In this document: piece by piece, positions 1 to 64,000 of the stretch
How the letters are laid out: every line of letters begins with the position of its first letter
Position numbering within the stretch: the stretch's first letter is position 1
DNA from: Deltaproteobacteria bacterium
Lineage (GTDB): Bacteria > Desulfobacterota > Binatia > UBA9968
Length of the DNA: 64,000 nucleotides
Assembly: GCA_016180805.1 (NCBI GenBank)
Contig: JACPAM010000109.1
Location: 734-64,733 of the forward strand
Direction: 5' to 3'
The notes under the pieces: generated by a model
Databases searched by the model: none
What the model saw: only the letters and a program-made list of their open reading frames with translations
What the model was told of the DNA's origin: nothing
Translations under genes and position numbers: made by a program

Positions 1-115
1 ACCCGCCGGAAACCGCCGGCGGAAACTTTGATCTTGCGAGGCAACTCAAATAAGACGGTTTCCGGTCGAGTTAATCCTGTGGTTAGGCCCCTGCATCACG
101 GTCATTCACCCACTT

Positions 116-760
116 TCAAACATTGAAGCCAGGGTGCGTATCGAAGTTGCTGTTGATGATGTTGTTCGCACGTTGCGTAGCCTGAGTTCTCATGGCAACC
201 GAGGTACTCGTTCCGGCGGCAGCGAACCACGCGAGCCAGCACACCTCCCACCGCCACGCGCCGTTGTAGCCCCAGCTCGAGTCGTTGTTGCCGCTGTCGT
301 GACCCTTGCCGTCAGCGTGCCGAGCTTCGTGAATCAATGTCCCAGCGCGCATGCTCACCCCCCAACCGTAGAAGTAAGTCAGGTAGAGCTCTGTGCGGTT
401 GTCGATGATCGGACCCCACCAGGTGTAGGCAATGAACGCGCCGCTCCCGCAGCGGGCATCGAGCTCATCAATTGCATTGCGGGCGAATCGGCAGCCCCAC
501 TCCAGGATGTTGGAGCTATAAGACTCACTTGGAAAGTTGGGAGAAGAGTAGGTCAGGCACCAAATCCCAGAAAGGGTCCGGCAGAGCGGGCGGGTGTTGT
601 CGCATACCTGGTCGTACCCGAATCCATCGTCCCAATCGCCTTTGTCGAAGTCGAAAGCTTCCCATGCCCAATCAATAAACGGTTGCCAGCAGATTCGTGG
701 AGCGTACAGGTTATCACCTGAAGTGTCGAGATTAGGGACAGAAGCAGTACATGTAGCCAT
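116..760 (-). CDS. hypothetical Trp-rich protein with HExxH motif (LIHEARH); no signal peptide evident
   Basis: 214-aa ORF immediately downstream of the 764..1477 ORF (3-bp gap), suggesting one operon. HEARH zinc-metalloprotease-like motif and many Trp/Gly/Asp residues. No family recognised. Confidence 0.4.
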   Translation of the reverse strand: MATCTASVPNLDTSGDNLYAPRICWQPFIDWAWEAFDFDKGDWDDGFGYDQVCDNTRPLCRTLSGIWCLTYSSPNFPSESYSSNILEWGCRFARNAIDELDARCGSGAFIAYTWWGPIIDNRTELYLTYFYGWGVSMRAGTLIHEARHADGKGHDSGNNDSSWGYNGAWRWEVCWLAWFAAAGTSTSVAMRTQATQRANNIINSNFDTHPGFNV

Positions 761-763
761 AGG

Positions 764-1477
764 TCAACCCTCCTGTTCGCCTTGACATTTCGTGTTGGGA
801 GACGTGGAAAGAGACGCCCTTTTGGGAGGGGCGAATCCATGCGCGGCAGCATCGCCACGCTCGGGCTCGGCATGGAGCTCGTCGGCTCGCGCGCGGCGAA
901 TATCGAGAATCCAGTGATCGTCCTTCGGCAAGATTTCCGCAACCTTGTCTTTGAGCCCGAGGGCAGTGGCAGCCTTTACCGCTTCTATCAGGATCGACCG
1001 GGCCGGAGGTTTGGAAACGACCTTCAGTACATGCTCTGCGACGTTCGGATGTCGGGTCGCAATTCGCTGGAGCGCTTCCACTGCCATGGTCCGTACCAGG
1101 ATCTCACCATCGCGCGGCCCCTCGCAGCCTCGGTCCTTCTGCTCTTCAGGCAGCCGCTCTATGGAGCAATCAACCAGAAAGGCAGCGGCTGTCGGATTGC
1201 CCGTGTCGCCCAACATGTACAATAGACTCCAGCGAAGTAAAACATCCGCCGACGGAACGCGCCGGATCAGTCCGACGAGGGTCTCCACTGCGTCCTTCTT
1301 GTCTCGAAGCAACTCGCCGACGCGTTTGTAGGCGAGCTCCCCCTCTTTGTCCGACGTGTTCAGGTAGCGCACGCCCTGGCCGATCAGCCACGCAGTCGCT
1401 GACAGATCGAATGGACGATCGCCTGAAATCACTTCAAGACTGTCACCGCGGTGCCTCGGTTGTTCTTGATGTGCCAT
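764..1477 (-). CDS. hypothetical helical-repeat (HEAT-like) protein
   Basis: 237-aa ORF, tightly linked upstream partner of 116..760. No recognisable catalytic motifs. Confidence 0.4.
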   Translation of the reverse strand: MAHQEQPRHRGDSLEVISGDRPFDLSATAWLIGQGVRYLNTSDKEGELAYKRVGELLRDKKDAVETLVGLIRRVPSADVLLRWSLLYMLGDTGNPTAAAFLVDCSIERLPEEQKDRGCEGPRDGEILVRTMAVEALQRIATRHPNVAEHVLKVVSKPPARSILIEAVKAATALGLKDKVAEILPKDDHWILDIRRARADELHAEPERGDAAAHGFAPPKRASLSTSPNTKCQGEQEG

Positions 1478-1657
1478 CTCATTACTCCTTTCTTATCGCC
1501 TAACTATTAAGTGAGCTGTGAATTAGCCGGCAAGGAAACTGCGGGCTATCTCGCCGGACCCACGACCTCGATTTGTTAAAAATCATCGGCATGATTCAAC
1601 CGTTACTAAGCCCCCACAAAATTGTCTCGCCCCGTCATAGCCAGCGGGTCTCGCTGG

Positions 1658-1972
1658 CTATGCGGCTATCAGCCCGCAGGCTATGCAGCCTCCCAACTCA
1701 ATCAGAGCCGATCCGCAGGGCTTAAAACCCCGCGGCCTCCTCGATTCAAAACGTGGGTGTAAATCATGGTTGGTGGACAAGTCTATGTCCTTCACCCTGA
1801 GGCGAAGGCATTCCATCAGGCGAAGACCAGCCCCATAGAGGAGCATCGCCATAATCCAGTCCAGCCCTTGAAGCTGGCCGAGAATAGAGCGGACCTCCTC
1901 GTGTGTCAACACCACTGGTAGCCGACGGGCTCTTTTAGCCCCGATCCGAAATAAATTCTGGCCCCTACATGA
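1658..1972 (-). pseudogene. degenerate integron-integrase-like (IntI-family) tyrosine recombinase remnant
   Basis: Minus-strand frame translates [58 protein letters not shown], closely matching the [13 protein letters not shown]....LLYGTGMR..E.L.LRVKDLD block of IntI1. An in-frame TGA (1973-1975) truncates the N-terminal side at the border of a palindromic element. The sequence after VKDIDL shows no integrase similarity. Confidence 0.6.
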
Positions 1973-1980
1973 TCAACTTC

Positions 1981-2014
1981 CCTCTCCCGTCGCGGGAGAG
2001 GGCGAGGGTGAGGG
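1981..2014 (+). repeat. REP-like GC-rich palindromic element (CCTCTCCCG-tcg-CGGGAGAGG followed by GCGAGGGTGAGGG), copy 1
   Basis: Perfect 9-bp inverted repeat seen directly. Near-identical element at 55411-55463. Abuts the stop that truncates the integrase remnant. Confidence 0.6.
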
Positions 2015-2196
2015 CAAATTCCATGCGCACCACCACGAACGACTCCCTGTACGTAGCCAACGTTTTTGAACAAGACCTCGTGGTACAGAAACAAAAGAGG
2101 CCGGATCTCACTTACAGGAACTCGAGAAAGAAGGTTTCTTCGCCGAAATGGCGAAAAAATATCCGACCAAGGGATAAGCCCTCCCAGTGATAGTGG

Positions 2197-4338
2197 CTAG
2201 CCCAACCCCGCAGAACCTGCGCCGCGTTGTGTCCGGGTTTCGCTGACGTCAAAGAGGATGCCGCAGCCGGGACAAATGGACTTGCGGAGCACGAAGTCCG
2301 GGCTGTCTCCCTGCCAGCGCAGGGCGAGCCACGGGCCTGCTTCCGACAGAGGAGCATGGTGGATTAAGATTTCGCTGCATATGCGATGGCAGGATCGACA
2401 GCGAAGCACGCGGCGGCCGTCCAGGCTGATCCGCTCCAGGTATTCGCCAATCCGCTCCGCTTTGTCCCCGCCGTCGCTTCCCGGCGGGAGCGGAGCCGCG
2501 GAGGATTGGCTGCCCGCCAGGCGGTCGTGAATCATCGTTTCCCGCAAGCGCTTCGTCGCTTCGGCATCGACCTCGAGATTGTCCTGAAGCACCACCCCGT
2601 AGCGCCGGCGCGCCGACTCGGGGCTGACCCGACCGTTTCGCACATCGTCCTGGACCAGCCGCGTGTCCCGCCGCAGCGGGTCGCCGTAGCCGCCACCTCC
2701 CGGAGAGTAAAAGACGAAGACATCATCAGGGCCCAGAATCCCGTCCGACTTGCTGAGAAGGTGTTCCACCGTGCCGCCAAAGTCCTCATAGCTTTCCGCC
2801 TTTTGGCCAGAGGAAAGGATCTCGCGGATCCGACTCCCCCGGATGACTGTGGCCTGGGAGCCTGACCCCGGGTAGCCCCCGTCAATCCCGGCTGCATTGG
2901 ACTGGTTGGTCCCCGCCGTGTTGAAGTTTTTGAAGATGAGCCGCTCAGTGCCGTAGGCTGTAAACGCGGTGATCAGCGAGAGGCCTCCGCGGAAGGCGCC
3001 TGGTCCTCCGGAGTCGATGAGCTGTTTGCGGAATACGTGGAGGATGGGCAGCTTCCATTCCTGGCTCTCCACATTGGCCATGAAGGAGAGAAACGAGGTG
3101 ACCATCCCCGCGTTGTCAAAACCATCGGCGAAAGAGCGAGCCCCGGCCCCTCCACCCCGGTGATCGGAGAGAAGCGCCCCCACCCTTTTGCCGCGTCGGT
3201 TGGTGGCGAAGACGTTGGTGCCGTTGCTCGACACCGTCCAGGAGGGACAGACGCGGTCGCGGTATTTTTCTGAGGCGGACAGCATCTTGGCGAGGACCCG
3301 CATAGAGGCCACCGTAGCCAGCCAGCGAAACCCCAGGGTACAGATGCTCACCGCGGCCGGATAGCGGGCGTTCATCACGGTGCCCTCAGGGGCCTCCACA
3401 TGGACGACCCGCTTGAGGCCGCTGTTCCAGTCGATTTCGCCGTTACAGATAAACGTATAGATGGGTACGGCCGTACCGGCATAGCAGGCGTGGTAGGTTG
3501 AATTGACGCCTCCCTCCACCTGGGCGTCGCTGCCGGTGTAGTCAAAAAAAAGCTCCTCCCCGCGCTTCTCCAAGCGCAGGAAGACCCGGTGAAGCTCGGT
3601 ACACCCGCGCTTGTCCCCGTCCATGTAAACTTCCGTCTCCCAGGCGCCGTCAGGGATCTCGGCGAAGCGCTGGCGGAGCTTCTCCTCGGTGTAATCCACG
3701 GAGCGCTCCATGACTTCCAGGACCGTCTCGACCCCCTTTTCGCGCAAGAGCTCTGTGAGGCGGTTCTTGACCACGTGTAACGCTCCCACTTGAGCCCTGA
3801 GGTCAAGCGCGACCGTATCGGGGAGCCTTGAGTTTCGCATGAAGGTGTACTCTACGTCGCGCTGTAGCCGCCCATTGTCCACGACCTTCAGAAAGTAGAG
3901 AGGAGGCTCCTGGTAAATATTCACGGCGTTGATGCAGAAGCTCCCCTCATCAATTCCACCCACGTCGGCGTGGTGCAGGACATTGCCCACCCACATGACA
4001 AGCTCCCCTTCATAAAAAAGAGGGCTCGCCACGACGAGATCGTTCTGGTGCAGCGCTCCCAGATAGGGGTCATTCGTTAGGTAGGCATCGCCGTCCTCAA
4101 ACTCCTTGGCCATGGAGATGATGCTCTTGATAGTGGTGTCTATGGTGGTCACGTGAACCAGCGAGCCGGGCCCGGGAATGACCAAGTCCCCGTGCCGGGT
4201 GAACAGACCCGTGTTGAAGTCGTTGCCCTCGACGACGATCGGGGAGGCGGAAACGGTGCGGATCGTAACTGCCTGCTCGTCGTTAATTTGCCAGAGCCGG
4301 TGCTTAATGACCTCAAAGGTGATGGGATCTAGCTGCAA
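2197..4338 (-). CDS. hyuB: hydantoinase B / 5-oxoprolinase family protein (HyuB / acetone-carboxylase alpha-like), Cys-rich C-terminus
   Basis: 713 aa with a family-typical length and sequence profile, and a C-terminal CxxC...CxxC cluster. Directly downstream of the hydantoinase A gene (11-bp gap). Confidence 0.8.
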   Translation of the reverse strand: MQLDPITFEVIKHRLWQINDEQAVTIRTVSASPIVVEGNDFNTGLFTRHGDLVIPGPGSLVHVTTIDTTIKSIISMAKEFEDGDAYLTNDPYLGALHQNDLVVASPLFYEGELVMWVGNVLHHADVGGIDEGSFCINAVNIYQEPPLYFLKVVDNGRLQRDVEYTFMRNSRLPDTVALDLRAQVGALHVVKNRLTELLREKGVETVLEVMERSVDYTEEKLRQRFAEIPDGAWETEVYMDGDKRGCTELHRVFLRLEKRGEELFFDYTGSDAQVEGGVNSTYHACYAGTAVPIYTFICNGEIDWNSGLKRVVHVEAPEGTVMNARYPAAVSICTLGFRWLATVASMRVLAKMLSASEKYRDRVCPSWTVSSNGTNVFATNRRGKRVGALLSDHRGGGAGARSFADGFDNAGMVTSFLSFMANVESQEWKLPILHVFRKQLIDSGGPGAFRGGLSLITAFTAYGTERLIFKNFNTAGTNQSNAAGIDGGYPGSGSQATVIRGSRIREILSSGQKAESYEDFGGTVEHLLSKSDGILGPDDVFVFYSPGGGGYGDPLRRDTRLVQDDVRNGRVSPESARRRYGVVLQDNLEVDAEATKRLRETMIHDRLAGSQSSAAPLPPGSDGGDKAERIGEYLERISLDGRRVLRCRSCHRICSEILIHHAPLSEAGPWLALRWQGDSPDFVLRKSICPGCGILFDVSETRTQRGAGSAGLG

Positions 4339-4349
4339 GGCCTTTCCTC

Positions 4350-6509
4350 CTAAGGGCCGCCAGGATGGCTTTCGGAAAGACAGATATTCCGGTAGCCATC
4401 CAAGCGGGCGGAAAACGTCTCAGGGACAAAAAGGGTGGTATCCCGGCGCTCGATCAGTGCCGGACCCAAAACTCGCGCTCCGGGCCAAAGGCGCTCGCCA
4501 TCGTAAACCCGGCACACGATCTCTCGCTCTCCTCTCAGGGTAGCCCGGCGCTCCGATTTCAAGGCGGGCGAGGGATCTTCCGGACCCAATGCCTCCGGCT
4601 TCAACTCAGGCGCACAAGTAGGGCGCAGAGCCTCGAGCCGGAAAGTGATGATTTCGATGGGGGATTCTTTGCGGCTGGTACCCTGCCCGTATTTCCCTTC
4701 GTAGACCGACTCGAAGGCTTCCCGTAGACGCGCGATTCCCGCGGAGTCGATGGCTTCGCGGCTGCATTCGAGGGTCATCTCATGCATCTGGCCCTCGTAG
4801 CGCAGGTCAATCTTCCGGGTGAGGATCACCTGATCCCGGCTGAGGCCCGCGTAGGAGACATCAGCCCAGGCCCGCTCTTCAAGGTCCTGAAAGAGCCGCT
4901 CAAAGTGTTCGATCGTTCCCGGTTGCTCTTCCAGGGGGGTAGGTTCTGACTTCGCATACGTGTAGAGAATATCGGAAGTGGCCACCCCGAAGGCGGAAAA
5001 GACCGAGGCCGTGTAAGGCACCACGATCTGGCGAACGCCCAACGGACGGCTGAAAAGCGCGCAGTGAGCCGGCCCCGCCCCACCGTAGGCGAAAAGCACA
5101 AACTCCCTGGGATCGTAACCGCTCTCCACAGTGACCTTCCGTATCAAGTCGCTCATTTTCGCCGTCACGATCTCATAGATCCCCGCCGCAGCTTCCATGA
5201 GAGATAGCCCCAGAGGCCTGGCAACCTTTTCGGTGATGGCCTCCCGAGCCGCGACTGGATTGAGCCTCTTTCTTCCGCCGAAGAAATAGTCGGGGTCGAG
5301 AAACCCGAGCACTACCAGGGCATCGGTGACAGTGGGCTCCGTGCCGCCGTGCCCGTAACAAGCCGGCCCCGGTTGGGCTCCGGCGCTCTGGGGGCCTACG
5401 TGCAGCCGGCGCCCGTCGCTCCAGGCAATGCTGCCGCCCCCTGCCCCGATGGTCACGACGCGGACCGCCGGGATTTGCACAGGCACGCCCTGGCTGATAA
5501 ACGGGGTGTGCTCCTGCTCGAACTGTCCACGGTAAATGACCCCCACATCAAAGCTCGTCCCCCCCATGTCCGTTGTGATGACGTTGTCAAAGCCGAGGAT
5601 CTTTCCTAGCTGCCTGGCAGCCACAAGACCGCCCACGGGTCCGGAGTTGACCGTAGCCGCCGCTTCCCGCTTCATTTGCTCGGGCAGGGTGAGACCGCCG
5701 GAGCACTTCATGATCTGTACGGGCCGCGTGAGTCCCTCCTGGGCCAGATTCTCCTGAAGCCTGGCGGTATACCGGCTCATGACTGGGCTCAAAAAAGCGT
5801 TCACCACCGTGGTCATACTGCGCTCGAACTCCCCAAGAAGCGGCGACACTTCGCAGGAAAGGTTCACAATCCAGCGGGAGTTGATCTGTCGGGCCATTTC
5901 CCCGAGACGGCGCTCGTGGGTCTCATTGCGGAAGGACCACAGGAGGCAGATAGCCAGGCTCTCGACTCCCCGTTCGGCAAGTTCCTCCAGAGCGGCCCGG
6001 GCGCTTTCCTCGTGTAATGGGGTGACAATCCGGCCGTCCACCCCTACCCGTTCCACGACCCCGCGGATCAGCTCTTTGGGAACAAGGGGCCGGGGCCTCT
6101 CCGTGTGGATGAAGTCCATGGCCTGGCTCACAGGGATGCCAAGATTGCGACCCATAGGGCCACGGCCGACGATAATCACGTCCTCGAACCCTCGGGTGGT
6201 GACCAGCCCCACCCGGGCTCCCCGCTGCTGGATCAAGGCATTAGTGCCGACAGTGGTGCCGTGGCAGAACTGCTCGACCCGACCGAGAACTTCCGAGAGG
6301 GGTCGCTCCACGCCCTCCATGCAGTTCTGCAGTGCGGCGCTCACACCTCGAGAGGGGTCTTCGGGCGTGGAGAGGGCCTTGTCAAACGTGAGCCTGCCGC
6401 GGTCATCGAGCAGTACCACGTCCGTGAAGGTCCCTCCGGTATCGACTCCGATAAACACTCTCACGATCCTTTCCCCATCCTTAAAACGAATGGGTTCTTC
6501 GAACGACAC
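4350..6509 (-). CDS. hyuA: hydantoinase A / 5-oxoprolinase family protein (HyuA-like)
   Basis: 719 aa. N-terminal GVDTGGTFTD motif typical of the hydantoinase/oxoprolinase N-terminal domain. Operon partner of hyuB. Confidence 0.85.
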   Translation of the reverse strand: MSFEEPIRFKDGERIVRVFIGVDTGGTFTDVVLLDDRGRLTFDKALSTPEDPSRGVSAALQNCMEGVERPLSEVLGRVEQFCHGTTVGTNALIQQRGARVGLVTTRGFEDVIIVGRGPMGRNLGIPVSQAMDFIHTERPRPLVPKELIRGVVERVGVDGRIVTPLHEESARAALEELAERGVESLAICLLWSFRNETHERRLGEMARQINSRWIVNLSCEVSPLLGEFERSMTTVVNAFLSPVMSRYTARLQENLAQEGLTRPVQIMKCSGGLTLPEQMKREAAATVNSGPVGGLVAARQLGKILGFDNVITTDMGGTSFDVGVIYRGQFEQEHTPFISQGVPVQIPAVRVVTIGAGGGSIAWSDGRRLHVGPQSAGAQPGPACYGHGGTEPTVTDALVVLGFLDPDYFFGGRKRLNPVAAREAITEKVARPLGLSLMEAAAGIYEIVTAKMSDLIRKVTVESGYDPREFVLFAYGGAGPAHCALFSRPLGVRQIVVPYTASVFSAFGVATSDILYTYAKSEPTPLEEQPGTIEHFERLFQDLEERAWADVSYAGLSRDQVILTRKIDLRYEGQMHEMTLECSREAIDSAGIARLREAFESVYEGKYGQGTSRKESPIEIITFRLEALRPTCAPELKPEALGPEDPSPALKSERRATLRGEREIVCRVYDGERLWPGARVLGPALIERRDTTLFVPETFSARLDGYRNICLSESHPGGP

Positions 6510-6574
6510 GTTGCGCTTGCGGCCCCTCCATCAGCTACGTTCAGCGGTCATTTCTGAAATCAAGAGCACAAGGG

Positions 6575-7615
6575 CTACTGGCAAATCTCTTTCAGGCGCC
6601 CTTCATGCGCGGCGGTCCAGATGCCAACTTCCTTGTAGAATTTGATCGCGCCCGGATGGTAGGGAACCGTAAAGTTGGTAATCGCCTGGGTCTCCTTGGT
6701 CCACCTTTTAAATAGCGGGTGCTTGGTTTGAAGCTCGGCAAGGTTTTCCCACCAGACTTTTACCAAAGAATAAACGGTCCGTTCGCTTACTTTCGTGGAC
6801 GTAACGAGATGAAGCGGATACCCTACGACATAGGTATCCCCCTTTATGCCGGTCGCCGGCGTGGACTTCACTACCAAGGCTCCGTATCTGGCCAGAATAG
6901 CATTGGCTGCGTCAGTATTCGGCAAGCTTAGGAATCGAATCGGCTCCTTTGCATTTGCCTCTTCAACGATACCGATGCCGGGGCCCGTTTGCGCGGCGTC
7001 TATCCTGCCTTCCGCAACCGCCCTCACGCCATCGGGGATGTTTGAAACCCGCACCTGGATGATTTCCGTCGGCTGAACTCCGGTGATCTCCAACATCGCA
7101 GTCTGCCAAATCTGGGTAATCGCATGGCCACCGTAATCCCAGGCCATCCGCTTCCCCTTGAGATCCTTGAATTGCTTAATGTCCGACTTGTCACGGACAA
7201 GGATCGCCACTGTGAACGGGAAAACCCCTCCGGACACCACACGGAGGCCGGGACTCGGCTTCTCGTAGTTACCAGTGCCCGTTTGCGCCATATAGGCATC
7301 GAGGATGTTCATGATGCCAAACTCGATCTCTCCGTTGTGAAGCAACGGAATCCAGGCATTGGGACCGCTGTAAGGCTGGACCCTCACAGAAATGGGCGTC
7401 GCTTTGCTGCCGACCACCGCTAGCCCGCTGCCCAGCGAGTGCGACCCGGTGCCTGCGGGAGGCGTCCCGATCGCCGCGGTGCGGGGGAGATCCTGGCTCG
7501 TATTCGTGACCGGATCGCAGTCGAGCTTGGCCGCCGTCACGGGCGCCGCAAGATAGAGAAAAAGCCCAACCCACATTAACACGAGCCTCCCCATACGACA
7601 CTGCTTCGCCTTCAT
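6575..7615 (-). CDS. TRAP transporter solute receptor, TAXI family (orphan binding protein)
   Basis: Family-typical sequence. Start moved to the internal ATG at 7615 (MKAKQ...), which is preceded by AAAGGAGGAG and followed by a hydrophobic signal peptide. No adjacent TRAP permease. Confidence 0.65.
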   Translation of the reverse strand: MKAKQCRMGRLVLMWVGLFLYLAAPVTAAKLDCDPVTNTSQDLPRTAAIGTPPAGTGSHSLGSGLAVVGSKATPISVRVQPYSGPNAWIPLLHNGEIEFGIMNILDAYMAQTGTGNYEKPSPGLRVVSGGVFPFTVAILVRDKSDIKQFKDLKGKRMAWDYGGHAITQIWQTAMLEITGVQPTEIIQVRVSNIPDGVRAVAEGRIDAAQTGPGIGIVEEANAKEPIRFLSLPNTDAANAILARYGALVVKSTPATGIKGDTYVVGYPLHLVTSTKVSERTVYSLVKVWWENLAELQTKHPLFKRWTKETQAITNFTVPYHPGAIKFYKEVGIWTAAHEGRLKEICQ

Positions 7616-7801
7616 GGCTCCTCCTTTGCCCTTTCCAACTGTTTGCATTGAGATGCCTTTTTTGGACAGAGAGTATCCGACAAGGTGCTTTTGTGTCAAC
7701 TTCGGCACGGCTTGCGGACAGAGCTAGACATTTTCTCCGCCTTGGGGTAATGGGGGATTAAACTAACGGAGTATAGGAACTGGAATGAGAGGTCTAGAAA
7801 G

Positions 7802-8447
7802 ATGGTGAACGACCAAGTGATGCGGTTGTACCCTGTGCCGGGCAAGATCGTGAAGGAATGGATCATCCCGGCCAGGGAATACTCAGCCTTCACCATGCGC
7901 CGGGGGCAAACGTTGCGCTTCGTCGACATGGAGGGCAAACAGGTGCCGGACCTGGTTTGCTTTAACGAGCATGATCTGACCGAGCACATCAACATGGGCA
8001 ACAGCCTCCTTCTCAACAAGCGGCGCGAGCTGAGACAGGGAGACGTGCTCTACTCGGTTATTTGTAATCCAATGATGACGATCGTGGGTTACTCCAACGA
8101 AGAAAGCTACGCCTACGGTCCCATGTGCAGCGAGGAACTAAATCGCATCCGCTACGGGGTGCCGGGCACGCGCAACTGCCGGGACAACTTCGCCATGGCG
8201 CTGGCTCCGTGGGGCTTCAACCAGCGGCAAATTCCCAACGCCTTTGTTCCGTTTATGCGAGTGGAGGTACGGGACCATGGAGATCAAAGAGCCGACCAGT
8301 TGTTCGGGCGACTTCTACGATCTCAGAGCCGAAATGGACTTGCTGGTGGCGGTCTCCAACTGCCCGCAGGAACGCAATCCATGCAATGGATTTAACCCCA
8401 CTGCGACGGGTATTATCATCTATGAGAGCAGTATGGGCGGTAGGTAG
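7802..8447 (+). pseudogene. DUF1989 / urea-carboxylase-associated family protein, frameshifted (+1 shift near 8270-8276 in a G-run)
   Basis: The N-terminal 150 aa (frame of 7802) and the C-terminal portion TMEIKEPTSCSGDFYDLRAEMDLLVAVSNCPQERNPCNGFNP (frame of 8244) both match DUF1989, but lie in different frames. Confidence 0.6.
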
Positions 8448-8552
8448 GGGCCGATCCTGATTCCTCGTAGGGTTCGTCCCGGTTAGTGTGCTCCCGAACG
8501 AGAAAAAAATCTTCAGTCCTTGACACTTCAAGATGCTGGGATTCCGTTGATG

Positions 8553-10223
8553 CTACATCTCGTGGGGGCCCCACTCCCAGGGATCGACGTGGACATCCAA
8601 GACAGCGGGCCGTTTTTGCGCCAGCGCTCCTGCTAGCGCGCCAGCAAGCGCCTCCGGCCGCTCGACCCTCTCGGCCGCGGCTCCCATGGCTTGGGCGCAG
8701 CGGACCACGTCCACGTTGGGTTCCGTGATATCGACCGTCTCATAGCGGCTCTGCTGCGCGGCGGGCCCGCCTCTCAGCTTCAAAAATATCTTATCGTTGA
8801 GGTAAGAGCGATTGTTGCAGATGACGGCAACCACGGGAATACCGTAGCGGCAGGCGGTCCACAGGGCCTGCGGATAATAGAGAAAGCTCCCATCACCCAC
8901 GAACGCGACGACTTCTCTTTCGGGTTTCGCTAGTTTTACGCCCAGCGCGGCAGGCAGTCCCCATCCCAAGCAGCCCGCGGTCTCAACATAGTGGAGGCCG
9001 GGCCCAGGGAAATCGAAAAACCTTCTAAGAAAGCCGTGCGACCCGCTGGCCTCATCAATGACAATGGCGTCCGCAGGCAAAGCCCGCCTTAGCTCCCCGA
9101 TGAGCCTTACAGGCGAGACCGGAATCCGCTCCCAGCGCTCCGCCATCTCCTTGCGCTTTGCATCCTCCCGCCTCACCTTTTCCTCCTCGATCTCCCGCGC
9201 TCGCTCGCGCGCCCGAGCTTCCAAGCTTTCACCCCCCAGCTCGCGCACCGCGCTGAGCAGCTCTTCGATACAAGCCCGCGGGTCACCGTAGAGGCCCACC
9301 GCCACAGGATGGTTCTTACCAATGACGCCGGGATCAGCATCGATGTGGATGACAGCGAGCCCTGGAGGGATGAGGCCAAGGTCGCGGATTTGCCGCTCGA
9401 TGAAAAGCGACTGCCCGACGACGATGAGCAGATCCGCGCGCTCGCCCGCAGCTTTGCTATACGTGCCGAGGTGGTAAGAGTGGGTAGTGGGCAAACAACA
9501 GGGGTAGCGCGAGTCGTCGTAAAGTCGGATCGCAAGCAGGTTTGCAAGCTCGATGATGAGCGGCAAGGCGCCGACCCGCTCCGCTTGCGGTCCGGAAAGG
9601 AGGGCAGGTGACTTGGCGCGCACAAGGTATTCTGCGGCCCGCCGAAGCTCTTCGCGATCCGGCCTCACCTTTTTTCCCAGCGAGCGCGTAAGCGCATGAG
9701 GGATCTCCTCCTTCACCGTCTCGTCAAGATAATCCCGCGGTATCGAGATGAGCGCAGGGCCCGTGGGAGGATCGGTGGCTTCCTTGAACGCTCGATGCAC
9801 CCCATAGGCGATCTCGTCGGCGCTCGTGATCCGGCACGCCCATTTGACCCAAGGTTTGGCGATCTCAAGAAGCCCGGACCCCAGAAAAGGGTCACGGTTG
9901 AGAAGCCGGCTGGGCTGCTCTCCCAGCAGAACGACAAGAGGAGTCCGCGAATAGTAGGCGTTGAAGATGTTCCCCAGGCCGTGTGCGATGCCCGGCGCGG
10001 CATGGAGGCTTACGACTCCAGGACTCCCGCTCGCCCAGGCATAGCCATCCGCCATGGCGACGCCGATGGCCTCGTGAAGGGCGAGGACATAATTAAGGCT
10101 CGGATAGTCGGGAAGCACATCGAGCCAAGGGACTTCGCTCGATCCGGGGTTGCCAAAAATATGCCGCACGTGTTCCGCGACCAAAGCCTCAAGAAACGCT
10201 CGGTTGCCTTTTTTGTCCGCCAT
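8553..10223 (-). CDS. thiamine-pyrophosphate-dependent enzyme (acetolactate synthase / benzoylformate decarboxylase-like) with a charged ~40-aa insert
   Basis: TPP-enzyme N-terminal, middle and C-terminal (GDG...N) regions present. Start set to ATG 10223 (MADKKGN), which has the AAGGAGG SD; M1 at 10241 directly abuts the upstream gene's TGA stop (10238-10240) and lacks an SD of its own. Insert is ...RARERAREIEEEKVRREDAKRKEMAERWER. Confidence 0.75.
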   Translation of the reverse strand: MADKKGNRAFLEALVAEHVRHIFGNPGSSEVPWLDVLPDYPSLNYVLALHEAIGVAMADGYAWASGSPGVVSLHAAPGIAHGLGNIFNAYYSRTPLVVLLGEQPSRLLNRDPFLGSGLLEIAKPWVKWACRITSADEIAYGVHRAFKEATDPPTGPALISIPRDYLDETVKEEIPHALTRSLGKKVRPDREELRRAAEYLVRAKSPALLSGPQAERVGALPLIIELANLLAIRLYDDSRYPCCLPTTHSYHLGTYSKAAGERADLLIVVGQSLFIERQIRDLGLIPPGLAVIHIDADPGVIGKNHPVAVGLYGDPRACIEELLSAVRELGGESLEARARERAREIEEEKVRREDAKRKEMAERWERIPVSPVRLIGELRRALPADAIVIDEASGSHGFLRRFFDFPGPGLHYVETAGCLGWGLPAALGVKLAKPEREVVAFVGDGSFLYYPQALWTACRYGIPVVAVICNNRSYLNDKIFLKLRGGPAAQQSRYETVDITEPNVDVVRCAQAMGAAAERVERPEALAGALAGALAQKRPAVLDVHVDPWEWGPHEM

Positions 10224-10237
10224 GCTTGAAGCCTCCT

Positions 10238-11296
10238 TCATTTGCCGGGAACCGCGCCGCCCCAGAGCTCTTTCAGGAAGCCGCTCTTTTCTAAGTTCTC
10301 GACGAAGCTGTTATCAAAGAGCTCCTCGGCCTTTTTCCTGATGTTTGTGCCCGCCTCGCGCGCAACTTGCACTTCCTCCTCCATTCCGTTTGCCGGTATG
10401 ATCATCCTCCGGTTGATGATGGCCCTGGCAAAGGTATCGTACGCGGATTGCAGCGCCTCGGGGTCATCGAGCTTGAAGACTCGGGCAATGGAGGACTTGG
10501 CCTTGTCCGGATTCTTTTCCACGAAGTAGATCGCCTCGGCCATCGCCGCAACAAATTTCTGCACCAGCCCAGGTCGCTCCTTTAAAGTTTTTGAGTTCGT
10601 GTGCACGGAACTCGAAATAAACGGAATGGCTAGATCGTTTAGATTGTAAACCAAATTAAAGCCATCCTTCTTGCCGCGCACGTCCAGAGGAGGCCCAACC
10701 GGAGTAGCTTGGATGACGTCCATGACCAATGCCTGATATTTCTCGGGCTGGCTGGCTCCGATGGAGCGGATCTTCACCTCCTCCTCAGTCAAATTGAACT
10801 TTTTCAGAAGCACCTTTGACAGCCGGTGATCCAAAGCGCCCGGCAGCGACACCCCGATGGTCTTGCCTTTCAGATCCGCGATCTTCTGGATGTCCTTGCG
10901 GGCCAAGAGAACAAAAGGGACCCCTATCTGCAGTGACGCCACGATCTTGGCATCTATCCCCGTGGCCATGCCGGCGATTGTGGCAGCAGCAGAGCAGTAC
11001 AGGAACTGGACCTGATCGGAGGATAGAGCTGGAAGCGAGCTTGTAGTGCCCCGGAGAGCGGCATGGGTGACCTTAAGCCCGTATTTGTCAAACAAGCCGT
11101 TGTCCAAGGCAGTGTAGAAGTGGACGTAACCCCCGCTCGTTGCGCAGGTAGCCGCGGTCACTGACACAGGTATCTCGCCCGGTTTGGCCAGGTAGGGATT
11201 GGCCTCGACCCCACGAGACACCAGCACACTGCCGGTAACCACCAAGGCAACTCCGAGTCCGAACCGCAATTTCTTACACGAATTGGCTCGCTTCAT
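10238..11296 (-). CDS. ABC transporter substrate-binding protein, NMT1/THI5 (SsuA/TauA-like) family, secreted
   Basis: Start set to ATG 11296 (MKRANSCKKLRFGLGVALVV), which has an upstream GGAGAGGGAGGG SD and a signal peptide. Co-operonic with the TPP enzyme. Confidence 0.7.
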   Translation of the reverse strand: MKRANSCKKLRFGLGVALVVTGSVLVSRGVEANPYLAKPGEIPVSVTAATCATSGGYVHFYTALDNGLFDKYGLKVTHAALRGTTSSLPALSSDQVQFLYCSAAATIAGMATGIDAKIVASLQIGVPFVLLARKDIQKIADLKGKTIGVSLPGALDHRLSKVLLKKFNLTEEEVKIRSIGASQPEKYQALVMDVIQATPVGPPLDVRGKKDGFNLVYNLNDLAIPFISSSVHTNSKTLKERPGLVQKFVAAMAEAIYFVEKNPDKAKSSIARVFKLDDPEALQSAYDTFARAIINRRMIIPANGMEEEVQVAREAGTNIRKKAEELFDNSFVENLEKSGFLKELWGGAVPGK

Positions 11297-11431
11297 CGTT
11301 TCTCCCTCCCTCTCCAATAAATAATACCGCCGCCTGGGTCGTTGTTGGGTGGAGAGTATCCAGTCACCTCCTTGTATGTCAAACTGAGGCGAGCCCAAAC
11401 GAAGTGCTGCTACCACCGGATCGCCTTGGCG

Positions 11432-12511
11432 CTACTTCTGCCGCGGGTCTACGAGTGACGCATCGGGCAACTTAAGCTCGCCCCGGCGAAGCAGTTTGAC
11501 GGCTTGCACGAGGCTTCGAGCTGCGTTGCGTACCTCTTCGTGGAAATCCTTCTCTCGGTCCAAGTCGTCGTGGCTTGTCGCATAAGGCTCATAGTATCCG
11601 ATGTAGCTCCCCACCAGTGCGCTCTGGCCGGCGGGGATGAGCCCGATGTCGGTCAGCCAGTCGGTGAGGATCCGGCGCAGATTTTCGACCCCGGCCGCAT
11701 CGCCGTGCACGATTACAGAGAACACCCGGCCTGCCAGATGCTTCGGATAGTCCCAACCCTTGAGCTCCAGATCCTTTGCGCGCTGGGGGTTTTTGCCGCC
11801 GGTCGAGGTCGGATCCGGATTGCCACCGTCCGCGCAAACCAGGCGGTCAATCATGAGCTTCAACGAGCTCGGCGCCTGGTACCAGTTGACCGGGCACACG
11901 ATCATGACGCCGTGGGCCGCCACCCAGCGCGGGTAAATCTCCGCCATCCAGTCGCCGACCTGGCCCATCGCGTGGTTCGGATAACAGGAGCACGGCCAGT
12001 TGCACAGCGGCATCGCGGTCGACACGCAAGCCTTGCACGGGTAGATAATGCGCCCGTACTCCGAGGTGAGGCGACTTAGGTCGAGCAGCTCGACCTCGAA
12101 ACCCCTTTCAGCCGCGATTACCTTCTGAGCCATCGAGACAAGTCTGAAAGTCTTCGACATCTCGCCTGGACAGCTCTGGTCGCTCCGGGAGGAGCCGTTG
12201 ATTAGCAGGATGCGCGATGAAGACTTGCGGTTTTTTTGCTGCCTTTCGGCTTGTTGAATCGCCCTTCGAGTCTCCAGCCATTCCATCGGGAGCCGGAAGT
12301 TGGGGTCGGCGAACCCGGATCCGGCTGCCCGAGTACGGGGGCTCTTGCGGTACCTGTCATACCCCTCCCACGCCTTTTCAATGATCCTCTCGATCTCCTC
12401 TTGCAGCTCCCCGAAGGCGGGATCATAAAAGCGGCTCCGGACCCGCCGCTGAAATTCCTCTCTGGTAAGTTGTACACCTGGCATGCCCTTTCGGACTTTC
12501 GGCTTCACCAT
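11432..12511 (-). CDS. flavodoxin-like / NADPH-dependent FMN reductase family protein with ~100-aa N-terminal extension and Cys cluster
   Basis: Core RILLINGSSR... flavodoxin-fold signature. Cys cluster YPCKACVSTAMPLCNWPCSC. Confidence 0.55.
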   Translation of the reverse strand: MVKPKVRKGMPGVQLTREEFQRRVRSRFYDPAFGELQEEIERIIEKAWEGYDRYRKSPRTRAAGSGFADPNFRLPMEWLETRRAIQQAERQQKNRKSSSRILLINGSSRSDQSCPGEMSKTFRLVSMAQKVIAAERGFEVELLDLSRLTSEYGRIIYPCKACVSTAMPLCNWPCSCYPNHAMGQVGDWMAEIYPRWVAAHGVMIVCPVNWYQAPSSLKLMIDRLVCADGGNPDPTSTGGKNPQRAKDLELKGWDYPKHLAGRVFSVIVHGDAAGVENLRRILTDWLTDIGLIPAGQSALVGSYIGYYEPYATSHDDLDREKDFHEEVRNAARSLVQAVKLLRRGELKLPDASLVDPRQK

Positions 12512-12523
12512 GATGAACCTCCT

Positions 12524-13249
12524 CTACGGCATCGCTTCCAACAACTTGCCATACCCGTTGACCGGCTGCCTTACGTGGAGCCGCTTCTGGATCGCCCACA
12601 CGCGGGCGGGCACCGGATGAATAACCGGCACCCCGAGGTCCTGCTCCAGAGGCGCGATGATATCCAGCGTGCGCCAGCCGGAGCCGAGCATGTAGATCGC
12701 GTCGGCTTCGGAATGGCGCAGAAAGACTTTTCGCGTGTGAGCGTAAACCTCTTGGGAGGAAAGCCGACCCACATCTTCGAAGGCCACCGCGATCCCCTCC
12801 ATGCCCAGGACATCGAGACCGCCTTCTTTGAAATAGCGGGAAAAAGTCTCGTTGATTTTGCCGGTGAAGTAGGTCACGCCGAGTATTCTCTTCACGTTTA
12901 AGGCCCGCATCGCTTCCACCTGCGTCATCCCGGCCGTGACAACGGGAATTTTAAACTTTTTCTCCCATTCCCCGACGACGCTTTTTTCTCCCTCGAACCC
13001 CTGGACCATGAAGGGAGGCGCCCCCTCCGGGTGAATGAGATCCGGTTTGAGCTGTGCCAGCTCGGCCACTTTGGCCTCATAGGCCACCATCGCCGCCTGA
13101 AACTCGTCCTCCGTGCCACGCTGGATCCCGAGGAACAAAGGAATCACTCCGATCCCCTCGGGAAGCAAGCGGATGAATTCCTCCAGCGAACCTGGTCTCA
13201 TCGTGGGCTTGATGACCCCGACGACACCCCGCCAACTCGTATACGCCAT
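12524..13249 (-). CDS. Asp/Glu/hydantoin racemase superfamily protein (maleate isomerase / arylmalonate decarboxylase-like)
   Basis: Start at ATG 13249 (MAYTSWRGVVGVIKPT) with an AGGAGAAAG SD. Size and profile typical of the family. Confidence 0.55.
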   Translation of the reverse strand: MAYTSWRGVVGVIKPTMRPGSLEEFIRLLPEGIGVIPLFLGIQRGTEDEFQAAMVAYEAKVAELAQLKPDLIHPEGAPPFMVQGFEGEKSVVGEWEKKFKIPVVTAGMTQVEAMRALNVKRILGVTYFTGKINETFSRYFKEGGLDVLGMEGIAVAFEDVGRLSSQEVYAHTRKVFLRHSEADAIYMLGSGWRTLDIIAPLEQDLGVPVIHPVPARVWAIQKRLHVRQPVNGYGKLLEAMP

Positions 13250-13322
13250 GGCTTTCTCCTTTCCGATCCTTGCTATGCCCGCCGAAAAGTTATACGCGAT
13301 TAAGAGCGAGACGATCAAGATA

Positions 13323-15542
13323 ATGCGGCTCTTGGTTGTATCCAACAGGCTCCCCGTTACTGGGGTCGAACGGAACGGCAAGCTCCAGTTCCAAAAAAGC
13401 GTCGGCGGCCTTGTCTCCGGTCTCAGCGCCTATCTGGACTCTCTGAAGGGTTCCCCCCTGGCCAACTCCGAATATGTCTGGGTGGGTTGGCCGGGCATCA
13501 CGGTCAGCGACAGAGAAAAAGAGCGGCTGAAGGCGGATTTCGTCACCCGGCTTCAGGCCTATCCCGTGTTCCTCTCCGAGCGGGACATGGGAGCTTTTTA
13601 CCTCGGCTTTTGCAACAAGACCATCTGGCCGCTGTTCCACTATTTCCCGGACCGAGCCACGTTCGACGAAGACTACTGGAAGTCCTACGTCAGAGTCAAT
13701 GAGACCTTCCGTAACGCCGTGTTGGAGATCATCCAGCCCGAAGACGTCGTGTGGGTTCATGACTACCACCTCATGCTGCTCCCCAAGCTTCTCAGGGAGG
13801 CCATGCCTGATATCCTCACCGGGTTCTTTCTCCACATCCCCTTCCCCTCCTTTGAGCTTTTTCGTTTGCTGGCAAGGAAATGGTCGAGGGAGATTCTCGA
13901 AGGCCTGTTAGGCGCCAACCTTATCGGCTTTCACACCCACGAATACACGCAGTACTTCTTGCGCTGCGTATTGCGCATCCTGGGCCACGAGCACGACATG
14001 GGGCGCTTCGTTATCAACCAGCGCTTCGTCAAAGCCGAGACCTTCCCGATGGGCATCGACTTCCAGAGATTTCATCACACGGCCCTCAGTCCCGAGATTC
14101 AGAAGGAGACGGCGCAGCTCAAGAAGTCGCTCGGTGACTTCAACGTGATCCTCTCCATCGACCGGCTGGACTATACCAAGGGAGTCGTCCAGCGCTTGCG
14201 GGGCTACGAAGCCTTCCTGCGACAAAACCCGCACTGGCACGGAAGGGTCATTCTCGCGCTCGTTGTCGTCCCGTCCCGCATCGGCGTCGAGCATTACCAG
14301 CAGATGAAGCGGCAGATCGACGAGCTGGTCGGGAAAATCAACGGCACGTTCGGCAACCTGAAATGGACGCCCATTCTATATCAATACAAGTTTGTGCCGA
14401 TTGAGCCCTTGATTGCCCTCTACAGGGCTTGCGATGTCGCCCTGGTCACCCCATTGCGCGACGGCATGAACCTCATTGCCAAGGAGTATGTCGCTTCGAG
14501 AACCGACCAAACCGGGGTTTTGATCCTGAGCGAGATGGCGGGCGCCGCCAAGGAGTTGCGGGAAGCCATCCTCATCAACCCCACGGACATAGAGGAGATC
14601 GCCGAAGCGCTCAAGGAAGCCCTGGAGATGGAGCGGGAGGAACAGATCCGGCGAAACCAGGCGATGCAGGCCCGGCTCAGGCGCTGCGACGTGGTTCGCT
14701 GGGCTGATGACTTCATTCGCGACCTCCTCTCCCTCAGGGAGGAACGCAGAGGGTGGGAAGCCAAAGCCTCCAGCCCTTCGCTGCAGGAGCCCTTGCTCCA
14801 CAGCGCGCGAACAGCCGAGCGACGCCTTCTCTTTCTCGACTACGACGGCACTCTCGCCGAGTTCGAGGGCGACCCGCAAAAGGCGAAACCCAGCGCGCAG
14901 CTTCTCTCCATCCTTCAGAGCCTTGCCAGCGACTTGAGAAACGATGTCGTCCTCATCAGCGGGCGGGATAAGGCAACGCTGCATCGATGGTTCGGCACGC
15001 TTTCAATCGCGCTGGTCGCGGAGCACGGAGCGTGGATAAAGGAACAAAAAGACATGCAATGGCGGATGCTCGCGCCCTCCGCCAACGACTGGAAGCCGAA
15101 GATTTTGCCGCTGCTCGAATTCTACGCGGACCGGCTTCCCGGCTCGTGGGTGGAACAGAAGGACTGCTCCCTCGTCTGGCATTACCGCAAGGCGGATCCC
15201 GAGCAGGGCTCCGCGTGGGCCAAGGAGCTCGTCGACGAGCTGGTGAACTTCACCGCAAATATCGACGTGCATGTGCTTCAGGGAAGCAAAGTAGTCGAGG
15301 TAAGGCAGGCCGGAGTCAACAAGGGCACCGCCGGCATGCACTTTTTGACGCAGAAGCGGCCCGATTTCGTGCTGGCAATAGGCGACGACTCGACCGACGA
15401 GGACCTATTCCGCATCCTTCCACAAACCGCCTACTCGATCCGGGTAGGGATGAGCCAGTCTCACGCCAAGTTCACTCTCCCCGATCACCGGGAGGTTCTC
15501 CGCCTTCTCGACGCATTGGCACAGGCCGGCCACAACCTCTAG
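13323..15542 (+). CDS. otsAB: bifunctional trehalose-6-phosphate synthase / trehalose-6-phosphate phosphatase (OtsA-OtsB fusion)
   Basis: N-terminal GT20 domain (HDYHLMLLP, ...GFFLHIPFP) and C-terminal HAD phosphatase (LFLDYDGTL, GDDSTDEDLF). Start at ATG 13323 (MRLLVVSNRLPV), avoiding overlap with the divergent gene. Confidence 0.9.
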   Translation: MRLLVVSNRLPVTGVERNGKLQFQKSVGGLVSGLSAYLDSLKGSPLANSEYVWVGWPGITVSDREKERLKADFVTRLQAYPVFLSERDMGAFYLGFCNKTIWPLFHYFPDRATFDEDYWKSYVRVNETFRNAVLEIIQPEDVVWVHDYHLMLLPKLLREAMPDILTGFFLHIPFPSFELFRLLARKWSREILEGLLGANLIGFHTHEYTQYFLRCVLRILGHEHDMGRFVINQRFVKAETFPMGIDFQRFHHTALSPEIQKETAQLKKSLGDFNVILSIDRLDYTKGVVQRLRGYEAFLRQNPHWHGRVILALVVVPSRIGVEHYQQMKRQIDELVGKINGTFGNLKWTPILYQYKFVPIEPLIALYRACDVALVTPLRDGMNLIAKEYVASRTDQTGVLILSEMAGAAKELREAILINPTDIEEIAEALKEALEMEREEQIRRNQAMQARLRRCDVVRWADDFIRDLLSLREERRGWEAKASSPSLQEPLLHSARTAERRLLFLDYDGTLAEFEGDPQKAKPSAQLLSILQSLASDLRNDVVLISGRDKATLHRWFGTLSIALVAEHGAWIKEQKDMQWRMLAPSANDWKPKILPLLEFYADRLPGSWVEQKDCSLVWHYRKADPEQGSAWAKELVDELVNFTANIDVHVLQGSKVVEVRQAGVNKGTAGMHFLTQKRPDFVLAIGDDSTDEDLFRILPQTAYSIRVGMSQSHAKFTLPDHREVLRLLDALAQAGHNL

Positions 15543-15591
15543 CCTCCCGCGCTTTGACCCAAAGCGAATTGTCCAGTACAAAGATGGCTTC

Positions 15592-17040
15592 ATGGAAAAG
15601 CGCGTCGATTGGTTGATGCTCAGCAACGCGATGCTCTGCACCTTTTTCGTTGGCATCGGTTATATGATTTTCATCATCTCCCTGCCCACTTTGGCCAATC
15701 GGCTCGGCACCGATCTGCTCGGCATCTCCTGGGCCATGATTTCCTACCAGCTCGCCACGATCAGTCTGTCGCTGGTTTTTGGCCGCGCCGGCGACCTCTA
15801 TGGTCGAGCCAAAATATTCCGCCACGGCATCCTGGTCTTTACCCTCGCCTCTCTCCTTTGTGGTCTGTCCCAAGACGTCTTGCAGCTCATATCTTTTCGC
15901 CTTGTGCAGGGTGTGGGCGGCGCCATGTGTCTTTCCCAGGCCAGGGCCCTGGCTATGGAGGCCGTGGATGAAGGATCAGCCGGAAAGGCGCAGGCCCTGA
16001 TGACCACGGCTCACTACGCGGGCTTCCTGCTCGGCCCGAGCCTTGGCGGAATCATCATTGACCTCATTCACTGGAGGGCGATCTTCTTCTTTCTCGTCCC
16101 CATGGGATTGGCGGCGCTCTGGCTAAGCCGCAGCCCCGAGAGCACACCGGTAGCCCCGATCCCTGCCAAAGAGAAGAGGCCGGATCGCGCCATCGACTAC
16201 GCCGGCGCGGCCCTGCTCGTAGCCGCCACGATCGCCCTGCTTGCAGTCATCGACCGAAGAATCATGGAAAAAATCAGCTGGGCTTGGCGCAACATGCTCC
16301 TTTCGGCCTTTGCTGGCTCCTTTTTCGGCTTTCTCTTGCGCGAGAGGAAAACCCCGAGCCCAATTTTGCACCTCGCCCTGTTTAGGATCCGGGAATTTAC
16401 CTTTAGCACGCTTTCTCTGCTTTTGGTGACGACCACTCATAGCTCGACAAATTTTGTCGTTCCCTTCTATCTCCAGGAAGTTCTCCTCCTCTCACCCACC
16501 TTCATGGGACTGCTGTTTGCCAGCGGTCCGATTCTCACGATGACGATCTCTCCTTTGGGAGGACACCTCTCCGATAAGGTAGGGCCGAAGCTGCCGGCGA
16601 CCGCCGGTGTTGTCCTCTTCACCGCCGCCTCAGCACTCGGGCTGAGCCTCAGGGCAGATTCCCACTGGTGGGTTCCCACTGCGATCCTAGCCCTGAGCGG
16701 TTTGGGCCTGGCGCTCTTCTATTCGCCGAACCATGCCGCCATGATCGGGTCCGTCCCGAAAGAGCACCGTGGCGTCGCCACCGGAGCCCTTTTTATGACT
16801 TTCGGTCTCGGAAACGCCTTAGGCGTGAGCCTGGGCAGTTTTCTGATGACAGCGTTCTTTAGGTATGTGACCGGACGAGATGCCGCCGCTCCCACCCCAG
16901 CCGACCCGAGAGCCTTCGTGGCCGCCTTGAATTACACGTTCCTAAGCGTCAGTGCGGTGGCCCTGGCCGCCGTCATGACATCGCTTCTGCGGGAAAGAAA
17001 AGTGAAAGAGAACGCCGCGAGAAGTGGAAAACCCTGCTGA
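15592..17040 (+). CDS. MFS transporter (DHA2-like, ~14 TMS)
   Basis: 482 aa, highly hydrophobic, MFS motifs (GRAGDLYGR). Confidence 0.8.
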   Translation: MEKRVDWLMLSNAMLCTFFVGIGYMIFIISLPTLANRLGTDLLGISWAMISYQLATISLSLVFGRAGDLYGRAKIFRHGILVFTLASLLCGLSQDVLQLISFRLVQGVGGAMCLSQARALAMEAVDEGSAGKAQALMTTAHYAGFLLGPSLGGIIIDLIHWRAIFFFLVPMGLAALWLSRSPESTPVAPIPAKEKRPDRAIDYAGAALLVAATIALLAVIDRRIMEKISWAWRNMLLSAFAGSFFGFLLRERKTPSPILHLALFRIREFTFSTLSLLLVTTTHSSTNFVVPFYLQEVLLLSPTFMGLLFASGPILTMTISPLGGHLSDKVGPKLPATAGVVLFTAASALGLSLRADSHWWVPTAILALSGLGLALFYSPNHAAMIGSVPKEHRGVATGALFMTFGLGNALGVSLGSFLMTAFFRYVTGRDAAAPTPADPRAFVAALNYTFLSVSAVALAAVMTSLLRERKVKENAARSGKPC

Positions 17041-17057
17041 CACGTCTTTGGCGTAGA

Positions 17058-18533
17058 TCAGACCGATGCCAATATCTTTTGAAATTTCGCTTTGAGCTTT
17101 GCGCGCAGCTCCGCACTGACTTCGACCACCCGCGGAAACTTACCCCGCAGTTTTCGGTCGTAGGGAATGCACGCGTCGACGAGAATCCGGTTATTGAAAT
17201 TTCCCGGCAGGAACATCGGATCCCGCCCCGAAGACCAGGCTTTCTGAATGATATCGATATCGGCGATGGGATCGAAGCGCGTGCACATTGCCCACAGCAC
17301 CTGCTCCAGGTCGGAGCAGTCGATATCCTCATCCACCACGACCGTCCATTTCCCATTGTAGGCCCCCGCCGAGCACGAAGAAGCCACATGCAGAACATTG
17401 CGCGAGTGCCCGGGATAGCGCTGGCGGATCTGAATCACGGTAAAGCGCGTGGCTGGGCCGGCCTCGTGGTTCCACACGCCGAGGATCTCCGGCAGACCAC
17501 AGGCATCGAGCGCTTTCCAAATTTCCGCAGCGCCCGCGATCCCCTTGAGCAGTCCCGTTTCGTCCACCGGCTTGTGCTGGGGCGCGCAGGTGAGGATCGG
17601 ATCGTCCCGGTAGAGAACGGTCTTAACGTCGATGTAGGGGCGGGGAACGACGTCATCAGAAATATAGCCCATCCACTCGCCGAACGGCCCCTCCGCCTTG
17701 ACGTTTCCCGGAACGACTTCGCCTTCGACGGCGATCTCGGCATCTGCCGGTATCGGAAAGCCAGTATAGGGCCCCTTGACGACCTCGATGGGCTCCCCCC
17801 GAATGCCGCCGGCAAACTCCAGCTCGGAGATCCCTTCGGGAAGCGGGCTTGCCGAAAGCATATACAGCAGCGGATCCTGGCCGCACACGACCACCACTTT
17901 CATGCTCTGGCCGCGCTCGAAGTATTTGTCGCGATGAATCCTTCCGTGCTTCCCCTCGGTGATCTGACAGCCGATAGTTTTTCCGTCGTAAACCTGGCAC
18001 CGGTAAGCTCCCAAGTTAAACCAGTCGGCGTCGGGGTCTTTGGTGATCACGCAGTCGGCCGTGCCGATAAAGCGTGACGTATCGAGCTCATGGTGGACGG
18101 GGACTGGAAACTTCAGCACGTCCACATCGTCGCCTTCCAAGACATGGTCGAGAACGGGTCCTTTGCTGACAAACCTGGGCTTCATGAGCTTCAGGCTTTG
18201 GATCCGCGCGTGGTAGGCCTTTACGATGTCGCACTTGCGCTCGTATTCGAGTGGTAAGCCCAGCGTCAGGGCGATCCGCTTCATCGTCGAAAATTGCCCG
18301 TAGAGAGTCCTGAACCCTTTCGGGTAGCCGGGCACCTCATCGAAAAGGATGGCCGGGGCCGTCCCCTTGCTCCGCTCGGTCAAGAGTTGCGTGATGCTAC
18401 CCATCTCCCGGTCCCAGTGAGCCCCGTTGATCCTCAGAAGCTCGCCCATCCGGTCTACCCGGTCGACCCAATCCCTGAGGCCACGATACCTCACCTGCCC
18501 TTCGACTTCGCGAACTTTCTCTGCGCGCGCCAT
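17058..18533 (-). CDS. UbiD-family (prFMN-dependent) decarboxylase, paralog 1
   Basis: 491 aa. UbiD-family profile similar to the two other paralogs at 32655 and 55463. Confidence 0.85.
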   Translation of the reverse strand: MARAEKVREVEGQVRYRGLRDWVDRVDRMGELLRINGAHWDREMGSITQLLTERSKGTAPAILFDEVPGYPKGFRTLYGQFSTMKRIALTLGLPLEYERKCDIVKAYHARIQSLKLMKPRFVSKGPVLDHVLEGDDVDVLKFPVPVHHELDTSRFIGTADCVITKDPDADWFNLGAYRCQVYDGKTIGCQITEGKHGRIHRDKYFERGQSMKVVVVCGQDPLLYMLSASPLPEGISELEFAGGIRGEPIEVVKGPYTGFPIPADAEIAVEGEVVPGNVKAEGPFGEWMGYISDDVVPRPYIDVKTVLYRDDPILTCAPQHKPVDETGLLKGIAGAAEIWKALDACGLPEILGVWNHEAGPATRFTVIQIRQRYPGHSRNVLHVASSCSAGAYNGKWTVVVDEDIDCSDLEQVLWAMCTRFDPIADIDIIQKAWSSGRDPMFLPGNFNNRILVDACIPYDRKLRGKFPRVVEVSAELRAKLKAKFQKILASV

Positions 18534-18732
18534 CCTCTCCTCCTTGTGTTAGTGGAACCACGCTTGAAGCGCTTCAAACCCACCATATGATTGCACGCGA
18601 CCTTCTGTCAAGGAATCCGGGCCAAATGGCCCATATGAACGGGCGGAGCCGCCCCTCCAGCCCGCGCGATGGTTCACCAGTCTCGGCGGCAAGCCTCTCC
18701 GTCCGAGGGCAATAACAAAATAAAAATCACGG

Positions 18733-18888
18733 CTCGCCCCCTCGACCGGCACACCTTCCCTTCGAAGCCCGAGGGGGACGAGGAGGAAGGCCGCGGACGT
18801 CCGATTACAGACGGTACGACTCATGGCACGAACGCATCGGCCGCGGCCTGATGGCTCGGCCCCCGAGGAGCTTTCGAGGGCATCATCG
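18733..18888 (+). repeat. structured intergenic repeat family, copy 1 (short variant)
   Basis: Shares CCCTCGAC..GAAGCCCGAGGGGGA, GAGGAGGAAGGCCGC, GGACGTCCGATTACAGACGGTACGACTCATGGCACGAAC..ATCGGCCGC and a CCCCCGAGGAGCTTTCGAGGG terminus with the other copies. Confidence 0.7.
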
Positions 18889-18908
18889 GACAAAGGGCCG
18901 AGAGTTTG

Positions 18909-18937
18909 TTGACCCGCGACAGTCTTAAGGGTAGAGT
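18909..18937 (+). promoter_or_regulatory. candidate sigma70 promoter for the liv operon (TTGACC-17 nt-TAGAGT)
   Basis: -35 at 18909-18914 and -10 at 18932-18937 with 17-nt spacing, about 35 nt upstream of the ATG at 18971. Confidence 0.35.
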
Positions 18938-18970
18938 TGAATCAAAAGCAATCCTTAAGGGGGAACCGCC

Positions 18971-20212
18971 ATGTTTAACACGAGGGTCGCCATTATAAGG
19001 AAGCTACTCGCAGGAAGCGGTATTGTAGCTGCTGCTTTCGTGCTCTTAACTTCTCTCACCGCTTTCGGCCAGGAGCCCATCAAGATCGGCATCTCTATGT
19101 CGGTGACCGGGCGTTTCGAACGTCCGGCCGGCTAGGGCCACAAGCTCTGGGAGAAACACGTTAACCAGCGCGGCGGTATTCAAGGGCGCCCCGTAAAACT
19201 CATTTTCTATGACGACAAAAGCGATCCGGCCGAAGCCATCAAGCTAACCCGGCGCCTGGCCACGGTGGACCGGGTCGATTTTCTATTCAGCCCCTACGGC
19301 AGCGAGCTGACGGCTGCTGTGGCATCGGTGATCGAAGAATTGGGAGTGCCGACGGCGGCCTCGATCGTCGCCACGCTCGCCCCATGGAAGGGCAAAAACG
19401 CCAAATGGATGACTCAGTTTAGCTCCACGGCTCCGCTCTATCTCATGGGGTCGGTGGACCTGGCTATCGAAAGGGCCGAGGCGAAAAACATCGCGATCCT
19501 CTACGAGGATACCCCATTCCCCATAGGGGTGGCCGACGGGCTTCGGGCGCGCGCCAAAGAGCGGGGGCTTAAAATCGCCATGGATGAAAAGTACGACAAG
19601 GCCCTCACCGATTGGTCACCGCTGGTCTCCAAGGCGCGAAGCTTAGGAGCCGAGTTTCTAGCCGGGGGAGGTTACTACCCCGCCGCCGTGGGCATCACGA
19701 GAGCCGCTGCCGGAATCGGCTATAGGCTCAAACTCCTGGCCCTTGTGGTCGGCGCCGCTGACCCCAAATTTGTCAAGGACCTCGGGATCCTGGCTGAAGG
19801 AGTGGCAGGCAGCGATATCTGGTTGCCCAGCGTAAAGACTAGAGGGTTCGTGGTTGAGGGCGCCACGATCGCCAACGAGGATTTCGTGCGCAGCTACAAA
19901 GAAGAGTTCAAGCGCGACCCGGAGTACTGGTCGGCCGCGGGTTATGGAGCGGGCCAGCTCCTCGCCCAAGCGGTCAACGATTCGCTGAAGCGGGCGCGCA
20001 AGGTCGATCGCAACCTTACTCGTGATTTCCTCTTTAACTTTTCGGGCGAGACAATTTACGGCGACTACGGGGTCGTAAAGCTCGGCCAGCCGGACGCTGG
20101 GATGCAGGTTAGGAAACAGCACTTCGTGATCCAGTGGCAAAAGGGGAAAAAAGAGGTGGTCTGGCCCAGGGAGTTGGCCAGCGCCGAGCCCTGGATCGGC
20201 TGGCCGCGGTAG
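18971..20212 (+). pseudogene. livK: branched-chain amino acid ABC transporter substrate-binding protein (LivK-like) with an in-frame TAG at 19133-19135
   Basis: ATG 18971 with a signal peptide (MFNTRVAIIRKLLAGSGIVAAAFVLLTS...) and then the PIKIGISMSVTG..PAG*GHKLWEKHVN ligand-binding N-lobe. The reading frame is the same before and after the TAG. Followed by livHMGF. Confidence 0.6.
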
Positions 20213-20314
20213 AGCCGGCAGGCGTTAATCGCTCATCGTCAATGGTCAATCGATTGAAGAATTATTGGCGGCGGTCTGTTTCCGCTGGGATGGTAAGGTT
20301 CATCGTCGATCGAC

Positions 20315-21184
20315 GTGGCTGACCTCCTGACCTTCATCGAGTTTTCATTGCGGGGGCTCATGGTCGGGGCGGTCTACGCGCTGATGGCGATGGGGCTTTC
20401 GCTTATATTCGGCGTCATGCGCGTCGTCAATGTCGCCCATGGCGAGTTCCTCATGCTCGGCGGGTACGTCAGCTTCTTCGCCTGGTCTTCCGTCCAACTC
20501 AACCCTATCGCCTCTCTGTTCGTAGCCATGCCGCTGCTGTTTTTCCTCGGCATGACGATTCAAAGGCTCTTCATCGAGCGCGTGGTTGGCAAGCCGGAGC
20601 TCTCTTCCCTGATGCTCTGCTTCGGGTTGTCGATCATTTTGCTCCAAGGCGCGCAACTTCTCTTTACCCCGGATCCCAGAGGCTTCACCTGGCTGCTTTA
20701 CCCCGTGCGCCTCTTGGGTTGGAATTTCCCCATGTACATGCTGATGATCTTCGCCACGAGCATGGCCATCGCTTTCGCGCTCTTTCTTTTCTTGAAAGCC
20801 ACGCGCTGGGGGAAGGCCATTCGCGCCGTATCGCAAAACTATGAGGTCGCCCAAGCCTGCGGCATCGACGCGCGCAAGGTCCGGATGCTGAGCTTCGGAT
20901 GCGGCGCGGCTATGGCGGGGGCGGCCGGAGCCTTCGTCCCCGTGCAGTTCTCGCTTTCTCCAGGTGTCGGGCATGAGTTCATCCTGAAGTCCTTCGCGGT
21001 CGTGGTCGTGGGCGGCCTGGGGAGCCTTTGGGGAGCTTTCCTCGCCGGCCTGCTTCTCGGGATCGTTGAAAGCCTCATCACCTTCTATTTCAGTTCCCAC
21101 CTCGCCCAACTGACGTTCTACGCGACCATCATTGCGGTGCTGCTCGTGCGCCCTGGAGGGCTTTTCGGCAGCGCGGAGGCCTGA
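20315..21184 (+). CDS. livH: branched-chain amino acid ABC transporter permease LivH (GTG start)
   Basis: 289 aa, LivH-type permease profile. Confidence 0.85.
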   Translation: MADLLTFIEFSLRGLMVGAVYALMAMGLSLIFGVMRVVNVAHGEFLMLGGYVSFFAWSSVQLNPIASLFVAMPLLFFLGMTIQRLFIERVVGKPELSSLMLCFGLSIILLQGAQLLFTPDPRGFTWLLYPVRLLGWNFPMYMLMIFATSMAIAFALFLFLKATRWGKAIRAVSQNYEVAQACGIDARKVRMLSFGCGAAMAGAAGAFVPVQFSLSPGVGHEFILKSFAVVVVGGLGSLWGAFLAGLLLGIVESLITFYFSSHLAQLTFYATIIAVLLVRPGGLFGSAEA

Positions 21185-21190
21185 TCTCCA

Positions 21191-22210
21191 ATGCGCGAGG
21201 ACTCCCCATCGAGCGCAGACCGCGCCGCCGAGGCCAGGCCGGAAATCGTCTGGGAAAGGGTCGACCGCAGAGTGCGCAGGGCGCTCGTCTGGTCTCTCCC
21301 TCTTATCCTGCTCTTCGCGCTGGCCATTCTGCCCTATATGGCCTCAGCCTACACCGTGACGCTCACATTTCTCGTCTTCTTCTGGGTGGCCACCGCGCAA
21401 AGCTGGAACCTCTTTTCCGGCTATACCGGATACGTGAACTTCGGCTACGTCGGGCTGATCGGCGTCGGCGCGTATACGACCGCGATCCTGATCGGGAAAT
21501 TCGGAGCGCACTGGCTGCTCGCCGTGGGAGCGGCAGGAGCGGTCACCGCGGCTTTTGGCTTCCTGATCGGGATTCCCTTCCTGCGCGCGCATGGGATCTA
21601 TTTTGCCATTGCCATGCTCGGCCTGGCAGAAGGGCTGCGTGTGCTGTTCTCCATGGATCTTATGGCTCCGCTGACGGGCGGCGGCGCGGGCATCGGCTTC
21701 ATCTCCGGGATGAGCCTGGCGGCGAAATACTACGCCATGGGGCTCGTGGCGCTCCTGAGCACCGCGGTCGTCTTTCTCGTTGCAAATAGCCGCTTCGGCC
21801 TCCAACTGCTGACGATTCGCGAGGACGAGCTGGCAGCTCAAGTGATGGGGATCAACACGACGAGCAAAAAGCTCATGGCCTTCACGCTGTGCGCCTTCTT
21901 GACCGGTCTAGCGGGAGGCCTCTACGCCGCTTACGTGAACTACCTCGTTCCCGCCACGATGTTTGTCACGGCCTATTACACGCTGATCCCAATCGTCATG
22001 GCCACCTTCGGAGGACTGGGCACGACGATGGGGCCTGTGGTGGGCGCCGTGCTCTTCACGATCATTTCGGAGGCTATTTGGGCGCGCTTCGTCTTCCTCC
22101 ACCTGGTCATCTTTGGAGCCGTGCTCATCATCATCATCCTCTTCATGCCGCAGGGGATCATCCCGTGGCTGCAAGATAGGCGCATCCTGCCCCGTACAAG
22201 GTGGCTGTAA
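21191..22210 (+). CDS. livM: branched-chain amino acid ABC transporter permease LivM
   Basis: 339 aa, LivM-type profile. Confidence 0.85.
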   Translation: MREDSPSSADRAAEARPEIVWERVDRRVRRALVWSLPLILLFALAILPYMASAYTVTLTFLVFFWVATAQSWNLFSGYTGYVNFGYVGLIGVGAYTTAILIGKFGAHWLLAVGAAGAVTAAFGFLIGIPFLRAHGIYFAIAMLGLAEGLRVLFSMDLMAPLTGGGAGIGFISGMSLAAKYYAMGLVALLSTAVVFLVANSRFGLQLLTIREDELAAQVMGINTTSKKLMAFTLCAFLTGLAGGLYAAYVNYLVPATMFVTAYYTLIPIVMATFGGLGTTMGPVVGAVLFTIISEAIWARFVFLHLVIFGAVLIIIILFMPQGIIPWLQDRRILPRTRWL

Positions 22211-22914
22211 TGGAGGACGGCGCGATCCTGACGCTGGAGCGGGTGAGAAAGGATTTTGGCGGGCTCAGGGCCGTGGACGACTGCTCCTTGGTGGTGGAGA
22301 CCGGAAAGATCGTGGGCCTCATCGGCCCCAACGGCGCCGGCAAGACGACTCTCTTCCAGTTGATCTCGGGAGTTCTCAGACGCGACAGCGGCCATATCTA
22401 TTTTCACGGCGACGACATCTCCCGCCTGCGTCCCCACGAGATCGCGCGCCGCGGTATCGGACGCACGTTTCAGATCACCCGCATCTTTCCGAAGATGACC
22501 GTATGGGAGAACATGATCGTCGCGTCGCACAGCGCAGGCGCCGAAGAACGGGCGCGCGCGCTGTTAGAGCTGGCCGATCTTCTGCCGCTTAAGGACCACT
22601 ATGCGGCGGAGCTGTCCTTCGGGCAGCAGAAGCTTCTCGACCTCATGCGGGTGATGATGCTCAATCCCGAGCTGATTCTTCTCGATGAGCCAGCCGCAGG
22701 CATCAACCCTACCATGCAGAACAAGATTCTGGACCTGATCCACCAGCTCAACAAAGAGGGAAGAACTTTTCTCATCATCGAACATGACATGGATATCATC
22801 ATGGGACATTGCGAGAAGGTCATCGCCTTGAACTTCGGCCGGGTCATCGCGGAAGGTCGACCCGACGAAGTGCGCGAGAACGAGGAAGTGCTGACGGCCT
22901 ATTTCGGGAAATGA
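22210..22914 (+). CDS. livG: branched-chain amino acid ABC transporter ATP-binding protein LivG
   Basis: Walker A GPNGAGKTT. ATG 22210 overlaps the livM TAA (TAATG). Confidence 0.85.
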   Translation: MEDGAILTLERVRKDFGGLRAVDDCSLVVETGKIVGLIGPNGAGKTTLFQLISGVLRRDSGHIYFHGDDISRLRPHEIARRGIGRTFQITRIFPKMTVWENMIVASHSAGAEERARALLELADLLPLKDHYAAELSFGQQKLLDLMRVMMLNPELILLDEPAAGINPTMQNKILDLIHQLNKEGRTFLIIEHDMDIIMGHCEKVIALNFGRVIAEGRPDEVRENEEVLTAYFGK

Positions 22915-23669
22915 CGCAAGCCAACCACGTCCTGCTGCGAGTTGGGACGATCGTCGCCGGGTACGGACTCAAGGAAGTTCTCCACGGCGTGTCCCTTCAC
23001 CTCCGGTCACGAGAGATCGTGGCCGTCATCGGTCCGAACGGCGCAGGTAAATCGACCGTGCTCAAGACGGTGATGGGGTATTTAAAACCCCGATCCGGCG
23101 AGATCCTCTTTGACAACCGGGATATCACGGGGCGCGAGCCCCACGAGCTTGTGTGGCTGGGCATCTCCTTTGTGTCCCAAGGCCGGGTGATATTCCCGGA
23201 TATGACCGTGCAAGAACATCTGGATATGGGCGCGTGGACTCTGCCCGCCCGCAAGCGTGCCGAGGCATACGAGAAGGTCTACAACCTCTTTCCGCGCCTG
23301 GCCGAACGCAAGGGTCAAAAAGCGGGCACGATGAGCGGGGGCGAGCGGCAAATGCTCTCCTTGGCCCGGGCGCTGGTCATCGAGCCGCGATTGCTGATTT
23401 TAGACGAGCCCTCCTTGGGGCTATCGCCCAAGTTTGTCGATCAGGTCTTCGAAAAAATTGTCGAGATCAATCAACTGGGAGTGTCCGTTTTGATGGTGGA
23501 GCAGAACGCCGCCAGGGCTTTGCAAAGCTCCCATCGGGGATACGTGCTGGAGCTAGGCGAGAACAGGTTTGAGGGACCGAGCCATGCTCTTTTGGCCGAT
23601 GAACAAGTCCGCCGGCTCTACCTCGGAGGGCGCCGGGGACTGGCTCCCGAAGGGTGCCTGTCCCCGTGA
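22911..23669 (+). CDS. livF: branched-chain amino acid ABC transporter ATP-binding protein LivF
   Basis: Walker A GPNGAGKST and signature SGGERQ. Start ATG 22911 overlaps the livG TGA (ATGA). Confidence 0.85.
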   Translation: MTQANHVLLRVGTIVAGYGLKEVLHGVSLHLRSREIVAVIGPNGAGKSTVLKTVMGYLKPRSGEILFDNRDITGREPHELVWLGISFVSQGRVIFPDMTVQEHLDMGAWTLPARKRAEAYEKVYNLFPRLAERKGQKAGTMSGGERQMLSLARALVIEPRLLILDEPSLGLSPKFVDQVFEKIVEINQLGVSVLMVEQNAARALQSSHRGYVLELGENRFEGPSHALLADEQVRRLYLGGRRGLAPEGCLSP

Positions 23670-23695
23670 CGAACATAGCTTTGCCTTCTGTCGCT

Positions 23696-23852
23696 AAGCT
23701 CCCTCGGGGAGCGCGCTCTCCGCTGCGGCCGATGGGTTGTCCTCGCTTCGCTCAGAATTTCAGATTGCAGATCTCAGATCTGAGATTTGAAATTTGCGAT
23801 TTGCAATCCCGAAGGGCTTGTCCGCAGCCTCGCTCGCGCTCCCCTCGGTCGC
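23696..23852 (-). repeat. structured intergenic repeat family, copy 2 (reverse orientation, with AT-rich palindromic internal module GATTGCAGATCTCAGATCTGAGATTTGAAATTTGCGATTTGCAATC)
   Basis: Contains the reverse complement of the GCGACCGAGGGGAGCGCGAGCGAGGCTGCGG and ..CATCGGCCGCAGC.GAGAGCGCGCTCCCCGAGGGAGC modules. Lies between the convergent liv and ssu-like operons. Confidence 0.65.
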
Positions 23853-23889
23853 AAAGAACGACCTCCTGCTGTCGGTCCTGCCGCCGTTT

Positions 23890-24894
23890 CTACCCGCCGA
23901 GCCGCTTCAGCGCCTCCTGGCGGTACGAGTCGTCGATGAACATCGACGCGGGATAAGCCTTTTCCAGGGCCTTGCGCTCGACCTCGAGGTTGATCACCGT
24001 CTCGATGCCTTTGATGCTGGGGGCGGCGTCATTGCGGATCGGCCGCAAATCTTCCATCACCTCTTTGTAGGCCAGCGCGGCATATTTCGGACTGATCTTG
24101 AAGTGGTTGAGCATCGCTTTGATGGTCGTTTCCTTGTTCTTGGGATCGGTCATGAATCTCATCGCCTTGATCATCGCCATCAGATAGCGCACGGTAACGT
24201 CCCGGTGGCTTTCCATCCACCTCGCATGTCCCGCAATCGTGGTGAATTGATAGTCCGGAAGATAGGTCGCGATGTTTGCGACGACATTCAAGCCTTCCTC
24301 TTTGGCCTGATAGGAGGTCGGGATAGTGACCATGGCACCGGAAACCGCGCCTTTTTTGACGGCAGCATAGCGCTGCGGAGTGCCCCCTACGGTCAACAGA
24401 TCGTAATCTCCAGGATACTTAAGCCCGTGCGCGGACATGATCTTCTGCAACAGGGCCGTGCTTCCCGAGGTCAGATTGATGACCCCGAAGGTGGTCCCTT
24501 TGAGATCCTCTACCTTCTTATATTTGGGGCCGGTAATGAGATCGTAGATCGCTTTGGTATAATTCCCCGCGACGATTTTGATCGGAGCATTCTTGATCAT
24601 GGCCGTGATCGAGCCCTGCGTGTTCGTGGGGTAAAGTATGTCGGTGGAGTTAGCGGATAAAGCCTGGATTGCTTTAGCGATCGAATTCGTCTGGAACTCA
24701 CGCAGCTCGAGATTCTGTTCTTTGAAATAGCCTTGATCTATGGCCACCCATATGGGCCAATGATCCCCTCCCGTGGATAGAATCCCGAGTTTGATCTCGT
24801 CTGCCGCGCGTAGCTGGCCGGGCAGGAAGATGACAAGCAAAGCCGCGGCAGTAAGCCCGATTACTGACTTCGGCACCACCGATCTTAAGTCCAT
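23890..24894 (-). CDS. ABC transporter substrate-binding protein, NMT1/SsuA/TauA family
   Basis: 334 aa with signal peptide. Last gene of the minus-strand ABC operon. Confidence 0.75.
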   Translation of the reverse strand: MDLRSVVPKSVIGLTAAALLVIFLPGQLRAADEIKLGILSTGGDHWPIWVAIDQGYFKEQNLELREFQTNSIAKAIQALSANSTDILYPTNTQGSITAMIKNAPIKIVAGNYTKAIYDLITGPKYKKVEDLKGTTFGVINLTSGSTALLQKIMSAHGLKYPGDYDLLTVGGTPQRYAAVKKGAVSGAMVTIPTSYQAKEEGLNVVANIATYLPDYQFTTIAGHARWMESHRDVTVRYLMAMIKAMRFMTDPKNKETTIKAMLNHFKISPKYAALAYKEVMEDLRPIRNDAAPSIKGIETVINLEVERKALEKAYPASMFIDDSYRQEALKRLGG

Positions 24895-24936
24895 GACCGT
24901 CCCTCCTTTTTACGGTGACATTTCGAGTCCAACCCC

Positions 24937-25719
24937 TTATACCCTATACTCGTACCACGGAGCAATCCTGCGCTCCGCGTATTTCAACAGCTCAAACGTC
25001 GTGTAACCTCCGATCGCCAACAGCACCACCCCGACGAATGCGTCGGCTGTTCGGAAGGCCTCCGAGGCCTCCGAGATCAGATAGCCGATTCCCGCCCTGG
25101 AGCCGAAAAACTCGCTCACGATCGCGCCGATGATGGCCCGCCCTACGCTCAAACGAAGGCCGGTCATGAGCAGCGGGAGCGCGCTCGGCACGGTCACCTT
25201 GAAAAATATTTGTCTCCCGGTCCCGCCGAAGGCGCGCACCGCTTCGACCAAGCGACGGTCGACCGTGGTGATACCCGTATACGTGTTGAACAACACGGGG
25301 AAGACCGCACCGATGAAAACGATGGCGATCTTCGAGGCGATGCCGACGCCAAGGGCGGTGATAAAAAGCGGCGCGAGGAGAATAATCGGAGCGTTATAAG
25401 AAATCGTTACCCAAGGATTCAGGATGTCTTTGGCGGTCCGGCTGAGCGCCATCAAAACGCCCAGGCCGATCCCGATCACGACGCCGACCAGATAACCCAG
25501 GATGAATTCGACAAACGTCGCATAGACATGGCGCGCGATCTCACCCCGCGCGAGCAGGTTCATGAAGGCTTCGGCGATCCGCGAAGGCCCGACGAGGATC
25601 AGCGGATTGTCGATGAAGAGGCCATCGACGATGTCCCACGCCACGATCCCCAGGATGACCGACGCGACGGCGTCAACCTTCTTCTCGTTCGCGCGATAGA
25701 TCTGCCTCAGCCATCCCAT
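24937..25719 (-). CDS. ABC transporter permease (SsuC/TauC-type)
   Basis: 260 aa, BPD_transp_1-type profile. Confidence 0.8.
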   Translation of the reverse strand: MGWLRQIYRANEKKVDAVASVILGIVAWDIVDGLFIDNPLILVGPSRIAEAFMNLLARGEIARHVYATFVEFILGYLVGVVIGIGLGVLMALSRTAKDILNPWVTISYNAPIILLAPLFITALGVGIASKIAIVFIGAVFPVLFNTYTGITTVDRRLVEAVRAFGGTGRQIFFKVTVPSALPLLMTGLRLSVGRAIIGAIVSEFFGSRAGIGYLISEASEAFRTADAFVGVVLLAIGGYTTFELLKYAERRIAPWYEYRV

Positions 25720-25721
25720 CG

Positions 25722-26573
25722 TTATTCCATCTCCATGCCGTGGACCTCACGCCGAACCTGATACGCGTACCAGGGAGAAATCCATCCCTGGACTTTGTCT
25801 AGCGCAATGAACGACAGAATGCCGAACACGACCAGAACCACGATCCCGACAAACACCGGGCCGGGCTGAAAGAGCTGAGAATAGAAGTACACCATATACC
25901 CAAGCCCGGCTTCCGCCCCAAACCACTCGGCCACCACCACGCCGATGACGGCGCGACCCACCGCGAGCCGGAGCCCCGCGATGATCGCGGGAGTCGCATC
26001 CGGAATCATAACCTTGAAGAACACCTGGAGCGGCGACCCGCCAAAGGCCCTCACCAGCTCGATGAGATTCTGCCTGACGGATTTGATGCCGGTGTACGTG
26101 TTTAGCAGGATCGGAAAGACGGCCCCGAGGAAGACAATCAGCGCGTTCGGGAAGATCCCCAGCCCAAACCAGACGATGATGATCGGGGCCAGGGCAACGC
26201 GGGGGGTGGCGTAAATGCAGGAGACCCATGGGTCGAGGCAGGTGTTGATCTTTTTTTGCGTCGCCATGAGAAACCCCACGGGGATCCCAACCACGACGGA
26301 CAATACAAATCCGTACGCGAATTCCAGGAGGCTGAAATAAGAGTGCCTGAAAAGCTCTCCGCTTCGATAAAGCTCGCCGAAGGTCTCGATCACCTGAAGC
26401 GGCGAAGCGAGGAAGTGCTGGATCGCATAAGCCTCAAAGTAAGGAGTCCGAGCCAAACCCTCGTAGGCAAGCTGCCAGATGCCGATCCCAACAACCACCG
26501 AGTATATGGCGATCATCCGGGATGAGCGCGCCCAAGCGGGGACACGAGGCTCTGCTTTCGCCACGGTCTTCAC
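25722..26573 (-). CDS. ABC transporter permease (SsuC/TauC-type), second permease
   Basis: The ORF extends to 26828, but a GTG at 26573 overlaps the ATPase TGA (GTGA) and gives a short positively charged N-terminus before TM1. The start is uncertain; the alternative is ATG 26516. Confidence 0.65.
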   Translation of the reverse strand: MKTVAKAEPRVPAWARSSRMIAIYSVVVGIGIWQLAYEGLARTPYFEAYAIQHFLASPLQVIETFGELYRSGELFRHSYFSLLEFAYGFVLSVVVGIPVGFLMATQKKINTCLDPWVSCIYATPRVALAPIIIVWFGLGIFPNALIVFLGAVFPILLNTYTGIKSVRQNLIELVRAFGGSPLQVFFKVMIPDATPAIIAGLRLAVGRAVIGVVVAEWFGAEAGLGYMVYFYSQLFQPGPVFVGIVVLVVFGILSFIALDKVQGWISPWYAYQVRREVHGMEME

Positions 26574-27388
26574 CGCATCCCTTCCTCGCGCTCTCTTCCC
26601 ATGGACTTGAGCACCTCGTCCTGGATGATGCTCCAGACGCGATCGGCGAGATCGAGAAATTCCTTGGTTCTTTTGACGCTCAGCGAACGGGGTCGAGGAA
26701 TGCTCACTTTGACGATCTCTCGGATGGTGGCGGGACGGGCCGAGAACACCACCACCCGGTCCGAGAGGAAAATCGCCTCTTCGATCTGGTGGGTGACGAA
26801 GATCACGGTCTTCCTCGTCTGGTTCCACATCTTTAAGAGCTCGGCTTGCATGATCTCCCGCGTTTGCGCGTCCAACGACGCGAAAGGCTCATCCATGAGG
26901 AGCACCTGCGGGTCAACGATCAGGGCGCGCGCCAGGTTGACGCGCTGCTGCATCCCTCCGGAAAGCTCGTGAGGATAGTGATTCTCAAAACCCGCGAGTC
27001 CCACGAGCGAAATATACCCTCCCGCTTTCCTCCTCGCCTCTCGCGTATCGACTCCCTGAAGCTCGAGGCCCAGAATGACGTTATCCATGACCGTGCGCCA
27101 AGGCAGAAGGGAAGAGTCCTGAAAGACGAACCCCTTGTCCGGGCCGGGCTTGATAACGGTCTTGCCGTCGAGAAGGATCTCTCCATCATCGTGGGAGATG
27201 AGCCCGTCGAGGATGCGCAAAAAAGTCGTCTTCCCGCACCCGCTCGGTCCCACCAGGGAGATGAACTCCGAAGGATGAACCTCCAGAGAAATATCTTCAA
27301 ACACCTGGACCGATTCCTCGGATCTCTGGCTGCGGAAAGCCTTGCGTAAATTGCGCACGACGAGTTTCGATGCAGGAGTTTCCATCAT
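26570..27388 (-). CDS. ABC transporter ATP-binding protein (SsuB/TauB/NitT family)
   Basis: Walker A GPSGCGKTT, signature LSGGMQQR. Confidence 0.85.
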   Translation of the reverse strand: MMETPASKLVVRNLRKAFRSQRSEESVQVFEDISLEVHPSEFISLVGPSGCGKTTFLRILDGLISHDDGEILLDGKTVIKPGPDKGFVFQDSSLLPWRTVMDNVILGLELQGVDTREARRKAGGYISLVGLAGFENHYPHELSGGMQQRVNLARALIVDPQVLLMDEPFASLDAQTREIMQAELLKMWNQTRKTVIFVTHQIEEAIFLSDRVVVFSARPATIREIVKVSIPRPRSLSVKRTKEFLDLADRVWSIIQDEVLKSMGREREEGMR

Positions 27389-27399
27389 ACCTCGGCCGC

Positions 27400-27560
27400 G
27401 TTCCCTCGAAAGCTCCTCGGGGGCCCGATCCGCCTCAGGCGGACGCGCACGTGCTTATCCGCGACCGAGGGGAGCGCGAGCGAGGCTGCGGACGTCCGAT
27501 TACAGACGGCACGACTCATGGCACGAACCCATCGGCCGCAGCCGAGAGCCCTTCCTATGC
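27400..27560 (+). repeat. structured intergenic repeat family, copy 3
   Basis: CCCTCGAAAGCTCCTCGGGGGCC..CGCCTCAGGCGG..GCGACCGAGGGGAGCGCGAGCGAGGCTGCGGACGTCCGATTACAGACGGCACGACTCATGGCACGAACCCATCGGCCGCAGCCGAGAG. Confidence 0.7.
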
Positions 27561-27607
27561 AAGGGCGAAAACTGTTTCACGAGCGTTCCTCTGCACCTTC
27601 CAGATGT

Positions 27608-28078
27608 CTAACGCCGGGCTCCCTCCAATGCCTCTACGATGGTATCCCCTTCCAGAGCCAGCTCGAGCGTGCCGAGAAGCTCGTCGTACTTCTCTCCGCC
27701 GATCATGGCTTTCATTGCGGGCTCGAAGACATGGTAGGTATCGAGGCCGAGCTCGACCCCGGTCAACGGACCCGAGTAGGTGGGATCACCGCGGGTGACC
27801 GTCTCGAATTGAATCAGGGAGCTATCGACGTTGGGCGCTCCCAGGAGTACAACGAGATTATTTCTGCCAAGACTTTCGGCGAGTTCTTTGATTCGACCTT
27901 GAACCTCAAGGTCCATGGCGCCGGCCGCGGTTCAGACAAAGCACTGCGTCGTGGAATAGACGATTTCCGCGCCGAGGTCTCCCACTGCCTCCTCGATCGT
28001 CTGCGCCGGGACTCCGTCCCTCTCTCCGAGGATGATGAGCTTTTTCCCCGCTAAACCCAGTTCCTTTGTGCCTGCCAT
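27608..28078 (-). CDS. grdA: glycine/sarcosine/betaine reductase complex selenoprotein A (GrdA), in-frame TGA = selenocysteine at 27932-27934
   Basis: Minus-strand translation from ATG 28078 (SD AAAGGACGGCGGAGG) gives MAGTKELGLAGKKLIILGERDGVPAQTIEEAVGDLGAEIVYSTTQCFV-U-TAAGAMDLEVQGRIKELAESLGRNNLVVLLGAPNVD...GDPTYSGPLTGVELGL... This matches GrdA, including the conserved CFVU-TAAGAMDLE redox motif. The ORF track reports only the post-TGA part (27608..27916). Confidence 0.85.
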
Positions 28079-28104
28079 AAGAACCTCCGCCGTCCTTTCT
28101 TTGC

Positions 28105-29550
28105 CTAAGGATGCCGCGCGAGCAAAACCGACATGCCATCGCTCAGTTGGGTCATCTGTCCGAGGAACAAACTCGCCCGGGCGAAAAGAAAACAGTTCCG
28201 AGCTTCCCCCTCGGTCAATTCCCGGTGCGCATGGGGAAGATAAGCCAGGGCCGAAGCGATATGCCCCTGGGTCGGGGCAAAACCAGGAACCCCTTTTCGC
28301 TTCATGAAGTCCTGCATCTCAGAGCGCGCCATCTTACCGCCGGAAACCAAGACTGCAGCCAGCATCTTGTAGTTGCGCTCCGGGATATCGCCGCCGTTGG
28401 CCGGCACGGTGATCTCGGGATTGTGCAGCTCGGTCACGAATCTGTCCACAGAGGCTGCGGTTAAATCCAACCGCTCCATCGGCTCCAGCACGATCGCCTT
28501 GAGCTGCTTATCCAACGCCGCCCCTGACCGCACCGGGTGACGCCCCACGCTGGCGAGGTTGATTACCGGGCTTTTGCCATCGTCCCGCCCGATCCAAACC
28601 GCGGCCGCAGCCAGCACGTCCTCGAGCACCGGCATGCCCTTCTCCAAATGGTAGAGAAATTTCATACCGAGTTTCGGGAGCGAGGCGCCGCCGACAACGA
28701 CGACGTTCTCAAAGACACCGCTGTGCACCAGCGCGGCTCCGGTCACGAGAGCCGGAATCGGGGCGGCGCAGAAGTTTTTGATGTCCATACCGGAGGCCAG
28801 CACGCAACCAGCAAACTCGGCCACGGCCTTGGCGAGATTGCCGCCGCCGCGCTGGTAGCGATCTCCGACCGCCTCCTCCGAACAGCTCAAGACGTAGTCG
28901 ACTTTCTGTTCCGAGAGCGCAGGATGGCGCATCAGGAGCTCGCGAACCGCCAAGGCCGCGGAAACCTTGACACAGAGATTCTCTAGCAAAACGTTCGCCG
29001 TAAGCGAGCCATCCTCATGATGCGCGTGTCTGATCCAGCCGATCGGTTGAGAATCGGTGCCGGTAAAGAGCGCGATCCCGTCCCCCTTGGCTATATCGGC
29101 GCGGAGCCGGTCGCGCGTGACGAGCGAGGGCGAGACTGTAGCCAAGGGCTGGAACAGCGGCACCGCCCGCAAACGCGGGCTGATATCCTGCCAAAAACCT
29201 TCAAATAAAGAAACGTGTTTGAAGACATCAGCGAGGGCCACAAGCCCGACGAAAGATCGCTCATCGATGAAATCGCCGAAGGCCCGACGATCGTTCGCGA
29301 GCGGTGATGGCCGCCCATACCACGGCCTTTCTACCTCGTAAAGGCTGGAGATGGGCGTCTGGCCAAGAAACACCCGGTTCGGCAAGTAAGCCTCGGCCTG
29401 TTCATGGGATTGGAGGCTCTTTTGAAGCTCATCAAGCCTCGAAGGGCGGTCTTGAATCTCCCGCCACGGCTTGGAGCCATAGCGGACGAGCCCGGGGGCG
29501 TGGATCAACACGCTGCTTGCGCCGTTAACAACGGGGGTGAAGCTCGCCAT
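28105..29550 (-). CDS. grdC: glycine/sarcosine/betaine reductase complex component C beta-subunit-like protein (GrdC)
   Basis: 481 aa. Blocks VLIHAPG, QRGGGNLAKAVAEFAG, KNFCAAP, NYKMLAAV, APTQGHI and GxxSLFLGQMT align with GrdC as recalled from memory. Confidence 0.65.
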   Translation of the reverse strand: MASFTPVVNGASSVLIHAPGLVRYGSKPWREIQDRPSRLDELQKSLQSHEQAEAYLPNRVFLGQTPISSLYEVERPWYGRPSPLANDRRAFGDFIDERSFVGLVALADVFKHVSLFEGFWQDISPRLRAVPLFQPLATVSPSLVTRDRLRADIAKGDGIALFTGTDSQPIGWIRHAHHEDGSLTANVLLENLCVKVSAALAVRELLMRHPALSEQKVDYVLSCSEEAVGDRYQRGGGNLAKAVAEFAGCVLASGMDIKNFCAAPIPALVTGAALVHSGVFENVVVVGGASLPKLGMKFLYHLEKGMPVLEDVLAAAAVWIGRDDGKSPVINLASVGRHPVRSGAALDKQLKAIVLEPMERLDLTAASVDRFVTELHNPEITVPANGGDIPERNYKMLAAVLVSGGKMARSEMQDFMKRKGVPGFAPTQGHIASALAYLPHAHRELTEGEARNCFLFARASLFLGQMTQLSDGMSVLLARHP

Positions 29551-29555
29551 CCTTC

Positions 29556-29700
29556 AAAACTCTCCGGCATTCCTTCGAAAGCTCCTCGGGGCCGAGCCGC
29601 CTCAGGCGACCGAGCAGAGGGCTTCGGGACTCCCTTCGCTCCACGGGACTGCGCGACGCGACCCCAGTTTGGTCTATTTCGTCATTTAGTCTTTGCATCG
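29556..29700 (+). repeat. structured intergenic repeat family, copy 4 (partial/divergent), inside the grd cluster
   Basis: Shares CTTCGAAAGCTCCTCGGGGCC..GCCGCCTCAGGCG with copy 3. Inserted between grdE and grdC. Confidence 0.55.
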
Positions 29701-29785
29701 ACCGAATGACCAAACGACCAGATAGACCAAAAACCACCCGGCGTAGTCCATCGTCCACGGGCTTCTTTCTCGTCCCTGCGCCGCC

Positions 29786-31090
29786 TCAGTAGGCTCTACA
29801 GGTCCACGACTGCCTTCCCCAATTGTCGACTCCGCCGATCACCATATCGCGCGCATCGAATGTCAGAGGGCCGCTCGCGGGCGTCAGGGGCGCCCCGGGA
29901 TAATTGAGCACCCGGATCTCCTCGTAGGGGCCGATGACTTTCTCCGGCGCCGGCAGCTCCACCCAACGATCGCGGCTTCCTGTGCTGACAACGGCCTGAG
30001 CCTCGGGAACGTAATAGAGCAGCGGGGAGTCGACCCCGTCTTTGCCACCATACTCGTAAGTCACGAGCACTGTTTTGATGCCGCGCTGCTCGCAGGCCCT
30101 AAGCGTGAGCATAACATCGACGAAGGCATTTCCCGAACCCAGCCAGGTCACCACGGCGCCGTCGGCGCCGAGGGTTTTTGCTAAATGCGCCGCGTTGTGC
30201 GCCGTGACCTCCTTCCCGTGATAGGTCTCGAAGCGGACCCGCTCGAGCGCGACGCCGGCAAAATTAAGCTCTTTTCCATGACGCCGATAAAGCTCCATCG
30301 CCAGGGCATGATTTTGCCAATCCCAGGTGTTCGGAAAGTAGCCGATCCCTCGCGTGGTATTGACCGTCACCGCGCCATCCAATAGCTCGTTGGGATGGGC
30401 GAAGGTCGCCAGGGAATCCCGGATCGACAAACCGTAGTAGGCAACACCCGAGTGGAACTGATGGGATTCGGTGAGACAACCCTGAATGAGCACGACCGTT
30501 GGCAGGTCCCGATTTTTTCTTGCCAGATCGTAGGTCTCAACCTTTTGGGGCTCCTTTCCGAGTGTCACCTCGGCCAGCCGCCGCGCCGCGTGAAGCTCGG
30601 CCTTCTGCACGGCCAGGTGAGCCTCCAGGTCGGGAAGACCCCCGGCAAGGCGCAGGATCAAGACCAAATTGACCAACGAGCCATAGCGCGAAATCTCCGC
30701 TCCCGCTCCCCACATATCGAGGACGGCGCTGCGCTGCACGCCGGTCCCGGCCCGGACTGCACCCTCGAATTCCGCCGTAGCCACCACGGCCATACCGGAA
30801 AGCCGGTGCGTTGTTCCCTCTCCGACTGGAGCCACCGGTCCAAGCACGCCGGGAAAAACCTGTCCGCTTCCTTGAGTCTTGACTCTCGGCTCAACAACGT
30901 CCCGGATCCCGGTGATTCTGACCTTCTCTCCCGGGTACGCGACTGCGACCTTCGCCTCCCGAATCCGCGGGTCTTTCAGCAGATCCCGGGCAAGCGTCTC
31001 TGCGTCTACCTCCAGAGTCCCGGACTGATACTGGAACTTATTTCCCAGAACGATCCTGCTTACCGGGAACTCTGCCAGGTCAAGTCGCAT
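29786..31090 (-). CDS. grdE: glycine/sarcosine/betaine reductase component B proprotein subunit (GrdE/GrdG/GrdI family)
   Basis: 434 aa. MRLDLAEF..., the block AYPGEKVRITGIRDVVEPRVKTQGSGQVFPGVL and ...LGADGAVVTWLGSGNAFVDVMLTLRACEQRGIKTVLVTYEYGGKDG match GrdE-family proteins as recalled from memory. Follows grdB by 15 nt. Confidence 0.65.
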   Translation of the reverse strand: MRLDLAEFPVSRIVLGNKFQYQSGTLEVDAETLARDLLKDPRIREAKVAVAYPGEKVRITGIRDVVEPRVKTQGSGQVFPGVLGPVAPVGEGTTHRLSGMAVVATAEFEGAVRAGTGVQRSAVLDMWGAGAEISRYGSLVNLVLILRLAGGLPDLEAHLAVQKAELHAARRLAEVTLGKEPQKVETYDLARKNRDLPTVVLIQGCLTESHQFHSGVAYYGLSIRDSLATFAHPNELLDGAVTVNTTRGIGYFPNTWDWQNHALAMELYRRHGKELNFAGVALERVRFETYHGKEVTAHNAAHLAKTLGADGAVVTWLGSGNAFVDVMLTLRACEQRGIKTVLVTYEYGGKDGVDSPLLYYVPEAQAVVSTGSRDRWVELPAPEKVIGPYEEIRVLNYPGAPLTPASGPLTFDARDMVIGGVDNWGRQSWTCRAY

Positions 31091-31105
31091 CCACCTTTTC
31101 TCGAA

Positions 31106-32437
31106 TCACACGGTCGCGGAAATGTTCGGATAGAATAACGTCGGCTGTTTAACCTCCGCATGGATGGCCTTGAGCGCGGTCTCCACGATCTCGCGTCTCA
31201 GCCGTGCATCGACCTCGGACGGCAGACTGGGATCACCGCACGGATGCGGAATGCTCACGGCTTTGACGATCCGGCTCGCTCCGACCTGCTCCGCGATCGG
31301 ATACATAGCGCTGATAATCGCCACCGGCAATCCCGCTCGATCAATTTCCTTGCTAATCACAGCACCGCTGCGACTGCACGTCCCTCAGGTCGCTACCAAT
31401 AGGACCCCATCGATCTGCTCCTTCTTGAGGTCGGCGGCGATCTCCTGCCCGATGCGCTTCATGACCGAGGGCGATCCCTGGTTCCCTGGAACGACGTAGT
31501 AGCTGTGGTAGAGGCGGAATCTTCCATCGGATTCCGACGCGCGCAACGCGTCGAGAGGCAATCCATAATGGGGGTTCTGATTCATGAACGCGACGTTGTA
31601 ACCGCCGTGAACTGCCTCCCACTTTCCCGGCTCCAAGACCTTCAATTCCGAAATATTGTACTTCTGCCAAAACGTGTTGCGGTAGGTCTTGAAACGGTCC
31701 GGATTGCCCCACGGCACCACCCCGCTAGTGGTAATCACGGCGATGGTCGCCTGCCGCTCCGGCGAAAGCGGCGGCGCCGGCACCGCGCGATCCCAGATTT
31801 GCACCGGAACTTCGGTCACGAAAGGCTCATTGCGGAGCCGTTTGAGAAGCATCTCGACGGCGCGCTCCACGCCGGGCCGGTCGGTCCGCTCGAGCCGCCG
31901 GATGCCCCGAGGGATATAGCCTTCTTCTCTCGCCGGTCCCAACTCCTCGCCACTCCCCAACCTGCAGGCGAATCCTGCCATCGCCATCAAAGCCTCGTTC
32001 ATCCCTGCAGCCGTCTCTCTAGTGGGCAGCAAATAGACGTTGAGATCGTGGTACCCGCGATAGGCGTCCACCGCGGGATTTTCCTCGTGCATCGCAGTCA
32101 CGCATGGAATTCCCAAACTCTCCGCCACGCCGTGACAAACCTCCACACAGCCGACCCCGTAGCGTCCAGAGTTGAAGGCGGGACCAGCAACGACCACCTG
32201 GGGCTTGCGGGAGCCGATTTCTTTGAGAATGGCGGCCTTGGCCTCTTCAGGGTGTTCGTGAAAGTAGTTGTCGCCGAAATAGATCGTCGCGACGACCTTG
32301 CCCTTATCACCGAGCTGTGCCTGTAAGCCACGCGCCGCTCCCGTCGCGCCCTCGGCTGTCCCCACGGGCACTCCCGCCTTATCCTCGCCCCCCAGACCGG
32401 CGAAGAATTGATTGATGACGTGGACAACAGTGACCAT
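31106..32437 (-). CDS. grdB: glycine/sarcosine/betaine reductase selenoprotein B (GrdB/GrdF/GrdH family), in-frame TGA = selenocysteine at 31385-31387
   Basis: ATG 32437 with an AAGGAGG SD. MVTVVHVINQFFAGLGGEDKA...AGPAFNSGRYG... runs to ...DGVLLVAT-TGA(U)-GTCSRSGAVISKEIDRAGLPVAIISAMYPIAEQVGASRIVKAVSIPHPCGDPSL... This reproduces the conserved ...T-U-GTC..GA motif and C-terminal tail of GrdB. The ORF track splits it into 31385..32437 and 31106..31360. Confidence 0.85.
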
Positions 32438-32654
32438 GATCGTTACCTCCTTGCGCTGTTTACCCCAGCCACCGAGACTTTGTCAACGCTGCCGTTTTGC
32501 CTTGATTCCCGGCTCTTTCGGGGCCTATAGTGACCCGCGTAAGCCCGGCAGTCTCAAAGGAGGAAGCTATGTTTCCCCATCGCAAAAATTTCAACTTGAA
32601 ACGGCAGACAAAAGGGACAATGGCTGAGACTGATTTAAGCAAGGAGGGCACGAA

Positions 32655-34070
32655 ATGGCCAAGGATATGCGAACTTTTATCGATCAGGTAGTCCGAGAAC
32701 GTCCGGGGGAAATTTTGGTCGTCAATGAAGAGGTAGACCCAAAGTTTGGGATAACGGGAATAGCTTCTAAGCTGGCTAGCCGGAATCGTTTCCCCGCGGT
32801 CTTGTGCCGCAAAGTCCGAGGGTCGCAGTTGCCCGTCATTATTAATCTCACTGCCAGCTATGAGCGGTTGGCTTTGGCTCTCGGGACGACAATGGCGAGC
32901 ATGGTTCCAGATTACGCCAACCGTCCTTCAGCCAAGATCCAACCGAAGATCGTCGAAAGATCCAAGGCGCCGGTGAAGGAGATCATTCTCAAGGGAAAGG
33001 AAGCCAGGATGTCAGTCTTGCCGGTTCCCACTCACAACGAGCTTGACGCCGGCCCCTATATCACCGGAGGTACTTTGATCTGCAAAGATCCCGATTCCGG
33101 TGCGTTGAATACCGGCATGTACCGGATACAGGTGCAAAAAGAGCAGCAGTTGGGAATTTGGATGTGGGACACCCATCATGGTGCTCATATCCGGCGGAGG
33201 TATGAAGAGCTGGGAAGGGAGATGGAGGTGGCCATTGCTATTGGCCACCATCCCGCTTACATCATGGCCGCTGTTTCTACGCTCCCGGGGATAGGCGGAG
33301 AATTGGAAGAGGCCGGAGCCCTTCTCGGCGAGCCTCTTGAAGTTGTGCCTGCTGAGTCTGTCGATCTGCCTGTCCCGGCCAGGGCAGAGATCGTCATTGA
33401 AGGCAAGTTGCCTCCGGGAGAACGAGCCTTCGAAGGGCCGTTTGCTGAATGGCCGGGGACCTACGTGGCGGAAGGAGATAAGCCTTTTATTAGAGTCACT
33501 GCTATCACGATGCGTAAGGATGCCATCTACTATGACGTTTTCAGTTCCAATCGAGAGCACACGGTTTTGGGCAGCCTTCCACGAATGGGGGTTATTTACC
33601 GCACTGTCAAACAGTATGCGCCAGGAGTGAGGAACGTAAATATTCCCAGCCATGGACGCATGTACTGCTACATCTCGATAAAGAAAGAATCGGAAATGGA
33701 CGTAAAAAGGGCCGCCATGGCAGCCCTCAATGTCGAGCCCTTCAATCTGAAAACAGTCGTGGTCGTAGATGATGACATCGATGTCTTCAATGATGCCGAG
33801 GTCCTTTGGGCTATTGGAACCCGCTGCCATATGGAGAGAGATCTGACGCTGGTTCCTCGATTGGCTGGTCCTGGAGGGCTGAATCCCGTGGGCTATGAGT
33901 TTCATCCTGACGGCAGCAAGACTCCCGTTATGATCTCAGCCCTTATTGTGGATGCCACGAAGCCGGCACCGCCGACCCCTTACCCGCCGAGAGCCAGAGT
34001 GCCGCAAGAAGTTCTTGATCGTATCGATCTCGGTAAGCTGCTTAAGGAATTCAAGGGATTTGAGTGTTAA
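32655..34070 (+). CDS. UbiD-family (prFMN-dependent) decarboxylase, paralog 2
   Basis: 471 aa. Divergent from grdB with a 217-bp intergenic region. Confidence 0.85.
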   Translation: MAKDMRTFIDQVVRERPGEILVVNEEVDPKFGITGIASKLASRNRFPAVLCRKVRGSQLPVIINLTASYERLALALGTTMASMVPDYANRPSAKIQPKIVERSKAPVKEIILKGKEARMSVLPVPTHNELDAGPYITGGTLICKDPDSGALNTGMYRIQVQKEQQLGIWMWDTHHGAHIRRRYEELGREMEVAIAIGHHPAYIMAAVSTLPGIGGELEEAGALLGEPLEVVPAESVDLPVPARAEIVIEGKLPPGERAFEGPFAEWPGTYVAEGDKPFIRVTAITMRKDAIYYDVFSSNREHTVLGSLPRMGVIYRTVKQYAPGVRNVNIPSHGRMYCYISIKKESEMDVKRAAMAALNVEPFNLKTVVVVDDDIDVFNDAEVLWAIGTRCHMERDLTLVPRLAGPGGLNPVGYEFHPDGSKTPVMISALIVDATKPAPPTPYPPRARVPQEVLDRIDLGKLLKEFKGFEC

Positions 34071-34147
34071 TGGACCGTCCTTAAATCAGCCCAAGAAGAG
34101 CTGAGATGAGAATGGAAAATAGAAGGGTCTGAGATAGGAGAGAGACG

Positions 34148-34834
34148 ATGTTAACGCTGTACGAGTTGCTCGGCGCCGATGACCGGCGTTTTAGCCCTTA
34201 TTGCTGGCGCACGCGTATGGCGCTTGCCCACAAGGGACTAAAGGCGGAGATCATACCCTGTAAATTTACCGACAAGCACCTGTTTGCCTTCAGCGGGCAA
34301 GACAAAGTGCCTGTCCTTAAGGACGGCGACAGGGTGGTGTTCGATTCCTGGGACATCGCCTGTTATCTAGAAGACACTTATCCTGACCGGCCGTCGCTAT
34401 TCGGCGGCCCGGTAGGCCGTTGCGAGGCGCGCTTTTTCAACGAGTGGGCCCCTACCTTGAGCCGACTGTTTCTCCTGACCGTCATCAAGGACATCTTCGA
34501 CCATGTTCATCCGGACGATAAGGCTTACTTCCGCTTAAGCCGCGAACAGCGCTTTGGGAAGAGCCTGGAGCAACTAGGAGCTGAGAGCGATAACCACCGC
34601 GCCGCTATCGATGCGGCCATGGCGCCGCTTCGGGCAGTACTGGAGCACCAGCCGTTTTTCTGCGGCGATGCGCCGGCCTACGCGGACTATATCGTCTTCG
34701 GCCACTTTCAGATGGTCCGCAGCATCAGTCCCAAACGGTTTGTGGAAAAAGGAGACGCCTTGTACGAGTGGCGTAGCCGCATGCTGGATCTGTTCGACAG
34801 CCTCGGCCGTAGTGTAAATGCTTATCCTGAATAG
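34148..34834 (+). CDS. glutathione S-transferase family protein
   Basis: 228 aa with a thioredoxin-like N-domain and helical C-domain pattern. Confidence 0.65.
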   Translation: MLTLYELLGADDRRFSPYCWRTRMALAHKGLKAEIIPCKFTDKHLFAFSGQDKVPVLKDGDRVVFDSWDIACYLEDTYPDRPSLFGGPVGRCEARFFNEWAPTLSRLFLLTVIKDIFDHVHPDDKAYFRLSREQRFGKSLEQLGAESDNHRAAIDAAMAPLRAVLEHQPFFCGDAPAYADYIVFGHFQMVRSISPKRFVEKGDALYEWRSRMLDLFDSLGRSVNAYPE

Positions 34835-34926
34835 CGGAAACGCGCACCGTTTTTCAATTTTGGCGCTTCTTTACTGGAGTGCCCGGAACCGGCCGGTATA
34901 TCAGCCGGTAAAGAGAGGGACGGGAG

Positions 34927-35718
34927 ATGCCTTACACCATAGCTACCGGAATTAGAATCCATTATGAGATCTGCGGGGAAGGATTTCCCTTTGTGTTGGT
35001 TCATGCCAACCCCTTTGACCACGATCTCTGGACGTACCAGATCGCGCACTTTTCAACGTACTTTAAGATCATTGCCGTCGATATCCGCGGTTACGGGCGG
35101 TCAGATAAACCCACCCATGAATTCAGCCTTCGGGACATGGCAGAAGACGTCTTGGGAGTTTGCCGCCATGAAGAGGTCAAACAGGCGATCGTTGGCGGAG
35201 TGAGCGTGGGATCGGGCATTGCCCTTCTCCTGGGGCTCGACCACCCGGAGATGTTCAAGGCCTTGATCCTGGTAGGGGGAAGCAGCGGGGGCGGCGCTCA
35301 CACTGAGGAAAGGATTCACGGATATACTGAAATCGGCGTTGAAAAGTATCATATTCGACATTTGGAAGAGCTCGTGAGCCCCGAGTTTCCGAGGACAAAA
35401 CTCGGAAGGTATCTGCTCCAGATATTCGCCGAGCGGGGACCATGGCTCTCAGGGGAGTCGATCGCGCAAATCTTTCGCGCTCGCGCGGGCACCGACATGA
35501 AAACCCGCCTCAGTTCGTTAAAGGTTCCTACCCTGGTCATCAACGGAGAATTGGATAGCTCACTGGAGGCCGGCCGAAGGACAGCCTCCGGGATACCTGG
35601 TGCGATCCACAGAGTCCTTCCCGGAACCGGTCATGCGTGCTGTATAGAGGACCCCGCTGGTTTTGATGCCTTTGTGGTTGAGTTCCTAAGCGCACAAGGT
35701 CTGATGCCTTCAACCTAG
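34927..35718 (+). CDS. alpha/beta-fold hydrolase (3-oxoadipate enol-lactonase-like)
   Basis: 263 aa. GVSVG nucleophile elbow, HG oxyanion, C-terminal GH. Confidence 0.7.
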   Translation: MPYTIATGIRIHYEICGEGFPFVLVHANPFDHDLWTYQIAHFSTYFKIIAVDIRGYGRSDKPTHEFSLRDMAEDVLGVCRHEEVKQAIVGGVSVGSGIALLLGLDHPEMFKALILVGGSSGGGAHTEERIHGYTEIGVEKYHIRHLEELVSPEFPRTKLGRYLLQIFAERGPWLSGESIAQIFRARAGTDMKTRLSSLKVPTLVINGELDSSLEAGRRTASGIPGAIHRVLPGTGHACCIEDPAGFDAFVVEFLSAQGLMPST

Positions 35719-35961
35719 CCAAACAGATCCTTCTGGTCCCTACTCTATCTAAGGATCTCCTTGAGTTTCCCAATCAAGCTTGGATCGTGGATGCCCATCT
35801 GGATTAAAGGCCATACCCACGGCTTCTTCTGGCAGGTGGCTGAGGAAACCGACGCCTGGGTACAGGCTTGGATCGAGACCACCGGAGTTAGAAAGATTCT
35901 CTGATCGCCTAGCCGTTGCGCTCTTTTTCCTCACCTGAATTGCTGAACGAACTGGATCGAC

Positions 35962-37161
35962 TTATAAATCATTGGGCGCGAGTTGCAGACGGGCATCCTC
36001 CAAAAGAAACACTTTCAATCCGTCGGCAAATACCTGCACGCTGGCCCGAATATAGGGATGAGGATTCTCGCCAATTTCTTGCACAAACACCTCATAAACC
36101 ACGTGGCGCGATGCCGGATCGACCTGGCCACGGCATTTGAATCGCTGCGTATGCCCGGATACGGGTTCAAAGTGATGGCCATCACGCTCCAGCGAAAAGC
36201 CCATGTATAGCAGATAGAACGCCATAGCCTGCAGGCAGCCTTCAAGCATAAACGTCCCCGGCATCACGGGATCATTTTTAAAATGCACCTTAAAAAACCA
36301 TGTATTCGGATCTACATCCGCCTCCGCTCGAAGGTATCCACGTCCCCACGGCCCGCCTTTGAGATCAATGTTGCCAACCCGATCGAGAAAAAGGAGTCTA
36401 TCACCAGGCAGACGCGCTGGACGACGGTGGTCAGAAACTTCAAATTGTGGCCCGAAACAATGAGATAAACGACCTTTTGATAATGCGACTAACTGTTCCT
36501 TGTCGAAAGCCCGACGCTCGCAAGAAACGACGGGGGCGAGAAGAGGACCATCGAGCGCGATCCGATCTCTGTTCTTCAGAGGGTCCCAAAGGATGCCGCG
36601 GGCGCCAACAAGCTCCCCATGAGTGAAAAAACCTCCATTGCTATCGCCCTTTGATCTCAACTTCCCGCCGACAAAACATTGACACAGAAAGAACACAATT
36701 AGGGTTCCTTCTTGATTGACCAAACGGTTTAAACTGATTTTATGTCTTAGCTTATCACCAATCTTGGGAAGTCCGCCGTAAAACGTCACCTTAGAGCCTA
36801 AGAGGCGAAACCTCTTTGAACCGTTGTCGAGAAAGTCGATCCCCAACTTGCTGAGCAACAAAAGGATGCCCTGGCAGCATTCTGAATAAATACCCGGTGG
36901 AATGTATCCATCTTGTAGGTACCATTTGTCCTCCGTCAGATCCGTCTCGGATATGACAAATGAGCCTTCATAAACGCCGGGCCTTGCCTTTAGCTCTACG
37001 ATTCGATCTAACAACAAAAGAGGGGGACTTGGCAGTCGAATTCGTATAAGTCGATCATCCAAGATAGAGAATGCACTTCCAAAGAGGGTCGAAACTTTTC
37101 CTTCAGCATGAAACAACAAATCTTCAAACGAAAACGAAGCGGGCGCCGTATTCACTGTCAC
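35962..37161 (-). CDS. standalone tandem hot-dog (FabA/FabZ-like double dehydratase) protein, PUFA/polyketide-synthase DH-like
   Basis: 399 aa. Second half carries the HFKNDPVMPGTFMLEGCLQAMAFYL FabA/FabZ active-site motif, and the first half is a second hotdog fold. The region is visibly AT-richer (~48-50% GC) than its surroundings. Confidence 0.6.
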   Translation of the reverse strand: MTVNTAPASFSFEDLLFHAEGKVSTLFGSAFSILDDRLIRIRLPSPPLLLLDRIVELKARPGVYEGSFVISETDLTEDKWYLQDGYIPPGIYSECCQGILLLLSKLGIDFLDNGSKRFRLLGSKVTFYGGLPKIGDKLRHKISLNRLVNQEGTLIVFFLCQCFVGGKLRSKGDSNGGFFTHGELVGARGILWDPLKNRDRIALDGPLLAPVVSCERRAFDKEQLVALSKGRLSHCFGPQFEVSDHRRPARLPGDRLLFLDRVGNIDLKGGPWGRGYLRAEADVDPNTWFFKVHFKNDPVMPGTFMLEGCLQAMAFYLLYMGFSLERDGHHFEPVSGHTQRFKCRGQVDPASRHVVYEVFVQEIGENPHPYIRASVQVFADGLKVFLLEDARLQLAPNDL

Positions 37162-37377
37162 CTCTTCAGATCAAACCCAGAGGAAGCGCGCCATCTGAAG
37201 GTGTGCGTGGAATAGGTGAAACCGCCTGCGCGCGTCGATCCACGCCTGGAGCTCTCCAGGTATGCGGTGCTTGCTCTTCGCCATCGTTCCGTTTGTTCCT
37301 GACGAGCTAACACGTTGCGGTTCAGACACGCGCCGCTTGCGGCGTGTCGTCCTGCAAGCGGCGGTTAGACGCCTCTT

Positions 37378-38460
37378 TCAGAGATCTTCTCCGAACAAGA
37401 GTTTCCACGCCGCCTTGTATGCAACGATTTCACGAGCGTTCTCAGGCAGGTAGCTCAGAAACATCCGTAACCTTTGCGCATGTTCCAGTACCTGATCCTG
37501 CCGGTCTCCACCAAGGTCCATGGCTGCGAGAAACCGCCACGGGTAGTGAGAGATGAGGTCACTCCATTCTTTTAGAATGCCGCCCTTTGCCCGATCCCAG
37601 ATTCGCGCGTGGTGTTCCCGGCTGCCGGGATACACGGAGTCAGGGCCGCCAAATGCAACGTCAAAATACAGGTTGGGATAGGTCTCTATCAGCCTGCGCA
37701 CGTAATCCGGACCATAGATCGTGCTTCGACTGGCGTAACGAATCTGCGCCAGGTGGCACCAAATCAACTTCGCCTTGGGGTACCGGCGCAGCATCTCTTC
37801 GAGGGCGGGGAGCAGGGTGTCCTCGATCTCGTAGTGGATCTGAAACGGGATTCCCGTCTTTTCCGCAAACGAAAACAGATCGTGCCCCAAGGGGCCGTTT
37901 ATCGGGATGTGCACGTCCCGATTCGTCTCTCCACGCCTGAACTGCCGCGGCGAGGGGTAGTGGCGAAACTCGAACTCGCCCAAAAGCGGGTAGCCATCGG
38001 CGAGCGCATGCTGCTTCGTGGCCTCGAGAAACTCCAGAGGGGCCTCAGTCCAGGCCGGGTAAATGCCGGCATTGGTCGTTGGCATGTACCGCCATGGGTC
38101 TGCACTGACCACGCGCGCTGCGCCGTCCGACCATTTCCTTCCATCTGAGTTCGAGGAGTAAGCGACCAGAGCAATACCCTCATCATCCATCGACCGCGAG
38201 AGCGATCGCAGGTCAAGCTTCATCGTGTTGAAGCTTGATTCGATGTCGATGATCGGCAAGATGCCCTTCGCCTTGATCGCCTGGATGCGCTTTCTCCAGT
38301 TGGCCTTGAGCGCCGCGATATCGAAGGGTAGGGCGACGGGCGCGTTTCTATAGGCGGTACCGTCTGCAGGCAGCTGTCCCAGCTCTGCGCCAGACGCAAG
38401 CCCCGCCAGGCTTAGCAAGAGAAGGGCTGCGAGTGCTCGAAATGGGTACGCACGGGTCAT
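37378..38460 (-). CDS. amidohydrolase-2 (PF04909-like TIM-barrel) family protein, secreted
   Basis: Signal peptide MTRAYPFRALAALLLLSLAGLASGA. C-terminal ...ENAREIVAYKAAWKLLFGE resembles the family's NAxRLF ending. The N-terminal HxH appears to be replaced (IDIESS). Confidence 0.5.
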   Translation of the reverse strand: MTRAYPFRALAALLLLSLAGLASGAELGQLPADGTAYRNAPVALPFDIAALKANWRKRIQAIKAKGILPIIDIESSFNTMKLDLRSLSRSMDDEGIALVAYSSNSDGRKWSDGAARVVSADPWRYMPTTNAGIYPAWTEAPLEFLEATKQHALADGYPLLGEFEFRHYPSPRQFRRGETNRDVHIPINGPLGHDLFSFAEKTGIPFQIHYEIEDTLLPALEEMLRRYPKAKLIWCHLAQIRYASRSTIYGPDYVRRLIETYPNLYFDVAFGGPDSVYPGSREHHARIWDRAKGGILKEWSDLISHYPWRFLAAMDLGGDRQDQVLEHAQRLRMFLSYLPENAREIVAYKAAWKLLFGEDL

Positions 38461-38569
38461 ATGATTACATCCGTCTAACGATCAAGCTCAGAGGCGCGCC
38501 GTTCACGGCGCGTGCGCTGCAGCGCCGGGTTGGGGCACGTGACGGTCATAGTGCAGCACGCATGATCAG

Positions 38570-39198
38570 TTACCGCTTCATGTCGGCCGGGACCACTCCG
38601 GTCTTCACCCAGGACCGCATGGCCATCACGGTTGCGCGCTCTACTCCGACAAATCCATGGGCCGTGAACGCTTCACAGGCCTCTCCGCGTCCAGGCCCGC
38701 CCCCGCGGACCGTGACGAGAGGTTTGCGGCTTCTTCGGGAAAACTCCTGTGCGTCCTGATACGACGTGTACGCACACGGATCGTCCTCGTGATGCACCCA
38801 GAGCAGCTCCGCCGAAAGGTCGTCCCACTCCGCTGCCGATAGGCCCGGCCCGTTGCGCGTGGGTCGGAACAACGATGCCGTCAGGATCGTCCGGCGTGCC
38901 AGCCCCGGGTTCATGCGCGCGGCATGGAACGCGCTGACCGAGCCTTCGCTCGTCCCGACCAGCGTCCAGTCCTCGACACTGTATCGGCGACCTATCTCCT
39001 TGAGCAGTGCCTCCACATCCGCGCCGTAGCGAGGACTCTCTCGAAAGCGCTGATAGAACGTCCCCCACTGGTCGGACGGCGCATCCACGACGACCGCTAG
39101 CATCTCCTCGTCCAGCCAGAACCTCCGAGTGCGCACGCGGAGGCGATGCTCGCCAGCAGGAGCGCGACGAAGAGGACGAAGCTTTGAAAGCCACGCAT
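38570..39198 (-). pseudogene. alpha/beta hydrolase (GTSEG nucleophile elbow) with frameshift separating its lipoprotein-like signal peptide
   Basis: [23 protein letters not shown] is encoded from ATG 39198 in one frame. The mature enzyme (FWLDEEMLAVVVDAPSDQW...) continues in the -1 frame from about 39136. May alternatively be an intact cytoplasmic protein starting at 39136. Confidence 0.45.
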
Positions 39199-39460
39199 GC
39201 TAATCAAGTTCGGGCACCAATGGTCCACTCCGGATCCGAAGAGAGAGTGCATGTTCAGCGCAGCCCAACCAGTGAGTCTACTGACCGGCATAGTACGGGT
39301 CCCTGAAACAAGAATTCGAAGCGGATTCTGTTGCCTTTGCAACCAGTTGTCAAGCTTTTTGTCGAAACCACTCCACCCCCACTCTTTGCCCGCACGTTGG
39401 GTCTTGCAGTACAGGCCAGATCGGATTAACGTCTGGGAAATTGGCGAGGAGGATACATCT

Positions 39461-39946
39461 ATGAGCAGCAAGCAGTGGGACAGTCCACCTGAGATGCAGA
39501 TTGACCCGAAGAAGGCATATAAGGCGACGATCGAGACCAAGAAAGGCAATATCGAACTGGAACTCTATCCGCAGCACGCGCCGAAAACGGTCAACAACTT
39601 CGTGTTCTTAGCCCGCGAGGGGTACTACGACGGCGTGTCGTTCCACAGGGTGATCAGCGACTTCATGATCCAGGGAGGCGATCCGACGGGGACGGGTCGA
39701 GGCGGTCCTGGCTACAAATTTGAAGATGAGTTAAAGGGCAATCCGCTGACCCATCAGACGGGAGTGATCTCGATGGCCAACGCCGGGCCGAACACCAACG
39801 GGAGCCAGTTCTTCATCACGCACTCGCCGCAGCCCCACTTAAACGGGAAGCACACGGTGTTCGGGAAGGTTGTGAAGGGTCAGGAGGTCGTGGATGCAGT
39901 GCGGCAGGGCGATAAGATGGACCGCGTGAAAGTTGACGAGGGTTAG
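39461..39946 (+). CDS. ppiB: peptidyl-prolyl cis-trans isomerase, cyclophilin type
   Basis: Start ATG 39461 (MSSKQWD) with a GGCGAGGAGG SD. Motifs [25 protein letters not shown] and QFFIT. Confidence 0.85.
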
Positions 39947-39971
39947 GGGTTCTTTTTTGAACCGTTGACGG

Positions 39972-40997
39972 CTATTTGAGAATCTCCTTTAAGTTCCCCA
40001 CAATCACGGGCTTCAACTCAAATAGACCGGCGACGGTTTTCGCAAGCTCTTCTGCCGGCACGGGATCGATCTCCAGATTGGATTTCTTGGCGTCAGCCAG
40101 AAATTCCGCGTCGCGCATCGTATCCATGAACGCCTTTCGCACCGCAGCTACCCTATCCTTCGGCGTGCCAGGAGGCAGGGTGAAAGGACGGATGAGCGCG
40201 CTCATGTCGTGAATTCCCGCCTGAAGCAACTGCCGCGCCTGATCGGTCTTAGCGAAATTGATCGCGAGCGGGACTCCGGCCAAGTCGCGGCGCGGCTTCG
40301 GCATCATCTGCAGCACAACCACCACCGCGCCCGATTCCACCGCCTTGGTCCACACGGCCTTGACCGAAAACCAGTTCCACCCGCATGACCCTGCCACCTC
40401 CCCGCTTTCGGCCGCAAGCCGAACATCGGCAGTCCCTTTGTAGCCCGAAACGAGCTGGATCGGAAGATCGAGGGCAGCCTTCAGGATTTTTGGATGGTCA
40501 TTGGTGGGATCTCCCGGACCGGTACCACCCAATTTGACCGGCGTCTTGGCAGCAATTAGTTTCTCCATGCTCGTGACCCCGCTCGCTTTGGTCAGAACAC
40601 ATACGGGGCTGTCCTTAACCGGCGCGCCGACGTACTCAAACTTACGGGCATCAAATTCAACGCCCTGCCTTCCCAGAAGCTGCTGTAAAAAAAGCCCCCC
40701 GATAAAATGGCCGATGGTAAGGCCGTCGGGCTGAGCCACCTTATAAAGATGGTTGGCGGAAATAAGGCTTCCGGCTCCCGGCATGTTTTCTACAATGATT
40801 GTCGGGTTACCCGGTATGTGCCTCCCGAAATGACGGGCGATAGCACGTGTGTACGTATCGAAGCCCCCTCCGGCCGAGAAGCCCACGACGATACGAACCG
40901 TTTTGCCCTTGTAAAAATCATGCGTGCTCGCTCGCGCTTCGTCTGAGGCGATGGCAAGCCCAATGAGTAAGGCTACAAAGCTAAAAACACTTTTCAT
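39972..40997 (-). CDS. tripartite tricarboxylate transporter substrate-binding protein (Bug/TctC family), orphan
   Basis: Signal peptide and the IIVENMPGAGS motif typical of the Bug family. No tctA/tctB adjacent. Confidence 0.7.
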   Translation of the reverse strand: MKSVFSFVALLIGLAIASDEARASTHDFYKGKTVRIVVGFSAGGGFDTYTRAIARHFGRHIPGNPTIIVENMPGAGSLISANHLYKVAQPDGLTIGHFIGGLFLQQLLGRQGVEFDARKFEYVGAPVKDSPVCVLTKASGVTSMEKLIAAKTPVKLGGTGPGDPTNDHPKILKAALDLPIQLVSGYKGTADVRLAAESGEVAGSCGWNWFSVKAVWTKAVESGAVVVVLQMMPKPRRDLAGVPLAINFAKTDQARQLLQAGIHDMSALIRPFTLPPGTPKDRVAAVRKAFMDTMRDAEFLADAKKSNLEIDPVPAEELAKTVAGLFELKPVIVGNLKEILK

Positions 40998-41169
40998 ATT
41001 ACCTTCCCTCATTAATTGCGGACATCAGGGTTAACGAGCGCCTTCTATCATAGATCATTCTGAAAGGCCACACGTGCTATTTTTCCTGAACACTCAAACG
41101 CCACTGCGCGATAGTTAGGGGACCTCGCCCAGCTTCGGACTTGACTAAACGCCCGTGGGTCGGACCACG

Positions 41170-41973
41170 CTATGTCTCAGTGTTTTCAGCGTTTTCCTTC
41201 CAAAAGATAGTATTCTCGGGCGTTAGCACCTCACTTTCGCCCCGAAAATCACCCGCATAAGCCTCTCTTTCTTCCCGCAATACGTACGTTCCGCCGATCT
41301 CCGCGACTTTGCGATGTATGGCTTTGATCCCAAGCTCGTTCTTAACGTTGTCAATAAAAGCCGAACTGCCAACGGCGATAGCCTCTGACCAGCGATCGTC
41401 TCGCACCGCCATCCCGCGCATTAGCGCTTCCTCAACCCATTGGCGGTGTGCTTGCTGAAAATCCGCTACTTCCCCAAAGCCACATAAGGCGCTTAGGCCC
41501 CGAAGATCGATAATCCCATAGCGCTCGGGTGGCTTTTGAATCTCGCGGTAGCCACTCTGTGCCCATTCGCTTGGATGCTGAACCACACGTGCCCGTACCA
41601 TGTTCAAGTCAATATAGACAAGACAGCGATGCAGGTGCTCGTCGGCCTCGATAGCGGTGGCATGGTAACGATCCTCCCAGAACGCTCCCTGCCGCCCTTT
41701 GCGCTGGTTGTATTCTTGCGCGGTGCGTCCGGCAATTAGCTGCATGCTCTGCGGAATCACCTCTCGGCCCGTATCCCTTACCAGGAGATGCACGTGGTTG
41801 GACGTCACCATATAGTTAAGCACCGAGAGGCCGAATCGCTTTTTGGCCTTAAAGACCCAATGCAAGTAACGGCGTCGATCCCGCGCAAACTTCAAGAGGA
41901 ATGTCTTGTGGTGGCAGCGGTGAGTGATGTGCCAAATGTAGCCGGGCAGAAAATGGCGGCTGGCGCGGGGCAT
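41170..41973 (-). mobile_element. REP-associated tyrosine transposase (RAYT, IS200-like TnpA_REP)
   Basis: 267 aa. HuH motif NHVHLLV, RKGRQGAFWEDRYHA..., YIDLNMVRARVV..PSEWAQSGY with a catalytic Tyr. Flanked by the inverted 10-mers GGGTCGGACC (near 41146) and GGTCCGACCC (near 42083). Confidence 0.8.
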
Positions 41974-42176
41974 CGCTTCTATTCCTTAGAGTGGATAATT
42001 CACTGTCAAAAACGCGCCGCTAAGCCTCTGAAGCGCTTCTATTCTTGAATTTTTTGGCGTGAGATCAGTACCTTGCCCAGGTCCGACCCCGCGCTGCCCC
42101 GCGCTGGTGAAGGCGATGTGCGCCCAGAATATGGGAACGTCCGTTTTTCCCCAGCAGAATCGAGTAAAATTCCTAG

Positions 42177-44429
42177 CTAAGAGGATGGCTCGTGGAGCAG
42201 CGCGTGGACGCGCTCGCTGGTCATTGGCAGGCGAACAACGCGGACGCCGATAGCGGCGCTCACCGCGTTAGCGACGGCTGCGCCCACAGGATCCAGAGTT
42301 CCCTCCGCGAAGCCTTTGGCACCGAAGGGACCTGTCGGCTCAGGGTCTTCGACGATCTCGACCGAGATCTCCTCGGGCACGTCGAAGCTGGTGGGGACGA
42401 GATAGGTGGCAAACGAAGGGTTGCTTACTCCTCCGTTAACTTTGACCTCCTCGGTGAGGGCGTATCCGATGCCCATCATCACGCCTCCCCTTACCTGCCC
42501 CTCCACAGTTATCGGGTTGATCAGGCGCCCAACATCGCACACGGCGGCGTAGCGTAACACTTGAACCTGCCCCGTTCCTTCGTCCACATCGACTAATGCG
42601 GCATGGGTGCTAAAGCTGTAAGTTCCCGCAGCACTCCCCTGCCCTGTTTCCGGATCCAGAGGTTCGGTCTCGGGCATAAAGTCCGCGACCGCGGTAATCT
42701 CATGATAAACATGTCTGTTGAAAAGATCGGCTAGAGTGATCCCGCGCTCGCGATACGCCACCACACCGTCCACCAACCTGAGATCTTCCGGGTCACACCC
42801 CAAATCCCGTCCCGCCAGCTCCAGCACTTGCCGCCGTACTTTTTCAGCGGCAAGCCGCACGGCGTTTCCTGAAAGGTAGGTAACCCGGCTCGCCGAAGTC
42901 GACTCGCAGTCGGGTGCAACGGCGGTGTCGTTGGTCAGAAGCTGAATCCGATCGACATCAACTCCCAGTACTTCAGCCGCCACCTGCGCCATCATAATGT
43001 CCGAGCCTTGGCCGAGATCGACGTGCCCGCAGGCTATCGTCACGCTGCCATCCGGACTGAGGGTTACAATAGCCGTGCTGCGGGACGATTTGCGGATGCT
43101 GCCGATGCTTCGGGTGCTGCATCCCACGCCGATCCCGCGCCGCTTTCCTTTCGGAGCCTTGGCCAGCAGTGGCTTGAAGGAGTCCGCGGCACGTTTCGTC
43201 CGCTGGAGCATCTCCTTGAACGGGACGCTCGCATGCAAAACCTGGCCTGTGGCAGTCGGCAACGTGGTATCCAGGGCGTTGCGCATCCTGACTTCGATCG
43301 GGTCGAGCCCGACACGGGTTGCCAATTCATCCATAAGAGATTCGAGGGCGAAAGCAATCTGAGGTATCCCGTAGCCGCGCATCGCGCCGCACGGGACCGT
43401 GTGGGTGAAGACAGCGTAGCCGTCAGCTTTCACACTGGGAATGTAATAGGGGCCGGTGACGTGGGTAACGGACTTCGTAATCACCGCTCGCCCCTCGTAG
43501 AGATACGCCCCGGTATCGCCTACCAGGGTCGCTTCGATGGCCAAGAGCTTGCCCTCTTTCGTGGCCCCGAGCTTGAGGTCCATCACGTAGGGGTGACGCT
43601 TGTGGCTGGCGATGATGGACTCGTCCCGCTGGTATTTGACCTTTGCGGGCCGCCCCGTCTTCCAGGCGATCAACGCGGCGCAACACTGAGCATGAGGAGT
43701 GAGCTTGCCGCCGAAGCCGCCGCCGGTAGTCATCTGGTGAACCCGAACACGGCTTTGGGGCAGCCCGAGCATGCGGGAGACTTCTTCCCGATCACGGTGA
43801 GGGTATTGCGTGGAAGACCAGATGGTTATCCCTCCTTGAGGATCGACGGCGGCCACGGCCCCCTCTGGCTCCATGTAGGCGTGCTCGATGCGCTGCGTGA
43901 AAAAACGCCTTTCGAGCACGACGGCCGCGTCCCGCAGCGCCGCTTGCACGTCGCCGCGACGAGCCTTGAAATGAGTCCCGATGTTTCCGGCAGGATGCAC
44001 CGAGGGCGCTCCCGGTTCCATCGCCTTCAGCGGATCCATCACCGCGGGTAGAACCTCGTAGTTGACCACAACCTGCGCCATCGCCTCCTCCGCAGCCCGC
44101 TCCGTCTCCGCCGCAACCACGGCAACCGCGTCACCAGCGAAGCGGACCACATCCCCGCACAGGATGGGTTGATCTTTGATGATGGCTCCGATCGAGTTGG
44201 CACCTGGGATATCTTGGGCGGTGAGAACCGCGAGCACCCCCGGATGCTTGAGCGCCCGCGAGGCATCAATGGAACGAACCCGCGCGTGGGGATGGGGGCT
44301 TCGAAGCACCTTACCGTAAATCATCCCCGGAAGCGCAAGGTCGTCGACGTATCGAGCCTCGCCGGCCACCTTTCCCGGCGCATCCTTCCGCAAGATAGGC
44401 TTGCCGATGATTTTCCCGACGTGATTCAC
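42177..44429 (-). CDS. xanthine dehydrogenase family molybdopterin-binding subunit (CoxL/HcrA-like)
   Basis: 750 aa. Aldehyde oxidase/xanthine dehydrogenase a/b hammerhead and MoCo-binding profile. Last gene of the FAD-FeS-Mo operon. Confidence 0.85.
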   Translation of the reverse strand: MNHVGKIIGKPILRKDAPGKVAGEARYVDDLALPGMIYGKVLRSPHPHARVRSIDASRALKHPGVLAVLTAQDIPGANSIGAIIKDQPILCGDVVRFAGDAVAVVAAETERAAEEAMAQVVVNYEVLPAVMDPLKAMEPGAPSVHPAGNIGTHFKARRGDVQAALRDAAVVLERRFFTQRIEHAYMEPEGAVAAVDPQGGITIWSSTQYPHRDREEVSRMLGLPQSRVRVHQMTTGGGFGGKLTPHAQCCAALIAWKTGRPAKVKYQRDESIIASHKRHPYVMDLKLGATKEGKLLAIEATLVGDTGAYLYEGRAVITKSVTHVTGPYYIPSVKADGYAVFTHTVPCGAMRGYGIPQIAFALESLMDELATRVGLDPIEVRMRNALDTTLPTATGQVLHASVPFKEMLQRTKRAADSFKPLLAKAPKGKRRGIGVGCSTRSIGSIRKSSRSTAIVTLSPDGSVTIACGHVDLGQGSDIMMAQVAAEVLGVDVDRIQLLTNDTAVAPDCESTSASRVTYLSGNAVRLAAEKVRRQVLELAGRDLGCDPEDLRLVDGVVAYRERGITLADLFNRHVYHEITAVADFMPETEPLDPETGQGSAAGTYSFSTHAALVDVDEGTGQVQVLRYAAVCDVGRLINPITVEGQVRGGVMMGIGYALTEEVKVNGGVSNPSFATYLVPTSFDVPEEISVEIVEDPEPTGPFGAKGFAEGTLDPVGAAVANAVSAAIGVRVVRLPMTSERVHALLHEPSS

Positions 44430-44432
44430 AAC

Positions 44433-44915
44433 TTACTTCCCCGCACGAAGAACTTTCCCCGCAGCCGCGATGGCTTTGGCGATGGCGACGTAGTCGGCGC
44501 ACCGGCAGAGATTCCCGGCGATTGCCAGCCGTATGTCTTCCGCCGCGGCCTCGGGCTCGTCGTCCAGCAGCGACTTGGCCGCCACGATCATCCCCGGAGA
44601 GCAGAAGCCGCACTGAACCGCGCCGTGATCGATAAAGGCCTGCTGTAACGGGTGTAGCCGCCCCGCCGAGCCGATCCCTTCGATGGTGGTCACGTTGGCT
44701 CCGTCGGCTTCGACCGCGAGGACAAGGCAGGAGTTCACGGCCTTCCCATTCATGATCACCGTGCAGGCGCCACAGTCGCCGGTCTCGCAGCCTTTCTTGG
44801 TTCCGACCATTCCCAGGCGGTAGCGCAAGAAATCCGCCAGGGTCTCGTTGGTAACCGCCGGGACATCGTGCACCGCGCCATTGATATTTACGCGAACGTT
44901 GCGGCGTTGATTCAT
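44433..44915 (-). CDS. (2Fe-2S)-binding subunit of xanthine dehydrogenase family enzyme (CoxS/HcrC-like)
   Basis: Start ATG 44915 (MNQRRNVRVNINGA) overlaps the FAD-subunit TGA (ATGA). Cys motifs CETGDCGAC, CGFC and CRC. Confidence 0.85.
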   Translation of the reverse strand: MNQRRNVRVNINGAVHDVPAVTNETLADFLRYRLGMVGTKKGCETGDCGACTVIMNGKAVNSCLVLAVEADGANVTTIEGIGSAGRLHPLQQAFIDHGAVQCGFCSPGMIVAAKSLLDDEPEAAAEDIRLAIAGNLCRCADYVAIAKAIAAAGKVLRAGK

Positions 44916-45805
44916 CGTGCGCTCTCTCTCAAATCGCGAGCCAATCGATCCACAGCACGCTCTACCAATACCTGTACCATCGCCCCGCGGTAACTCGCGG
45001 AGCCGCGAATGTCGGTGATGGGATTGGCATCCTTCTCCGCCGCCAGCCGCGCCGCCTCCTTTGCGGTCTTGTCCCCGATGGGCTGTCCCTGGAGAGCTGC
45101 TTCGGCATGACGGGCGCGAACCGGTGTCGGAGCGACCGCACCTAAAGCGATCCGCACATCCTGCCAACTTTTCCGCTGCGCGTCCGCAGTGACGAACACG
45201 GCCACGCTGACGATGCAGATATCCTCGGGAGCCCCGCGCGGCCCGAGTTTGTAGAAAACGCCCCGACCCTGCGCCGGTGCGCTCGGAATCCGGACTTCCG
45301 TCAGGATCTCCTGATCCAATACGGTCTTTCCCGGGGCTAGAAAGAAATCCTCCAGGGCGACGGACCGCTCCCCTTTTGGACTCACGAGCCTGAGCGAAGC
45401 CTGGAGCGTGAGAAGCGGTGGCGCGCTATCAGCGGCGGGAGAGGCGTTGGCGAGGTTGCCTCCGAGCGTGGCCCGGTTTCCTATCTGCATGGACCCGAGA
45501 ATCTTCAACGCTTCCGAAAGAAGCGGAAATCGCTCCCGCACCACAGGCGAGCGCGAAATGGCTCGGGTGCTGACCGCGGCGCCCAAACGGAGCGTCCCGT
45601 TATCCGCTTGGATCCCGCCGAGTTCGGGGATGCGCTTAATGTCAATGAGCGCTTGCGGCTTGAGCTTCCCCTCCTTCAGCGCAACCAGAACCTCGGTCCC
45701 GCCCGCGTACAGCGAAACGTTCCCGTCGAGCCGTCGCATGAGGTCGAATGCTTCCTCGATGGTGGAGGGTTGATGATAGTCGAACGGAGGTAGGCTTCCC
45801 AGCAT
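44912..45805 (-). CDS. FAD-binding subunit of xanthine dehydrogenase family enzyme (CoxM/HcrB-like)
   Basis: 297 aa, FAD_binding_5 / CO-dehydrogenase flavoprotein C-terminal-like profile. Confidence 0.8.
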   Translation of the reverse strand: MLGSLPPFDYHQPSTIEEAFDLMRRLDGNVSLYAGGTEVLVALKEGKLKPQALIDIKRIPELGGIQADNGTLRLGAAVSTRAISRSPVVRERFPLLSEALKILGSMQIGNRATLGGNLANASPAADSAPPLLTLQASLRLVSPKGERSVALEDFFLAPGKTVLDQEILTEVRIPSAPAQGRGVFYKLGPRGAPEDICIVSVAVFVTADAQRKSWQDVRIALGAVAPTPVRARHAEAALQGQPIGDKTAKEAARLAAEKDANPITDIRGSASYRGAMVQVLVERAVDRLARDLRESAR

Positions 45806-46130
45806 AAGATACTAAGATCCGACTATTTCTCGGTCAAACGTACCGGCAGGTTGCCGTGCAAAGAGAACCGAGGCTTCGCGGTGCCCGGTTTTTTTTCGTT
45901 TCAGCAAATTGTGTACCAGCCGCAGGATTCTACACCCAACGAAAAAGCCACAAAATTTCAAGATGCCGCCGCGCACTGCTCTAGCGTAATTTCCAGAAAT
46001 TGGGAAATCGGCCGCTTTGCCTTCCCAAAACCAAGAAGAGCAGACAACACACGGATCGAGCCGGACTTCGTCTGTCCCATTTTTGTCTTGCCAAAGCCCT
46101 CTCCTTTACATAGGATCTTTCGCACATACA

Positions 46131-46166
46131 GGGGACACTCCCCCTTCCGGAAAGGGGAGTGTCCCC
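46131..46166. promoter_or_regulatory. 36-bp near-perfect palindrome GGGGACACTCCCC-cTTCCGGAAa-GGGGAGTGTCCCC (candidate operator)
   Basis: 13-bp perfect inverted arms around a palindromic TTCCGGAA core. Ends 7 nt before the SD (GAGGAG) of the CoA-ligase gene, in the divergent promoter region shared with the FAD/FeS/Mo operon. Confidence 0.45.
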
Positions 46167-46185
46167 CTCGCGAGGAGCATTGGGT

Positions 46186-47778
46186 ATGGAAGGAATAGAG
46201 CTTCGTCCGTGGGAAAAGGGGTTTACGCTACCGGAACGCTTCAACATGGTGAGCCTGCTCCTGGAGCGTCACGTGGAGCAGGGCCGCGGCAATCGTATAG
46301 CCATTTACTATGGCGATGAGCGGATCACTTACCAGCAGCTTCATGAACTCACCAACCGAGTAGGCAACGCGCTCGCGGGTCTCGGAGTAGAGCCCGAGCA
46401 GCGAGTCATGCTGCTTCTGACCGACGGCCCTGAGTTCGTGGCAACCTTCCTGGGGGCCATGAAGATCGGGGCGGTGCCAGTGCCGATCAATGTCCTGGCG
46501 ACCCCTTCGGACTTAACGTACTTCCTGAACGACAGCCGCACCAAAGTAGTCGTGACGGCGCAGGAGTTTTTGCCAAAGGTCGCGGCCTCCAGAGGTCAGT
46601 GCCCCTTCTTACGGCACGTTATCGTGGCCGGCGAAGACCCGGGAGAGCATCACTCTTTCCGTCGGCTGGTCGACGCGAGCGCGCCCAAGCTCGACGTTTT
46701 TCCGGCTCACCGCGACGATGCCTCCTACTGGCTGTACAGCTCCGGCACGACCGGGCAGCCCAAGGGTGTAATCCATCTGCACCATGACCTGGTCTATTGT
46801 GTGGAAACTTGGGGCTACCACGTGGTGCGCTTCACTTCGGACGACATCTGCTATTGCGTGCCCCGACTGTTTTTCTCTTACGGTCTCAATACGGCCCTCT
46901 ACCTTCCCTTCTACTATGGGGCTGCCGTGGTGCTTTCGCCTCATCGGCAGGAGCCGGCCGTCGTGCTGGAGAACATTCGTCGTTATCGCCCCACCGCGTT
47001 CTTCTCTGTTCCTACCTCTTATGGCCAGATCCTGCGCGAAATCGAGGACAAGGGTATCGAGGCCGACTTGAGCTCGGTGCGCCATTGCGTCTCCGCCGGG
47101 GAAGCCCTGCCTGCGCCCCTTTACGATCGCTGGCTACGTCGCTTCGGTGTCGAGATCCTCGATGGTTTGGGCTCGACAGAAGTAGGGTGGATCTATGTCT
47201 GCAACATTCCCGGAAAGGTCAGGCGCGGGAGCAGCGGATTGCTCTTGCCAGGCTACGAAGCCAAAATCGTCGATTCGGATGGCCAGGAACTCCCTCCCGG
47301 CGAGGTGGGTGATCTCCTGGTCTCGAGCGACAGTTTGGCTGCAGGCTACTGGAACAAACACGAAAAGAACAAGGAGACTTTTTTCGGCCCATGGATGCGC
47401 ACCGGGGACCGCTACTCGCGTGATGGGGAAGGGTATTTCTTTTACGGGGGTCGCACTGACGATGTGCTCAAGGTTAGCGGGATCTGGGTCTCGCCTCTGG
47501 AAGTCGAGCAGGCGCTGCTCGAGCATGAGGCCGTAGCTGAGTGCGCCGTGATCGGCACCGAGGATGAAATGGGTCTGGTGAAGCCCAGGGCTTTCGTCAC
47601 TCTCCGCTCGGGCTTCCAACCCAGCCCAGAGCTGGCGGCCGGTCTCCAGCAGTCCGTGAAGGAGAGGCTGGCGCCGTATAAATACCCGCGTTGGATTGAT
47701 TTCGTGGACGAGATCCCGAAAACGGTCACGGGCAAGATTCAGCGCTACAGACTGCGCCAATTAGAAAAGCACAAGTAG
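46186..47778 (+). CDS. benzoate-CoA ligase family protein (aryl-CoA ligase / AMP-dependent synthetase)
   Basis: YWLYSSGTTGQPKGVIHLHHD AMP-binding motif, with an overall benzoate/4-hydroxybenzoate-CoA ligase-like profile. Start ATG 46186 (MEGIELRPW) has an SD; the upstream GTG 46159 lies inside the palindrome. Confidence 0.8.
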   Translation: MEGIELRPWEKGFTLPERFNMVSLLLERHVEQGRGNRIAIYYGDERITYQQLHELTNRVGNALAGLGVEPEQRVMLLLTDGPEFVATFLGAMKIGAVPVPINVLATPSDLTYFLNDSRTKVVVTAQEFLPKVAASRGQCPFLRHVIVAGEDPGEHHSFRRLVDASAPKLDVFPAHRDDASYWLYSSGTTGQPKGVIHLHHDLVYCVETWGYHVVRFTSDDICYCVPRLFFSYGLNTALYLPFYYGAAVVLSPHRQEPAVVLENIRRYRPTAFFSVPTSYGQILREIEDKGIEADLSSVRHCVSAGEALPAPLYDRWLRRFGVEILDGLGSTEVGWIYVCNIPGKVRRGSSGLLLPGYEAKIVDSDGQELPPGEVGDLLVSSDSLAAGYWNKHEKNKETFFGPWMRTGDRYSRDGEGYFFYGGRTDDVLKVSGIWVSPLEVEQALLEHEAVAECAVIGTEDEMGLVKPRAFVTLRSGFQPSPELAAGLQQSVKERLAPYKYPRWIDFVDEIPKTVTGKIQRYRLRQLEKHK

Positions 47779-47789
47779 CTCAGCGGTCC

Positions 47790-47897
47790 GCGACCGAGGG
47801 GAGCGCAAGCGAGGCTGCGGACGTCCGATCACAGACGATGCGACTCATGGCACGAACCTATCGGCCGCAACCGAGAGGGCGCTTCCCGAGGGAGCTT
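47790..47897 (+). repeat. structured intergenic repeat family, copy 5 (core only)
   Basis: GCGACCGAGGGGAGCGCAAGCGAGGCTGCGGACGTCCGATCACAGACGATGCGACTCATGGCACGAACCTATCGGCCGCAACCGAGAGGGCGCTTCCCGAGGGAGCTT. Begins 12 nt after the ligase stop. Confidence 0.7.
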
Positions 47898-47964
47898 AGT
47901 CCATCGGCCGCCGCCTGGGTCTGCAAGCACTACCGGACAGCGGAAATACGCGAGCGGAAAGTAA

Positions 47965-48696
47965 ATGGCTGATCCTGTAGACGAGGCCCGGGAAAAGGTC
48001 GCGCTCTCCTGCCGCATCTTGGCCATGGAAGGTTTGGCCGAGGGTATTCTAGGTCACGTCAGCGCCCGAATCCCCGATCGCGATGAAATGTGGATACGGT
48101 GCCGGAGTCAACAGGAACAAGGGGTGCGCTACACAACGGTCGACGCGATCAGGCGGGTAGACTTTAATGGCAAAGGGTCGCTGATGGGAGAACAGTATGA
48201 GGTGCCGAAGGAGCTTGCCATCCATGGGGAGATCTATAAAAAACGCTCTGAGGTGGGTTGTGTGATTCACGCCCATCCCGGAGAGGCTCTTATTTGCGGC
48301 ATCACCGATCTAGAGCTGCGGCCGATCTTTGGCGCCTTCAACATACCGGCCATGCGGCTGGCCCTAGCGGGCGTCCCGGTTTTTCCACGCTCTTTTCTCG
48401 TTACCCGTCCTGAACTGGCGGCTCCCATGATCGATATCATGGGCGAAAAGCAAATCTGTCTGATGAGGGGCCATGGGATCACCGTGACCGGCAAAACCGT
48501 GGAAGAGGCCACGGTGCGCGCTCTGAACTTTAATATCTTGGCTACAACGACATTGCAGGTGGCTCTGACGGGCAGAAAGGCGCCTGACATTTCGCCTGAA
48601 GATATCGCCGAACTGCCTAACTTGGGTTCCACATTTAACGACCTGTGGGTTTGGCGGTACTACGCGAGAAAAGTCGATCAAGTGGATCGTCGCTGA
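47965..48696 (+). CDS. class II aldolase/adducin family protein
   Basis: 243 aa, with a profile typical of the L-fuculose-phosphate-aldolase-like fold. Confidence 0.6.
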   Translation: MADPVDEAREKVALSCRILAMEGLAEGILGHVSARIPDRDEMWIRCRSQQEQGVRYTTVDAIRRVDFNGKGSLMGEQYEVPKELAIHGEIYKKRSEVGCVIHAHPGEALICGITDLELRPIFGAFNIPAMRLALAGVPVFPRSFLVTRPELAAPMIDIMGEKQICLMRGHGITVTGKTVEEATVRALNFNILATTTLQVALTGRKAPDISPEDIAELPNLGSTFNDLWVWRYYARKVDQVDRR

Positions 48697-48790
48697 GGCG
48701 ACCTTACAAGCTGATGACATAAGAGCGGCTTAACGGGCACTTTCACCTATCAGTCAGTCTGCACAGCACCACCGTTAGCGCCCCGAATCG

Positions 48791-49681
48791 ATGTTACGCC
48801 GACTGATAAGAGGGCTGGGCGGTTCCGGACTGCGAGGCGGAACGCGCGGGGTTCTGGAAAACGCGGAGCCGCGCGATTGGCGCAAACATCTTTTCGGGCT
48901 TTCGCCGCAGCGCTGGGCGAGATTGAACGGGAAGGCGTTCTGGATAACCGGGGCGGGCACGGGCTATGGCCGCAGTCTGGCCTGTGCGCTGGCGGCGGCG
49001 GGCGGTACCGTCTTTCTGACCGGACGACGTATCGCCAAACTGGAGGAATCACTGCAGGAGCTGGAACGGGTGTTCCGCGTCAGCCCCGCCAACTGTCACC
49101 TTGTTCCTGCCGATATAACCAAGCAAAAGGATCTGGAGGAAGCCTGCAACTCTGTGATGCAGCGCTGCAGCTCTCTGTGTGGCCTTGTCAACAATGCCGC
49201 AGTACCCGGCCCACCGGGCTGTGCTTGGCCGCTGCGGGAGTGCAGCGCGGAAGACTGGCAGCGGATGATGGATACCAACGTCCGGGCCCCCTGGTTGCTG
49301 ACACGCGGCATCTTTCCTCACCTGCTCCACGGCGCGGAGATCCGCGTCTTGTTCATCACGTCCGAGGCGGGCTGGTCAGGCACGCCGGGCTTTGGCATCT
49401 ACAATGTCTCGAAGGCGGCGCTGAACAGTCTCGCGTTCTCCCTGGCCCAGGAATATGCCGCTGCCAACCCGGGCGCCGACATTCAGATGAACGTCGTATC
49501 GCCCGGGCAGGCAAGAACGGAGATGAACCGCGGCTCCTCCGTCAGCCCGTATTCGATCGTGAGCATCGCGCTGACTCTGTTGTCGCATCCCTCCGGTGGA
49601 CCGAACGGCAGATTTTTTTACCGGGACGGCAGGCCGCTTGAGTTCTGCGACTCAACTGCGTATCCTTATAAGCTGCTTTAG
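48791..49681 (+). CDS. SDR-family oxidoreductase
   Basis: Rossmann TGAGTGYGRSLA, NNAA, catalytic YNVSKAA. Start uncertain. Confidence 0.7.
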   Translation: MLRRLIRGLGGSGLRGGTRGVLENAEPRDWRKHLFGLSPQRWARLNGKAFWITGAGTGYGRSLACALAAAGGTVFLTGRRIAKLEESLQELERVFRVSPANCHLVPADITKQKDLEEACNSVMQRCSSLCGLVNNAAVPGPPGCAWPLRECSAEDWQRMMDTNVRAPWLLTRGIFPHLLHGAEIRVLFITSEAGWSGTPGFGIYNVSKAALNSLAFSLAQEYAAANPGADIQMNVVSPGQARTEMNRGSSVSPYSIVSIALTLLSHPSGGPNGRFFYRDGRPLEFCDSTAYPYKLL

Positions 49682-49760
49682 CCCTTTCCAATGGCCGGGC
49701 TTTGGGACAGTCCCCGCCGGGCTGGAGAATGCCCGGTTAATTGCCGGATAGGGGTGAGTC

Positions 49761-51476
49761 GTGGTGTCTGAGTGCAAACGGCGCGCCAAGGTGATGAAGC
49801 AGTATGTTGTGCGCGCAATGAGATCCGCGGTGGTCTGGAGCGAGCATAATCTCCCGCCGGTCGTGCTCGACTACCTCAGGTCGTCCCGGGTCGCGCTGCC
49901 GCTCCGCAGGCTTCGTCGCGCGGCATACAAGCACACGCATATCTACCCCATACAGCTACCCGCGGTCGCCATCAGGCCGAATCTGGATCTGCTGCTGCTG
50001 GAACCGCCACCGCGTTATATACCCATGATGCCGAACGGCATCGGTTATGTGCATAACATCCTCAGGAAGTGCGGCGTAGCGTTTCAGACCATAGATCTGA
50101 ACATCCTCGTTTATCACTGGTATCACTCCGAGCGTATTCTCGGCGGCAAGCCCATCGTGATATCCAGCGGCTACGTTCTGTCGGATGACCCCTGGGACAA
50201 CACCAATACCCATGAGTGGGAGCGAACCGACGTGGTTGATTACGTCCTGGGCAGGCTTGAGAAGGTCATCCAGGACATCATCCATAAGCGCCCGAAGGCG
50301 GTCGGGATATCCGTGCAGGCGAACAGTCGCCACCTGGCCAACAAACTCATAGAGAGGTTGCGCCGGGACACCCCCGACATGGTCATTTTGGTCGGTGGAT
50401 ATGACTGCAAATACCCCGACATCGGGCCGTACCTGATCCCCGACTTCGATTACATGGCCATCGGAGATACCGAGTTGACGATGGAACCTCTTGTCACCGC
50501 CCTGGCCAGGGGCGAACGGCCGAGGAACCTCCCGGGTTTCCTGTCCCGGTTTGATTCCCCGGATCGCGTGTGGATGCCGACGCCGGAACTCGCCGCGCTC
50601 GATCGCATAGAGTTCCCCCGCTATGAATGGACGGATGCATCACTGTACCGGACTTACAACGGGCAGCATCTGATTCCCATCACTTCCACGCGCGGCTGCT
50701 CGTGGAGCAAATGCCGTTTCTGCGCCGAATGTTTCACGTTCAGGAAACGCACGCCCAAGGATGTGGCCGACGAGATCGAGTTCTGGATGTCGCAGCAGGG
50801 ATTCCCGCCCATATTCCACTTCAATGACAGCGACCTGAACGGCGATCACGAGTATCTGCACGACATATGCTCGGCCGTCATTGAACGCAACCTGAATGCG
50901 AACCTCATGGGGCAACTGCGGATCTCGAAGCGCAATACGGGGGAATATTTTCTCCATCTGCGCAAGGCCGGCTTCCGGCACCTGCGCTTCGGCGTCGATG
51001 CGTGGTCGAAGCATGTTCTCCGCCTTCAGAAGAAAAGCAACAACATGGACCACGTGTTCCAGAATCTGCGCGACTGTCACAATGCCGGCATCCGCACGGC
51101 GGTGAACATCGTGCTCGGCGTGCCCGGCGAAACGGAAGCGGATGTAGATGAAACGATTGGGAACCTGGTCCGCTGCAAGAATTCCATCGATCTGGTGGAA
51201 GGCATCAACACCATCATCCTTGCCGGCGGGAGCGAATATTTCAATTATCCCGACGAGCACAAGATCCGGTTCCGCGGCGACAAGGATGAAATCTACAGAA
51301 AGCACAGGTACGTCATCCCTCCCGATCTGTGGTACAGCGAGGATCCCTATATCGATCAGGAGGTCAGGTTGCGGCGCCTCGACCGTATCTGCACCGAGCT
51401 TTATGACAAGGGCGTCAACATCGGGCCCTTCGCCGCGCGCGTGGTAAGAACGCTGAAGGAAAGCAAGGCCGCCTGA
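49761..51476 (+). CDS. B12-binding-domain radical SAM protein (atypical Cx4Cx2C cluster GCSWSKCRFC)
   Basis: N-terminal cobalamin-binding-like Rossmann segment (VGISVQ...MVILVGGYDCKYP). Radical-SAM core TSTRGCSWSKCRFCAEC with additional glycine-rich SAM-binding elements. Confidence 0.65.
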   Translation: MVSECKRRAKVMKQYVVRAMRSAVVWSEHNLPPVVLDYLRSSRVALPLRRLRRAAYKHTHIYPIQLPAVAIRPNLDLLLLEPPPRYIPMMPNGIGYVHNILRKCGVAFQTIDLNILVYHWYHSERILGGKPIVISSGYVLSDDPWDNTNTHEWERTDVVDYVLGRLEKVIQDIIHKRPKAVGISVQANSRHLANKLIERLRRDTPDMVILVGGYDCKYPDIGPYLIPDFDYMAIGDTELTMEPLVTALARGERPRNLPGFLSRFDSPDRVWMPTPELAALDRIEFPRYEWTDASLYRTYNGQHLIPITSTRGCSWSKCRFCAECFTFRKRTPKDVADEIEFWMSQQGFPPIFHFNDSDLNGDHEYLHDICSAVIERNLNANLMGQLRISKRNTGEYFLHLRKAGFRHLRFGVDAWSKHVLRLQKKSNNMDHVFQNLRDCHNAGIRTAVNIVLGVPGETEADVDETIGNLVRCKNSIDLVEGINTIILAGGSEYFNYPDEHKIRFRGDKDEIYRKHRYVIPPDLWYSEDPYIDQEVRLRRLDRICTELYDKGVNIGPFAARVVRTLKESKAA

Positions 51477-51525
51477 GCGCACGCTCGGCGGCGGACCTGC
51501 AAAGGGAACTTTTTACCATTTCATT

Positions 51526-52491
51526 CTACCGCCTTACGGCGAGCTCCCTGGGAAAGCTTTCGTCGATGAAGTCCGTAACCTTGAACTTTCCTTTGAGCTT
51601 GCCGGCCTCCGATTCCATGAGAAGCTCGAAACCTTTGGTTGGAATCCTCCCGTCGAAGGCAAAGGACTTCATAAACTCTTTGTAGCCTGCCTCCGCATAT
51701 GCGGGACTGATCTTGACGTCATCGGTGAGCACCTTGACCCCGCCGGCTGGATTTGCCTTGAGCCACTCCAGCGCCTTTACGTGAGCCCTGAGGTACCGCA
51801 TCACCTTATCCCGCTCGCCCCTGAGCACTTTAGCCATGGCGTAATAGCCCAGATAGGGCCAGTCCGTGATGATGTCGTTGAGATCCGCGAGCATGCGGTA
51901 GCCCTCCTTGGCGGCAATTAGAGTCACAGGAAACCACATGATAGTCCCATCCACGCCGCCGCTCTTCAATGCCGCGTAACGGGCCGGCGTCGAGCCGATC
52001 TGCAGAACCGTCACGTCCTTCGCGGGATCGAGGCCAAGCTTGGAGACCGCGTAGCGGGTGAGGAAATCCGATTGCGCGCCGAACCGACTGACGGCCAATC
52101 TCTTTCCCTTGAGATCCGCGGCCGACTTAATGTTGGGGTGGACGTAAAGCTTGAAAGGCATGAAGTTCGAAATGCCGAAAAAGAACCGAGCATCTTCGCC
52201 GGCGAGGCGGATCGTAAAAACCTCCGTGCCCGAGCCCAGAGCGATGTCGATCTCGCCTGCCAGCGCCGCCTGTGAATTGATCGTGCCGCTGGTGAAAACG
52301 ATCGGCTCAACGTTAAGACCAACATCTTTGAAATAGCCCTGCCGCTTCGCCACCCAAACGGGCAGGGTCGTAGGAGCCAAAGACGTGAGCCCCACTCGCA
52401 TCCGCTCCTGCGAATAACCTGGCGCGACGGAAAGCAAGAGCACGAGCGCGGGCATAACGATCCACCAATAGATGCCGCGGAAAATTCCCAT
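51526..52491 (-). CDS. ABC transporter substrate-binding protein, NMT1/SsuA-like, orphan
   Basis: 321 aa with signal peptide. Paralogous to 57329..58282. Confidence 0.7.
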   Translation of the reverse strand: MGIFRGIYWWIVMPALVLLLSVAPGYSQERMRVGLTSLAPTTLPVWVAKRQGYFKDVGLNVEPIVFTSGTINSQAALAGEIDIALGSGTEVFTIRLAGEDARFFFGISNFMPFKLYVHPNIKSAADLKGKRLAVSRFGAQSDFLTRYAVSKLGLDPAKDVTVLQIGSTPARYAALKSGGVDGTIMWFPVTLIAAKEGYRMLADLNDIITDWPYLGYYAMAKVLRGERDKVMRYLRAHVKALEWLKANPAGGVKVLTDDVKISPAYAEAGYKEFMKSFAFDGRIPTKGFELLMESEAGKLKGKFKVTDFIDESFPRELAVRR

Positions 52492-52569
52492 GGCATTTCC
52501 CCCTTTCCACAGACGGAGTTTTAACTAATACAAACGACTTAACTCGTGTTACGTTTCCTCAGGGGGCAA

Positions 52570-52745
52570 GCCTTCCGGCCGCAGCCGATAGACTAGGCTC
52601 CCTCGGGAAGCCCGCTCTCGGCTTCGTGCCATGAGTCGTACCGTCTGTAATCGGACGTCCGCAGCCTCGCTCGCGCTCCCCTCGGTCGCGAGCAAGCATG
52701 TCTGCGTCCTTCAGTCTCGCCCCCTTCGGAAGCTGTTGTCGTATC
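52570..52745 (-). repeat. structured intergenic repeat family, copy 6 (reverse orientation)
   Basis: Contains the reverse complement of the GCGACCGAGGGGAGCGCGAGCGAGGCTGCGGACGTCCGATTACAGACGGTACGACTCATGGCACGAA core. Confidence 0.7.
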
Positions 52746-52825
52746 AGAGGAGAAGTTGTAACCATTTTCATTTCGTTTGTATTAGTCCTTCTGGACTGTC
52801 AAACCAAAGCGAGAGGTGTCATCGG

Positions 52826-55132
52826 CTAGGTGCGCCCAGACTTCTTGGCGCGCAGGCCACGCCAAACCTTAGGAGGCGTGAGCGGGAGGTCGTAAAAACG
52901 CACGCCGGTGGCCCTCGCCACGGCGTTGGCGATTGCGGAAGCGACCGGTAAAAGCCCTCCCTCACCCATCCCTTTGGCGCCAAACGGCCCCGGCCCGTTG
53001 GCATTCTCGATCAGAAAGGATTCGAACTCCTGCGGGAGATGGCGGAAGCTCGGCACCCGATAGTCGATCAGGTTGGGATTCAGAGGCTGCCCGTCTTCAT
53101 AGACCATCTCCTCATAGAGAGTATGCCCGATTCCAAACAGGACGCCACCTTCGTCCTGACCTTCACACTGGAGCGGATTGATGGCTTTGCCGACATCCGA
53201 CGCGGAGATATATTTCAGCAGTCGTATTTCTCCGGTCTCAGGGTCGACCTCGACCTCAGCCCCACCCCAACCCACTTCCCAAAAGGTCGTGGGAGAGCCC
53301 AGGACAGCGCTCTTGCTCCGCTTATCCCGGTAGAGCCCTTTCCCGACGATTTCTCCTGCTTTGCTTCCGAAATAATCGGTGATGATCCTGCCGTAGAGCA
53401 CGCCCTTCCCTTTGGAATCGTAGACCTTGCCGCTCTTGAGCTTCAGCCGGCTGACCTTTTCTCCCATAACCTTCGAAGCCGCGCGCACGAGCTGCATCTT
53501 GACGTCCCGGGCTGCCCGCTGTACGGCAAGGCCCATGACCGTCGTGGAGCTGCTCGCGCTGGTCGAGATATCGTAAGGGGTGACATCGGTATCGAGCTGT
53601 GCAACCGCGACTTGATCCAAATCCAAGGCCAACTCCTCAGCGACTACCTGGCTCAACGCGGTCCGGGGACCTTGACCGGCCTCGACGGTCCCTGTCATCA
53701 GAACCGCGCTGCCGTCCGAAGACATTTTCACCGTCGCGCCGGCGATCTTAAACGTTCCCCCTGCATCTTTGATGCAGCAACTCAGACCTTTGCCTGTATG
53801 AGGCTTCGAGGGCTTCTTTTTCCAATCCAGCGCGCGAGCCACCTTGAGCAAACCCTCTTTAAGGTCACAGTCGACCGGCGTGTCCCCCGGCGTGTAGGCC
53901 TCGCCTTTTTTCAGAAGATTGTCGAGCCGTAACTCCAACGGATCGATGCCCAATCGCTCCGCAATCAAATCCATCTGCGACTCGTAGGCCCAGGTCACCT
54001 GGACCGCTCCGAAACCCCGAAAGGCCCCGGCCGGAGCCGTGTTGGTATAAACGCCATGCGCGTCCACCTTGACGCGAGGGATCCGGTAAGGCCCCAAGGC
54101 GCGATAGCCCGCCTTCTGGGTCACGCGCGGACCGGCGTCGGCGTACGCGCCGGTGTCCATGTAGACCTCGCACTCCCTGGCCACAAGCCTGCCATCGCGC
54201 GTCACCCCGGTCTTAATCCGGACGCGCGCCGGATGGCGCGTGATCGTTTTGAAACTCTCGCTCACCGTGAAGGCGAGCTGCACGGGGCGGCGCGCCTTCC
54301 AGGAGAGCGCGGCGGCAATCGGCTCGGTCTTCACGTAGAGCTTGCCCCCATACCCTCCCCCCACGTAAGGCACGATCACCCGGACCCGGCTGGCCGGGAG
54401 CCTGAACATGTTAGCCAGATGATCGCGCAGGGGGAACGGATCCTGGGATGAGGTCCACACGGTCAGGTGATCTTCCTGGAAGTAGGCGACGGTGATGTGA
54501 GGCTCAAGCGAGCAATGCTGCACCTTGGGGAAGCGAAAGGTATCCTCGAAGACGTGGTCAGATTTTTTGAACCCGGCCTCCACGTCGCCCCGGCTGTAGC
54601 CGAAGTAGTAACAGATATTGGTCCCTCTGAAGCGCTCCGGCGCGCCGTAGCGAGATCCGCGCAGCTCCGCCTGCGCCGACTCGGGCTCGTGGATCAACGG
54701 AGCCTCGGGAGCGAGAGCCTCTTCGATGTTGGTTGCCGCTGGAAGCTCTTCGTATTCGACCTCAATGTGCTCTAAGGCTTCCTCTGCCGTGGCCTGGTCC
54801 ACGGCGAGCACGGCGGCAACCGGGTCCCCGACATATCTCACCCTATCGACGGCGACAATCGACTGATCCTTGTAGATGGCGCCGTACCTGTAGTTGAGGC
54901 TGGTGATATCGTCGCGCGTGAGTACGGTAAGGACTCCGGGCAGGCTCGCCGCCCCCCGCGCATCGACTTTGACTACGCGCGCGTGGGGCAGCGGGCTCCG
55001 CAAAATCTTGGCAATGGCCATCCCGGGAAGCTCGATGTCTCCCGTGTAGACGGCCGTTCCCGTGACCTTTTCGATCCCGTCCAGGCGCGCGGCGGAACGA
55101 CCGGCGATTCTAAGGGACTTGCTTTTCTTCAT
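52826..55132 (-). CDS. xanthine dehydrogenase family molybdopterin-binding subunit, second copy, without adjacent FeS/FAD subunits
   Basis: Start ATG 55132 (MKKSKSLRIAGRSAARLDGIEKVTG). About 768 aa with a CoxL-like profile. Confidence 0.8.
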   Translation of the reverse strand: MKKSKSLRIAGRSAARLDGIEKVTGTAVYTGDIELPGMAIAKILRSPLPHARVVKVDARGAASLPGVLTVLTRDDITSLNYRYGAIYKDQSIVAVDRVRYVGDPVAAVLAVDQATAEEALEHIEVEYEELPAATNIEEALAPEAPLIHEPESAQAELRGSRYGAPERFRGTNICYYFGYSRGDVEAGFKKSDHVFEDTFRFPKVQHCSLEPHITVAYFQEDHLTVWTSSQDPFPLRDHLANMFRLPASRVRVIVPYVGGGYGGKLYVKTEPIAAALSWKARRPVQLAFTVSESFKTITRHPARVRIKTGVTRDGRLVARECEVYMDTGAYADAGPRVTQKAGYRALGPYRIPRVKVDAHGVYTNTAPAGAFRGFGAVQVTWAYESQMDLIAERLGIDPLELRLDNLLKKGEAYTPGDTPVDCDLKEGLLKVARALDWKKKPSKPHTGKGLSCCIKDAGGTFKIAGATVKMSSDGSAVLMTGTVEAGQGPRTALSQVVAEELALDLDQVAVAQLDTDVTPYDISTSASSSTTVMGLAVQRAARDVKMQLVRAASKVMGEKVSRLKLKSGKVYDSKGKGVLYGRIITDYFGSKAGEIVGKGLYRDKRSKSAVLGSPTTFWEVGWGGAEVEVDPETGEIRLLKYISASDVGKAINPLQCEGQDEGGVLFGIGHTLYEEMVYEDGQPLNPNLIDYRVPSFRHLPQEFESFLIENANGPGPFGAKGMGEGGLLPVASAIANAVARATGVRFYDLPLTPPKVWRGLRAKKSGRT

Positions 55133-55410
55133 CTTGTTTGTGGCACACGCGAGCACTCCAGGTGCCATTTCTGGAAGTTACAGGACTGAGTAACGAGTGC
55201 TGAGGACTGAGCCTTCTTACTTGGCCCTCAGTCCTCATCGCTCAGTCCTATTTTTATTTGCGAATTTTCGGACTGTCTTTTTCCGGAAAATACAGATCGC
55301 AGAAGGGACAGTGAAAATCCATGCCGGATCCCAACATGTGGGGGTTGACGACAAAAATCTTTCTGCACTTTGGACAACTGACTTCTACGGCTTGACCCAT
55401 GGATTACTTC

Positions 55411-55463
55411 CTCTCACCCTCTCCCTACCCTCTCCCTGTGAGGGAGAGGGCAAGGGTGAGGGT
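55411..55463 (+). repeat. REP-like GC-rich palindromic element, copy 2 (CCCTCTCCC-tgtg-AGGGAGAGGG + CAAGGGTGAGGG), immediately 3-prime of UbiD paralog 3
   Basis: Same hairpin and GGGTGAGGG tail as the 1981-2014 element, in the same orientation. Abuts the TAA stop of the 55463..56911 gene. Confidence 0.6.
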
Positions 55464-56911
55464 TAGCACCAGTACGTGGTCCGATCGATCGGGATGTGCT
55501 GCAATATCTCCCCGGGGATATAGTCCTCCAGCTTGATCCTCTCCATCGCGTCATCCGGGCACTTGGAGACCGGCGAGAACGGCCGGTCCAGAGGCCGGGT
55601 CGCATCGATGATCATTCCTGAGGTCTTGATCTCATCGACCAACGATGGATCCAAAAAGTTGCCCCGAAACAAGGGCTGGAGAACCGAGACCTGCTGGTGG
55701 GGCTGCACCCGAGTGGCCAACGCCCAGAGGATGTCCGTCGGGTTGTAGACATCGATGTCGTCGTCAAAAACGAAAACGTTCTTGGTGTGATCGAACGTCA
55801 GCGCTGCGGCCGCGGCCCGCCCGGGGTCCCCCTCGGACATCTTCTTCATCGAGATGAAAACGTTGTAGTGGGCGTGGCGTCCCATCTTGCACACCGCCGT
55901 GACTCCCGGAATAGCCTCACGGCAGCGGCGCAGGTAGGCCCCCTCGCGCGGCAGGTCCATCCACGGCTTGTCCCCCTCCGGCGTGATGACCGATTGGTAC
56001 ATCCCGCCCCTGCGGTAATTGATAGCCCGAACTTCATAATGGACGCACGTGGTATAGCGCTGGGGGCCAAGATAGCCCGGCGCCTCACCGAAAGGCCCCT
56101 CGACGATACGCTTCCCTGGAATCAAGGCACCCTCGATGACGATCTCGGCGTCCGCGGGGATGAGCAGATCCTCACCCCAGGTCTCGGAGGGAGTCAGCCG
56201 AAGCGGCTCCTGGAGATAACCGCCGATGATGTCGAACTCGCTGACTTCGAAAGGGCCGCTGTAGCAAGCGCCCATGTGATACGCCGGATGGTGGCCCAGG
56301 ACAGTGGCCACCGGACATTCCAGGTTGTTGTCTTCATGATCGCGGAAGATCTTCCACAAGTGGCGCGGGGAGGCATAGAGCGCGGTCTTGTTCTTCGACT
56401 TCACCTCCATCCGGTGATAGGAGCAGTTATAGATACCGCTCTTCCGATCCCGCGTAATCGTCGACAGGACGATGTAGGGGCCGCCATCCATGTAGTGGTG
56501 GCGCATGATCGGAAGCTCGTAGAGATCGACTTCGGGCCCCTTTTTGACAACCTCTTTGACCGGCGCGCTCTTCTTGTCCACGATAACAGGCGGAATGCGG
56601 TGCTCCTCCCGCTCCAGACAGACCTCGGCCATCTGGGTCCGGTTCATTTCTCGCGGCACCCCCAAGGCGATCTGGGTCTTCCGCTGGGAGATCTCGCAGT
56701 TCATGACGAGCTTGAACTCGCTGCTGACCCTTCCGTGCAGGTTGCGAGGCCGGTCGAAGATCAATATCGGAAACTTTTTCATCGCGCCCAGATGCTTGAT
56801 TACGGCCGTGACGTCGTACTGGGCGGGATCTACTTCTTTGGTGACGTGGACCACCTCGTTGGGAATCTCTCGCTGGCATTCCTCTAAAAACGTCCTCAGG
56901 CTCTTCGGCAT
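55463..56911 (-). CDS. UbiD-family (prFMN-dependent) decarboxylase, paralog 3
   Basis: 482 aa, with a UbiD profile. Confidence 0.85.
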   Translation of the reverse strand: MPKSLRTFLEECQREIPNEVVHVTKEVDPAQYDVTAVIKHLGAMKKFPILIFDRPRNLHGRVSSEFKLVMNCEISQRKTQIALGVPREMNRTQMAEVCLEREEHRIPPVIVDKKSAPVKEVVKKGPEVDLYELPIMRHHYMDGGPYIVLSTITRDRKSGIYNCSYHRMEVKSKNKTALYASPRHLWKIFRDHEDNNLECPVATVLGHHPAYHMGACYSGPFEVSEFDIIGGYLQEPLRLTPSETWGEDLLIPADAEIVIEGALIPGKRIVEGPFGEAPGYLGPQRYTTCVHYEVRAINYRRGGMYQSVITPEGDKPWMDLPREGAYLRRCREAIPGVTAVCKMGRHAHYNVFISMKKMSEGDPGRAAAAALTFDHTKNVFVFDDDIDVYNPTDILWALATRVQPHQQVSVLQPLFRGNFLDPSLVDEIKTSGMIIDATRPLDRPFSPVSKCPDDAMERIKLEDYIPGEILQHIPIDRTTYWC

Positions 56912-57039
56912 GCAGCCCTCCTAATAGCGAAAACGAATAAATTCTCCCAATTTAGAACAAAAATTTCTAGCGCAATCGCCCGCGCTTTTCAACCCAAGTA
57001 GGGGCGGGTTTCAAACCCGCGCCTACATTCCCCTTTGCC

Positions 57040-57318
57040 CTCGCCGCCTCAGGTGGATTGCCCCCTCGACAGGCACGTTTCCACTTCGAAGCTCGAGGGG
57101 GACCAGGAGGAAGGCCGCAGTCTAGCTTGCCCGCGACCGAGGGGAGTGCGAGCGAGGCTGCGGACGTCCGATTACAAACGGCACGAATCATGGCATGAAC
57201 CCATCGGCCGCAGCCGAGAGCGCGCTCCCCGAGGGAGCTTCCTGACGGGGACAGGCACGCAAGCGAGCCAGTCCCCTTGCCGCGGCCTTCTTCCTCGTCC
57301 CCCGAGGAGCTTTCATAG
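57040..57318 (+). repeat. structured intergenic repeat family, copy 7 (longest, composite: contains all modules)
   Basis: CCCCCTCGA..TCGAGGGGG hairpin, GGAGGAAGGCCGC paired 160 nt downstream with GCGGCCTTCTTCCTC, the central core GCGACCGAGGGGAGTGCGAGCGAGGCTGCGGACGTCCGATTACAAACGGCACGAATCATGGCATGAACCCATCGGCCGCAGCCGAGAG, and the terminus CCCCCGAGGAGCTTTC. Confidence 0.7.
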
Positions 57319-57328
57319 ATAACGCGGG

Positions 57329-58282
57329 CTACTTCCCGCCCAGGGACTGCATGAAGGAGCGATCGATGAGGTCGTCGACGGAGACTTTTTTCTTGATCCT
57401 CCCCGCCTCAAATTCCTGCTCGACGACGAGCGAAATCGGTTTTTCGGCGATCTTGCCGTTGACGGGAAAGGACTCCCGGTACTGATCGTAGCCCGCGGGC
57501 GCGTAGGCCGGATCCATCTTCACGTACTTCCGGATCGCCTTCAGGGCGTCCTCTCTGTTTTCCAGCGTATGTTTCACCCCCCTCTGGTAGGCACGCAGAA
57601 ATTTCATGACCTGCCCTTTCTCCCGGGCAAGCCACGACTCGCGCGCCGCGAAGGTCTCGTAAGGCCACTCCGGGAAGATCTCTTTGAGATCGAAGAGTTT
57701 ATTGAAGCCCTGGGCTTTGGCAATCTCGGTGACCGGAAACCACACGATGCTGGCGTCGACCCCGCCCGCCTTAAGGGCGGCAAAGCGCGCCGGCGTGCTG
57801 CCGATCTGAAGGATCGTCACCTCCCTGTGATTGATGCCGAAATGGTGCAGGGTCGCGCGGGTCAGATAGTCCGTCAGGGAGCCAAACCTGCTGATCGCAA
57901 ACCGTTTGCCCTTGGCCTCCTTCATGGACTTGAAGTTCGAAAGCGAGTAGAGCTCAAAGGGCATGAGATTGCAGATTCCCCAGAAGTTTTTTATGTCCAC
58001 GCCTGCCGCCGCCCTGCCCCCGACGGTCTCCACAAACGCGCTGCCCATGATGTTCACGTCTCCGCCAATCAACGCCTGAAGATTTGTCGCTCCGGCGTTA
58101 AACATCACCAGCAAGACGTCAAGCCCTTCGTCCTTAAAAAACCCCTTCTCCTGGGTTACATAAACCGGCAAAAACGCGATGTTCACCGAGGAAAGGCCGA
58201 CGACAATCCTGCTGGTCTGGCCGGCTGCCGGGTAAAGCAGAACCGTAAGAAAACAGAAAACCACCAAACGGAACTTGCGCAT
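57329..58282 (-). CDS. ABC transporter substrate-binding protein, NMT1/SsuA-like, orphan
   Basis: 317 aa with signal peptide. Confidence 0.7.
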   Translation of the reverse strand: MRKFRLVVFCFLTVLLYPAAGQTSRIVVGLSSVNIAFLPVYVTQEKGFFKDEGLDVLLVMFNAGATNLQALIGGDVNIMGSAFVETVGGRAAAGVDIKNFWGICNLMPFELYSLSNFKSMKEAKGKRFAISRFGSLTDYLTRATLHHFGINHREVTILQIGSTPARFAALKAGGVDASIVWFPVTEIAKAQGFNKLFDLKEIFPEWPYETFAARESWLAREKGQVMKFLRAYQRGVKHTLENREDALKAIRKYVKMDPAYAPAGYDQYRESFPVNGKIAEKPISLVVEQEFEAGRIKKKVSVDDLIDRSFMQSLGGK

Positions 58283-58315
58283 AACCGTCCTCCCTGCAAA
58301 TGAAAATGGAAGATT

Positions 58316-59347
58316 TCAAATGACCGGCCGCTCGGGCAGGATGCTTTTGAGCACCCTGAGGTAGTTTCCTCCAAGGATTAGCGCAATCTCAGCCTCCTTA
58401 TAGCCGCGCCGGATGAGTCCCTCAATGAGTTTGGGGAGATCCTCCACCTCCTCAAAATCCTTGATCAGCTCGGGCGAGTGAAGCGGATGGTGTTGGTCTT
58501 TGAGCGTGCGCGGTCCGTCGTATTTGACAAAGTCGAGCCCGAGCGCGATATGCTCCACCCCCACGACGTTTACCATATAGTCGAGATGGTTGAGAAGATC
58601 GTCAAGGGCGGCGCCTTTCTTGGTCACACGGGCCGGCAAAGCCAGGATCCCCACCAGCCCGTCCTGGTCCGCGATCGCTTTGATTTGATCGTCCGCGAGG
58701 TTTCGCGGGTTGTCCAGCATCCCGCAAGCGTTCGCGTGGCTCACGATCAAAGGCGCCTGAGCCACCTCCAGAGCCTGAAAGAATCCTTCGCGGTTGATGT
58801 GGGCGAGATCGACAACCATTCCCAGGCGGTTCATCTCCCGGATCACCTCGACCCCAAAGCGCGTCAGCCCGCCTTTAGTGCGGGTCTCCCACACCCCGTC
58901 GCCCAGCTCGTTGCGAAAGTTCCAGGTGAGCTGCATCGAACGAAGACCCAACCGATAAAAATTCCTTAGCTGATGAATGCTCCCCTGAAGCGGCATTCCG
59001 CCTTCGAAGTGAAGCAGGAATGCGATATTGCCGGGGCGGACTCGATCGGAGAGGTCCGCGCGCGTCTTGACGAGCGAGATCATCCCTTCGGACTTGGGGG
59101 CCTCCTCGAGAAACATGTCGATATTTTCCAGCGCGGTCTCCAGATACCTCCCGGTGTTCTGCGAGTGCGAGTAGGAATCGCCGCTGATCGCGTAGACACA
59201 AACATTGATGCCGTCCCGGATCAAGCGCGGGGCGATCGCGTCCCTCAGCGGGTTTTGTTCGCCGACAGAGTGGCGGTAAAGCTGCTCGTAGACGTCGCGA
59301 TGCCCTTCGACGACGACATGGTTCTTAAGAATCTCCCTGGGATCCAT
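58316..59347 (-). CDS. membrane dipeptidase (peptidase family M19)
   Basis: Start ATG 59347 (MDPREILKNHVVVEGHRD) with a GGAGGAAGG SD. Motifs HxD, EG and H..N typical of renal-dipeptidase-like enzymes. Confidence 0.7.
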   Translation of the reverse strand: MDPREILKNHVVVEGHRDVYEQLYRHSVGEQNPLRDAIAPRLIRDGINVCVYAISGDSYSHSQNTGRYLETALENIDMFLEEAPKSEGMISLVKTRADLSDRVRPGNIAFLLHFEGGMPLQGSIHQLRNFYRLGLRSMQLTWNFRNELGDGVWETRTKGGLTRFGVEVIREMNRLGMVVDLAHINREGFFQALEVAQAPLIVSHANACGMLDNPRNLADDQIKAIADQDGLVGILALPARVTKKGAALDDLLNHLDYMVNVVGVEHIALGLDFVKYDGPRTLKDQHHPLHSPELIKDFEEVEDLPKLIEGLIRRGYKEAEIALILGGNYLRVLKSILPERPVI

Positions 59348-59457
59348 CCTTCCTCCGATCGGCCTGACAACAGGTTTTTCAACACCCTGTTGAAGCGCAC
59401 AGATGATTGGGGTACTAATAGCCAGAAAAGCTGTTCCGAAGCAAGTACCCTTCGCCT

Positions 59458-61053
59458 TTGCCACACGCACTGAGAATCGCGGGCCGTTGTGCCCTCGCAC
59501 TTTCGCTAGTCATTCTCTTCATTTCGTGCCGGCCTTCCTCCGAGGTCGCCAGCGACAAGGTTGTCCGCGTCAATCTCGGAACCGAGCCCCCGAGTCTCGA
59601 TTGGTCGGTGGCGACGGACCACGTTTCCTTCAACGTCATTGCCAACCTCATGGTCGGCCTCACCGAGTTCGACCGGGATCTCAAGCCAGGCCCCGTCATC
59701 GCCCGATCCTGGGACGTACTGGAAGGCGGGAAAAGGATCGTCTTTCACCTGCGCGACGACGTTTTGTGGAGCGACGGCAAGAAGGTCCGCGCCCAGGACT
59801 TCGAGTATTCGTGGAAACGGCTGCTCCATCCCAAGACGGCCTCCGAGTACGCTTATATACTGTTCGATATCGTCAACGCGGAAGCTTTCCACCGGGGAAA
59901 GATCGACGATCACCGCCTGCTCGGCGTGACCGCGAAGGATGACCGTACGCTGGAGGTCCGGCTCAGACATCCGGCCTCCTATTTTCTTTCCATCACGACT
60001 TTCGAGGTTACCTATCCTCAGCGGCAAGACATCATCGAGCGATACGGCGCCAAGTGGACCGAGCCGGAGAATATCGTGACCAACGGTCCCTTCCTGCTCG
60101 CATCGTGGAAACACGAGGATGAGATTCAACTGCGGGCCAATCCCCGTTTTTTTCTGGGAAGGCCGGCCATCGAGCGGGTCGACATGTACATGATCAATGA
60201 AAAGACAACCGCGCTCGCCCTCTACGAGCAGGGCCGGCTCGACTTTCTCGACAACCACAGCATACCGATCTTCGAAAAGCCGCGCCTGGTCAAGCACGAA
60301 GGCTTCCGCAGCGTCCCCCAGCTCCGGGGCTACTACTACGGCTTTGTCACGGATCGAAAGCCCTTCGACGACGCGCGGGTGCGCAAGGCTTTTGCGCTCG
60401 CGATCGACCGGACCGTATTTCCCAAGATCCTCCACGGCGGCGAGGAGCCGGCAACCTCCTGGATTCCTCCCGGAATGCTCGCCCATAACGTGGAAATCGG
60501 CGTTCGCTACAATCCCGCGGAGGCGCGAAGACTCCTCAGAGAAGCCGGGTACCCGGACGGCAAAGGATTTCCGCAAGTGACTTTGGGGTATAACACCGAC
60601 GAAGACCACAAGATCGTGGCTGAAGCCATCCAGGGGATGTGGAAGCAAAACCTGGGGGTGCTGGTGCGCCTGGAGAACCAGGAGTGGAAGGTCTATCTGA
60701 GCAAGCTGCAATCCGACCCACCCCACATCTTCCGCCTTGGCTGGGGCGCGGATTTTCCGGATCCCGACAATTTCATGAGACTTTTCACTTCCCTGAGCGG
60801 CAACAATAACACCCGCTGGAAGAATCGACGTTTCGACGAGCTGGTTGACCTGGCCGCCCGGGAGTGGAACACGCAGAAGCGAGTCCAGCTATACAACGAG
60901 GCGCAGAAAATCCTGTGCGAGACCGATCTGCCGATCATCCCGCTGTTTACGACGGCGGAGAGCACCCTCCTACGCCCTCGGTTTGCGGGGCTGGAGTACA
61001 ACTCCATGAGCCGCCTGGTGCTGCGTGATGTGCGCCTGAAAAATAGTCAATAG
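59458..61053 (+). CDS. ABC transporter substrate-binding protein, family 5 (OppA/DppA-like), lipoprotein; TTG start
   Basis: Lipobox LVILFISC and an SBP_bac_5 profile. Confidence 0.75.
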   Translation: MPHALRIAGRCALALSLVILFISCRPSSEVASDKVVRVNLGTEPPSLDWSVATDHVSFNVIANLMVGLTEFDRDLKPGPVIARSWDVLEGGKRIVFHLRDDVLWSDGKKVRAQDFEYSWKRLLHPKTASEYAYILFDIVNAEAFHRGKIDDHRLLGVTAKDDRTLEVRLRHPASYFLSITTFEVTYPQRQDIIERYGAKWTEPENIVTNGPFLLASWKHEDEIQLRANPRFFLGRPAIERVDMYMINEKTTALALYEQGRLDFLDNHSIPIFEKPRLVKHEGFRSVPQLRGYYYGFVTDRKPFDDARVRKAFALAIDRTVFPKILHGGEEPATSWIPPGMLAHNVEIGVRYNPAEARRLLREAGYPDGKGFPQVTLGYNTDEDHKIVAEAIQGMWKQNLGVLVRLENQEWKVYLSKLQSDPPHIFRLGWGADFPDPDNFMRLFTSLSGNNNTRWKNRRFDELVDLAAREWNTQKRVQLYNEAQKILCETDLPIIPLFTTAESTLLRPRFAGLEYNSMSRLVLRDVRLKNSQ

Positions 61054-61095
61054 TTATTGGTCAATAGTCAACGGGTGGGGACGCGACTATTGACG
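61045..61095 (+). promoter_or_regulatory. intercistronic stem-loop / repeat cluster (GTCAATAGT direct repeat; GTCAATAGTC...GACTATTGAC 10-bp inverted repeat, 15-nt loop)
   Basis: Seen directly between the oppA-like stop (61051-61053) and the permease start (61122). No U-run follows. Confidence 0.35.
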
Positions 61096-61121
61096 ATTAA
61101 CCTTTGACCATTGACGACCTC

Positions 61122-62039
61122 ATGGTTCGATTTTTGATCAAACGCCTCCTTCACGCTCTCGTTGTCCTGTGGGTGGTGGCCAGCCTGACCTTTTTCCTTC
61201 TTCATATCACCCCCGGTGGGCCCTTCGATCGTGAGCGACGCCTGCCGCCTGAGGTGCTCGCGAACGTTGCCGCCAAATACCACCTCGATGAGCCCTGGTG
61301 GAACCAATACACTCGCTATTTGACCGGAATCGTTCAGGGGGATCTGGGGCCTTCCTACAAATACCTCGATCGCAATGTGAGGGACATCGTCGCTGATACG
61401 CTTCCGGTCTCGGCCTCGCTCGGCATATTCGCCTTGGGCTTTTCTTTGGCGCTCTCGTTTCCCGTTGGGTTGATTGCCGCCTACTACCGCAACTCCTGGA
61501 CCGACCGCTTCTGCTTGTTTATCGCCACGCTGGGCATATCCGTACCCACTTTTATTCTCGGCGCCCTCCTCATCTGGCTCTTTTCCCTTCAGCTCGGCTG
61601 GTTCCAGGCCGGAAGATGGGGCGACATAAACAGCGCCGTCCTGCCGACAGCGACCCTGGGAGCAGCCCCGGCTGCGTACCTGTCTTATTTGCTTCGCTCC
61701 GCCATACTCGACACGTTGGGTGAAGATTTTGTCCGGACCGCAAGGGCGAAGGGGTTGAAAGAAACCACGGTCCTCTTCAAGCATGCGTTGAGCAACTCGT
61801 TGATCCCGGTTTTGACCGTGCTCGGCCCGCTCACGGCAGGGCTCGTGACCGGCTCCTTCGTCGTCGAGTACGTGTTTGCGATTCCCGGCATGGGGAGGTT
61901 TTTCATCACGGCCGTCACGGACCGCGACTATCCCCTGATCATGGGAGTGACCCTGGTCTACACGGCGCTCCTGGTCGGCGCCAACCTGCTCGTGGACCTG
62001 CTCTACTCTTTCTTCGATCCGCGCATAAAGGCCCAGTAA
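61122..62039 (+). CDS. ABC transporter permease (DppB/OppB-type)
   Basis: Start ATG 61122 (MVRFLIKRLL) with the family profile. Confidence 0.8.
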   Translation: MVRFLIKRLLHALVVLWVVASLTFFLLHITPGGPFDRERRLPPEVLANVAAKYHLDEPWWNQYTRYLTGIVQGDLGPSYKYLDRNVRDIVADTLPVSASLGIFALGFSLALSFPVGLIAAYYRNSWTDRFCLFIATLGISVPTFILGALLIWLFSLQLGWFQAGRWGDINSAVLPTATLGAAPAAYLSYLLRSAILDTLGEDFVRTARAKGLKETTVLFKHALSNSLIPVLTVLGPLTAGLVTGSFVVEYVFAIPGMGRFFITAVTDRDYPLIMGVTLVYTALLVGANLLVDLLYSFFDPRIKAQ

Positions 62040-62044
62040 AGTCT

Positions 62045-62902
62045 ATGAGTCGGCAAAACGAGGCCGAGGAACAACGAAGGCAGAGGGGCCAGCGGGCGCT
62101 CCTGCTTTTGAGCCTCGCTTTTATTGCGGCGGTGACTCTCTGCGGTTTTCTGGCTCCGCTTCTCTCCCCTTACTCCCCCGCCGGGCTCCAGGAGGGTCGC
62201 ATCCTGGAAGGTCCCAGTTGGAGTCACTGGTTGGGAACCGATGGTCTGGGGAGAGATCTCTTTACCCGAATCCTCTACGGCGCACGGGTATCCCTTACGG
62301 TGGGAATCGGCACCGCCCTGATCGCGCTCATCATCGGGAGCCTCTATGGTCTCATCTCGGGTTACAGCGGCGGCCCGTTGGACAGTCTTCTAATGCGCAT
62401 CGTGGATGTCGTTTACAGCCTGCCGGACCTGCTCATCTTCATACTGCTCTCGCTCCTGTTGGGCCGCAACATTGCGGGCGTTCTCCTCGCGCTTGGGCTC
62501 GTGAGCTGGGTGCGCTTTGCCCGAATCGCACGCGGACAGGTCCTTCAGGCCAAGGAGTTTGTTTACGTCGAAGGTGCCAGAGCGATCGGTGCCTCTCATC
62601 TCCGGATCATCATGCGCCACATTCTGCCCAACATTGCGGGCCCCATACTCGTAACTCTGACTTTCAGTATTCCCGCCGCGATCCTGGCTGAGTCCACGTT
62701 GAGCTTTATCGGCCTCGGAATCAACGACCCCTACAGCGAATGGGGCACGAGCTGGGGCACCCTGGCGCAGGATGGCTGGCGCGCGATGCGGACCTATCCG
62801 CACATCATCCTGTTTCCCGGCCTGGCGATCTTCTTCACGATTCTCTCCTTCAACTATCTCGGAAATGGCCTGAGGGACATCCTGGACCCGAAGGGTAAAT
62901 AG
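62045..62902 (+). CDS. ABC transporter permease (DppC/OppC-type)
   Basis: 285 aa with the family profile. No ATPase genes follow. Confidence 0.8.
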   Translation: MSRQNEAEEQRRQRGQRALLLLSLAFIAAVTLCGFLAPLLSPYSPAGLQEGRILEGPSWSHWLGTDGLGRDLFTRILYGARVSLTVGIGTALIALIIGSLYGLISGYSGGPLDSLLMRIVDVVYSLPDLLIFILLSLLLGRNIAGVLLALGLVSWVRFARIARGQVLQAKEFVYVEGARAIGASHLRIIMRHILPNIAGPILVTLTFSIPAAILAESTLSFIGLGINDPYSEWGTSWGTLAQDGWRAMRTYPHIILFPGLAIFFTILSFNYLGNGLRDILDPKGK

Positions 62903-62910
62903 GCAAGCAT

Positions 62911-63219
62911 GTGGCGCGAAAAGAATTCTTCCGACTGCTAGATGATCAGACCCGGTTAAGAGTTTTGGTGATTACCGACCGGGGACGAGTCACAAGATTT
63001 ATGGTTCAGTTGGAAATTTTAATTGAAGGTGCGTGGACCCCTATCGCTCGATATGACACGCACCACGGATTCGCTCACCTCGACATATTGCACCCGGATG
63101 GAAGAGAGGATAAAATCCGATTACTTGCAAAGGATTTTAATGAAGCTTTAGATATCGCCTTCGCCGACCTGCTAACGAATTGGGAGCGTTACGTTAGGAC
63201 TTACCTCAAGGAGCAATGA
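62911..63219 (+). CDS. hypothetical small protein (102 aa), first gene of an AT-rich two-gene cassette
   Basis: Conserved-looking YDTHHGFAHLDI segment. 1-nt gap to the next gene. Confidence 0.4.
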   Translation: MARKEFFRLLDDQTRLRVLVITDRGRVTRFMVQLEILIEGAWTPIARYDTHHGFAHLDILHPDGREDKIRLLAKDFNEALDIAFADLLTNWERYVRTYLKEQ

Positions 63220-63220
63220 G

Positions 63221-63496
63221 ATGAGAAAAAGGGGCTTGGCTTACAAAAACTTGGTGCTAGGCGTAGAGTTCGATAAATACCTGCTGGAACACCCAGAGAT
63301 TGTGGACAGAATCCCAAACAGATCCACCGTGGTCTTGTTGCCGGAGTACGATCAGGAGCTTTACGAGGCAAACCTCAAACTGGCAGAGAAGAGAATTGCC
63401 AAGGGAGAGAAAATAGTTTTCGTCCGCATCCAAAAACTTGCCCCTCTAAAGTCACGGATCATTCGGCCCCGCATCGAACTTGCTGAGTCAGCCTAG
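63221..63496 (+). CDS. hypothetical small protein (91 aa), second gene of the cassette
   Basis: Tight coupling with 62911..63219, lower GC. Confidence 0.4.
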   Translation: MRKRGLAYKNLVLGVEFDKYLLEHPEIVDRIPNRSTVVLLPEYDQELYEANLKLAEKRIAKGEKIVFVRIQKLAPLKSRIIRPRIELAESA

Positions 63497-63909
63497 TCCA
63501 CCCTCACACCAAAGGGATACGGAAAAGGGCTTGTCAGGTTATTTCGAATCGCCTAAAATCACCGGAAATTTAGGGGGATAGAGGGTGATCTGCCGGTGTT
63601 TTTCATTCCTCATCTTTCTGCCCCCATCCTTTAGTTAATGTTGGCCCGGCCAGTCATCGCCGTTTCTAAGATTTAGAAGCCGCGCATGATTACAAGACTT
63701 GACCATCGGGCCCGGATTCTCGGAACTAGACTTTCGGGAAGCCGCTCTCGAACAATTCCGCCAAAATGCCGTGGATCTGAGTGGGGAGAACGAGGAGAAA
63801 TGAACGCCATTCTCAAGGAGCTGGAGGCTACAGGGTTTGCGAAATAGCTCTATAGCGTGCGATAGTTCAGCCGGAAAAAAACAGATCGACAGTCAAAAGG
63901 AGGGGAACA

Positions 63910-64000
63910 TGCCAGTTGTGCAGGTCTACATGTATAAGGGAAAAACGAAAGAACAGAAGAAGGAGTTGGTGAGAAGGATTAGCAAGGATTTTCAAGAGGT
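63910..64000 (+). CDS. tautomerase family protein (4-oxalocrotonate tautomerase-like), 5-prime partial at window end
   Basis: MPVVQVYMYKGKTKEQKKELVRRISKDFQEV with the Pro-1 signature. AAAGGAGGGGA SD 6 nt upstream. Confidence 0.6.

Follow-up and report, generated by a model that had tools for sequence, protein, structure and literature searches.

Closest described dehydratases

In the FabA homodimer, His70 of one subunit is paired with Asp84 of the other. Dehydratase (DH) domains of the polyketide synthase (PKS) type, such as those of CurK/CurJ, PksJ and the product-template (PT) group, combine two hot dogs with a single active site; their substrates are β-hydroxyacyl chains bound to ACP. In PfaC/Pfa3-like polyunsaturated fatty acid (PUFA) synthases, the dehydratase unit is a double hot dog, with an extra N-terminal hot dog known as a catalytically incomplete pseudo-domain (DH') ahead of the FabA-like core (PMC9667614, PMC8436480), and it forms part of a KS-CLF-(AT)-DH-DH megasynthase. 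FabA-like DH units dissected from PUFA synthases were found to complement E. coli fabA(Ts) (PMC9667614; also Xie et al. 2018, in so far as that study is described in PMC9113149), and a D/E-to-A mutant of the core domain no longer complemented (PMC9667614).

Free-standing DH'-DH proteins of 393-465 aa are encoded in Paenibacillus, Shouchella and Streptomyces, in each case within a biosynthetic cluster: with KS-AT, ACPs, KR, a PfaD-like ER and KS-CLF-DH in Paenibacillus, with a PfaD-like ER and KS-AT-ACP in Streptomyces, and with MT, ADC, KR, ACP, KS, KS, a small ApeI-like hot dog and PPTase in Shouchella, whose homologue measures 414 aa. Database entries name these proteins either 'hotdog family protein' or 'beta-hydroxydecanoyl-ACP dehydratase'. 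They align with the dehydratase described here over their full length at 38-40% identity, and a free-standing DH'-DH architecture is neither unique nor unprecedented. These versions form clades apart from the orthologues of the present gene, which indicates that the gene fissions were independent.

A free-standing dehydratase gene and its surroundings

The window, that is the whole 64-kb stretch of Binatia DNA that was analysed, contains an intact, free-standing dehydratase ORF with stop codons at both bounds (Table 1). The initial annotation had outlined it as 35719-37377, an interval running from neighbour stop to neighbour stop. Mechanical ORF calling gave 35962..37161 (minus strand, 399 aa) from a GTG at 37161. 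The second GTG, at 37155, is the start position in orthologues, is preceded by AGAGG at a distance of 5 nt, and is the one that gene callers use. The resulting 397-aa product is identical to GenBank MBI2088381.1, named "beta-hydroxydecanoyl-ACP dehydratase" by PGAP; the dehydratase is already annotated as FabA-type in GenBank. An exact look-up of the 399-aa ORF returned zero matches because gene callers take the second GTG, and contigs carrying the gene were recovered via the neighbouring amidohydrolase and not via this look-up. Residues are numbered here on the 399-aa ORF; subtracting 2 gives the position in the GenBank protein. The ribosome-binding and start region is kept in a 90% identical orthologue (L118) and can be aligned with the ATG starts of three others (L002, L115, L001).

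Table 1. Features of the dehydratase locus (positions in the window)
Feature	Position	Strand	Basis or remark
Free-standing DH'-DH dehydratase CDS	35962..37155	-	397 aa from GTG at 37155
RBS region and start, GAAGAGGTGACAGTGAATACG	37147..37167	-	read from sequence
N-terminal hot-dog (DH' pseudo-domain), residues ~9-190	36592..37137	-	HHalign, AF2
C-terminal FabA-like hot-dog (core DH), residues ~215-396	35974..36519	-	Pfam, phmmer, HHalign, Foldseek
Active-site motif HFKNDPVMPGTFMLEGCLQAMAFYL, residues 293-317	36211..36285	-	read from sequence
His293 codon	36283-36285	-	aligns to FabA His70
Glu307 codon	36241-36243	-	aligns to FabA Asp84
Glu94 codon (N-terminal fold)	36880-36882	-	aligns to FabA Asp84 (HHalign)
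GC-rich hairpin, GACACGCCGC-AAGC-GGCGCGTGTC	37319..37352	-	~25 nt past stop of upstream amidohydrolase gene

The GC-rich hairpin, which turned up as a repeat family member, may act as the terminator of the amidohydrolase gene, which would leave the dehydratase as a transcription unit of its own. It was not called by a consensus terminator scan because it is without a T-run; consensus promoter and terminator scans of the gene's strand found none, and an Rfam scan of 34.5-39.5 kb gave sub-threshold matches only. A motif common to the upstream regions of L002 and L115 is missing from the window.

That the gene stands without synthase context, as initially proposed, was confirmed by Pfam scans of 40 further ORFs out of about 48 substantial ones, which revealed no PKS/FAS-type KS, AT or ACP domain within the 64 kb; no PfaD or other pfa genes were found there either. 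The sole KS-like match (ORF 28105-29550) is a weak ACP_syn_III/DUF5940 hit beside glycine-reductase-type genes. Neighbouring genes are catabolic or hydrolytic, including a UbiD decarboxylase, a GST, alpha/beta hydrolases and the amidohydrolase.

Fold and family assignment

Pfam searches detected only the FabA family (PF07977; 159.4 bits against a cutoff of 23, E = 5e-47), over two stretches of which the best covers residues 251-385. HHalign aligned the N-half with the C-half at 97.7% probability and with E. coli FabA at 96.4%; the C-terminal fold reached 99.7% with E. coli FabA, to which this half is ~30% identical (E. coli/Pseudomonas FabA), and phmmer alignments to FabA structures span residues 215-394. 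An AF2 model (pLDDT 94.7, pTM 0.93) displays two hot-dog folds, the N-terminal strands lying at 53-180. In Foldseek comparisons, its C-terminal fold matched FabA monomers with TMt 0.85-0.91, and the best PDB match of the model as a whole was 2cf2_C (TMq 0.71, TMt 0.81), a fused FabA dimer model whose two FabA chains are placed as in the dimer and can be superposed on the whole of the present model. The tandem of hot dogs with an extra N-terminal one, suggested by the initial annotation, is borne out by the two Pfam stretches, the HHalign match between halves and the two modelled folds.

Resemblance to the PKS-type DH is weak, Foldseek comparisons with CurK, PksJ and PT domains giving TM scores of 0.37-0.45 at 11-14% identity. 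No PS-DH or PKS_DH_N match was obtained at E <= 1, and the catalytic His, which PKS-type domains carry in the N-terminal hot dog, lies here in the C-terminal fold, so that a PKS-type identity was ruled out. As judged from the model, the protein is of the FabA pseudodimer type and not a PKS-type double hot dog. The early comparison with PUFA and polyketide synthase DH domains stands for the PUFA unit of PfaC/Pfa3 and falls for the polyketide type.

Among NCBIfam models, only those of FabA and FabZ matched. The bifunctional FabA model PRK05174 scored 138.5 against a cutoff of 124, which was passed only by summing two stretches, and the fabA equivalog TIGR01749 scored 128.6, below its cutoff of 238.15. 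FabA proper was rejected on the latter score and on the 397-aa tandem, FabA being a single homodimerising hot dog of ~170 aa. Thioesterase, MaoC and 4HBT identities were likewise rejected, no such profile in Pfam or NCBIfam being matched at E <= 1; the unrelated thioesterase family that would have spoken against the initial assignment did not appear. By sequence, the dehydratase can be recognised as belonging to an enzyme family already described. When the PDB was searched by sequence and with Foldseek, the structures retrieved were all of FabA, FabZ or PKS-type DH, and a PfaC-type DH'-DH unit was not among them.

Active site residues

The active-site signature that had been placed in the second hot dog was found there, and the equivalents of FabA His70 and Asp84 are both present, the acid being Glu and not Asp. 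In contrast to the FabA homodimer, the two 'subunits' are fused and diverged, and the N-terminal one is without the catalytic His: HHalign leaves a 5-residue gap opposite KVHFK/CHFIG, showing that the His-bearing pentapeptide is gone. At most one active site is thereby left.

Among the 51 units compared, conservation at these positions is highest for His293 and Glu94 (49-50/51). Glu94 is kept in 5/5 orthologues and 45/46 other units, and His293 in 5/5 and 44/46, respectively. Position 307 is acidic in 46/51, with E or D in four of the five orthologues and 42 of the 46 other units. In the remaining orthologue (P0003), E307G co-occurs with Q311E one helical turn off. Since position 307 is mostly acidic, the two substitutions co-occur and the published D/E-to-A change abolishes complementation, the acid of the C-terminal domain may also be important.

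Relationship to megasynthase units

An exhaustive search revealed that 149 of the 150 best-scoring representatives are multidomain PfaC/Pfa3-like megasynthases of 780-3020 aa with a DH'-DH unit, and that all free-standing orthologues found make up one 50%-identity cluster among these 150. For most of the 150 representatives, the best stretch is approximately the whole ~390-aa unit (e.g., query residues 9-396), and the first DH'-DH unit of PfaC/Pfa3, a subunit type of PUFA and secondary-lipid synthases, aligns in this way at 35-45% identity. Shared motifs include PPLLLxDR...WYL...E-x-x-Q in DH' and WFFxxHFKNDPxMPG...E-G-C-L-Q in DH. A His-less pseudo-domain is fused N-terminally to a FabA-like core, and the homology to multidomain synthase units is full-length, in agreement with the double hot-dog description in the literature (PMC9667614, PMC8436480). 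The difference is one of context: the unit is here a separate 397-aa protein and does not form part of a KS-CLF-DH polypeptide encoded in a pfaA-D(E) cluster.

In a neighbour-joining tree, a 5-member orthologue clade (100% bootstrap) falls among DH1-type units, apart from DH2-type units (100% bootstrap), its nearest unit being the N-terminal one of P0211, a protein with the layout DH'-DH-DH'-DH-PS-DH-acyltransferase. The clade has a long branch and clade-specific substitutions, such as ECCQGILLLL versus E(S/A)GQADLLL. The dehydratase matches the first DH'-DH unit of PfaC/Pfa3-like megasynthases.

Logan assemblies and NCBI MAGs were the only sources of close orthologues. Identity did not exceed 43% for any relative in a scan of GTDB species representatives, or 41% over the full length in a scan of JGI metagenomes. 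In the GTDB and JGI loci with 40-43% identity, the unit is carried inside ORFs of 2100-2900 aa. Homologues in a plasmid collection (at most 43% identity, on megaplasmids or chromids) are all megasynthase-embedded, giving no sign of a plasmid vehicle.

Orthologues, selection and composition

Free-standing orthologues are 71-90% identical and have the same free-standing length. Across five orthologue lineages, dN/dS was 0.09-0.22 over dS 0.23-2.4, the closest pair giving 0.22 at dS 0.23, values that indicate a gene under purifying selection. Neighbours differ at each orthologue locus, and a biosynthetic-cluster context is absent in 4/5 distinct orthologue contexts. One locus (L001) has the same divergent PPIase-dehydratase arrangement as the window. 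The gene is present in two contigs that are 99.8% identical (L125, L126) and absent from a locus with a 77% identical amidohydrolase (L128), with which synteny revealed no more genes in common. On a 2.8-kb Binatia MAG contig (L002), a 78% identical orthologue is followed, 125 bp downstream, by genes for a 139-aa hot-dog protein and a KS.

The dehydratase gene has a GC content of 49.3% and a GC3 of 0.49, and 500-bp windows across 36000-37250 stay at 49-51%. Its GC3 is the lowest among 48 window ORFs (mean 0.709, sd 0.064; z ~ -3.4), as is its synonymous-codon log-likelihood (z = -2.95). Codon usage is not uniform with the host, as the initial annotation had anticipated, and the gene is compositionally foreign in its host genome. 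The AT-rich part consists of the gene and its 3' spacer only, the upstream intergenic region (37162-37377) having 60% GC. The proposed contrast with flanks of ~63% GC was too strong: the window has 58.5%, the left 2 kb 55.0% and the right 2 kb 60.1%, and 63-66% is reached only at ~38.3-39.2 kb. The term 'island' holds for composition and not for its bounds, where no mobility signature was found: no tRNA in the 64-kb window, no flanking repeat pair (a border search gave chance-level repeats only), and no transposase closer than an IS200-like one at 41170-41973, 4 kb off. The closest relatives have a GC3 of 0.40-0.50, and the dehydratase GC is a few points under its flanks at every orthologue locus, which may make some of the deficit a property of the gene itself.

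Proposed function and alternative explanations

The gene product would be a β-hydroxyacyl-thioester dehydratase of the PfaC/Pfa3 DH'-DH type, perhaps with trans-2/cis-3 isomerase activity as well, and a pseudo-homodimer in which one FabA-like hot-dog fold is joined head to tail to another. If it works as the FabA homodimer does, His293 from the C-terminal fold and Glu94 from the N-terminal pseudo-domain would together form one full active site; the symmetry-related site would be dead, the His segment being lost from the N-terminal fold. The unit probably goes back to a PUFA-synthase-like megasynthase, in which it was the first DH'-DH module before becoming an independent gene. Most probably it acts in trans on acyl chains bound to an ACP whose synthase has its genes in another part of the genome, be it a pfa-like system or a set of discrete type II FAS/PKS-like proteins. 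Such action is feasible because excised units complement fabA(Ts), free-standing homologues occur in type II-like or split pfa-like clusters, and the L002 orthologue adjoins a KS gene. That adjacency to a hot dog and a KS is not conserved, and with no partner ACP, KS or AT in the 64 kb, trans action is without local support. The foreign composition would fit horizontal acquisition or allele replacement from a lower-GC relative; a recent transfer is disfavoured, as flanking repeats, tRNA and an adjacent mobility gene are missing, the L001 arrangement is kept and the GC deficit recurs. Taken as a whole, a free-standing, megasynthase-derived DH'-DH dehydratase with a composite site, acting in trans on acyl-ACP and encoded by a foreign gene, is the reading that we consider reasonably probable.

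A housekeeping role as FabA substitute, in which the DH'-DH protein would serve the type II FAS ACP and yield cis-3-enoyl chains for O2-independent unsaturated fatty acids, agrees with the lack of a biosynthetic cluster in four of the five orthologue contexts, the PRK05174 match, the PGAP name and the rescue of fabA(Ts) by excised units (PMC9667614). It is nevertheless unlikely: this is the most codon-atypical gene in the window, unusual for a core lipid gene, it falls short of TIGR01749, no FabB-like KS lies nearby, the free-standing orthologues are confined to a single cluster among the 150 best representatives, and the L128 locus is without it. The L002 contig invites another explanation, namely a dedicated trans-acting DH of a type II FAS-like glycolipid/Arn-like cluster, with the gene sited apart from it in the present genome. 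In related MAGs this cluster comprises PPTase, a small hot dog, KS, KR, ACP, ApeI-like DH, KR, KS, glycosyltransferase and ArnA-like genes; the 139-aa hot-dog gene directly downstream of the L002 orthologue marks it in L120-L124, and the Shouchella homologue keeps similar company (KS, KS, ApeI-like hot dog, PPTase, ACP). Yet in these five orthologous clusters the position is taken by a PPTase and a DH'-DH gene is missing, the adjacency was seen once, on a 2.8-kb contig, and the cluster already encodes two hot-dog dehydratases, all of which make a dedicated role there rather doubtful.

The atypical composition, the absence of partner genes in the window, the variable neighbours and a truncated small ORF directly upstream, a mark of local decay, could all be expected of a functionless orphan, a megasynthase gene fragment brought in by horizontal transfer and still to decay. 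Against such an origin stand the intact frame, the conserved RBS and start, the low dN/dS in five lineages, down to the closest pair, the retention of the catalytic His and Glu, and an unchanged free-standing length at 71-90% identity, and we regard it as quite improbable. Least credible, and by our estimate very improbable, is an acyl-CoA or other non-ACP thioester hydratase or thioesterase belonging to the catabolic pathways of the neighbours. The surrounding catabolic and hydrolytic genes speak for it, as does the presence of CoA-dependent hydratases and thioesterases among hot-dog folds (PMC516016); but only FabA and FabZ models matched, to the exclusion of MaoC, 4HBT and thioesterase profiles, none of these neighbours is conserved beside orthologues, and the close homologues are all modules of ACP-dependent synthases.

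Biological significance

The gene was correctly recognised by standard annotation and, as it stands, offers no mechanistic surprise. The free-standing DH'-DH dehydratase would be a natural case of a catalytic module that left a PUFA-synthase-like megasynthase and, as a soluble protein of 397 aa, has been maintained by purifying selection, and the separate Firmicute and Streptomyces clades show that such fissions occurred several times. With no PfaC-type DH'-DH unit returned by the PDB searches, a small free-standing version could lend itself to structural and mechanistic studies of active-site completion by the pseudo-domain. It is a speculative and rather unlikely prospect that the module was domesticated as a dehydratase/isomerase that installs cis double bonds, either for the ordinary discrete FAS II or for a glycolipid pathway of the type II FAS-like kind; if so, this Binatia/'Deltaproteobacteria' lineage would make unsaturated acyl chains anaerobically by a route that does not depend on FabA and has so far gone unrecognised. 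Should the protein feed type II fatty-acid synthesis, it would represent a further solution for anaerobic unsaturated-fatty-acid synthesis.

A fused FabA pseudo-dimer of the PfaC type

An ORF listing of the GC-poor region returned a sole substantial ORF, whose second GTG aligns with the ATG starts of the orthologues. Gene callers predicted the corresponding 397-aa product on contigs 99.8% identical to the window, and the same sequence is deposited as MBI2088381.1 (recorded on a 65,644-bp contig) under the GenBank title 'MAG: beta-hydroxydecanoyl-ACP dehydratase [Deltaproteobacteria bacterium]'. Residues are numbered here after the 399-aa ORF.

Pfam searches matched FabA alone (PF07977; E = 5e-47, in two stretches), and NCBIfam matches were confined to FabA and FabZ models: the fabA equivalog TIGR01749 fell far short of its cutoff (128.6 vs 238), and PRK05174 passed its own by summing two stretches. 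The N-half profile scored 97.7% against the C-half and 96.4% against E. coli FabA. In both alignments, the five residues that read KVHFK in the C-half and CHFIG in FabA, the catalytic His among them, are deleted from the N-half, and the N-half profile places Glu94-x-x-Gln97 opposite Glu307-x-x-x-Gln311 and FabA Asp84...Gln88. The AlphaFold2 model, based on a 43-sequence alignment (pLDDT 94.7, pTM 0.93), displays two hot-dog folds, and its top PDB match by Foldseek was 2cf2_C (TMq 0.71, TMt 0.81), a chain in which two copies of E. coli FabA are arranged as a dimer. FabA monomers matched the C-half (TMt 0.85-0.91), and PDB sequence searches gave FabA and FabZ matches only. In contrast, double hot dogs of the PKS type (CurK, CurJ, PksJ and PT domains) reached a TM of just 0.37-0.45, with 11-14% identity. 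The profile alignments, the model and the PDB matches thus identify the window protein as an asymmetric FabA pseudo-dimer whose halves are covalently fused. The FabA-like DH of PUFA synthases has been described as a long pseudo-domain (DH') and a core domain (DH) that jointly form a double hot dog (PMC9667614).

Relatives and phylogeny

A word-indexed search identified four orthologues of the same length (90, 78, 76 and 71% identity), one of them from a Candidatus Binatia MAG, the next matches being at most 45% identical. An exhaustive HMMER search returned 2350 representatives, 974 of them at E <= 1e-30; all but one of the 150 best were proteins of 780-3020 aa, most of which match nearly the whole unit of ~390 aa. 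Matches from GTDB genomes and JGI metagenomes (40-43% identity) were likewise embedded in ORFs of 2100-2900 aa. Matched sequences have the PfaC/Pfa3 layout, with a first unit (DH1) reading '...GHFKNDPCMPG...' and a second (DH2) '...AHFFQDPVQPG...'; the window protein carries the first-unit motif, and the signature quoted in the initial annotation was located at residues 293-317. With its Pfam assignment, two hot-dog folds and homology to PfaC/Pfa3 units, the description of a standalone tandem hot-dog FabA-like dehydratase holds with refinements.

In a neighbour-joining tree (100 bootstraps), the five orthologues form one clade (100% support) within the DH1-type units, the DH1/DH2 split also having 100% support. 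Closest to them, with a weak support of 48%, lies the N-terminal unit of P0211. This 1481-aa protein matches FabA twice and PS-DH weakly and carries an acyltransferase of the PlsC type, an arrangement that corresponds to the C-terminal part of Pfa3 as described from terrestrial myxobacteria (PMC8436480). The free-standing proteins of Firmicutes (P0017-P0030) and Streptomyces (P0034) fall in separate clades, a topology indicating that stand-alone DH'-DH versions arose more than once. Unlike the window gene, some more distant free-standing homologues lie in clusters: the Shouchella gene lies in a cluster of MT, ADC, KR, ACP, KS, KS, small hot dog and PPTase, the Paenibacillus gene in a split pfa-like cluster, and the Streptomyces gene beside a PfaD-like ER and KS-AT-ACP. 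Since the architecture is already known, free-standing versions occur elsewhere and GenBank already names the product a FabA-type dehydratase, the significance of the finding is modest.

Active site

Residue conservation was counted over 51 DH1-type units (five orthologues and 46 others). His293 is present in all five orthologues and 44 of the 46 other units, and Glu94 of the N-domain in 5/5 and 45/46. Position 307 is acidic (E or D) in 4/5 and 42/46, one orthologue having Gly paired with Q311E. Since the FabA homodimer pairs His70 from one subunit with Asp84 from the other (Leesong et al. 1996, as cited in PMC9667614), the most economical reading would be a single composite site formed by His293 of the C-fold and Glu94 of the N-fold; the symmetry-related second site would be disabled through loss of the N-fold His. 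However, Glu307 retains residual conservation, and a D/E-to-A mutant of the core domain lost function (PMC9667614).

Base composition and genomic context

Features of the window and of related loci
Feature	Coordinates (strand)	Details
Trehalose-6-phosphate synthase (GT20) fused to trehalose-phosphatase	13113-15542 (+)	809-aa ORF; annotated start overlaps the preceding opposite-strand arylmalonate-decarboxylase-like ORF
UbiD-family decarboxylase	17058-18533 (-)	
GRDB-family gene (glycine/sarcosine/betaine reductase selenoprotein B)	31106-32437 (-)	in-frame TGA at 31385-31387
UbiD-family decarboxylase	32655-34070 (+)	second most codon-atypical ORF, z = -1.6
Dehydratase gene	35962..37161 (-)	399 aa, GTG start; second GTG at 37155
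Low-GC stretch	36000-37250	49-51% GC (sliding windows)
Active-site signature	36211-36285	
Truncated small ORF	37171-37284 (-)	MAKSKHRIPGELQAWIDARRRFHLFHAHLQMA followed by RFLWV and a stop; directly upstream of the dehydratase start
Cyclophilin-gene segment	39446-39684	80% nt identical in L001
IS200-like Y1 transposase	41170-41973 (-)	PF01797, E = 1e-10; 267 aa; GC3 0.62 (slightly low); between TctC-family receptor and xanthine-dehydrogenase-type genes, about 4 kb from the dehydratase
UbiD-family decarboxylase	55463-56911 (-)	
Conserved non-coding stretch	L002 400-540; L115 500-640	about 150 nt long, located upstream of where the dehydratase begins, e.g. TGAGAGCTTTTGGCGGAGG
Type II FAS-like cluster	L120 1-14986	joined to lipid-A-modification-like genes

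The dehydratase gene (49.3% GC) has the lowest GC3 among 48 window ORFs (0.49 against a mean of 0.709, sd 0.064; z about -3.4) and the lowest synonymous-codon likelihood (z = -2.95), scored against the pooled usage of the other window genes. The atypical composition noticed initially was thus confirmed, but flanks of ~63% GC were an overestimate: the left and right 2 kb have 55.0% and 60.1%, the whole window 58.5%, and the leftward UbiD, GST and alpha/beta-hydrolase genes are likewise mildly GC-poor. The gene lies 3-9 GC points below its flanks in every orthologue locus (GC3 of 0.40 in L002, 0.50 in L118, 0.575 in L115 and 0.74 in L001), and the window copy clusters with the low-GC copies in the tree. 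This composition is consistent with acquisition of the gene, or replacement of its allele, from a relative with lower GC. Caution is called for because neither a tRNA nor a flanking repeat was found around the gene, no mobility gene adjoins it, a plasmid collection yielded no vehicle for it, and its arrangement with the cyclophilin gene is common to the window and L001.

The amidohydrolase gene upstream lies on the same strand, separated by a GC-rich hairpin and the truncated small ORF, and an alpha/beta-hydrolase gene is convergent. The small ORF, without Pfam match in the window, is intact in L118, the locus of the 90% orthologue, where the gene ends at the homologous junction in …ETKENKAI and a stop, followed by CGCGCTTCCTCTGGGTT; an internal deletion in the window appears to have joined its 5' part to sequence just past its stop.

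When 40 further window ORFs were scanned with Pfam, neither PfaD nor any KS, AT or ACP domain of the PKS/FAS type was detected, in agreement with the lack of synthase context first reported. The scans revealed glycine-reductase-type genes, three UbiD paralogues, GST, hydrolases, a cyclophilin, TctC/NMT1 binding proteins, xanthine-dehydrogenase-type subunits, ABC transporters, hydantoinases and the IS200-like transposase. The UbiDs, together with hydantoinase A/B, two molybdopterin dehydrogenase sets and numerous solute-binding proteins of the NMT1/TctC type, give the window the appearance of a region rich in catabolic genes. Because the context of the in-frame TGA (VAT-TGA-GTC) matches the U-x-x-C selenocysteine motif, the 350-aa and 84-aa GRDB ORFs probably make up a single selenoprotein of about 443 aa.

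Neighbours differ among the orthologue loci: a divergent cyclophilin gene, then M23 peptidase and cupin in L001; a convergent unknown gene in L115; and, in the Binatia locus L002, genes for a 139-aa hot-dog protein and a KS directly downstream. The non-coding stretch conserved between L002 and L115, the loci of the 78% and 76% orthologues, may be a regulatory element; it is not present in the window or L118. The dehydratase gene is missing from L128, the contig of a relative whose amidohydrolase is 77% identical. The 139-aa hot dog has orthologues that serve as markers of a type II FAS-like cluster comprising PMT/ArnT-like, AMP-binding, DUF1571, PPTase, the small hot dog, KS, KR, ACP, ApeI-like DH, KR, KS, SDR, GT2 and ArnA-like genes; in L120-L124, GT2 is followed by formyltransferase, epimerase/dehydratase and deacetylase genes. 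The junction with lipid-A-modification-like genes recurs in L121-L124 ('Deltaproteobacteria'/Binatia MAG contigs, as L120), and in L123 the cluster adjoins capsule export genes (Wza, Wzz, Wzi).

Proposed function

The L002 neighbourhood, where an orthologue adjoins the cluster-marking small hot dog and KS, would suit a partner of this glycolipid cluster, but five further contigs carry the cluster without the DH'-DH gene, and we regard such a role as unlikely. Service to FAS II as a FabA substitute seems about equally doubtful. A functionless orphan is improbable given pairwise dN/dS of 0.09-0.22 among the five orthologues (Nei-Gojobori), the highest value belonging to the closest pair, the window and L118 (dS 0.23), and a CoA-dependent catabolic role is hardly credible.

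We consider it reasonably probable that the gene product is a stand-alone beta-hydroxyacyl-thioester dehydratase of the PfaC DH'-DH type that has a single composite site resembling that of FabA and may also act as an isomerase. Excised units of this type can act in trans, as experiments have shown by fabA(Ts) complementation (PMC9667614; Xie et al. 2018, as cited in PMC9113149), and the window protein would similarly reach, in trans, an ACP-bound chain from a synthase encoded elsewhere.

Follow-up and report, generated by a model that had tools for sequence, protein, structure and literature searches.

A RAYT-like transposase gene in a Binatia genome as the probable core of an IS-like TIRtron

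A RAYT-like gene in the 64,000-nucleotide stretch of Binatia DNA analysed here (the window) is flanked by two terminal inverted repeats (TIRs) of ~25 nt and not by REPs, which places it among the TIRtrons, and its product among the TIRYTs, in the sense of Di Nocera, De Gregorio & Rocco (2013, BMC Genomics 14:522; PMC3733652). In that paper, which coined both names, a TIRtron is a RAYT-like gene with terminal inverted repeats and the TIRYT is its protein. We hold with considerable confidence that the feature is an IS-like copy of such an element, composed of a single TIRYT gene, a leader of ~90 nt and the two ~25-nt TIRs. The cognate repeat of the enzyme is presumably its own TIR, and not one of the window's other repeats. 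The relatives collected around this copy define a very large and sharply conserved subfamily, with a ~25-nt end consensus, a leader module, MITE-like derivatives and a reproducible signature of reiterated ends. It offers concrete substrates for work on DNA cleavage and joining by TIR-associated HUH transposases.

Terminal inverted repeats, leader and locus

The spacer between a tctC-like gene and a xanthine-dehydrogenase (XDH)-family gene is 1164 nt long and has one intact open reading frame inside (Table 1). The median TIR-to-TIR length in the family is 933 bp.

Table 1. Positions of the element, its parts and its neighbouring genes in the window.
Feature	Position	Strand	Remarks
tctC-like gene	39972-41012	minus	
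Xanthine-dehydrogenase-family Mo-subunit (molybdopterin-subunit) gene	42177-44429	minus	
Whole TIR-bounded element (TIRtron), ~935 bp	41156..42090	minus	bounded by hits of the TIR position weight matrix (PWM)
Left TIR (IRL)	42064..42090	minus	minus-strand reading GGGGTCGGACCTGGGCAAGGTACTGAT; PWM 28.9 bits
Leader	41974..42063	minus	CTTAG(A/C)...TTTTT...CTCTAAGGA module, alignment A2
TIRYT gene, 267 aa, intact	41170..41973	minus	Y1/HUH nuclease domain plus C-terminal extension
Right TIR (IRR)	41156..41182	plus	inward plus-strand reading TGGGTCGGACCACGCTATGTCTCAGTG; PWM 21.6 bits
Tandem reiteration, CAGCGCGGGG x2	42087..42106	minus	outer edge of left TIR

The exact 10-mer GGGTCGGACC stands on the plus strand at 41157-41166, and its reverse complement, GGTCCGACCC, at 42080-42089. 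The initial annotation had recognized that inverted 10-mers flank the gene, at ~41146 and ~42083, and these proved to be exact and conserved, but the first begins at 41157 and not at ~41146, a displacement of 11 nt. Judged by the window by itself, the pair does not exceed chance. Shuffled 250-nt flanks gave inverted matches with a mean length of 8 nt and a maximum of 10-11 nt, and the 10-mer showed no enrichment in the window at one mismatch (4 sites against 7.5 expected).

We count the pair as real because it is conserved in relatives at identical positions. For this comparison, 80 genomic loci of relatives at 54-75% identity were fetched, 75 of them testable, from Binatia, Acidobacteriota, Burkholderiales, several orders of Desulfobacterota, Zetaproteobacteria, Gammaproteobacteria (Neptunomonas, Thioalkalivibrio, Motiliproteus), Planctomycetes (Scalindua) and Nitrospirota (Nitrospirae). 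The 250-nt flanks of ~55 of the 75 homologous loci have as their longest inverted match (G)GGGTCGGACC(AAG), situated ~116 nt before the ATG and within ~75 nt past the stop codon, most often at 3 nt. The left motif keeps an equal position in 58 of 66 relatives; in the window copy the IRL core, GGTCGGACC, starts 115 nt upstream of the ATG. The right TIR begins 3 nt after the stop in 25 of the 67 loci that have a right core, and at 6-75 nt otherwise. In that largest group, and likewise in the window, where the TAG stop codon (41170-41172) falls within the right TIR, the stop belongs to the repeat itself (GTTAGCTT-GGTCCGACC).

Both ends follow a single consensus, G-GGTCGGACC-A-A/C-G-n-T-A-A-C-n3/4-T-T-G-A, ~25 nt long and conserved from position -1 to about +23, and its core contains the 9-bp dyad GGTC-G-GACC. 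The three closest relatives (79-83% amino acid identity) carry the same ends. The 10-mers form the core of terminal inverted repeats of ~25 nt that are common to many bacterial phyla. A scan of the 64-kb window with the TIR PWM found two TIRs only, even at a threshold of at least 4 bits; the flanking motifs thus fail to recur beyond their two sites in the window, but they do recur in relatives.

The leader has a plan common to the family. TTGA closes the TIR and is followed by an A/T-rich stretch, then by GCTTAGA and, after 5-6 variable nt, by TTTTT. A loop separates this run from AAAA(A), and a further 5-6 variable nt lead to TCTAAGGA, ~8-15 nt upstream of the ATG. In relatives this module forms a stem-loop over the Shine-Dalgarno sequence AAGGA. 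Of 53 sequences, 75-90% keep the pairs of its outer stem, CUUAGA/UCUAAG, with GC, GU, AU and UA all occurring at pair 73-105, and the pairs between U-run and A-run are kept in 62-94% (33-50 of the 53). Scored with a structure given by hand, the covariation of the leader was reached by one of 500 shuffles, in an alignment whose mid-stem is poor (~35% of cells paired) and in which partners slid by +1 score equally well. RNAalifold, applied to the leader alignment, returned nothing useful, only two invariant pairs, both in the TIR. G-U pairing on the sense strand suggests that it is the mRNA, or the top strand, that folds over the Shine-Dalgarno sequence. IS200 likewise has a left-end hairpin over its ribosome-binding site.

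In the window copy the gene is intact, the two TIRs agree only in their core and the leader module is degenerate. Positions 42019-42026 of the leader pair with 41983-41991, and CTTAG...CTAAGGA is kept, but the hairpin is weak (-5.6 kcal/mol, z +1.2). A consensus scan found no sigma-70-like promoter in the window leader, and no Rfam family matched anywhere in the window.

In the locus with the best relative of the XDH gene (L084; 86% nucleotide identity), a convergent cyclophilin gene comes directly after XDH. The window is 2.2 kb longer at this point, with 87 nt, then the element, then 144 nt and tctC, and this block, with the element and tctC together, was gained or lost as one unit. Neither this locus nor the other relatives of the XDH gene, which have different genes downstream, gave a clean empty site for the element by itself. 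A tctC homologue also follows the TIRYT gene in a second locus (L007), and two or three such cases occur among ~80 loci; we treated the linkage between tctC and the element as chance, the cases being few and the paralogous family very large.

The transposase among TIRYTs and RAYTs

The identification of the gene as encoding a RAYT-like Y1/HUH tyrosine transposase, made at the outset from its HuH and Tyr motifs, was borne out by a Pfam Y1_Tnp match with an E-value of 1.2e-10. The HuH motif is NHVH (residues 59-62), the WE pair is conserved, and the catalytic-type Tyr motif reads YIDLNMVRA (Y120). The enzyme is of the single-strand DNA nuclease type. Its N-terminal Y1/HUH domain (H60, H62, Y120) spans residues ~1-160 and is followed by a C-terminal extension of ~100 residues that bears the TIRYT-type motif AVGSSAFIDNVKNELG. 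The best NCBIfam match is the equivalog model NF047646 (REP_Tyr_transpos), at 63.6 bits, below its cut-off of 80; the IS200 model, NF033573, scores 23.7, below its cut-off of 55. With 52 close homologues as input, AlphaFold gave a model that could not be used (pLDDT 45); a model built from a more diverse alignment is confident (pLDDT 87, pTM 0.81). Its fold is nearest to that of E. coli TnpA-REP, and the Y1/HUH fold is common to the TnpA proteins of IS608 and ISDra2. The extension, residues ~160-267, is partly well modelled. For this C-terminal part, a fold search gave no match, and among 52 members no Pfam domain and no helix-turn-helix type were found, even at E<=5-10.

The protein family is large, with more than 7,800 search hits, nearly all of 267 residues. 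The best 120 hits show 69-84% identity, and 388 clusters are formed at 50% identity with E<=1e-30. The Met of YIDLNM is nearly invariant down to 33% identity. A gene identical to that of the window occurs in the read sets SRR12113431, SRR12113432 and SRR12113425.

Sequences of published TIRYTs and RAYTs (supplementary file 5 of PMC3733652) were compared with the protein by blastp. The TIRYT tkm_1558 matched at 1.4e-24, with 29% identity over 217 residues that include the C-terminal motif, aligned as G-x-x-F-x-x-x-V-x-x-x-x-G, and three other TIRYTs, sml_1152 (3e-23), hch_1378 and sml_4509, matched at 1e-21 to 1e-23. The RAYT pfs_3939 reached 2e-8, and the E. coli RAYT b228 only 1e-3. By these scores the protein is closer to published TIRYTs than to RAYTs.

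The element resembles the published TIRtrons in several further respects: a RAYT-like Y1 gene with TIRs in place of REP hairpins, at a fixed distance from the gene; a TIR whose start is G-rich and close to GGGGWSAS; a long protein with a C-terminal motif like LG-x-x-x-F-x-x-x-(I/V)E-x-x-x-G; and TIRs that occur elsewhere as singles, dimers or groups, there in some genomes and here in relatives. PMC3733652 describes many TIRs as lying at a constant distance from the gene and sharing GGGGWSAS, and the core here, GGGGTCGG, fits seven of those eight positions, with G for A at position 7. Identity to the published examples is just 23-33%, however, and the Tyr motif differs, being YIDLNM. In the portion of PMC3733652 available to us we found no description of a ~25-nt TIR common to several phyla, of the leader module or of mini-elements. 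We accordingly file the element as belonging to a distinct TIRtron subfamily, ~30% identical to the published examples.

Most TIRYTs belong to TnpA-Y1 subclass 2.1 of Quentin, Siguier, Chandler & Fichant (2018; PMC6006769), the second-largest TnpA-Y1 subclass, which is characterized by NHVH, W[EQ], YIELNP or Y[IV]HLNP, a C-terminal extension and the absence of REPs (PMC6006769) and corresponds to RAYT Group 1 of Bertels et al. (2017) (PMC5581495; PMC6006769). The protein agrees with this group in NHVH, WE, a Y-I-x-L-N Tyr motif and a C-terminal extension, as well as in having no REP beside its gene, in a wide and patchy distribution with many delta- and betaproteobacterial members, and in duplicates that are more IS-like than those of other RAYT groups. 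It departs from the group in that Met replaces the Pro of Y---NP found throughout class 2 and in its length, 267 residues where the group median is 238. A further difference is that the C-terminal part of 52 members showed no detectable similarity to Bac_DnaA_C, HTH_23 or HTH_28; a conserved extension of its own is reported for subgroup 2.1.1 (PMC6006769). On its motifs, the protein would be assigned to subclass 2.1/Group 1.

The initial annotation had taken the 10-mers for a REP pair guarding a RAYT, and had supposed that the gene might mobilise one of the window's other repeat classes. The locus would then be a canonical REPtron, in which a domesticated RAYT with an inverted REP pair disperses the modular GC-rich repeats or the CCTCTCCC hairpins, the comparators being E. 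coli TnpA-REP (a RAYT; PDB 4ER8) with its REP/BIME sequences and the Pseudomonas RAYT-REPIN systems. Both the nearest fold and the best NCBIfam match point in this direction, as does the presence in the window of a REPIN-like modular repeat family. The NCBIfam score stays below its cut-off, however, and the blastp values favour the TIRYTs (1e-24) over the E. coli RAYT (1e-3).

The flanks also speak against a REPtron. In a REPtron the gene lies between inverted REPs, palindromes of 20-40 nt that form hairpins and bear a GTAG (or CGTC) tag. Folding of single-stranded DNA from both strands of both flanks revealed no hairpin (z -1.2 to +0.35), the 9-bp dyad is too short for a stable one, and no GTAG occurs within 41013-41169 or 41974-42176; what stands there instead are the ~25-nt TIRs. 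REPs are species-specific, whereas the same end sequence is common here to distant phyla, and, again unlike a REPtron, the gene-carrying unit itself appears to move and the window is without dispersed copies. The modular GC-rich repeats occupy seven sites in the window, all at least 5.7 kb from the element, share no sequence with the TIR and look like an unrelated REPIN-like inverted doublet. Since neither they nor the window's other repeats contain the TIR motif, and none adjoins the gene, the idea that the enzyme mobilises them is unsupported. The REPtron reading is already largely refuted, and we regard it as very improbable. For annotation, it follows that the gene is not to be labelled a REP-mobilising RAYT.

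Mobility and derivatives in other genomes

The family is mobile in other genomes. In Pelotalea chapellei DSM 13688 a copy lies on each of two contigs, with 99.06% identity between them over 953 bp, and the two copies in Desulfosarcina alkanivorans PL12 are 99.07% identical over 967 bp. In both genomes, similarity between the copies ends ~5-15 nt outside the core, and the DNA beyond is unrelated. Where near-identical ends lie in different contexts (26 pairs), they stay identical for 0-12 nt past the core, mostly for 3-6. That such ends match for a few nucleotides past the core implies that the true tips are short and lineage-specific and lie outside the conserved TIR. The closest relatives of the window protein (79-83% amino acid identity) have unrelated gene neighbourhoods, and none of the 80 loci shares XDH/tctC synteny with the window. 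Direct repeats of at least 5 nt were found at both junctions in 2 of 55 elements, compared with a null of 1.3%, which indicates that there is no target-site duplication. Its absence fits HUH chemistry, unlike DDE transposition.

Derivatives are frequent. Truncated and tandem copies occur in five of the loci (L031, L033, L048, L050 and L074), and the flanks of the 80 loci (645 kb) contain 41 further TIR sites of at least 16 bits, some of them in gene-less inverted pairs, against none in shuffled sequence. We also scanned metagenome contigs for the 18-nt TIR consensus GGGTCGGACCAAGNTAAC, which was found on at least 120 contigs, and classed the TIRs by PWM and tblastn. The matches listed include 10 full elements, 11 cases of the gene with one TIR, 19 gene-less mini-elements of 166-445 bp and 53 solo TIRs, for which at least 1250 nt of contig extends inward without a partner or a gene; 51 further matches were not classed. 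In the mini-elements the left TIR and leader are kept, together with the final 50-130 nt of a full element. When they are folded, their TIRs pair into a terminal stem of 14-17 bp, which makes them the analogue of REPINs.

The solo TIRs are mostly left ends. Among the 53 listed, ~37 consist of TIR plus leader module, as judged by scores above the null on leader segments, and 43 are left-like by a cruder left-versus-right score. Some of these left-end modules form head-to-tail arrays. No consistent open reading frame, as of a captured downstream gene, was found behind the solo left ends.

These observations bear on the proposal that the gene is an immobile, domesticated host gene and that the flanking GGTC-G-GACC motifs are operators, or binding sites, for its autoregulation. 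Several facts would suit such a gene: the single copy in the window, the presence of most protein clusters on one contig, the very strong conservation of both length (267 aa) and sequence, and a core that is a 9-bp dyad of the type read by dimeric DNA-binding proteins. RAYT groups are, moreover, housekeeping-like overall according to Bertels et al. (PMC5581495), but the same study places Group 1 among the most IS-like of them. We consider domestication improbable in view of the 99%-identical copies with unrelated flanks in two genomes, the unrelated neighbourhoods of the closest relatives, the gene-less mini-elements, solo ends, and truncated and tandem copies, and a patchy spread across phyla at 55-84% identity. 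The window feature is an ordinary single copy of a TIRtron.

Membership in the IS200/IS605 group, with transposition by peel-and-paste through subterminal hairpins and inverted 10-mers that are incidental, is extremely unlikely, even though the element has a Y1/HUH fold in common with the TnpA of IS608 and ISDra2, makes no target-site duplication and, in the family, has a conserved hairpin in its left part. That hairpin lies ~70 nt inside the end, over the ribosome-binding site, and is without a right-end counterpart in full elements, so that there is no subterminal hairpin pair. The Tyr motif is not Y---Q, the protein is ~115 residues longer than IS200 TnpA (~150 aa), there is no tnpB, a gene that often accompanies TnpA in that family, and the inverted-repeat ends, conserved to the base, are absent from IS200/IS605 elements.

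Reiterated outer tips and a proposed mechanism

Many members of the family have short tandem duplications directly outside the conserved core, at both ends. By a strict criterion, an exact second copy with a period of 5-30, 29% of left and 27% of right junctions are positive within 40 nt, compared with 2.2% of control windows from the same loci (p ~1e-15). An independent metagenome set agrees, with reiteration at 12 of 171 junctions among the matches listed versus 0.29% in controls. The inner ends of the tracts cluster at -2 to +2 of the first G of GGTCGGACC (22 of 39), and a minor class ends at +4 to +6, which is the dyad centre. In the window copy, the second CAGCGCGGGG unit, read on the gene strand, extends into the left TIR core. 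The closest relatives, L207 and L208, have in the analogous place GGAATCGGGTC x2 and a 19-nt unit x2. The reiterated unit is not the same at both ends of an element, nor from one relative to the next. In the portions available to us, the literature on TIRtrons and TnpA-Y1 transposases holds no description of such outer-edge tandem reiterations.

Duplicated host flank, considered first as the source of the reiterations, does not fully account for them, since comparison of near-identical copies shows 3-12 nt outside the core to be carried along with the element. In D. alkanivorans the unit CGAAATGG is found in both of the 99%-identical copies, and therefore travels with the element. From the 3-12 nt that travel, it follows that the reiterated segment is, at least in part, the element's own lineage-specific tip.

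We found no biochemical or other experimental work on any TIRYT in the literature searched; the strand and position of cleavage and the intermediates in the following scheme are what we infer. The TIRYT would recognise the TIRs. Being complementary, the two TIRs of one strand may pair into a stem, by analogy with the arms of a REPIN. The enzyme would then cut and rejoin single strands at the conserved core or a few bases outside it, and joining would proceed through a 5'-phosphotyrosine intermediate, with the target not duplicated. The end consensus, the mini-elements and the reiteration signature make this mechanism directly testable, and cultured hosts are at hand in Pelotalea chapellei DSM 13688, Desulfosarcina alkanivorans PL12 and Neptunomonas antarctica S3-22.

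It is a speculative suggestion that the outer-edge reiterations are scars of repeated end processing. Such scars might arise by an HUH nick, limited polymerase extension and resealing, or by slippage, or a switch of template, at an end junction that is palindromic or bound by protein. A broader reading, which we put forward tentatively and think doubtful, would interpret the edge reiterations, the dyad-centre class and the head-to-tail arrays of left ends together as footprints of the enzyme's end processing, in which the 3'-OH at a nick would be lengthened by anything from a few bases to a few dozen and then sealed again to the 5' end held as phosphotyrosine. Were this true, the elements would record their own cleavage sites in their flanks, and the mechanism would be a symmetric one acting at both ends, unlike IS200/IS605 peel-and-paste and unlike REP processing. 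Longer duplications also occur, comprising a whole TIR and 10-20 outer nucleotides, with a period of 33-47.

Left-end modules and partial copies of the element

Among the listed matches in the metagenome contigs (L087-L206), most gene-less, partnerless terminal inverted repeats (solo TIRs) are left-end modules, not right ends. Such a module consists of the TIR followed by the leader of about 90 nt, with its CTTAGA...TCTAAGGA hairpin. Several head-to-tail arrays of these modules, with periods of 36-47 or about 115 nt, occur among the same matches; example loci are listed in the table. Desulfosarcina alkanivorans (L031, L033) and Thioalkalivibrio (L074) have stacks of truncated copies of the element upstream of complete ones; these copies are composed of the left end and the first 57-184 codons of the gene for TIRYT, the RAYT-like Y1/HUH transposase.

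In many genome loci (L005, L007, L014, L020, L037, L041, L055, L068, L071, L076, L078), the assembly breaks at the left TIR or slightly beyond its outer edge, 100-350 nt before the start of TIRYT, which is consistent with repeated sequence at the left end of the element. At L048:4883-6554, two complete TIRYT genes lie head to tail with a gap of only 57 nt; missing from the second copy are its left TIR and roughly the first 60 nt of leader sequence.

Other repeats and GTAG content of the window

The window also carries a modular GC-rich repeat family (table) that is REPIN-like. Its core is an inverted doublet in which CGAGGGGAGCGCGAGCGAGGCTGCGGAC is followed by a spacer of about 50 nt (GTCCGATTACAGACGG...CATGGCACGAACCCATCG) and then by GCCGCAGCCGAGAGCGCGCTCCCCGAGGG, with GGACGTCC carried at the border of arm and spacer. 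The window sites are without the TIR motif, and within the window no Y1 gene adjoins them. One copy contains an A/T-rich near-palindrome, AATTTCAGATTGCAGATCTCAGATCTGAGATTTGAAATTTGCGATT.

Modular repeats of the window and example loci of solo left-end modules
Feature	Location	Context
Modular repeat, site 1	window 18731-18883	intergenic
Modular repeat, site 2	window 23694-23852	intergenic
Modular repeat, site 3	window 27381-27568	intergenic
Modular repeat, site 4	window 29550-29616	intergenic
Modular repeat, site 5	window 47788-47915	intergenic
Modular repeat, site 6	window 52558-52728	intergenic
Modular repeat, site 7	window 57055-57314	intergenic
A/T-rich near-palindrome	window 23756-23801	inside a modular repeat
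Solo left-end module or array	L132:1666-1728	
Solo left-end module or array	L100:424-538	
Solo left-end module or array	L137:3357-3480	
Solo left-end module or array	L142:5423-5545	
Solo left-end module or array	L156:96-491	

The tetranucleotide GTAG is over-represented in the window as a whole (296 sites, against 220 +/- 14 in shuffled sequence). The sites fall mostly on the plus strand of the first 20 kb, and there are none in the flanks of the TIRtron, the complete element. The excess most likely reflects the codon usage or strand composition of genes on the minus strand.

Genes around the element

The gene order TIRYT then tctC, present in the window, recurs in an Acidiferrales MAG (L007:207-2279), where a tctC/Bug-family homologue with 30% identity to that of the window lies directly downstream of TIRYT. 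In a Binatia MAG (L026:6952-7980), another, 36.5% identical, is separated from TIRYT remnants by about 4 kb. Because tctC/Bug-family genes are very numerous, both proximities are probably due to chance.

A 2.2-kb block of the window (39959-42192), in which the TIRtron is preceded by 87 nt and separated by 144 nt from the tctC gene that completes the block, is missing from a relative with 86% nucleotide identity in the xanthine dehydrogenase-family (XDH) gene (L084:3994-4026). The limits of the indel are not TIRs: it begins just past the stop codon of XDH and ends at that of tctC. In the relative, a convergent cyclophilin gene follows the XDH stop within 31 nt.

Follow-up and report, generated by a model that had tools for sequence, protein, structure and literature searches.

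A mobile DUF7718-DUF5647 gene pair behind an ATPase-less peptide-type ABC operon resembles toxin-first toxin-antitoxin modules

Introduction

In the type II toxin-antitoxin (TA) systems HigBA and MqsRA the toxin gene comes first: a conserved effector is followed by a small neutraliser, translation of the two is coupled, and the systems reside on plasmids and genomic islands. The antitoxins HigA and MqsA carry HTH DNA-binding domains, and the toxins are RNases of the RelE fold. On Thermus plasmids, a DUF4160-DUF2442 "Persistence-Enhancing Module" has been described which consists of two tandem small ORFs of 87 and 92 aa with the toxin first; it enhances plasmid persistence and behaves as a TA system, in which introduction of the first ORF requires the second (Murayama et al. 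2025, PMC12724237). The small toxin TumE of the TumE-TumA system (DUF6516) has an alpha+beta structure that includes an antiparallel sheet, and it has no relatives in the PDB; its toxicity was shown experimentally and it is bicistronic with diverse, unrelated partners (Durairaj et al. 2023, PMC10584680). Here we describe a pair of small genes in the window, that is, the whole stretch of 64,000 nucleotides that was analysed. In our best reading the pair behaves like an uncharacterised TA module that is widespread, mobile and plasmid-borne, and we put the probability that it is a genuine TA or addiction module at roughly 55 %.

Results

The gene pair and its junction

The pair comprises the following features:

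62911..63219, + strand, DUF7718 gene, 102 aa, GTG start, proposed toxin (ORF and Pfam PF24839)
63221..63496, + strand, DUF5647 gene, 91 aa, ATG start, proposed antitoxin (ORF and Pfam)
63208..63223, + strand, translational-coupling junction of AAGGAG Shine-Dalgarno sequence, TGA, 1-nt gap and ATG

A preliminary description of this DNA had reported a low-GC cassette of two genes (102 and 91 aa, 1-nt spacing) with TA-like architecture and, indeed, the ORFs are as described and the two small genes are co-directional. The Shine-Dalgarno sequence AAGGAG (63208-63213) lies inside the 3' end of the DUF7718 gene, whose TGA (63217-63219) is separated by 1 nt from the ATG of the DUF5647 gene at 63221. 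There is no terminator in between, and the two adjacent small genes thus share one transcription/translation unit, as type II TA genes do. In relatives from other phyla the junction has the form of a 1-nt gap or a 4-nt start/stop overlap. The GC content of the pair is 48.0 % compared to 58.6 % in the remaining window, a difference of ~10 points, and GC3 amounts to 49 % for the DUF7718 gene and 61 % for the DUF5647 gene, compared to 73-76 % for the opp genes upstream. Judged by their sequences, both small ORFs are real genes and not chance ORFs, since they match Pfam families, have dozens of homologues at 60-85 % identity and, with dN/dS values of 0.07-0.15 over both genes and no internal stops, are under purifying selection.

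The DUF7718 protein matched PF24839 with 114.1 bits (E = 3.3e-33; Pfam gathering cut-off, 25 bits), and residues 1-101 covered positions 1-101 of the 104 positions of the profile, a membership with nearly full-length coverage in a family that comprises about 900 clusters when grouped at 50 % identity. Homologues have 102 aa as well, with an ATG at the same start position, and dN/dS was 0.07-0.14. In public gene calls for this lineage the protein starts at an internal ATG and, with 72 aa, is too short, because the start codon is GTG; an exact-sequence look-up of the 102-aa protein gave no match, since the public calls begin at that internal ATG. The AF2 model (pLDDT 93) predicts six beta strands followed by a C-terminal helix. 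The signature motif of the family is located as follows:

63049..63084, + strand, DUF7718 signature motif, codons R47-D58 (RYDTHHGFAHLD), from the alignment

A block in the first protein that had looked conserved from the sequence turned out to be the most conserved motif of the DUF7718 family (YDTHHGFAHLD, 63052-63084). In an alignment of 16 sequences from Deltaproteobacteria, Chloroflexi, Nitrospirota, Planctomycetes, Thermus and Synechococcus, R47, D49 and H56 never vary, and Y48, T50 and D58 hardly do. The motif maps to the beta4/beta5 hairpin of the AF2 model, and the invariant constellation of the protein is R17/E35/R47/D49/H56.

The second protein is alpha/beta and was assigned to DUF5647 (PF18882, E = 1.9e-23) by a score above the gathering cut-off of 27 bits and by the fold of TTHC002, a DUF5647 member of solved structure (PDB 2DBS) that is encoded on plasmid pTT8 of Thermus thermophilus HB8. 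This structure has been in the PDB since 2006 as a structural-genomics "hypothetical protein". Unlike the pair in the window, TTHC002 is an orphan, with its upstream DUF7718 gene cut down to the C-terminal helix. Neither Pfam nor the fold revealed a DNA-binding fold of the RHH, HTH or AbrB type in DUF5647 and, therefore, classical autoregulation is not evident. Some validated TA systems are without a DNA-binding, autoregulating antitoxin. Since DUF5647 has a basic isoelectric point in this clade but an acidic one elsewhere, a comparison of the two families by isoelectric point is uninformative.

Searches for known systems

Neither protein had a meaningful match to known toxin, antitoxin or defence models in Pfam, NCBIfam, PADLOC and PHROGs; in particular, neither matched any of the 5,027 defence models of PADLOC-DB v2 at E up to 1, and no match turned up in a tblastn search of 50,697 phage records. 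Searches of PDB sequences with single sequences and profiles returned chance matches only, and a full-text literature search on DUF7718, DUF5647, their Pfam accessions and TTHC002 gave nothing relevant. The preliminary description had named DUF4160/DUF2442 as a candidate pairing. This identity did not hold: the Pfam families are DUF7718/DUF5647, Pfam gave no match to the candidate pair at E up to 1, and profile-profile probabilities were 0.3-2.6 % (hhalign, 0.8-2.6 % for DUF7718 against eight real DUF4160 sequences and 0.25 % for DUF5647 against DUF2442). An identity of DUF7718 with TumE/DUF6516 (PF20126) was rejected as well, with no Pfam match and hhalign probabilities of 0.3-1.0 % against an alignment of 20 TumE sequences. 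The best local hhalign alignments with DUF4160, DUF2442 and TumE, none of them significant, pair Y-D-x-x-H loops, which is a lead and not evidence.

Pairing and distribution

DUF5647 was encoded directly downstream of an intact DUF7718 gene in 28 of 33 instances, some of which are closely related, and the two genes were always separated by 1 nt or joined by a start/stop overlap. The pair is spread over about nine bacterial phyla, with hosts among Deltaproteobacteria, Chloroflexi, Nitrospirota, Planctomycetes, Deinococcota and Cyanobacteria, and DUF7718 also occurs on haloarchaeal plasmids. Cryptic Thermus plasmids of about 8-16 kb carry the pair in up to three copies within 8 kb: on pTT8, a single intact pair accompanies TTHC002 with its DUF7718 remnant, and pHB5008c (7,984 bp) has two intact pairs and one remnant. 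The plasmid-borne pairs of Thermus adjoin RelE/ParE, DUF2442 and DUF2283 genes; the DUF2442 gene was found beside them on pHB5008c and pTF62 and, on pHB5008c, is preceded by a C-terminal remnant of DUF4160. Elsewhere, TumE + HVO_A0114, Mrr, SUKH, TIR, AbiJ and RHH-PemK genes are neighbours (in locus L052 the TumE + HVO_A0114 pair follows directly), and the neighbourhoods are unrelated among loci.

In five or six copies that are degenerate or orphaned, the DUF5647 gene is still intact, and DUF7718 is either missing or has only its C-terminal helix left: pTT8 TTHC002, the third copy on pHB5008c, the P0054 group, the P0042 group, P0070 and L136. The orphan DUF5647 copies of Thermus share their plasmid with an intact pair, an arrangement that is compatible with the reverse polarity, too. 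Conversely, DUF7718 was found with unrelated small downstream partners in L029, in L024 and on haloarchaeal plasmids. Among distant homologues, DUF7718 has retained more similarity than DUF5647 (2e-30 versus 3e-10 in L018, for example). Within the close clade, DUF5647 is the better conserved of the two (82 % versus 73 % for DUF7718 in L038), an unusual pattern for an antitoxin. In L027 the partners are naturally fused into one ORF, a hint that they interact physically.

The upstream ABC operon

The pair lies at the 3' end of an operon with the following genes:

59458..62902, + strand, ATPase-less peptide-type ABC operon with the pair at its 3' end (Pfam)
59458-61053, + strand, SBP_bac_5 binding protein
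61104-62039, + strand, BPD_transp_1 permease (oppB)
62045-62902, + strand, BPD_transp_1 permease (oppC)

A complete Opp/Dpp operon encodes a binding protein, two permeases and two ATPases with ABC_tran and oligo_HPY domains. Here the binding protein and the two permeases are intact and no ATPase gene follows, as the preliminary description had stated; OppD/F-type ATPases were not found anywhere in the 64-kb window, the sole ABC ATPases of which are of the Liv type and the nitrate/sulfonate type. That description had further placed the cassette where oppDF should be and had taken the transporter to be inactivated. Orthologous operons speak against both. Eighty loci with OppC identities of 71-85 % were fetched, and an OppD/F gene was found next to oppC in none of the 56 that extend at least 1 kb downstream; two opposite-strand ABC ATPases at orthologous loci both lack the oligo_HPY domain. 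As far as the contigs reach, the 80 metagenomic loci share the order NMT1-SBP, M19 dipeptidase, SBP5, oppB, oppC, a variable segment and rhodanese-ThiF, and at empty sites the conserved rhodanese-ThiF gene follows oppC after 140-220 nt. Since the 56 operons without OppD/F include such empty sites, the ATPase-less layout predates the insertion. Further, pN/pS values of 0.13-0.26 for oppB/oppC, across lineages that all lack adjacent ATPases, demonstrate purifying selection. The ATPase-less operon of binding protein and two permeases is a conserved, selected state and does not signal disruption; it is presumably served by ATPases that are encoded elsewhere.

Insertion site and mobility

The boundaries of the inserted DNA are marked by the following features:

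62903..62910, + strand, left boundary of the inserted/variable DNA, 8 nt from the oppC stop to the GTG (end of homology)
63497..63909, no strand, spacer of 413 nt with 50 % GC, belonging to the lineage-specific variable segment and outside the conserved pair
63910..64000, + strand, 5' part of a tautomerase-family gene (64 aa, runs past the window) in the variable segment

Compared with pair-less relatives, the sequence is homologous as far as the oppC stop codon, and homology restarts only about 15 nt ahead of the rhodanese-ThiF start; among pair-bearing loci homology ends at the stop codon of DUF5647. The pair occupies an insertion hot spot which starts at the oppC stop codon. Strain-level presence and absence is documented by L040, which has the pair, and L041 and L045, which lack it and are 99.3 and 99.2 % identical to L040 over a stretch of 2,789 nt ending at the oppC stop. 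In every chromosomal locus the GC content of the pair is 3-17 points below that of its flanks. Repeats flanking the window copy, direct or inverted, were short, chance-level matches only. Since DUF7718 starts 8 nt past oppC, there is no room for a promoter of its own, and neither a promoter-like nor a terminator-like site was found between oppC and the pair, which is probably transcribed by read-through from the opp operon.

The AT-rich spacer and the tautomerase gene behind it, both noted before, are present, with the gene starting at 63910. The spacer has one promoter-like site (63531-63559), within chance expectation, and no Rfam families or tRNAs were found in it. The complete tautomerase gene is present in L001-L006 and belongs to the 4-oxalocrotonate-tautomerase family (Pfam Tautomerase, E = 1.5e-14); a tautomerase between oppC and rhodanese-ThiF was not detected in 80 related loci.

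Discussion

With presence and absence among near-identical strains, several copies on Thermus plasmids of 8-10 kb, unrelated neighbourhoods and locations in TA/defence islands, the pair has the patchy distribution on plasmids and islands that is typical of mobile type II TA systems, and we consider it very probable that DUF7718-DUF5647 is a mobile accessory two-gene module, in agreement with the small mobile or addiction module suggested previously. We propose a self-contained, horizontally mobile bicistronic module which is most likely a type-II-like addiction pair. DUF7718 and DUF5647 are translated in a coupled manner, as the anatomy of the junction shows; DUF5647 would bind and neutralise DUF7718; and DUF7718, a small beta-sheet protein, would when freed harm an essential process, with RNA or translation as possible targets if TumE is taken as a guide. 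Besides its mobility, the constant pairing across phyla, the purifying selection on both genes, the fusion ORF of L027 and the precedent of the DUF4160-DUF2442 module favour this reading. Points against it are that neither protein matches known toxin, antitoxin or defence models, that DUF5647 shows no DNA-binding fold, that the window copy has no promoter-like site ahead of it, and that DUF5647 is the better conserved protein in the close clade.

The surroundings of the pair allow two other readings. That the cassette replaced oppD/oppF and thereby inactivated the peptide transporter could be suspected from the missing ATPase gene after oppC and from the Liv- or nitrate/sulfonate-type nature of the ABC ATPases in the 64 kb, but this is highly improbable: OppD/F is absent from all 56 loci, empty sites link oppC to rhodanese-ThiF within 140-220 nt, and the insertion starts past the stop codon of an oppC that, like oppB, is intact and under purifying selection. 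Hardly more credible is a housekeeping accessory of nearby genes for peptide or amide hydrolysis, for instance as a chaperone or regulator that serves the M19 dipeptidase/opp system. Amidohydro_1, Amidase, FmdA_AmdA and Hydantoinase_A genes do adjoin the pair in several metagenomic contigs, the operon here includes the M19 dipeptidase, and the pair is probably co-transcribed with opp; these neighbours, however, vary by locus, and the pair also resides on cryptic Thermus plasmids without such metabolism and has a GC content foreign to its hosts. Because the neighbours are not homologous to each other and most orthologous opp operons, near-identical strains included, lack the pair, we reject a link to amide hydrolases.

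Given a TA module, DUF7718 is likely the toxin. This polarity is deduced from the decayed copies, which keep DUF5647, from the exchange of partners by DUF7718 and from its better conservation at long range. The opposite assignment, with DUF7718 as antitoxin in the canonical antitoxin-first order and DUF5647 as toxin, appears unlikely. Somewhat more weight, still well short of the TA reading, is due to a mobile module that does not serve post-segregational killing, such as an anti-phage or abortive-infection sensor-effector pair, a device by which small plasmids bring about exclusion or incompatibility, or a pair of small regulators on mobile DNA. Neighbours such as TIR, AbiJ_NTD4, Mrr_cat, SUKH and TumE would suit this, two to three copies on one 8-kb plasmid would be redundant for simple addiction, and DUF5647 is without a DNA-binding antitoxin domain. 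However, there were 0 matches to the 5,027 PADLOC models, the pair is absent from the 50,697 phage records, and loss of the first gene with retention of the second, together with partner swapping, fits a toxin/antidote logic. Since many defence TA systems share this logic, such a function overlaps with the addiction module favoured here.

If the TA module is genuine, a new family of about 900 clusters with two unexplained folds would be added, a function would be assigned to the orphan structure 2DBS, several ORFs of the widely used plasmid pTT8 would be explained and, like the DUF4160/DUF2442 module, the pair could become a plasmid-stabilising tool for the genetics of thermophiles. More tentatively, and with a chance that we place below even, DUF7718-DUF5647 may be an unrecognised TA family whose toxin and antitoxin folds are unrelated to those of validated systems, which is present in bacteria and, via DUF7718, in haloarchaea, and which inserts recurrently at the 3' end of oppC while regenerating its last ~95 nt. 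If true, this regeneration would suggest that very small modules move by a cassette-like, integrase-in-trans or Campbell-type mechanism. For annotation, the locus teaches that a low-GC cassette beside an ATPase-less operon is not evidence of gene replacement.

Compared with the systems described so far, DUF7718-DUF5647 resembles HigBA and MqsRA in gene order, coupling and plasmid/island setting; neither an HTH domain nor a RelE fold, as in these systems, was seen. The "YDN..-KGDHRH" loop of TumE resembles "YDTHHGFAHLD" of DUF7718, but TumE is predominantly encoded downstream of its partner and DUF7718 upstream. DUF5647, being alpha/beta, differs from DUF2442 and is not a DUF2442-type domain. 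With the DUF4160-DUF2442 module, the pair has in common the two tandem small ORFs and the occurrence on small Thermus plasmids; likewise, the first protein of that module is rich in beta structure and has a loop with His, and its C-terminal helix ends in an NW motif.

Two small genes directly 3' of oppC

The window stems from a groundwater MAG of a 'Deltaproteobacteria bacterium' (locus tag HYT78_06600). The ORF call placed two small genes (102 and 91 aa, 1 nt apart) exactly where the preliminary description had seen them, the first starting 8 nt after the oppC stop codon (62902), and the AT-rich spacer and tautomerase gene described behind them were found as well.

Features around the pair in the window
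58316-59500, minus strand: M19 dipeptidase (Pfam), upstream of the pair
59458-61053: SBP_bac_5 binding protein (Pfam)
61104-62039 and 62045-62902: two BPD_transp_1 permeases, oppB and oppC (Pfam)
62911-63219, plus strand: DUF7718 gene, 102 aa, GTG start (ORF call)
63208-63213, plus strand: AAGGAG ribosome-binding site, inside the 3' end of the DUF7718 gene
63221-63496, plus strand: DUF5647 gene, 91 aa (ORF call)
63497-63909: AT-rich spacer of 413 nt, downstream of the pair
from 63910 (63910-64000 inside the window): tautomerase-family gene, 64 aa

A rhodanese-ThiF gene follows beyond the window end, as seen in contigs with an identical DUF5647 protein and the same gene order. On the other side, the M19 dipeptidase gene is adjoined by a gene for an NMT1/THI5-type binding protein (57329-58282, minus strand), an adjacency that recurs in relatives with enough upstream contig; a nitrate/sulfonate-type ABC system with two permeases and an ATPase (24937-27388, minus strand) lies ~30 kb from it. 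The low GC content reported before was confirmed: across 62900-63950 the GC profile of the window drops from ~0.59 to 0.47-0.50, and the pair has 48.0 % GC versus 58.6 % in the remaining window. Third-position GC is 49 % in the DUF7718 gene and 61 % in the DUF5647 gene versus 73-76 % in the transporter genes. Neither a promoter-like nor a terminator-like signal was found between oppC and the pair in the window.

The first product belongs to Pfam family DUF7718 (PF24839; E 3.3e-33, profile positions 1-101 of 104) and the second to DUF5647 (PF18882; E 1.9e-23); NCBIfam, PADLOC and PHROGs gave no match for either protein. In a full-text literature search DUF7718, DUF5647 and TTHC002, the DUF5647 protein of the Thermus thermophilus HB8 plasmid pTT8 (structure 2DBS), were mentioned nowhere, and both families are so far catalogued as DUFs only. 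Public gene calls use an internal ATG and give a 72-aa DUF7718 (window 62911-63219; 5223-5441 in the related locus L001). The Pfam profile and the homologues cover the GTG-start form from residue 1, and since nearly all homologues have 102 aa with an ATG at the equivalent position, the GTG start is correct and the 72-aa product a truncation.

Searched with the family profile, 1.84 billion cluster representatives yielded 927 DUF7718 clusters at E <= 1e-3, nearly all of them stand-alone proteins 100-110 aa long. Five residues, R17, E35, R47, D49 and H56, do not vary in a diverse alignment, and Q33, Y48, T50 and D58 vary hardly at all; judged from strand register, R17, R47, D49, H56 and D58 would share one sheet face. 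Purifying selection on both genes is strong: dN/dS against six relatives is 0.07-0.15 (with synonymous sites almost saturated), and the reading frames contain no internal stop.

The transporter operon has no adjacent ATPase genes

The preliminary description had placed the cassette where oppDF should be and had considered the transporter probably inactivated. A metagenome scan with OppC yielded 80 loci (71-85 % identity) with a widely conserved order of NMT1-type binding protein, M19 dipeptidase, SBP5, oppB, oppC, variable segment and rhodanese-ThiF. At 56 loci the sequence extends 1 kb or more past oppC; not one of these, empty sites included, encodes an ABC ATPase in the orientation of the operon, and none has intact oppDF at this position; the two ATPases on the opposite strand both lack the oligo_HPY domain of OppD/F. 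In L060, L080, L084, L097, L105, L109, L111, L113 and L114 only 140-240 nt separate oppC from rhodanese-ThiF; other loci carry 0.5-4.5 kb of varied cargo there. Furthermore, purifying selection acts on oppB and oppC (pN/pS 0.13-0.26 across these lineages), both of which are intact; this speaks against inactivation. Because relatives lack adjacent ATPases, empty sites are short and oppB/oppC are under selection, the ATPase-less layout is ancestral and maintained, and that the cassette replaced oppDF, as the missing ATPase genes had suggested, is barely tenable. The sole ABC ATPases of the window belong to Liv-type and nitrate/sulfonate-type systems, each with its own permeases. Some ABC importers share ATPases encoded elsewhere, and by analogy ATPases acting in trans probably power this transporter.

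The pair is inserted at a hot spot and enriched on plasmids

Between the window lineage and its empty-site relatives homology ends at the oppC stop and restarts ~15 nt before rhodanese-ThiF; therefore, pair, spacer and tautomerase gene, 1.37 kb in all, are variable. Spacer (63497-63909) and tautomerase gene were found between oppC and rhodanese-ThiF in 0 of 80 related loci; they are lineage-specific, and the variable segment of the window is larger than the pair. In the pair-bearing loci L038, L052, L063 and L110 homology ends exactly at the DUF5647 stop codon, so the unit common to pair-bearing loci is the pair alone. Over the 2,789 nt that end at the oppC stop, L040, which has the pair, matches L041 and L045, which do not, at 99.3 % and 99.2 % identity, and at every chromosomal locus the GC content of the pair is 3-17 points below its flanks. 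At five loci the final ~60-95 nt of oppC recur 3' of the inserted DNA, with 75-80 % identity between the copies.

Repeated oppC 3' ends (first copy; second copy)
L052: 2014-2108; 2719-2813 (~95 nt, 80 % identical; bracket the pair exactly)
L039: 6729-6788; 8000-8059 (second copy behind a KaiC-like gene)
L041: 6695-6788; 7915-8007 (second copy behind a KaiC-like gene)
L044: 2688-2781; 3908-4000 (second copy behind a KaiC-like gene)
L045: 6695-6782; 7980-8067 (second copy behind a KaiC-like gene)

This suggests recurrent insertions into the oppC 3' end which regenerated the reading frame. No recombinase or integrase was seen at these loci, and no such repeat surrounds the window copy. In L052 (2873-5115) genes for a TumE toxin (PF20126) and an HTH protein (HVO_A0114) come directly after the pair; a SUKH/SMI1 protein and a restriction endonuclease of the Mrr_cat type are encoded behind them. 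Cargo here and at other DUF5647 sites comprises TumE with HTH, SUKH, Mrr_cat, TIR, AbiJ_NTD4 and RHH-PemK; the oppC-rhodanese/ThiF junction is a hot spot for toxin-antitoxin (TA) and defence islands. A KaiC-like ATPase gene (opposite strand) and a small cytochrome c gene also occur in the variable gap of close relatives (L038, 4955-7875; L039, L041 and L045, 6885-8567), as does, in L038, a gene for a PKD-domain protein.

The pair is enriched on plasmids. A tblastn search of 72,556 plasmids found DUF7718 on twelve small Thermus plasmids, haloarchaeal plasmids and one Synechococcus plasmid; phage records gave no match to the pair. On the 9.3-kb plasmid pTT8 lie an intact pair (7333-7928) and, as second DUF5647, TTHC002, pTF62 carries two pairs, and pHB5008c (L033, 7,984 bp) has two intact pairs in divergent orientation plus a third remnant (1856-3736, 6172-6563). 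The two pHB5008c pairs are separated by a DUF2442 gene and the C-terminal remnant of a DUF4160 gene (2542-2652). RelE/ParE with DUF6290, DUF2442 and DUF2283 are encoded on the same Thermus plasmids. Of the small mobile or addiction module proposed earlier, mobility is thus very likely, as L040 versus L041/L045 and the plasmids indicate; addiction is our inference.

Partners of DUF7718 and assignment of the putative toxin

The two genes form a bicistronic, translationally coupled unit: DUF5647 lies directly 3' of DUF7718 in 28 of 33 instances (intact DUF7718 with readable downstream sequence, mutually close relatives included), with a 1-nt gap or a start/stop overlap of 4-8 nt in relatives. Hosts are Deltaproteobacteria/Syntrophobacteraceae, four lineages of Chloroflexi, Nitrospirota, Planctomycetia, Thermus and Synechococcus; further copies come from a Cloacimonadota contig that is truncated and from Omnitrophica and Latescibacterota, in the latter two with other partners. 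In a single ORF of a Candidatus Omnitrophica MAG (L027, 6378-6776), DUF7718 (profile position 27 onwards) is continuous with the C-terminal half of DUF5647; this natural fusion or decayed copy hints at an interaction of the two proteins. In L029 and L024 (7587-7910) DUF7718 is followed by an unrelated 72-77 aa protein instead (~3790-4010 and ~7910-8140). These proteins are mutually homologous, belong to no Pfam family, share the motif F-x-RLP-x2-EFEL-x-FD-x2-G-x-IY-x-DG-x-P-x-G-x-NV and appear to be an alternative partner. Strong DUF7718 members on haloarchaeal plasmids (E 1e-30) precede overlapping ORFs of 45 and 65 aa.

Degenerate copies decay asymmetrically, DUF7718 being lost and DUF5647 retained. 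Only DUF7718 profile positions ~72-102 remain ahead of an intact DUF5647 at TTHC002 (the C-terminal helix), in the third pHB5008c copy and in the P0054 group (L133-L135, L137, L138); DUF7718 is missing entirely in the P0042 group (L125-L132), P0070 (L139) and L136. In L125-L132 (e.g. L129, 815-1417) the intact orphan DUF5647 after oppC stands behind a DUF6722-like protein of 68 aa and a strongly hydrophobic 35-aa peptide (MTPATALTVVFLLFLVIGLIGLFIVLTDKGLKWRK), which may be a different toxin partner, and ahead of DUF6933, TIR and AbiJ_NTD4 genes.

DUF7718 is the constant partner, the second gene being swapped in L029, L024 and the haloarchaeal plasmids, and is better conserved over long range than DUF5647 (2e-30 versus 3e-10 in L018; 5e-29 versus 4e-13 in L023). 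Because of asymmetric decay, partner swapping and long-range conservation, DUF7718 is, given a toxin-antidote function, probably the toxin. Against this counts that within the close clade DUF5647 is the more conserved protein and that the Thermus DUF5647 orphans share their plasmid with an intact pair. The reverse polarity, DUF5647 as toxin and DUF7718 as antitoxin, is unlikely. The defence genes nearby and the multiple copies on one plasmid leave some room for a function other than addiction, e.g. defence or plasmid exclusion, which we regard as a minority possibility. The role of a housekeeping accessory is very improbable for a pair present or absent between near-identical loci. For a true toxin-antidote function, of which we infer toxicity, binding and target alike, we estimate a probability of roughly 55 %. 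Transcription of the pair probably runs through from the opp operon or starts within it. As a toxin-antidote pair, DUF5647 would bind and neutralise DUF7718, and free DUF7718 would inhibit growth via its conserved Arg/Asp/His face, possibly acting on RNA or translation by analogy with TumE.

Comparison with validated toxin-antitoxin systems

A DUF4160-DUF2442 pair on Thermus plasmids was shown in 2025 to enhance plasmid persistence, and a construct without the second ORF cannot be introduced, a TA-like behaviour (PMC12724237). The preliminary description had named these families as candidates, but the Pfam assignments are DUF7718/DUF5647, and comparison with profiles of eight DUF4160 and nine DUF2442 plasmid sequences gave, with shallow alignments, probabilities of 0.8-2.6 % for DUF7718 as DUF4160 and 0.25 % for DUF5647 as DUF2442. 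The TumE-TumA system (DUF6516), a validated TA that acts on translation, has as its toxin a small sheet-plus-helix protein with varied partners and no PDB relatives (PMC10584680); compared by hhalign with an alignment of 20 TumE sequences, DUF7718 reached a probability < 1 %, again with shallow alignments. The best local alignments of DUF7718 with both DUF4160 and TumE pair their Y-D-x-x-H loops, without significance. If validated, the pair would represent a TA family in which both folds are new; it would be of moderate interest for the biology of plasmids and TA systems and of use in Thermus genetics. In sum, on present evidence the pair appears to work like both DUF4160-DUF2442 and TumE-TumA and is, at the level of profile comparison, a member of neither.
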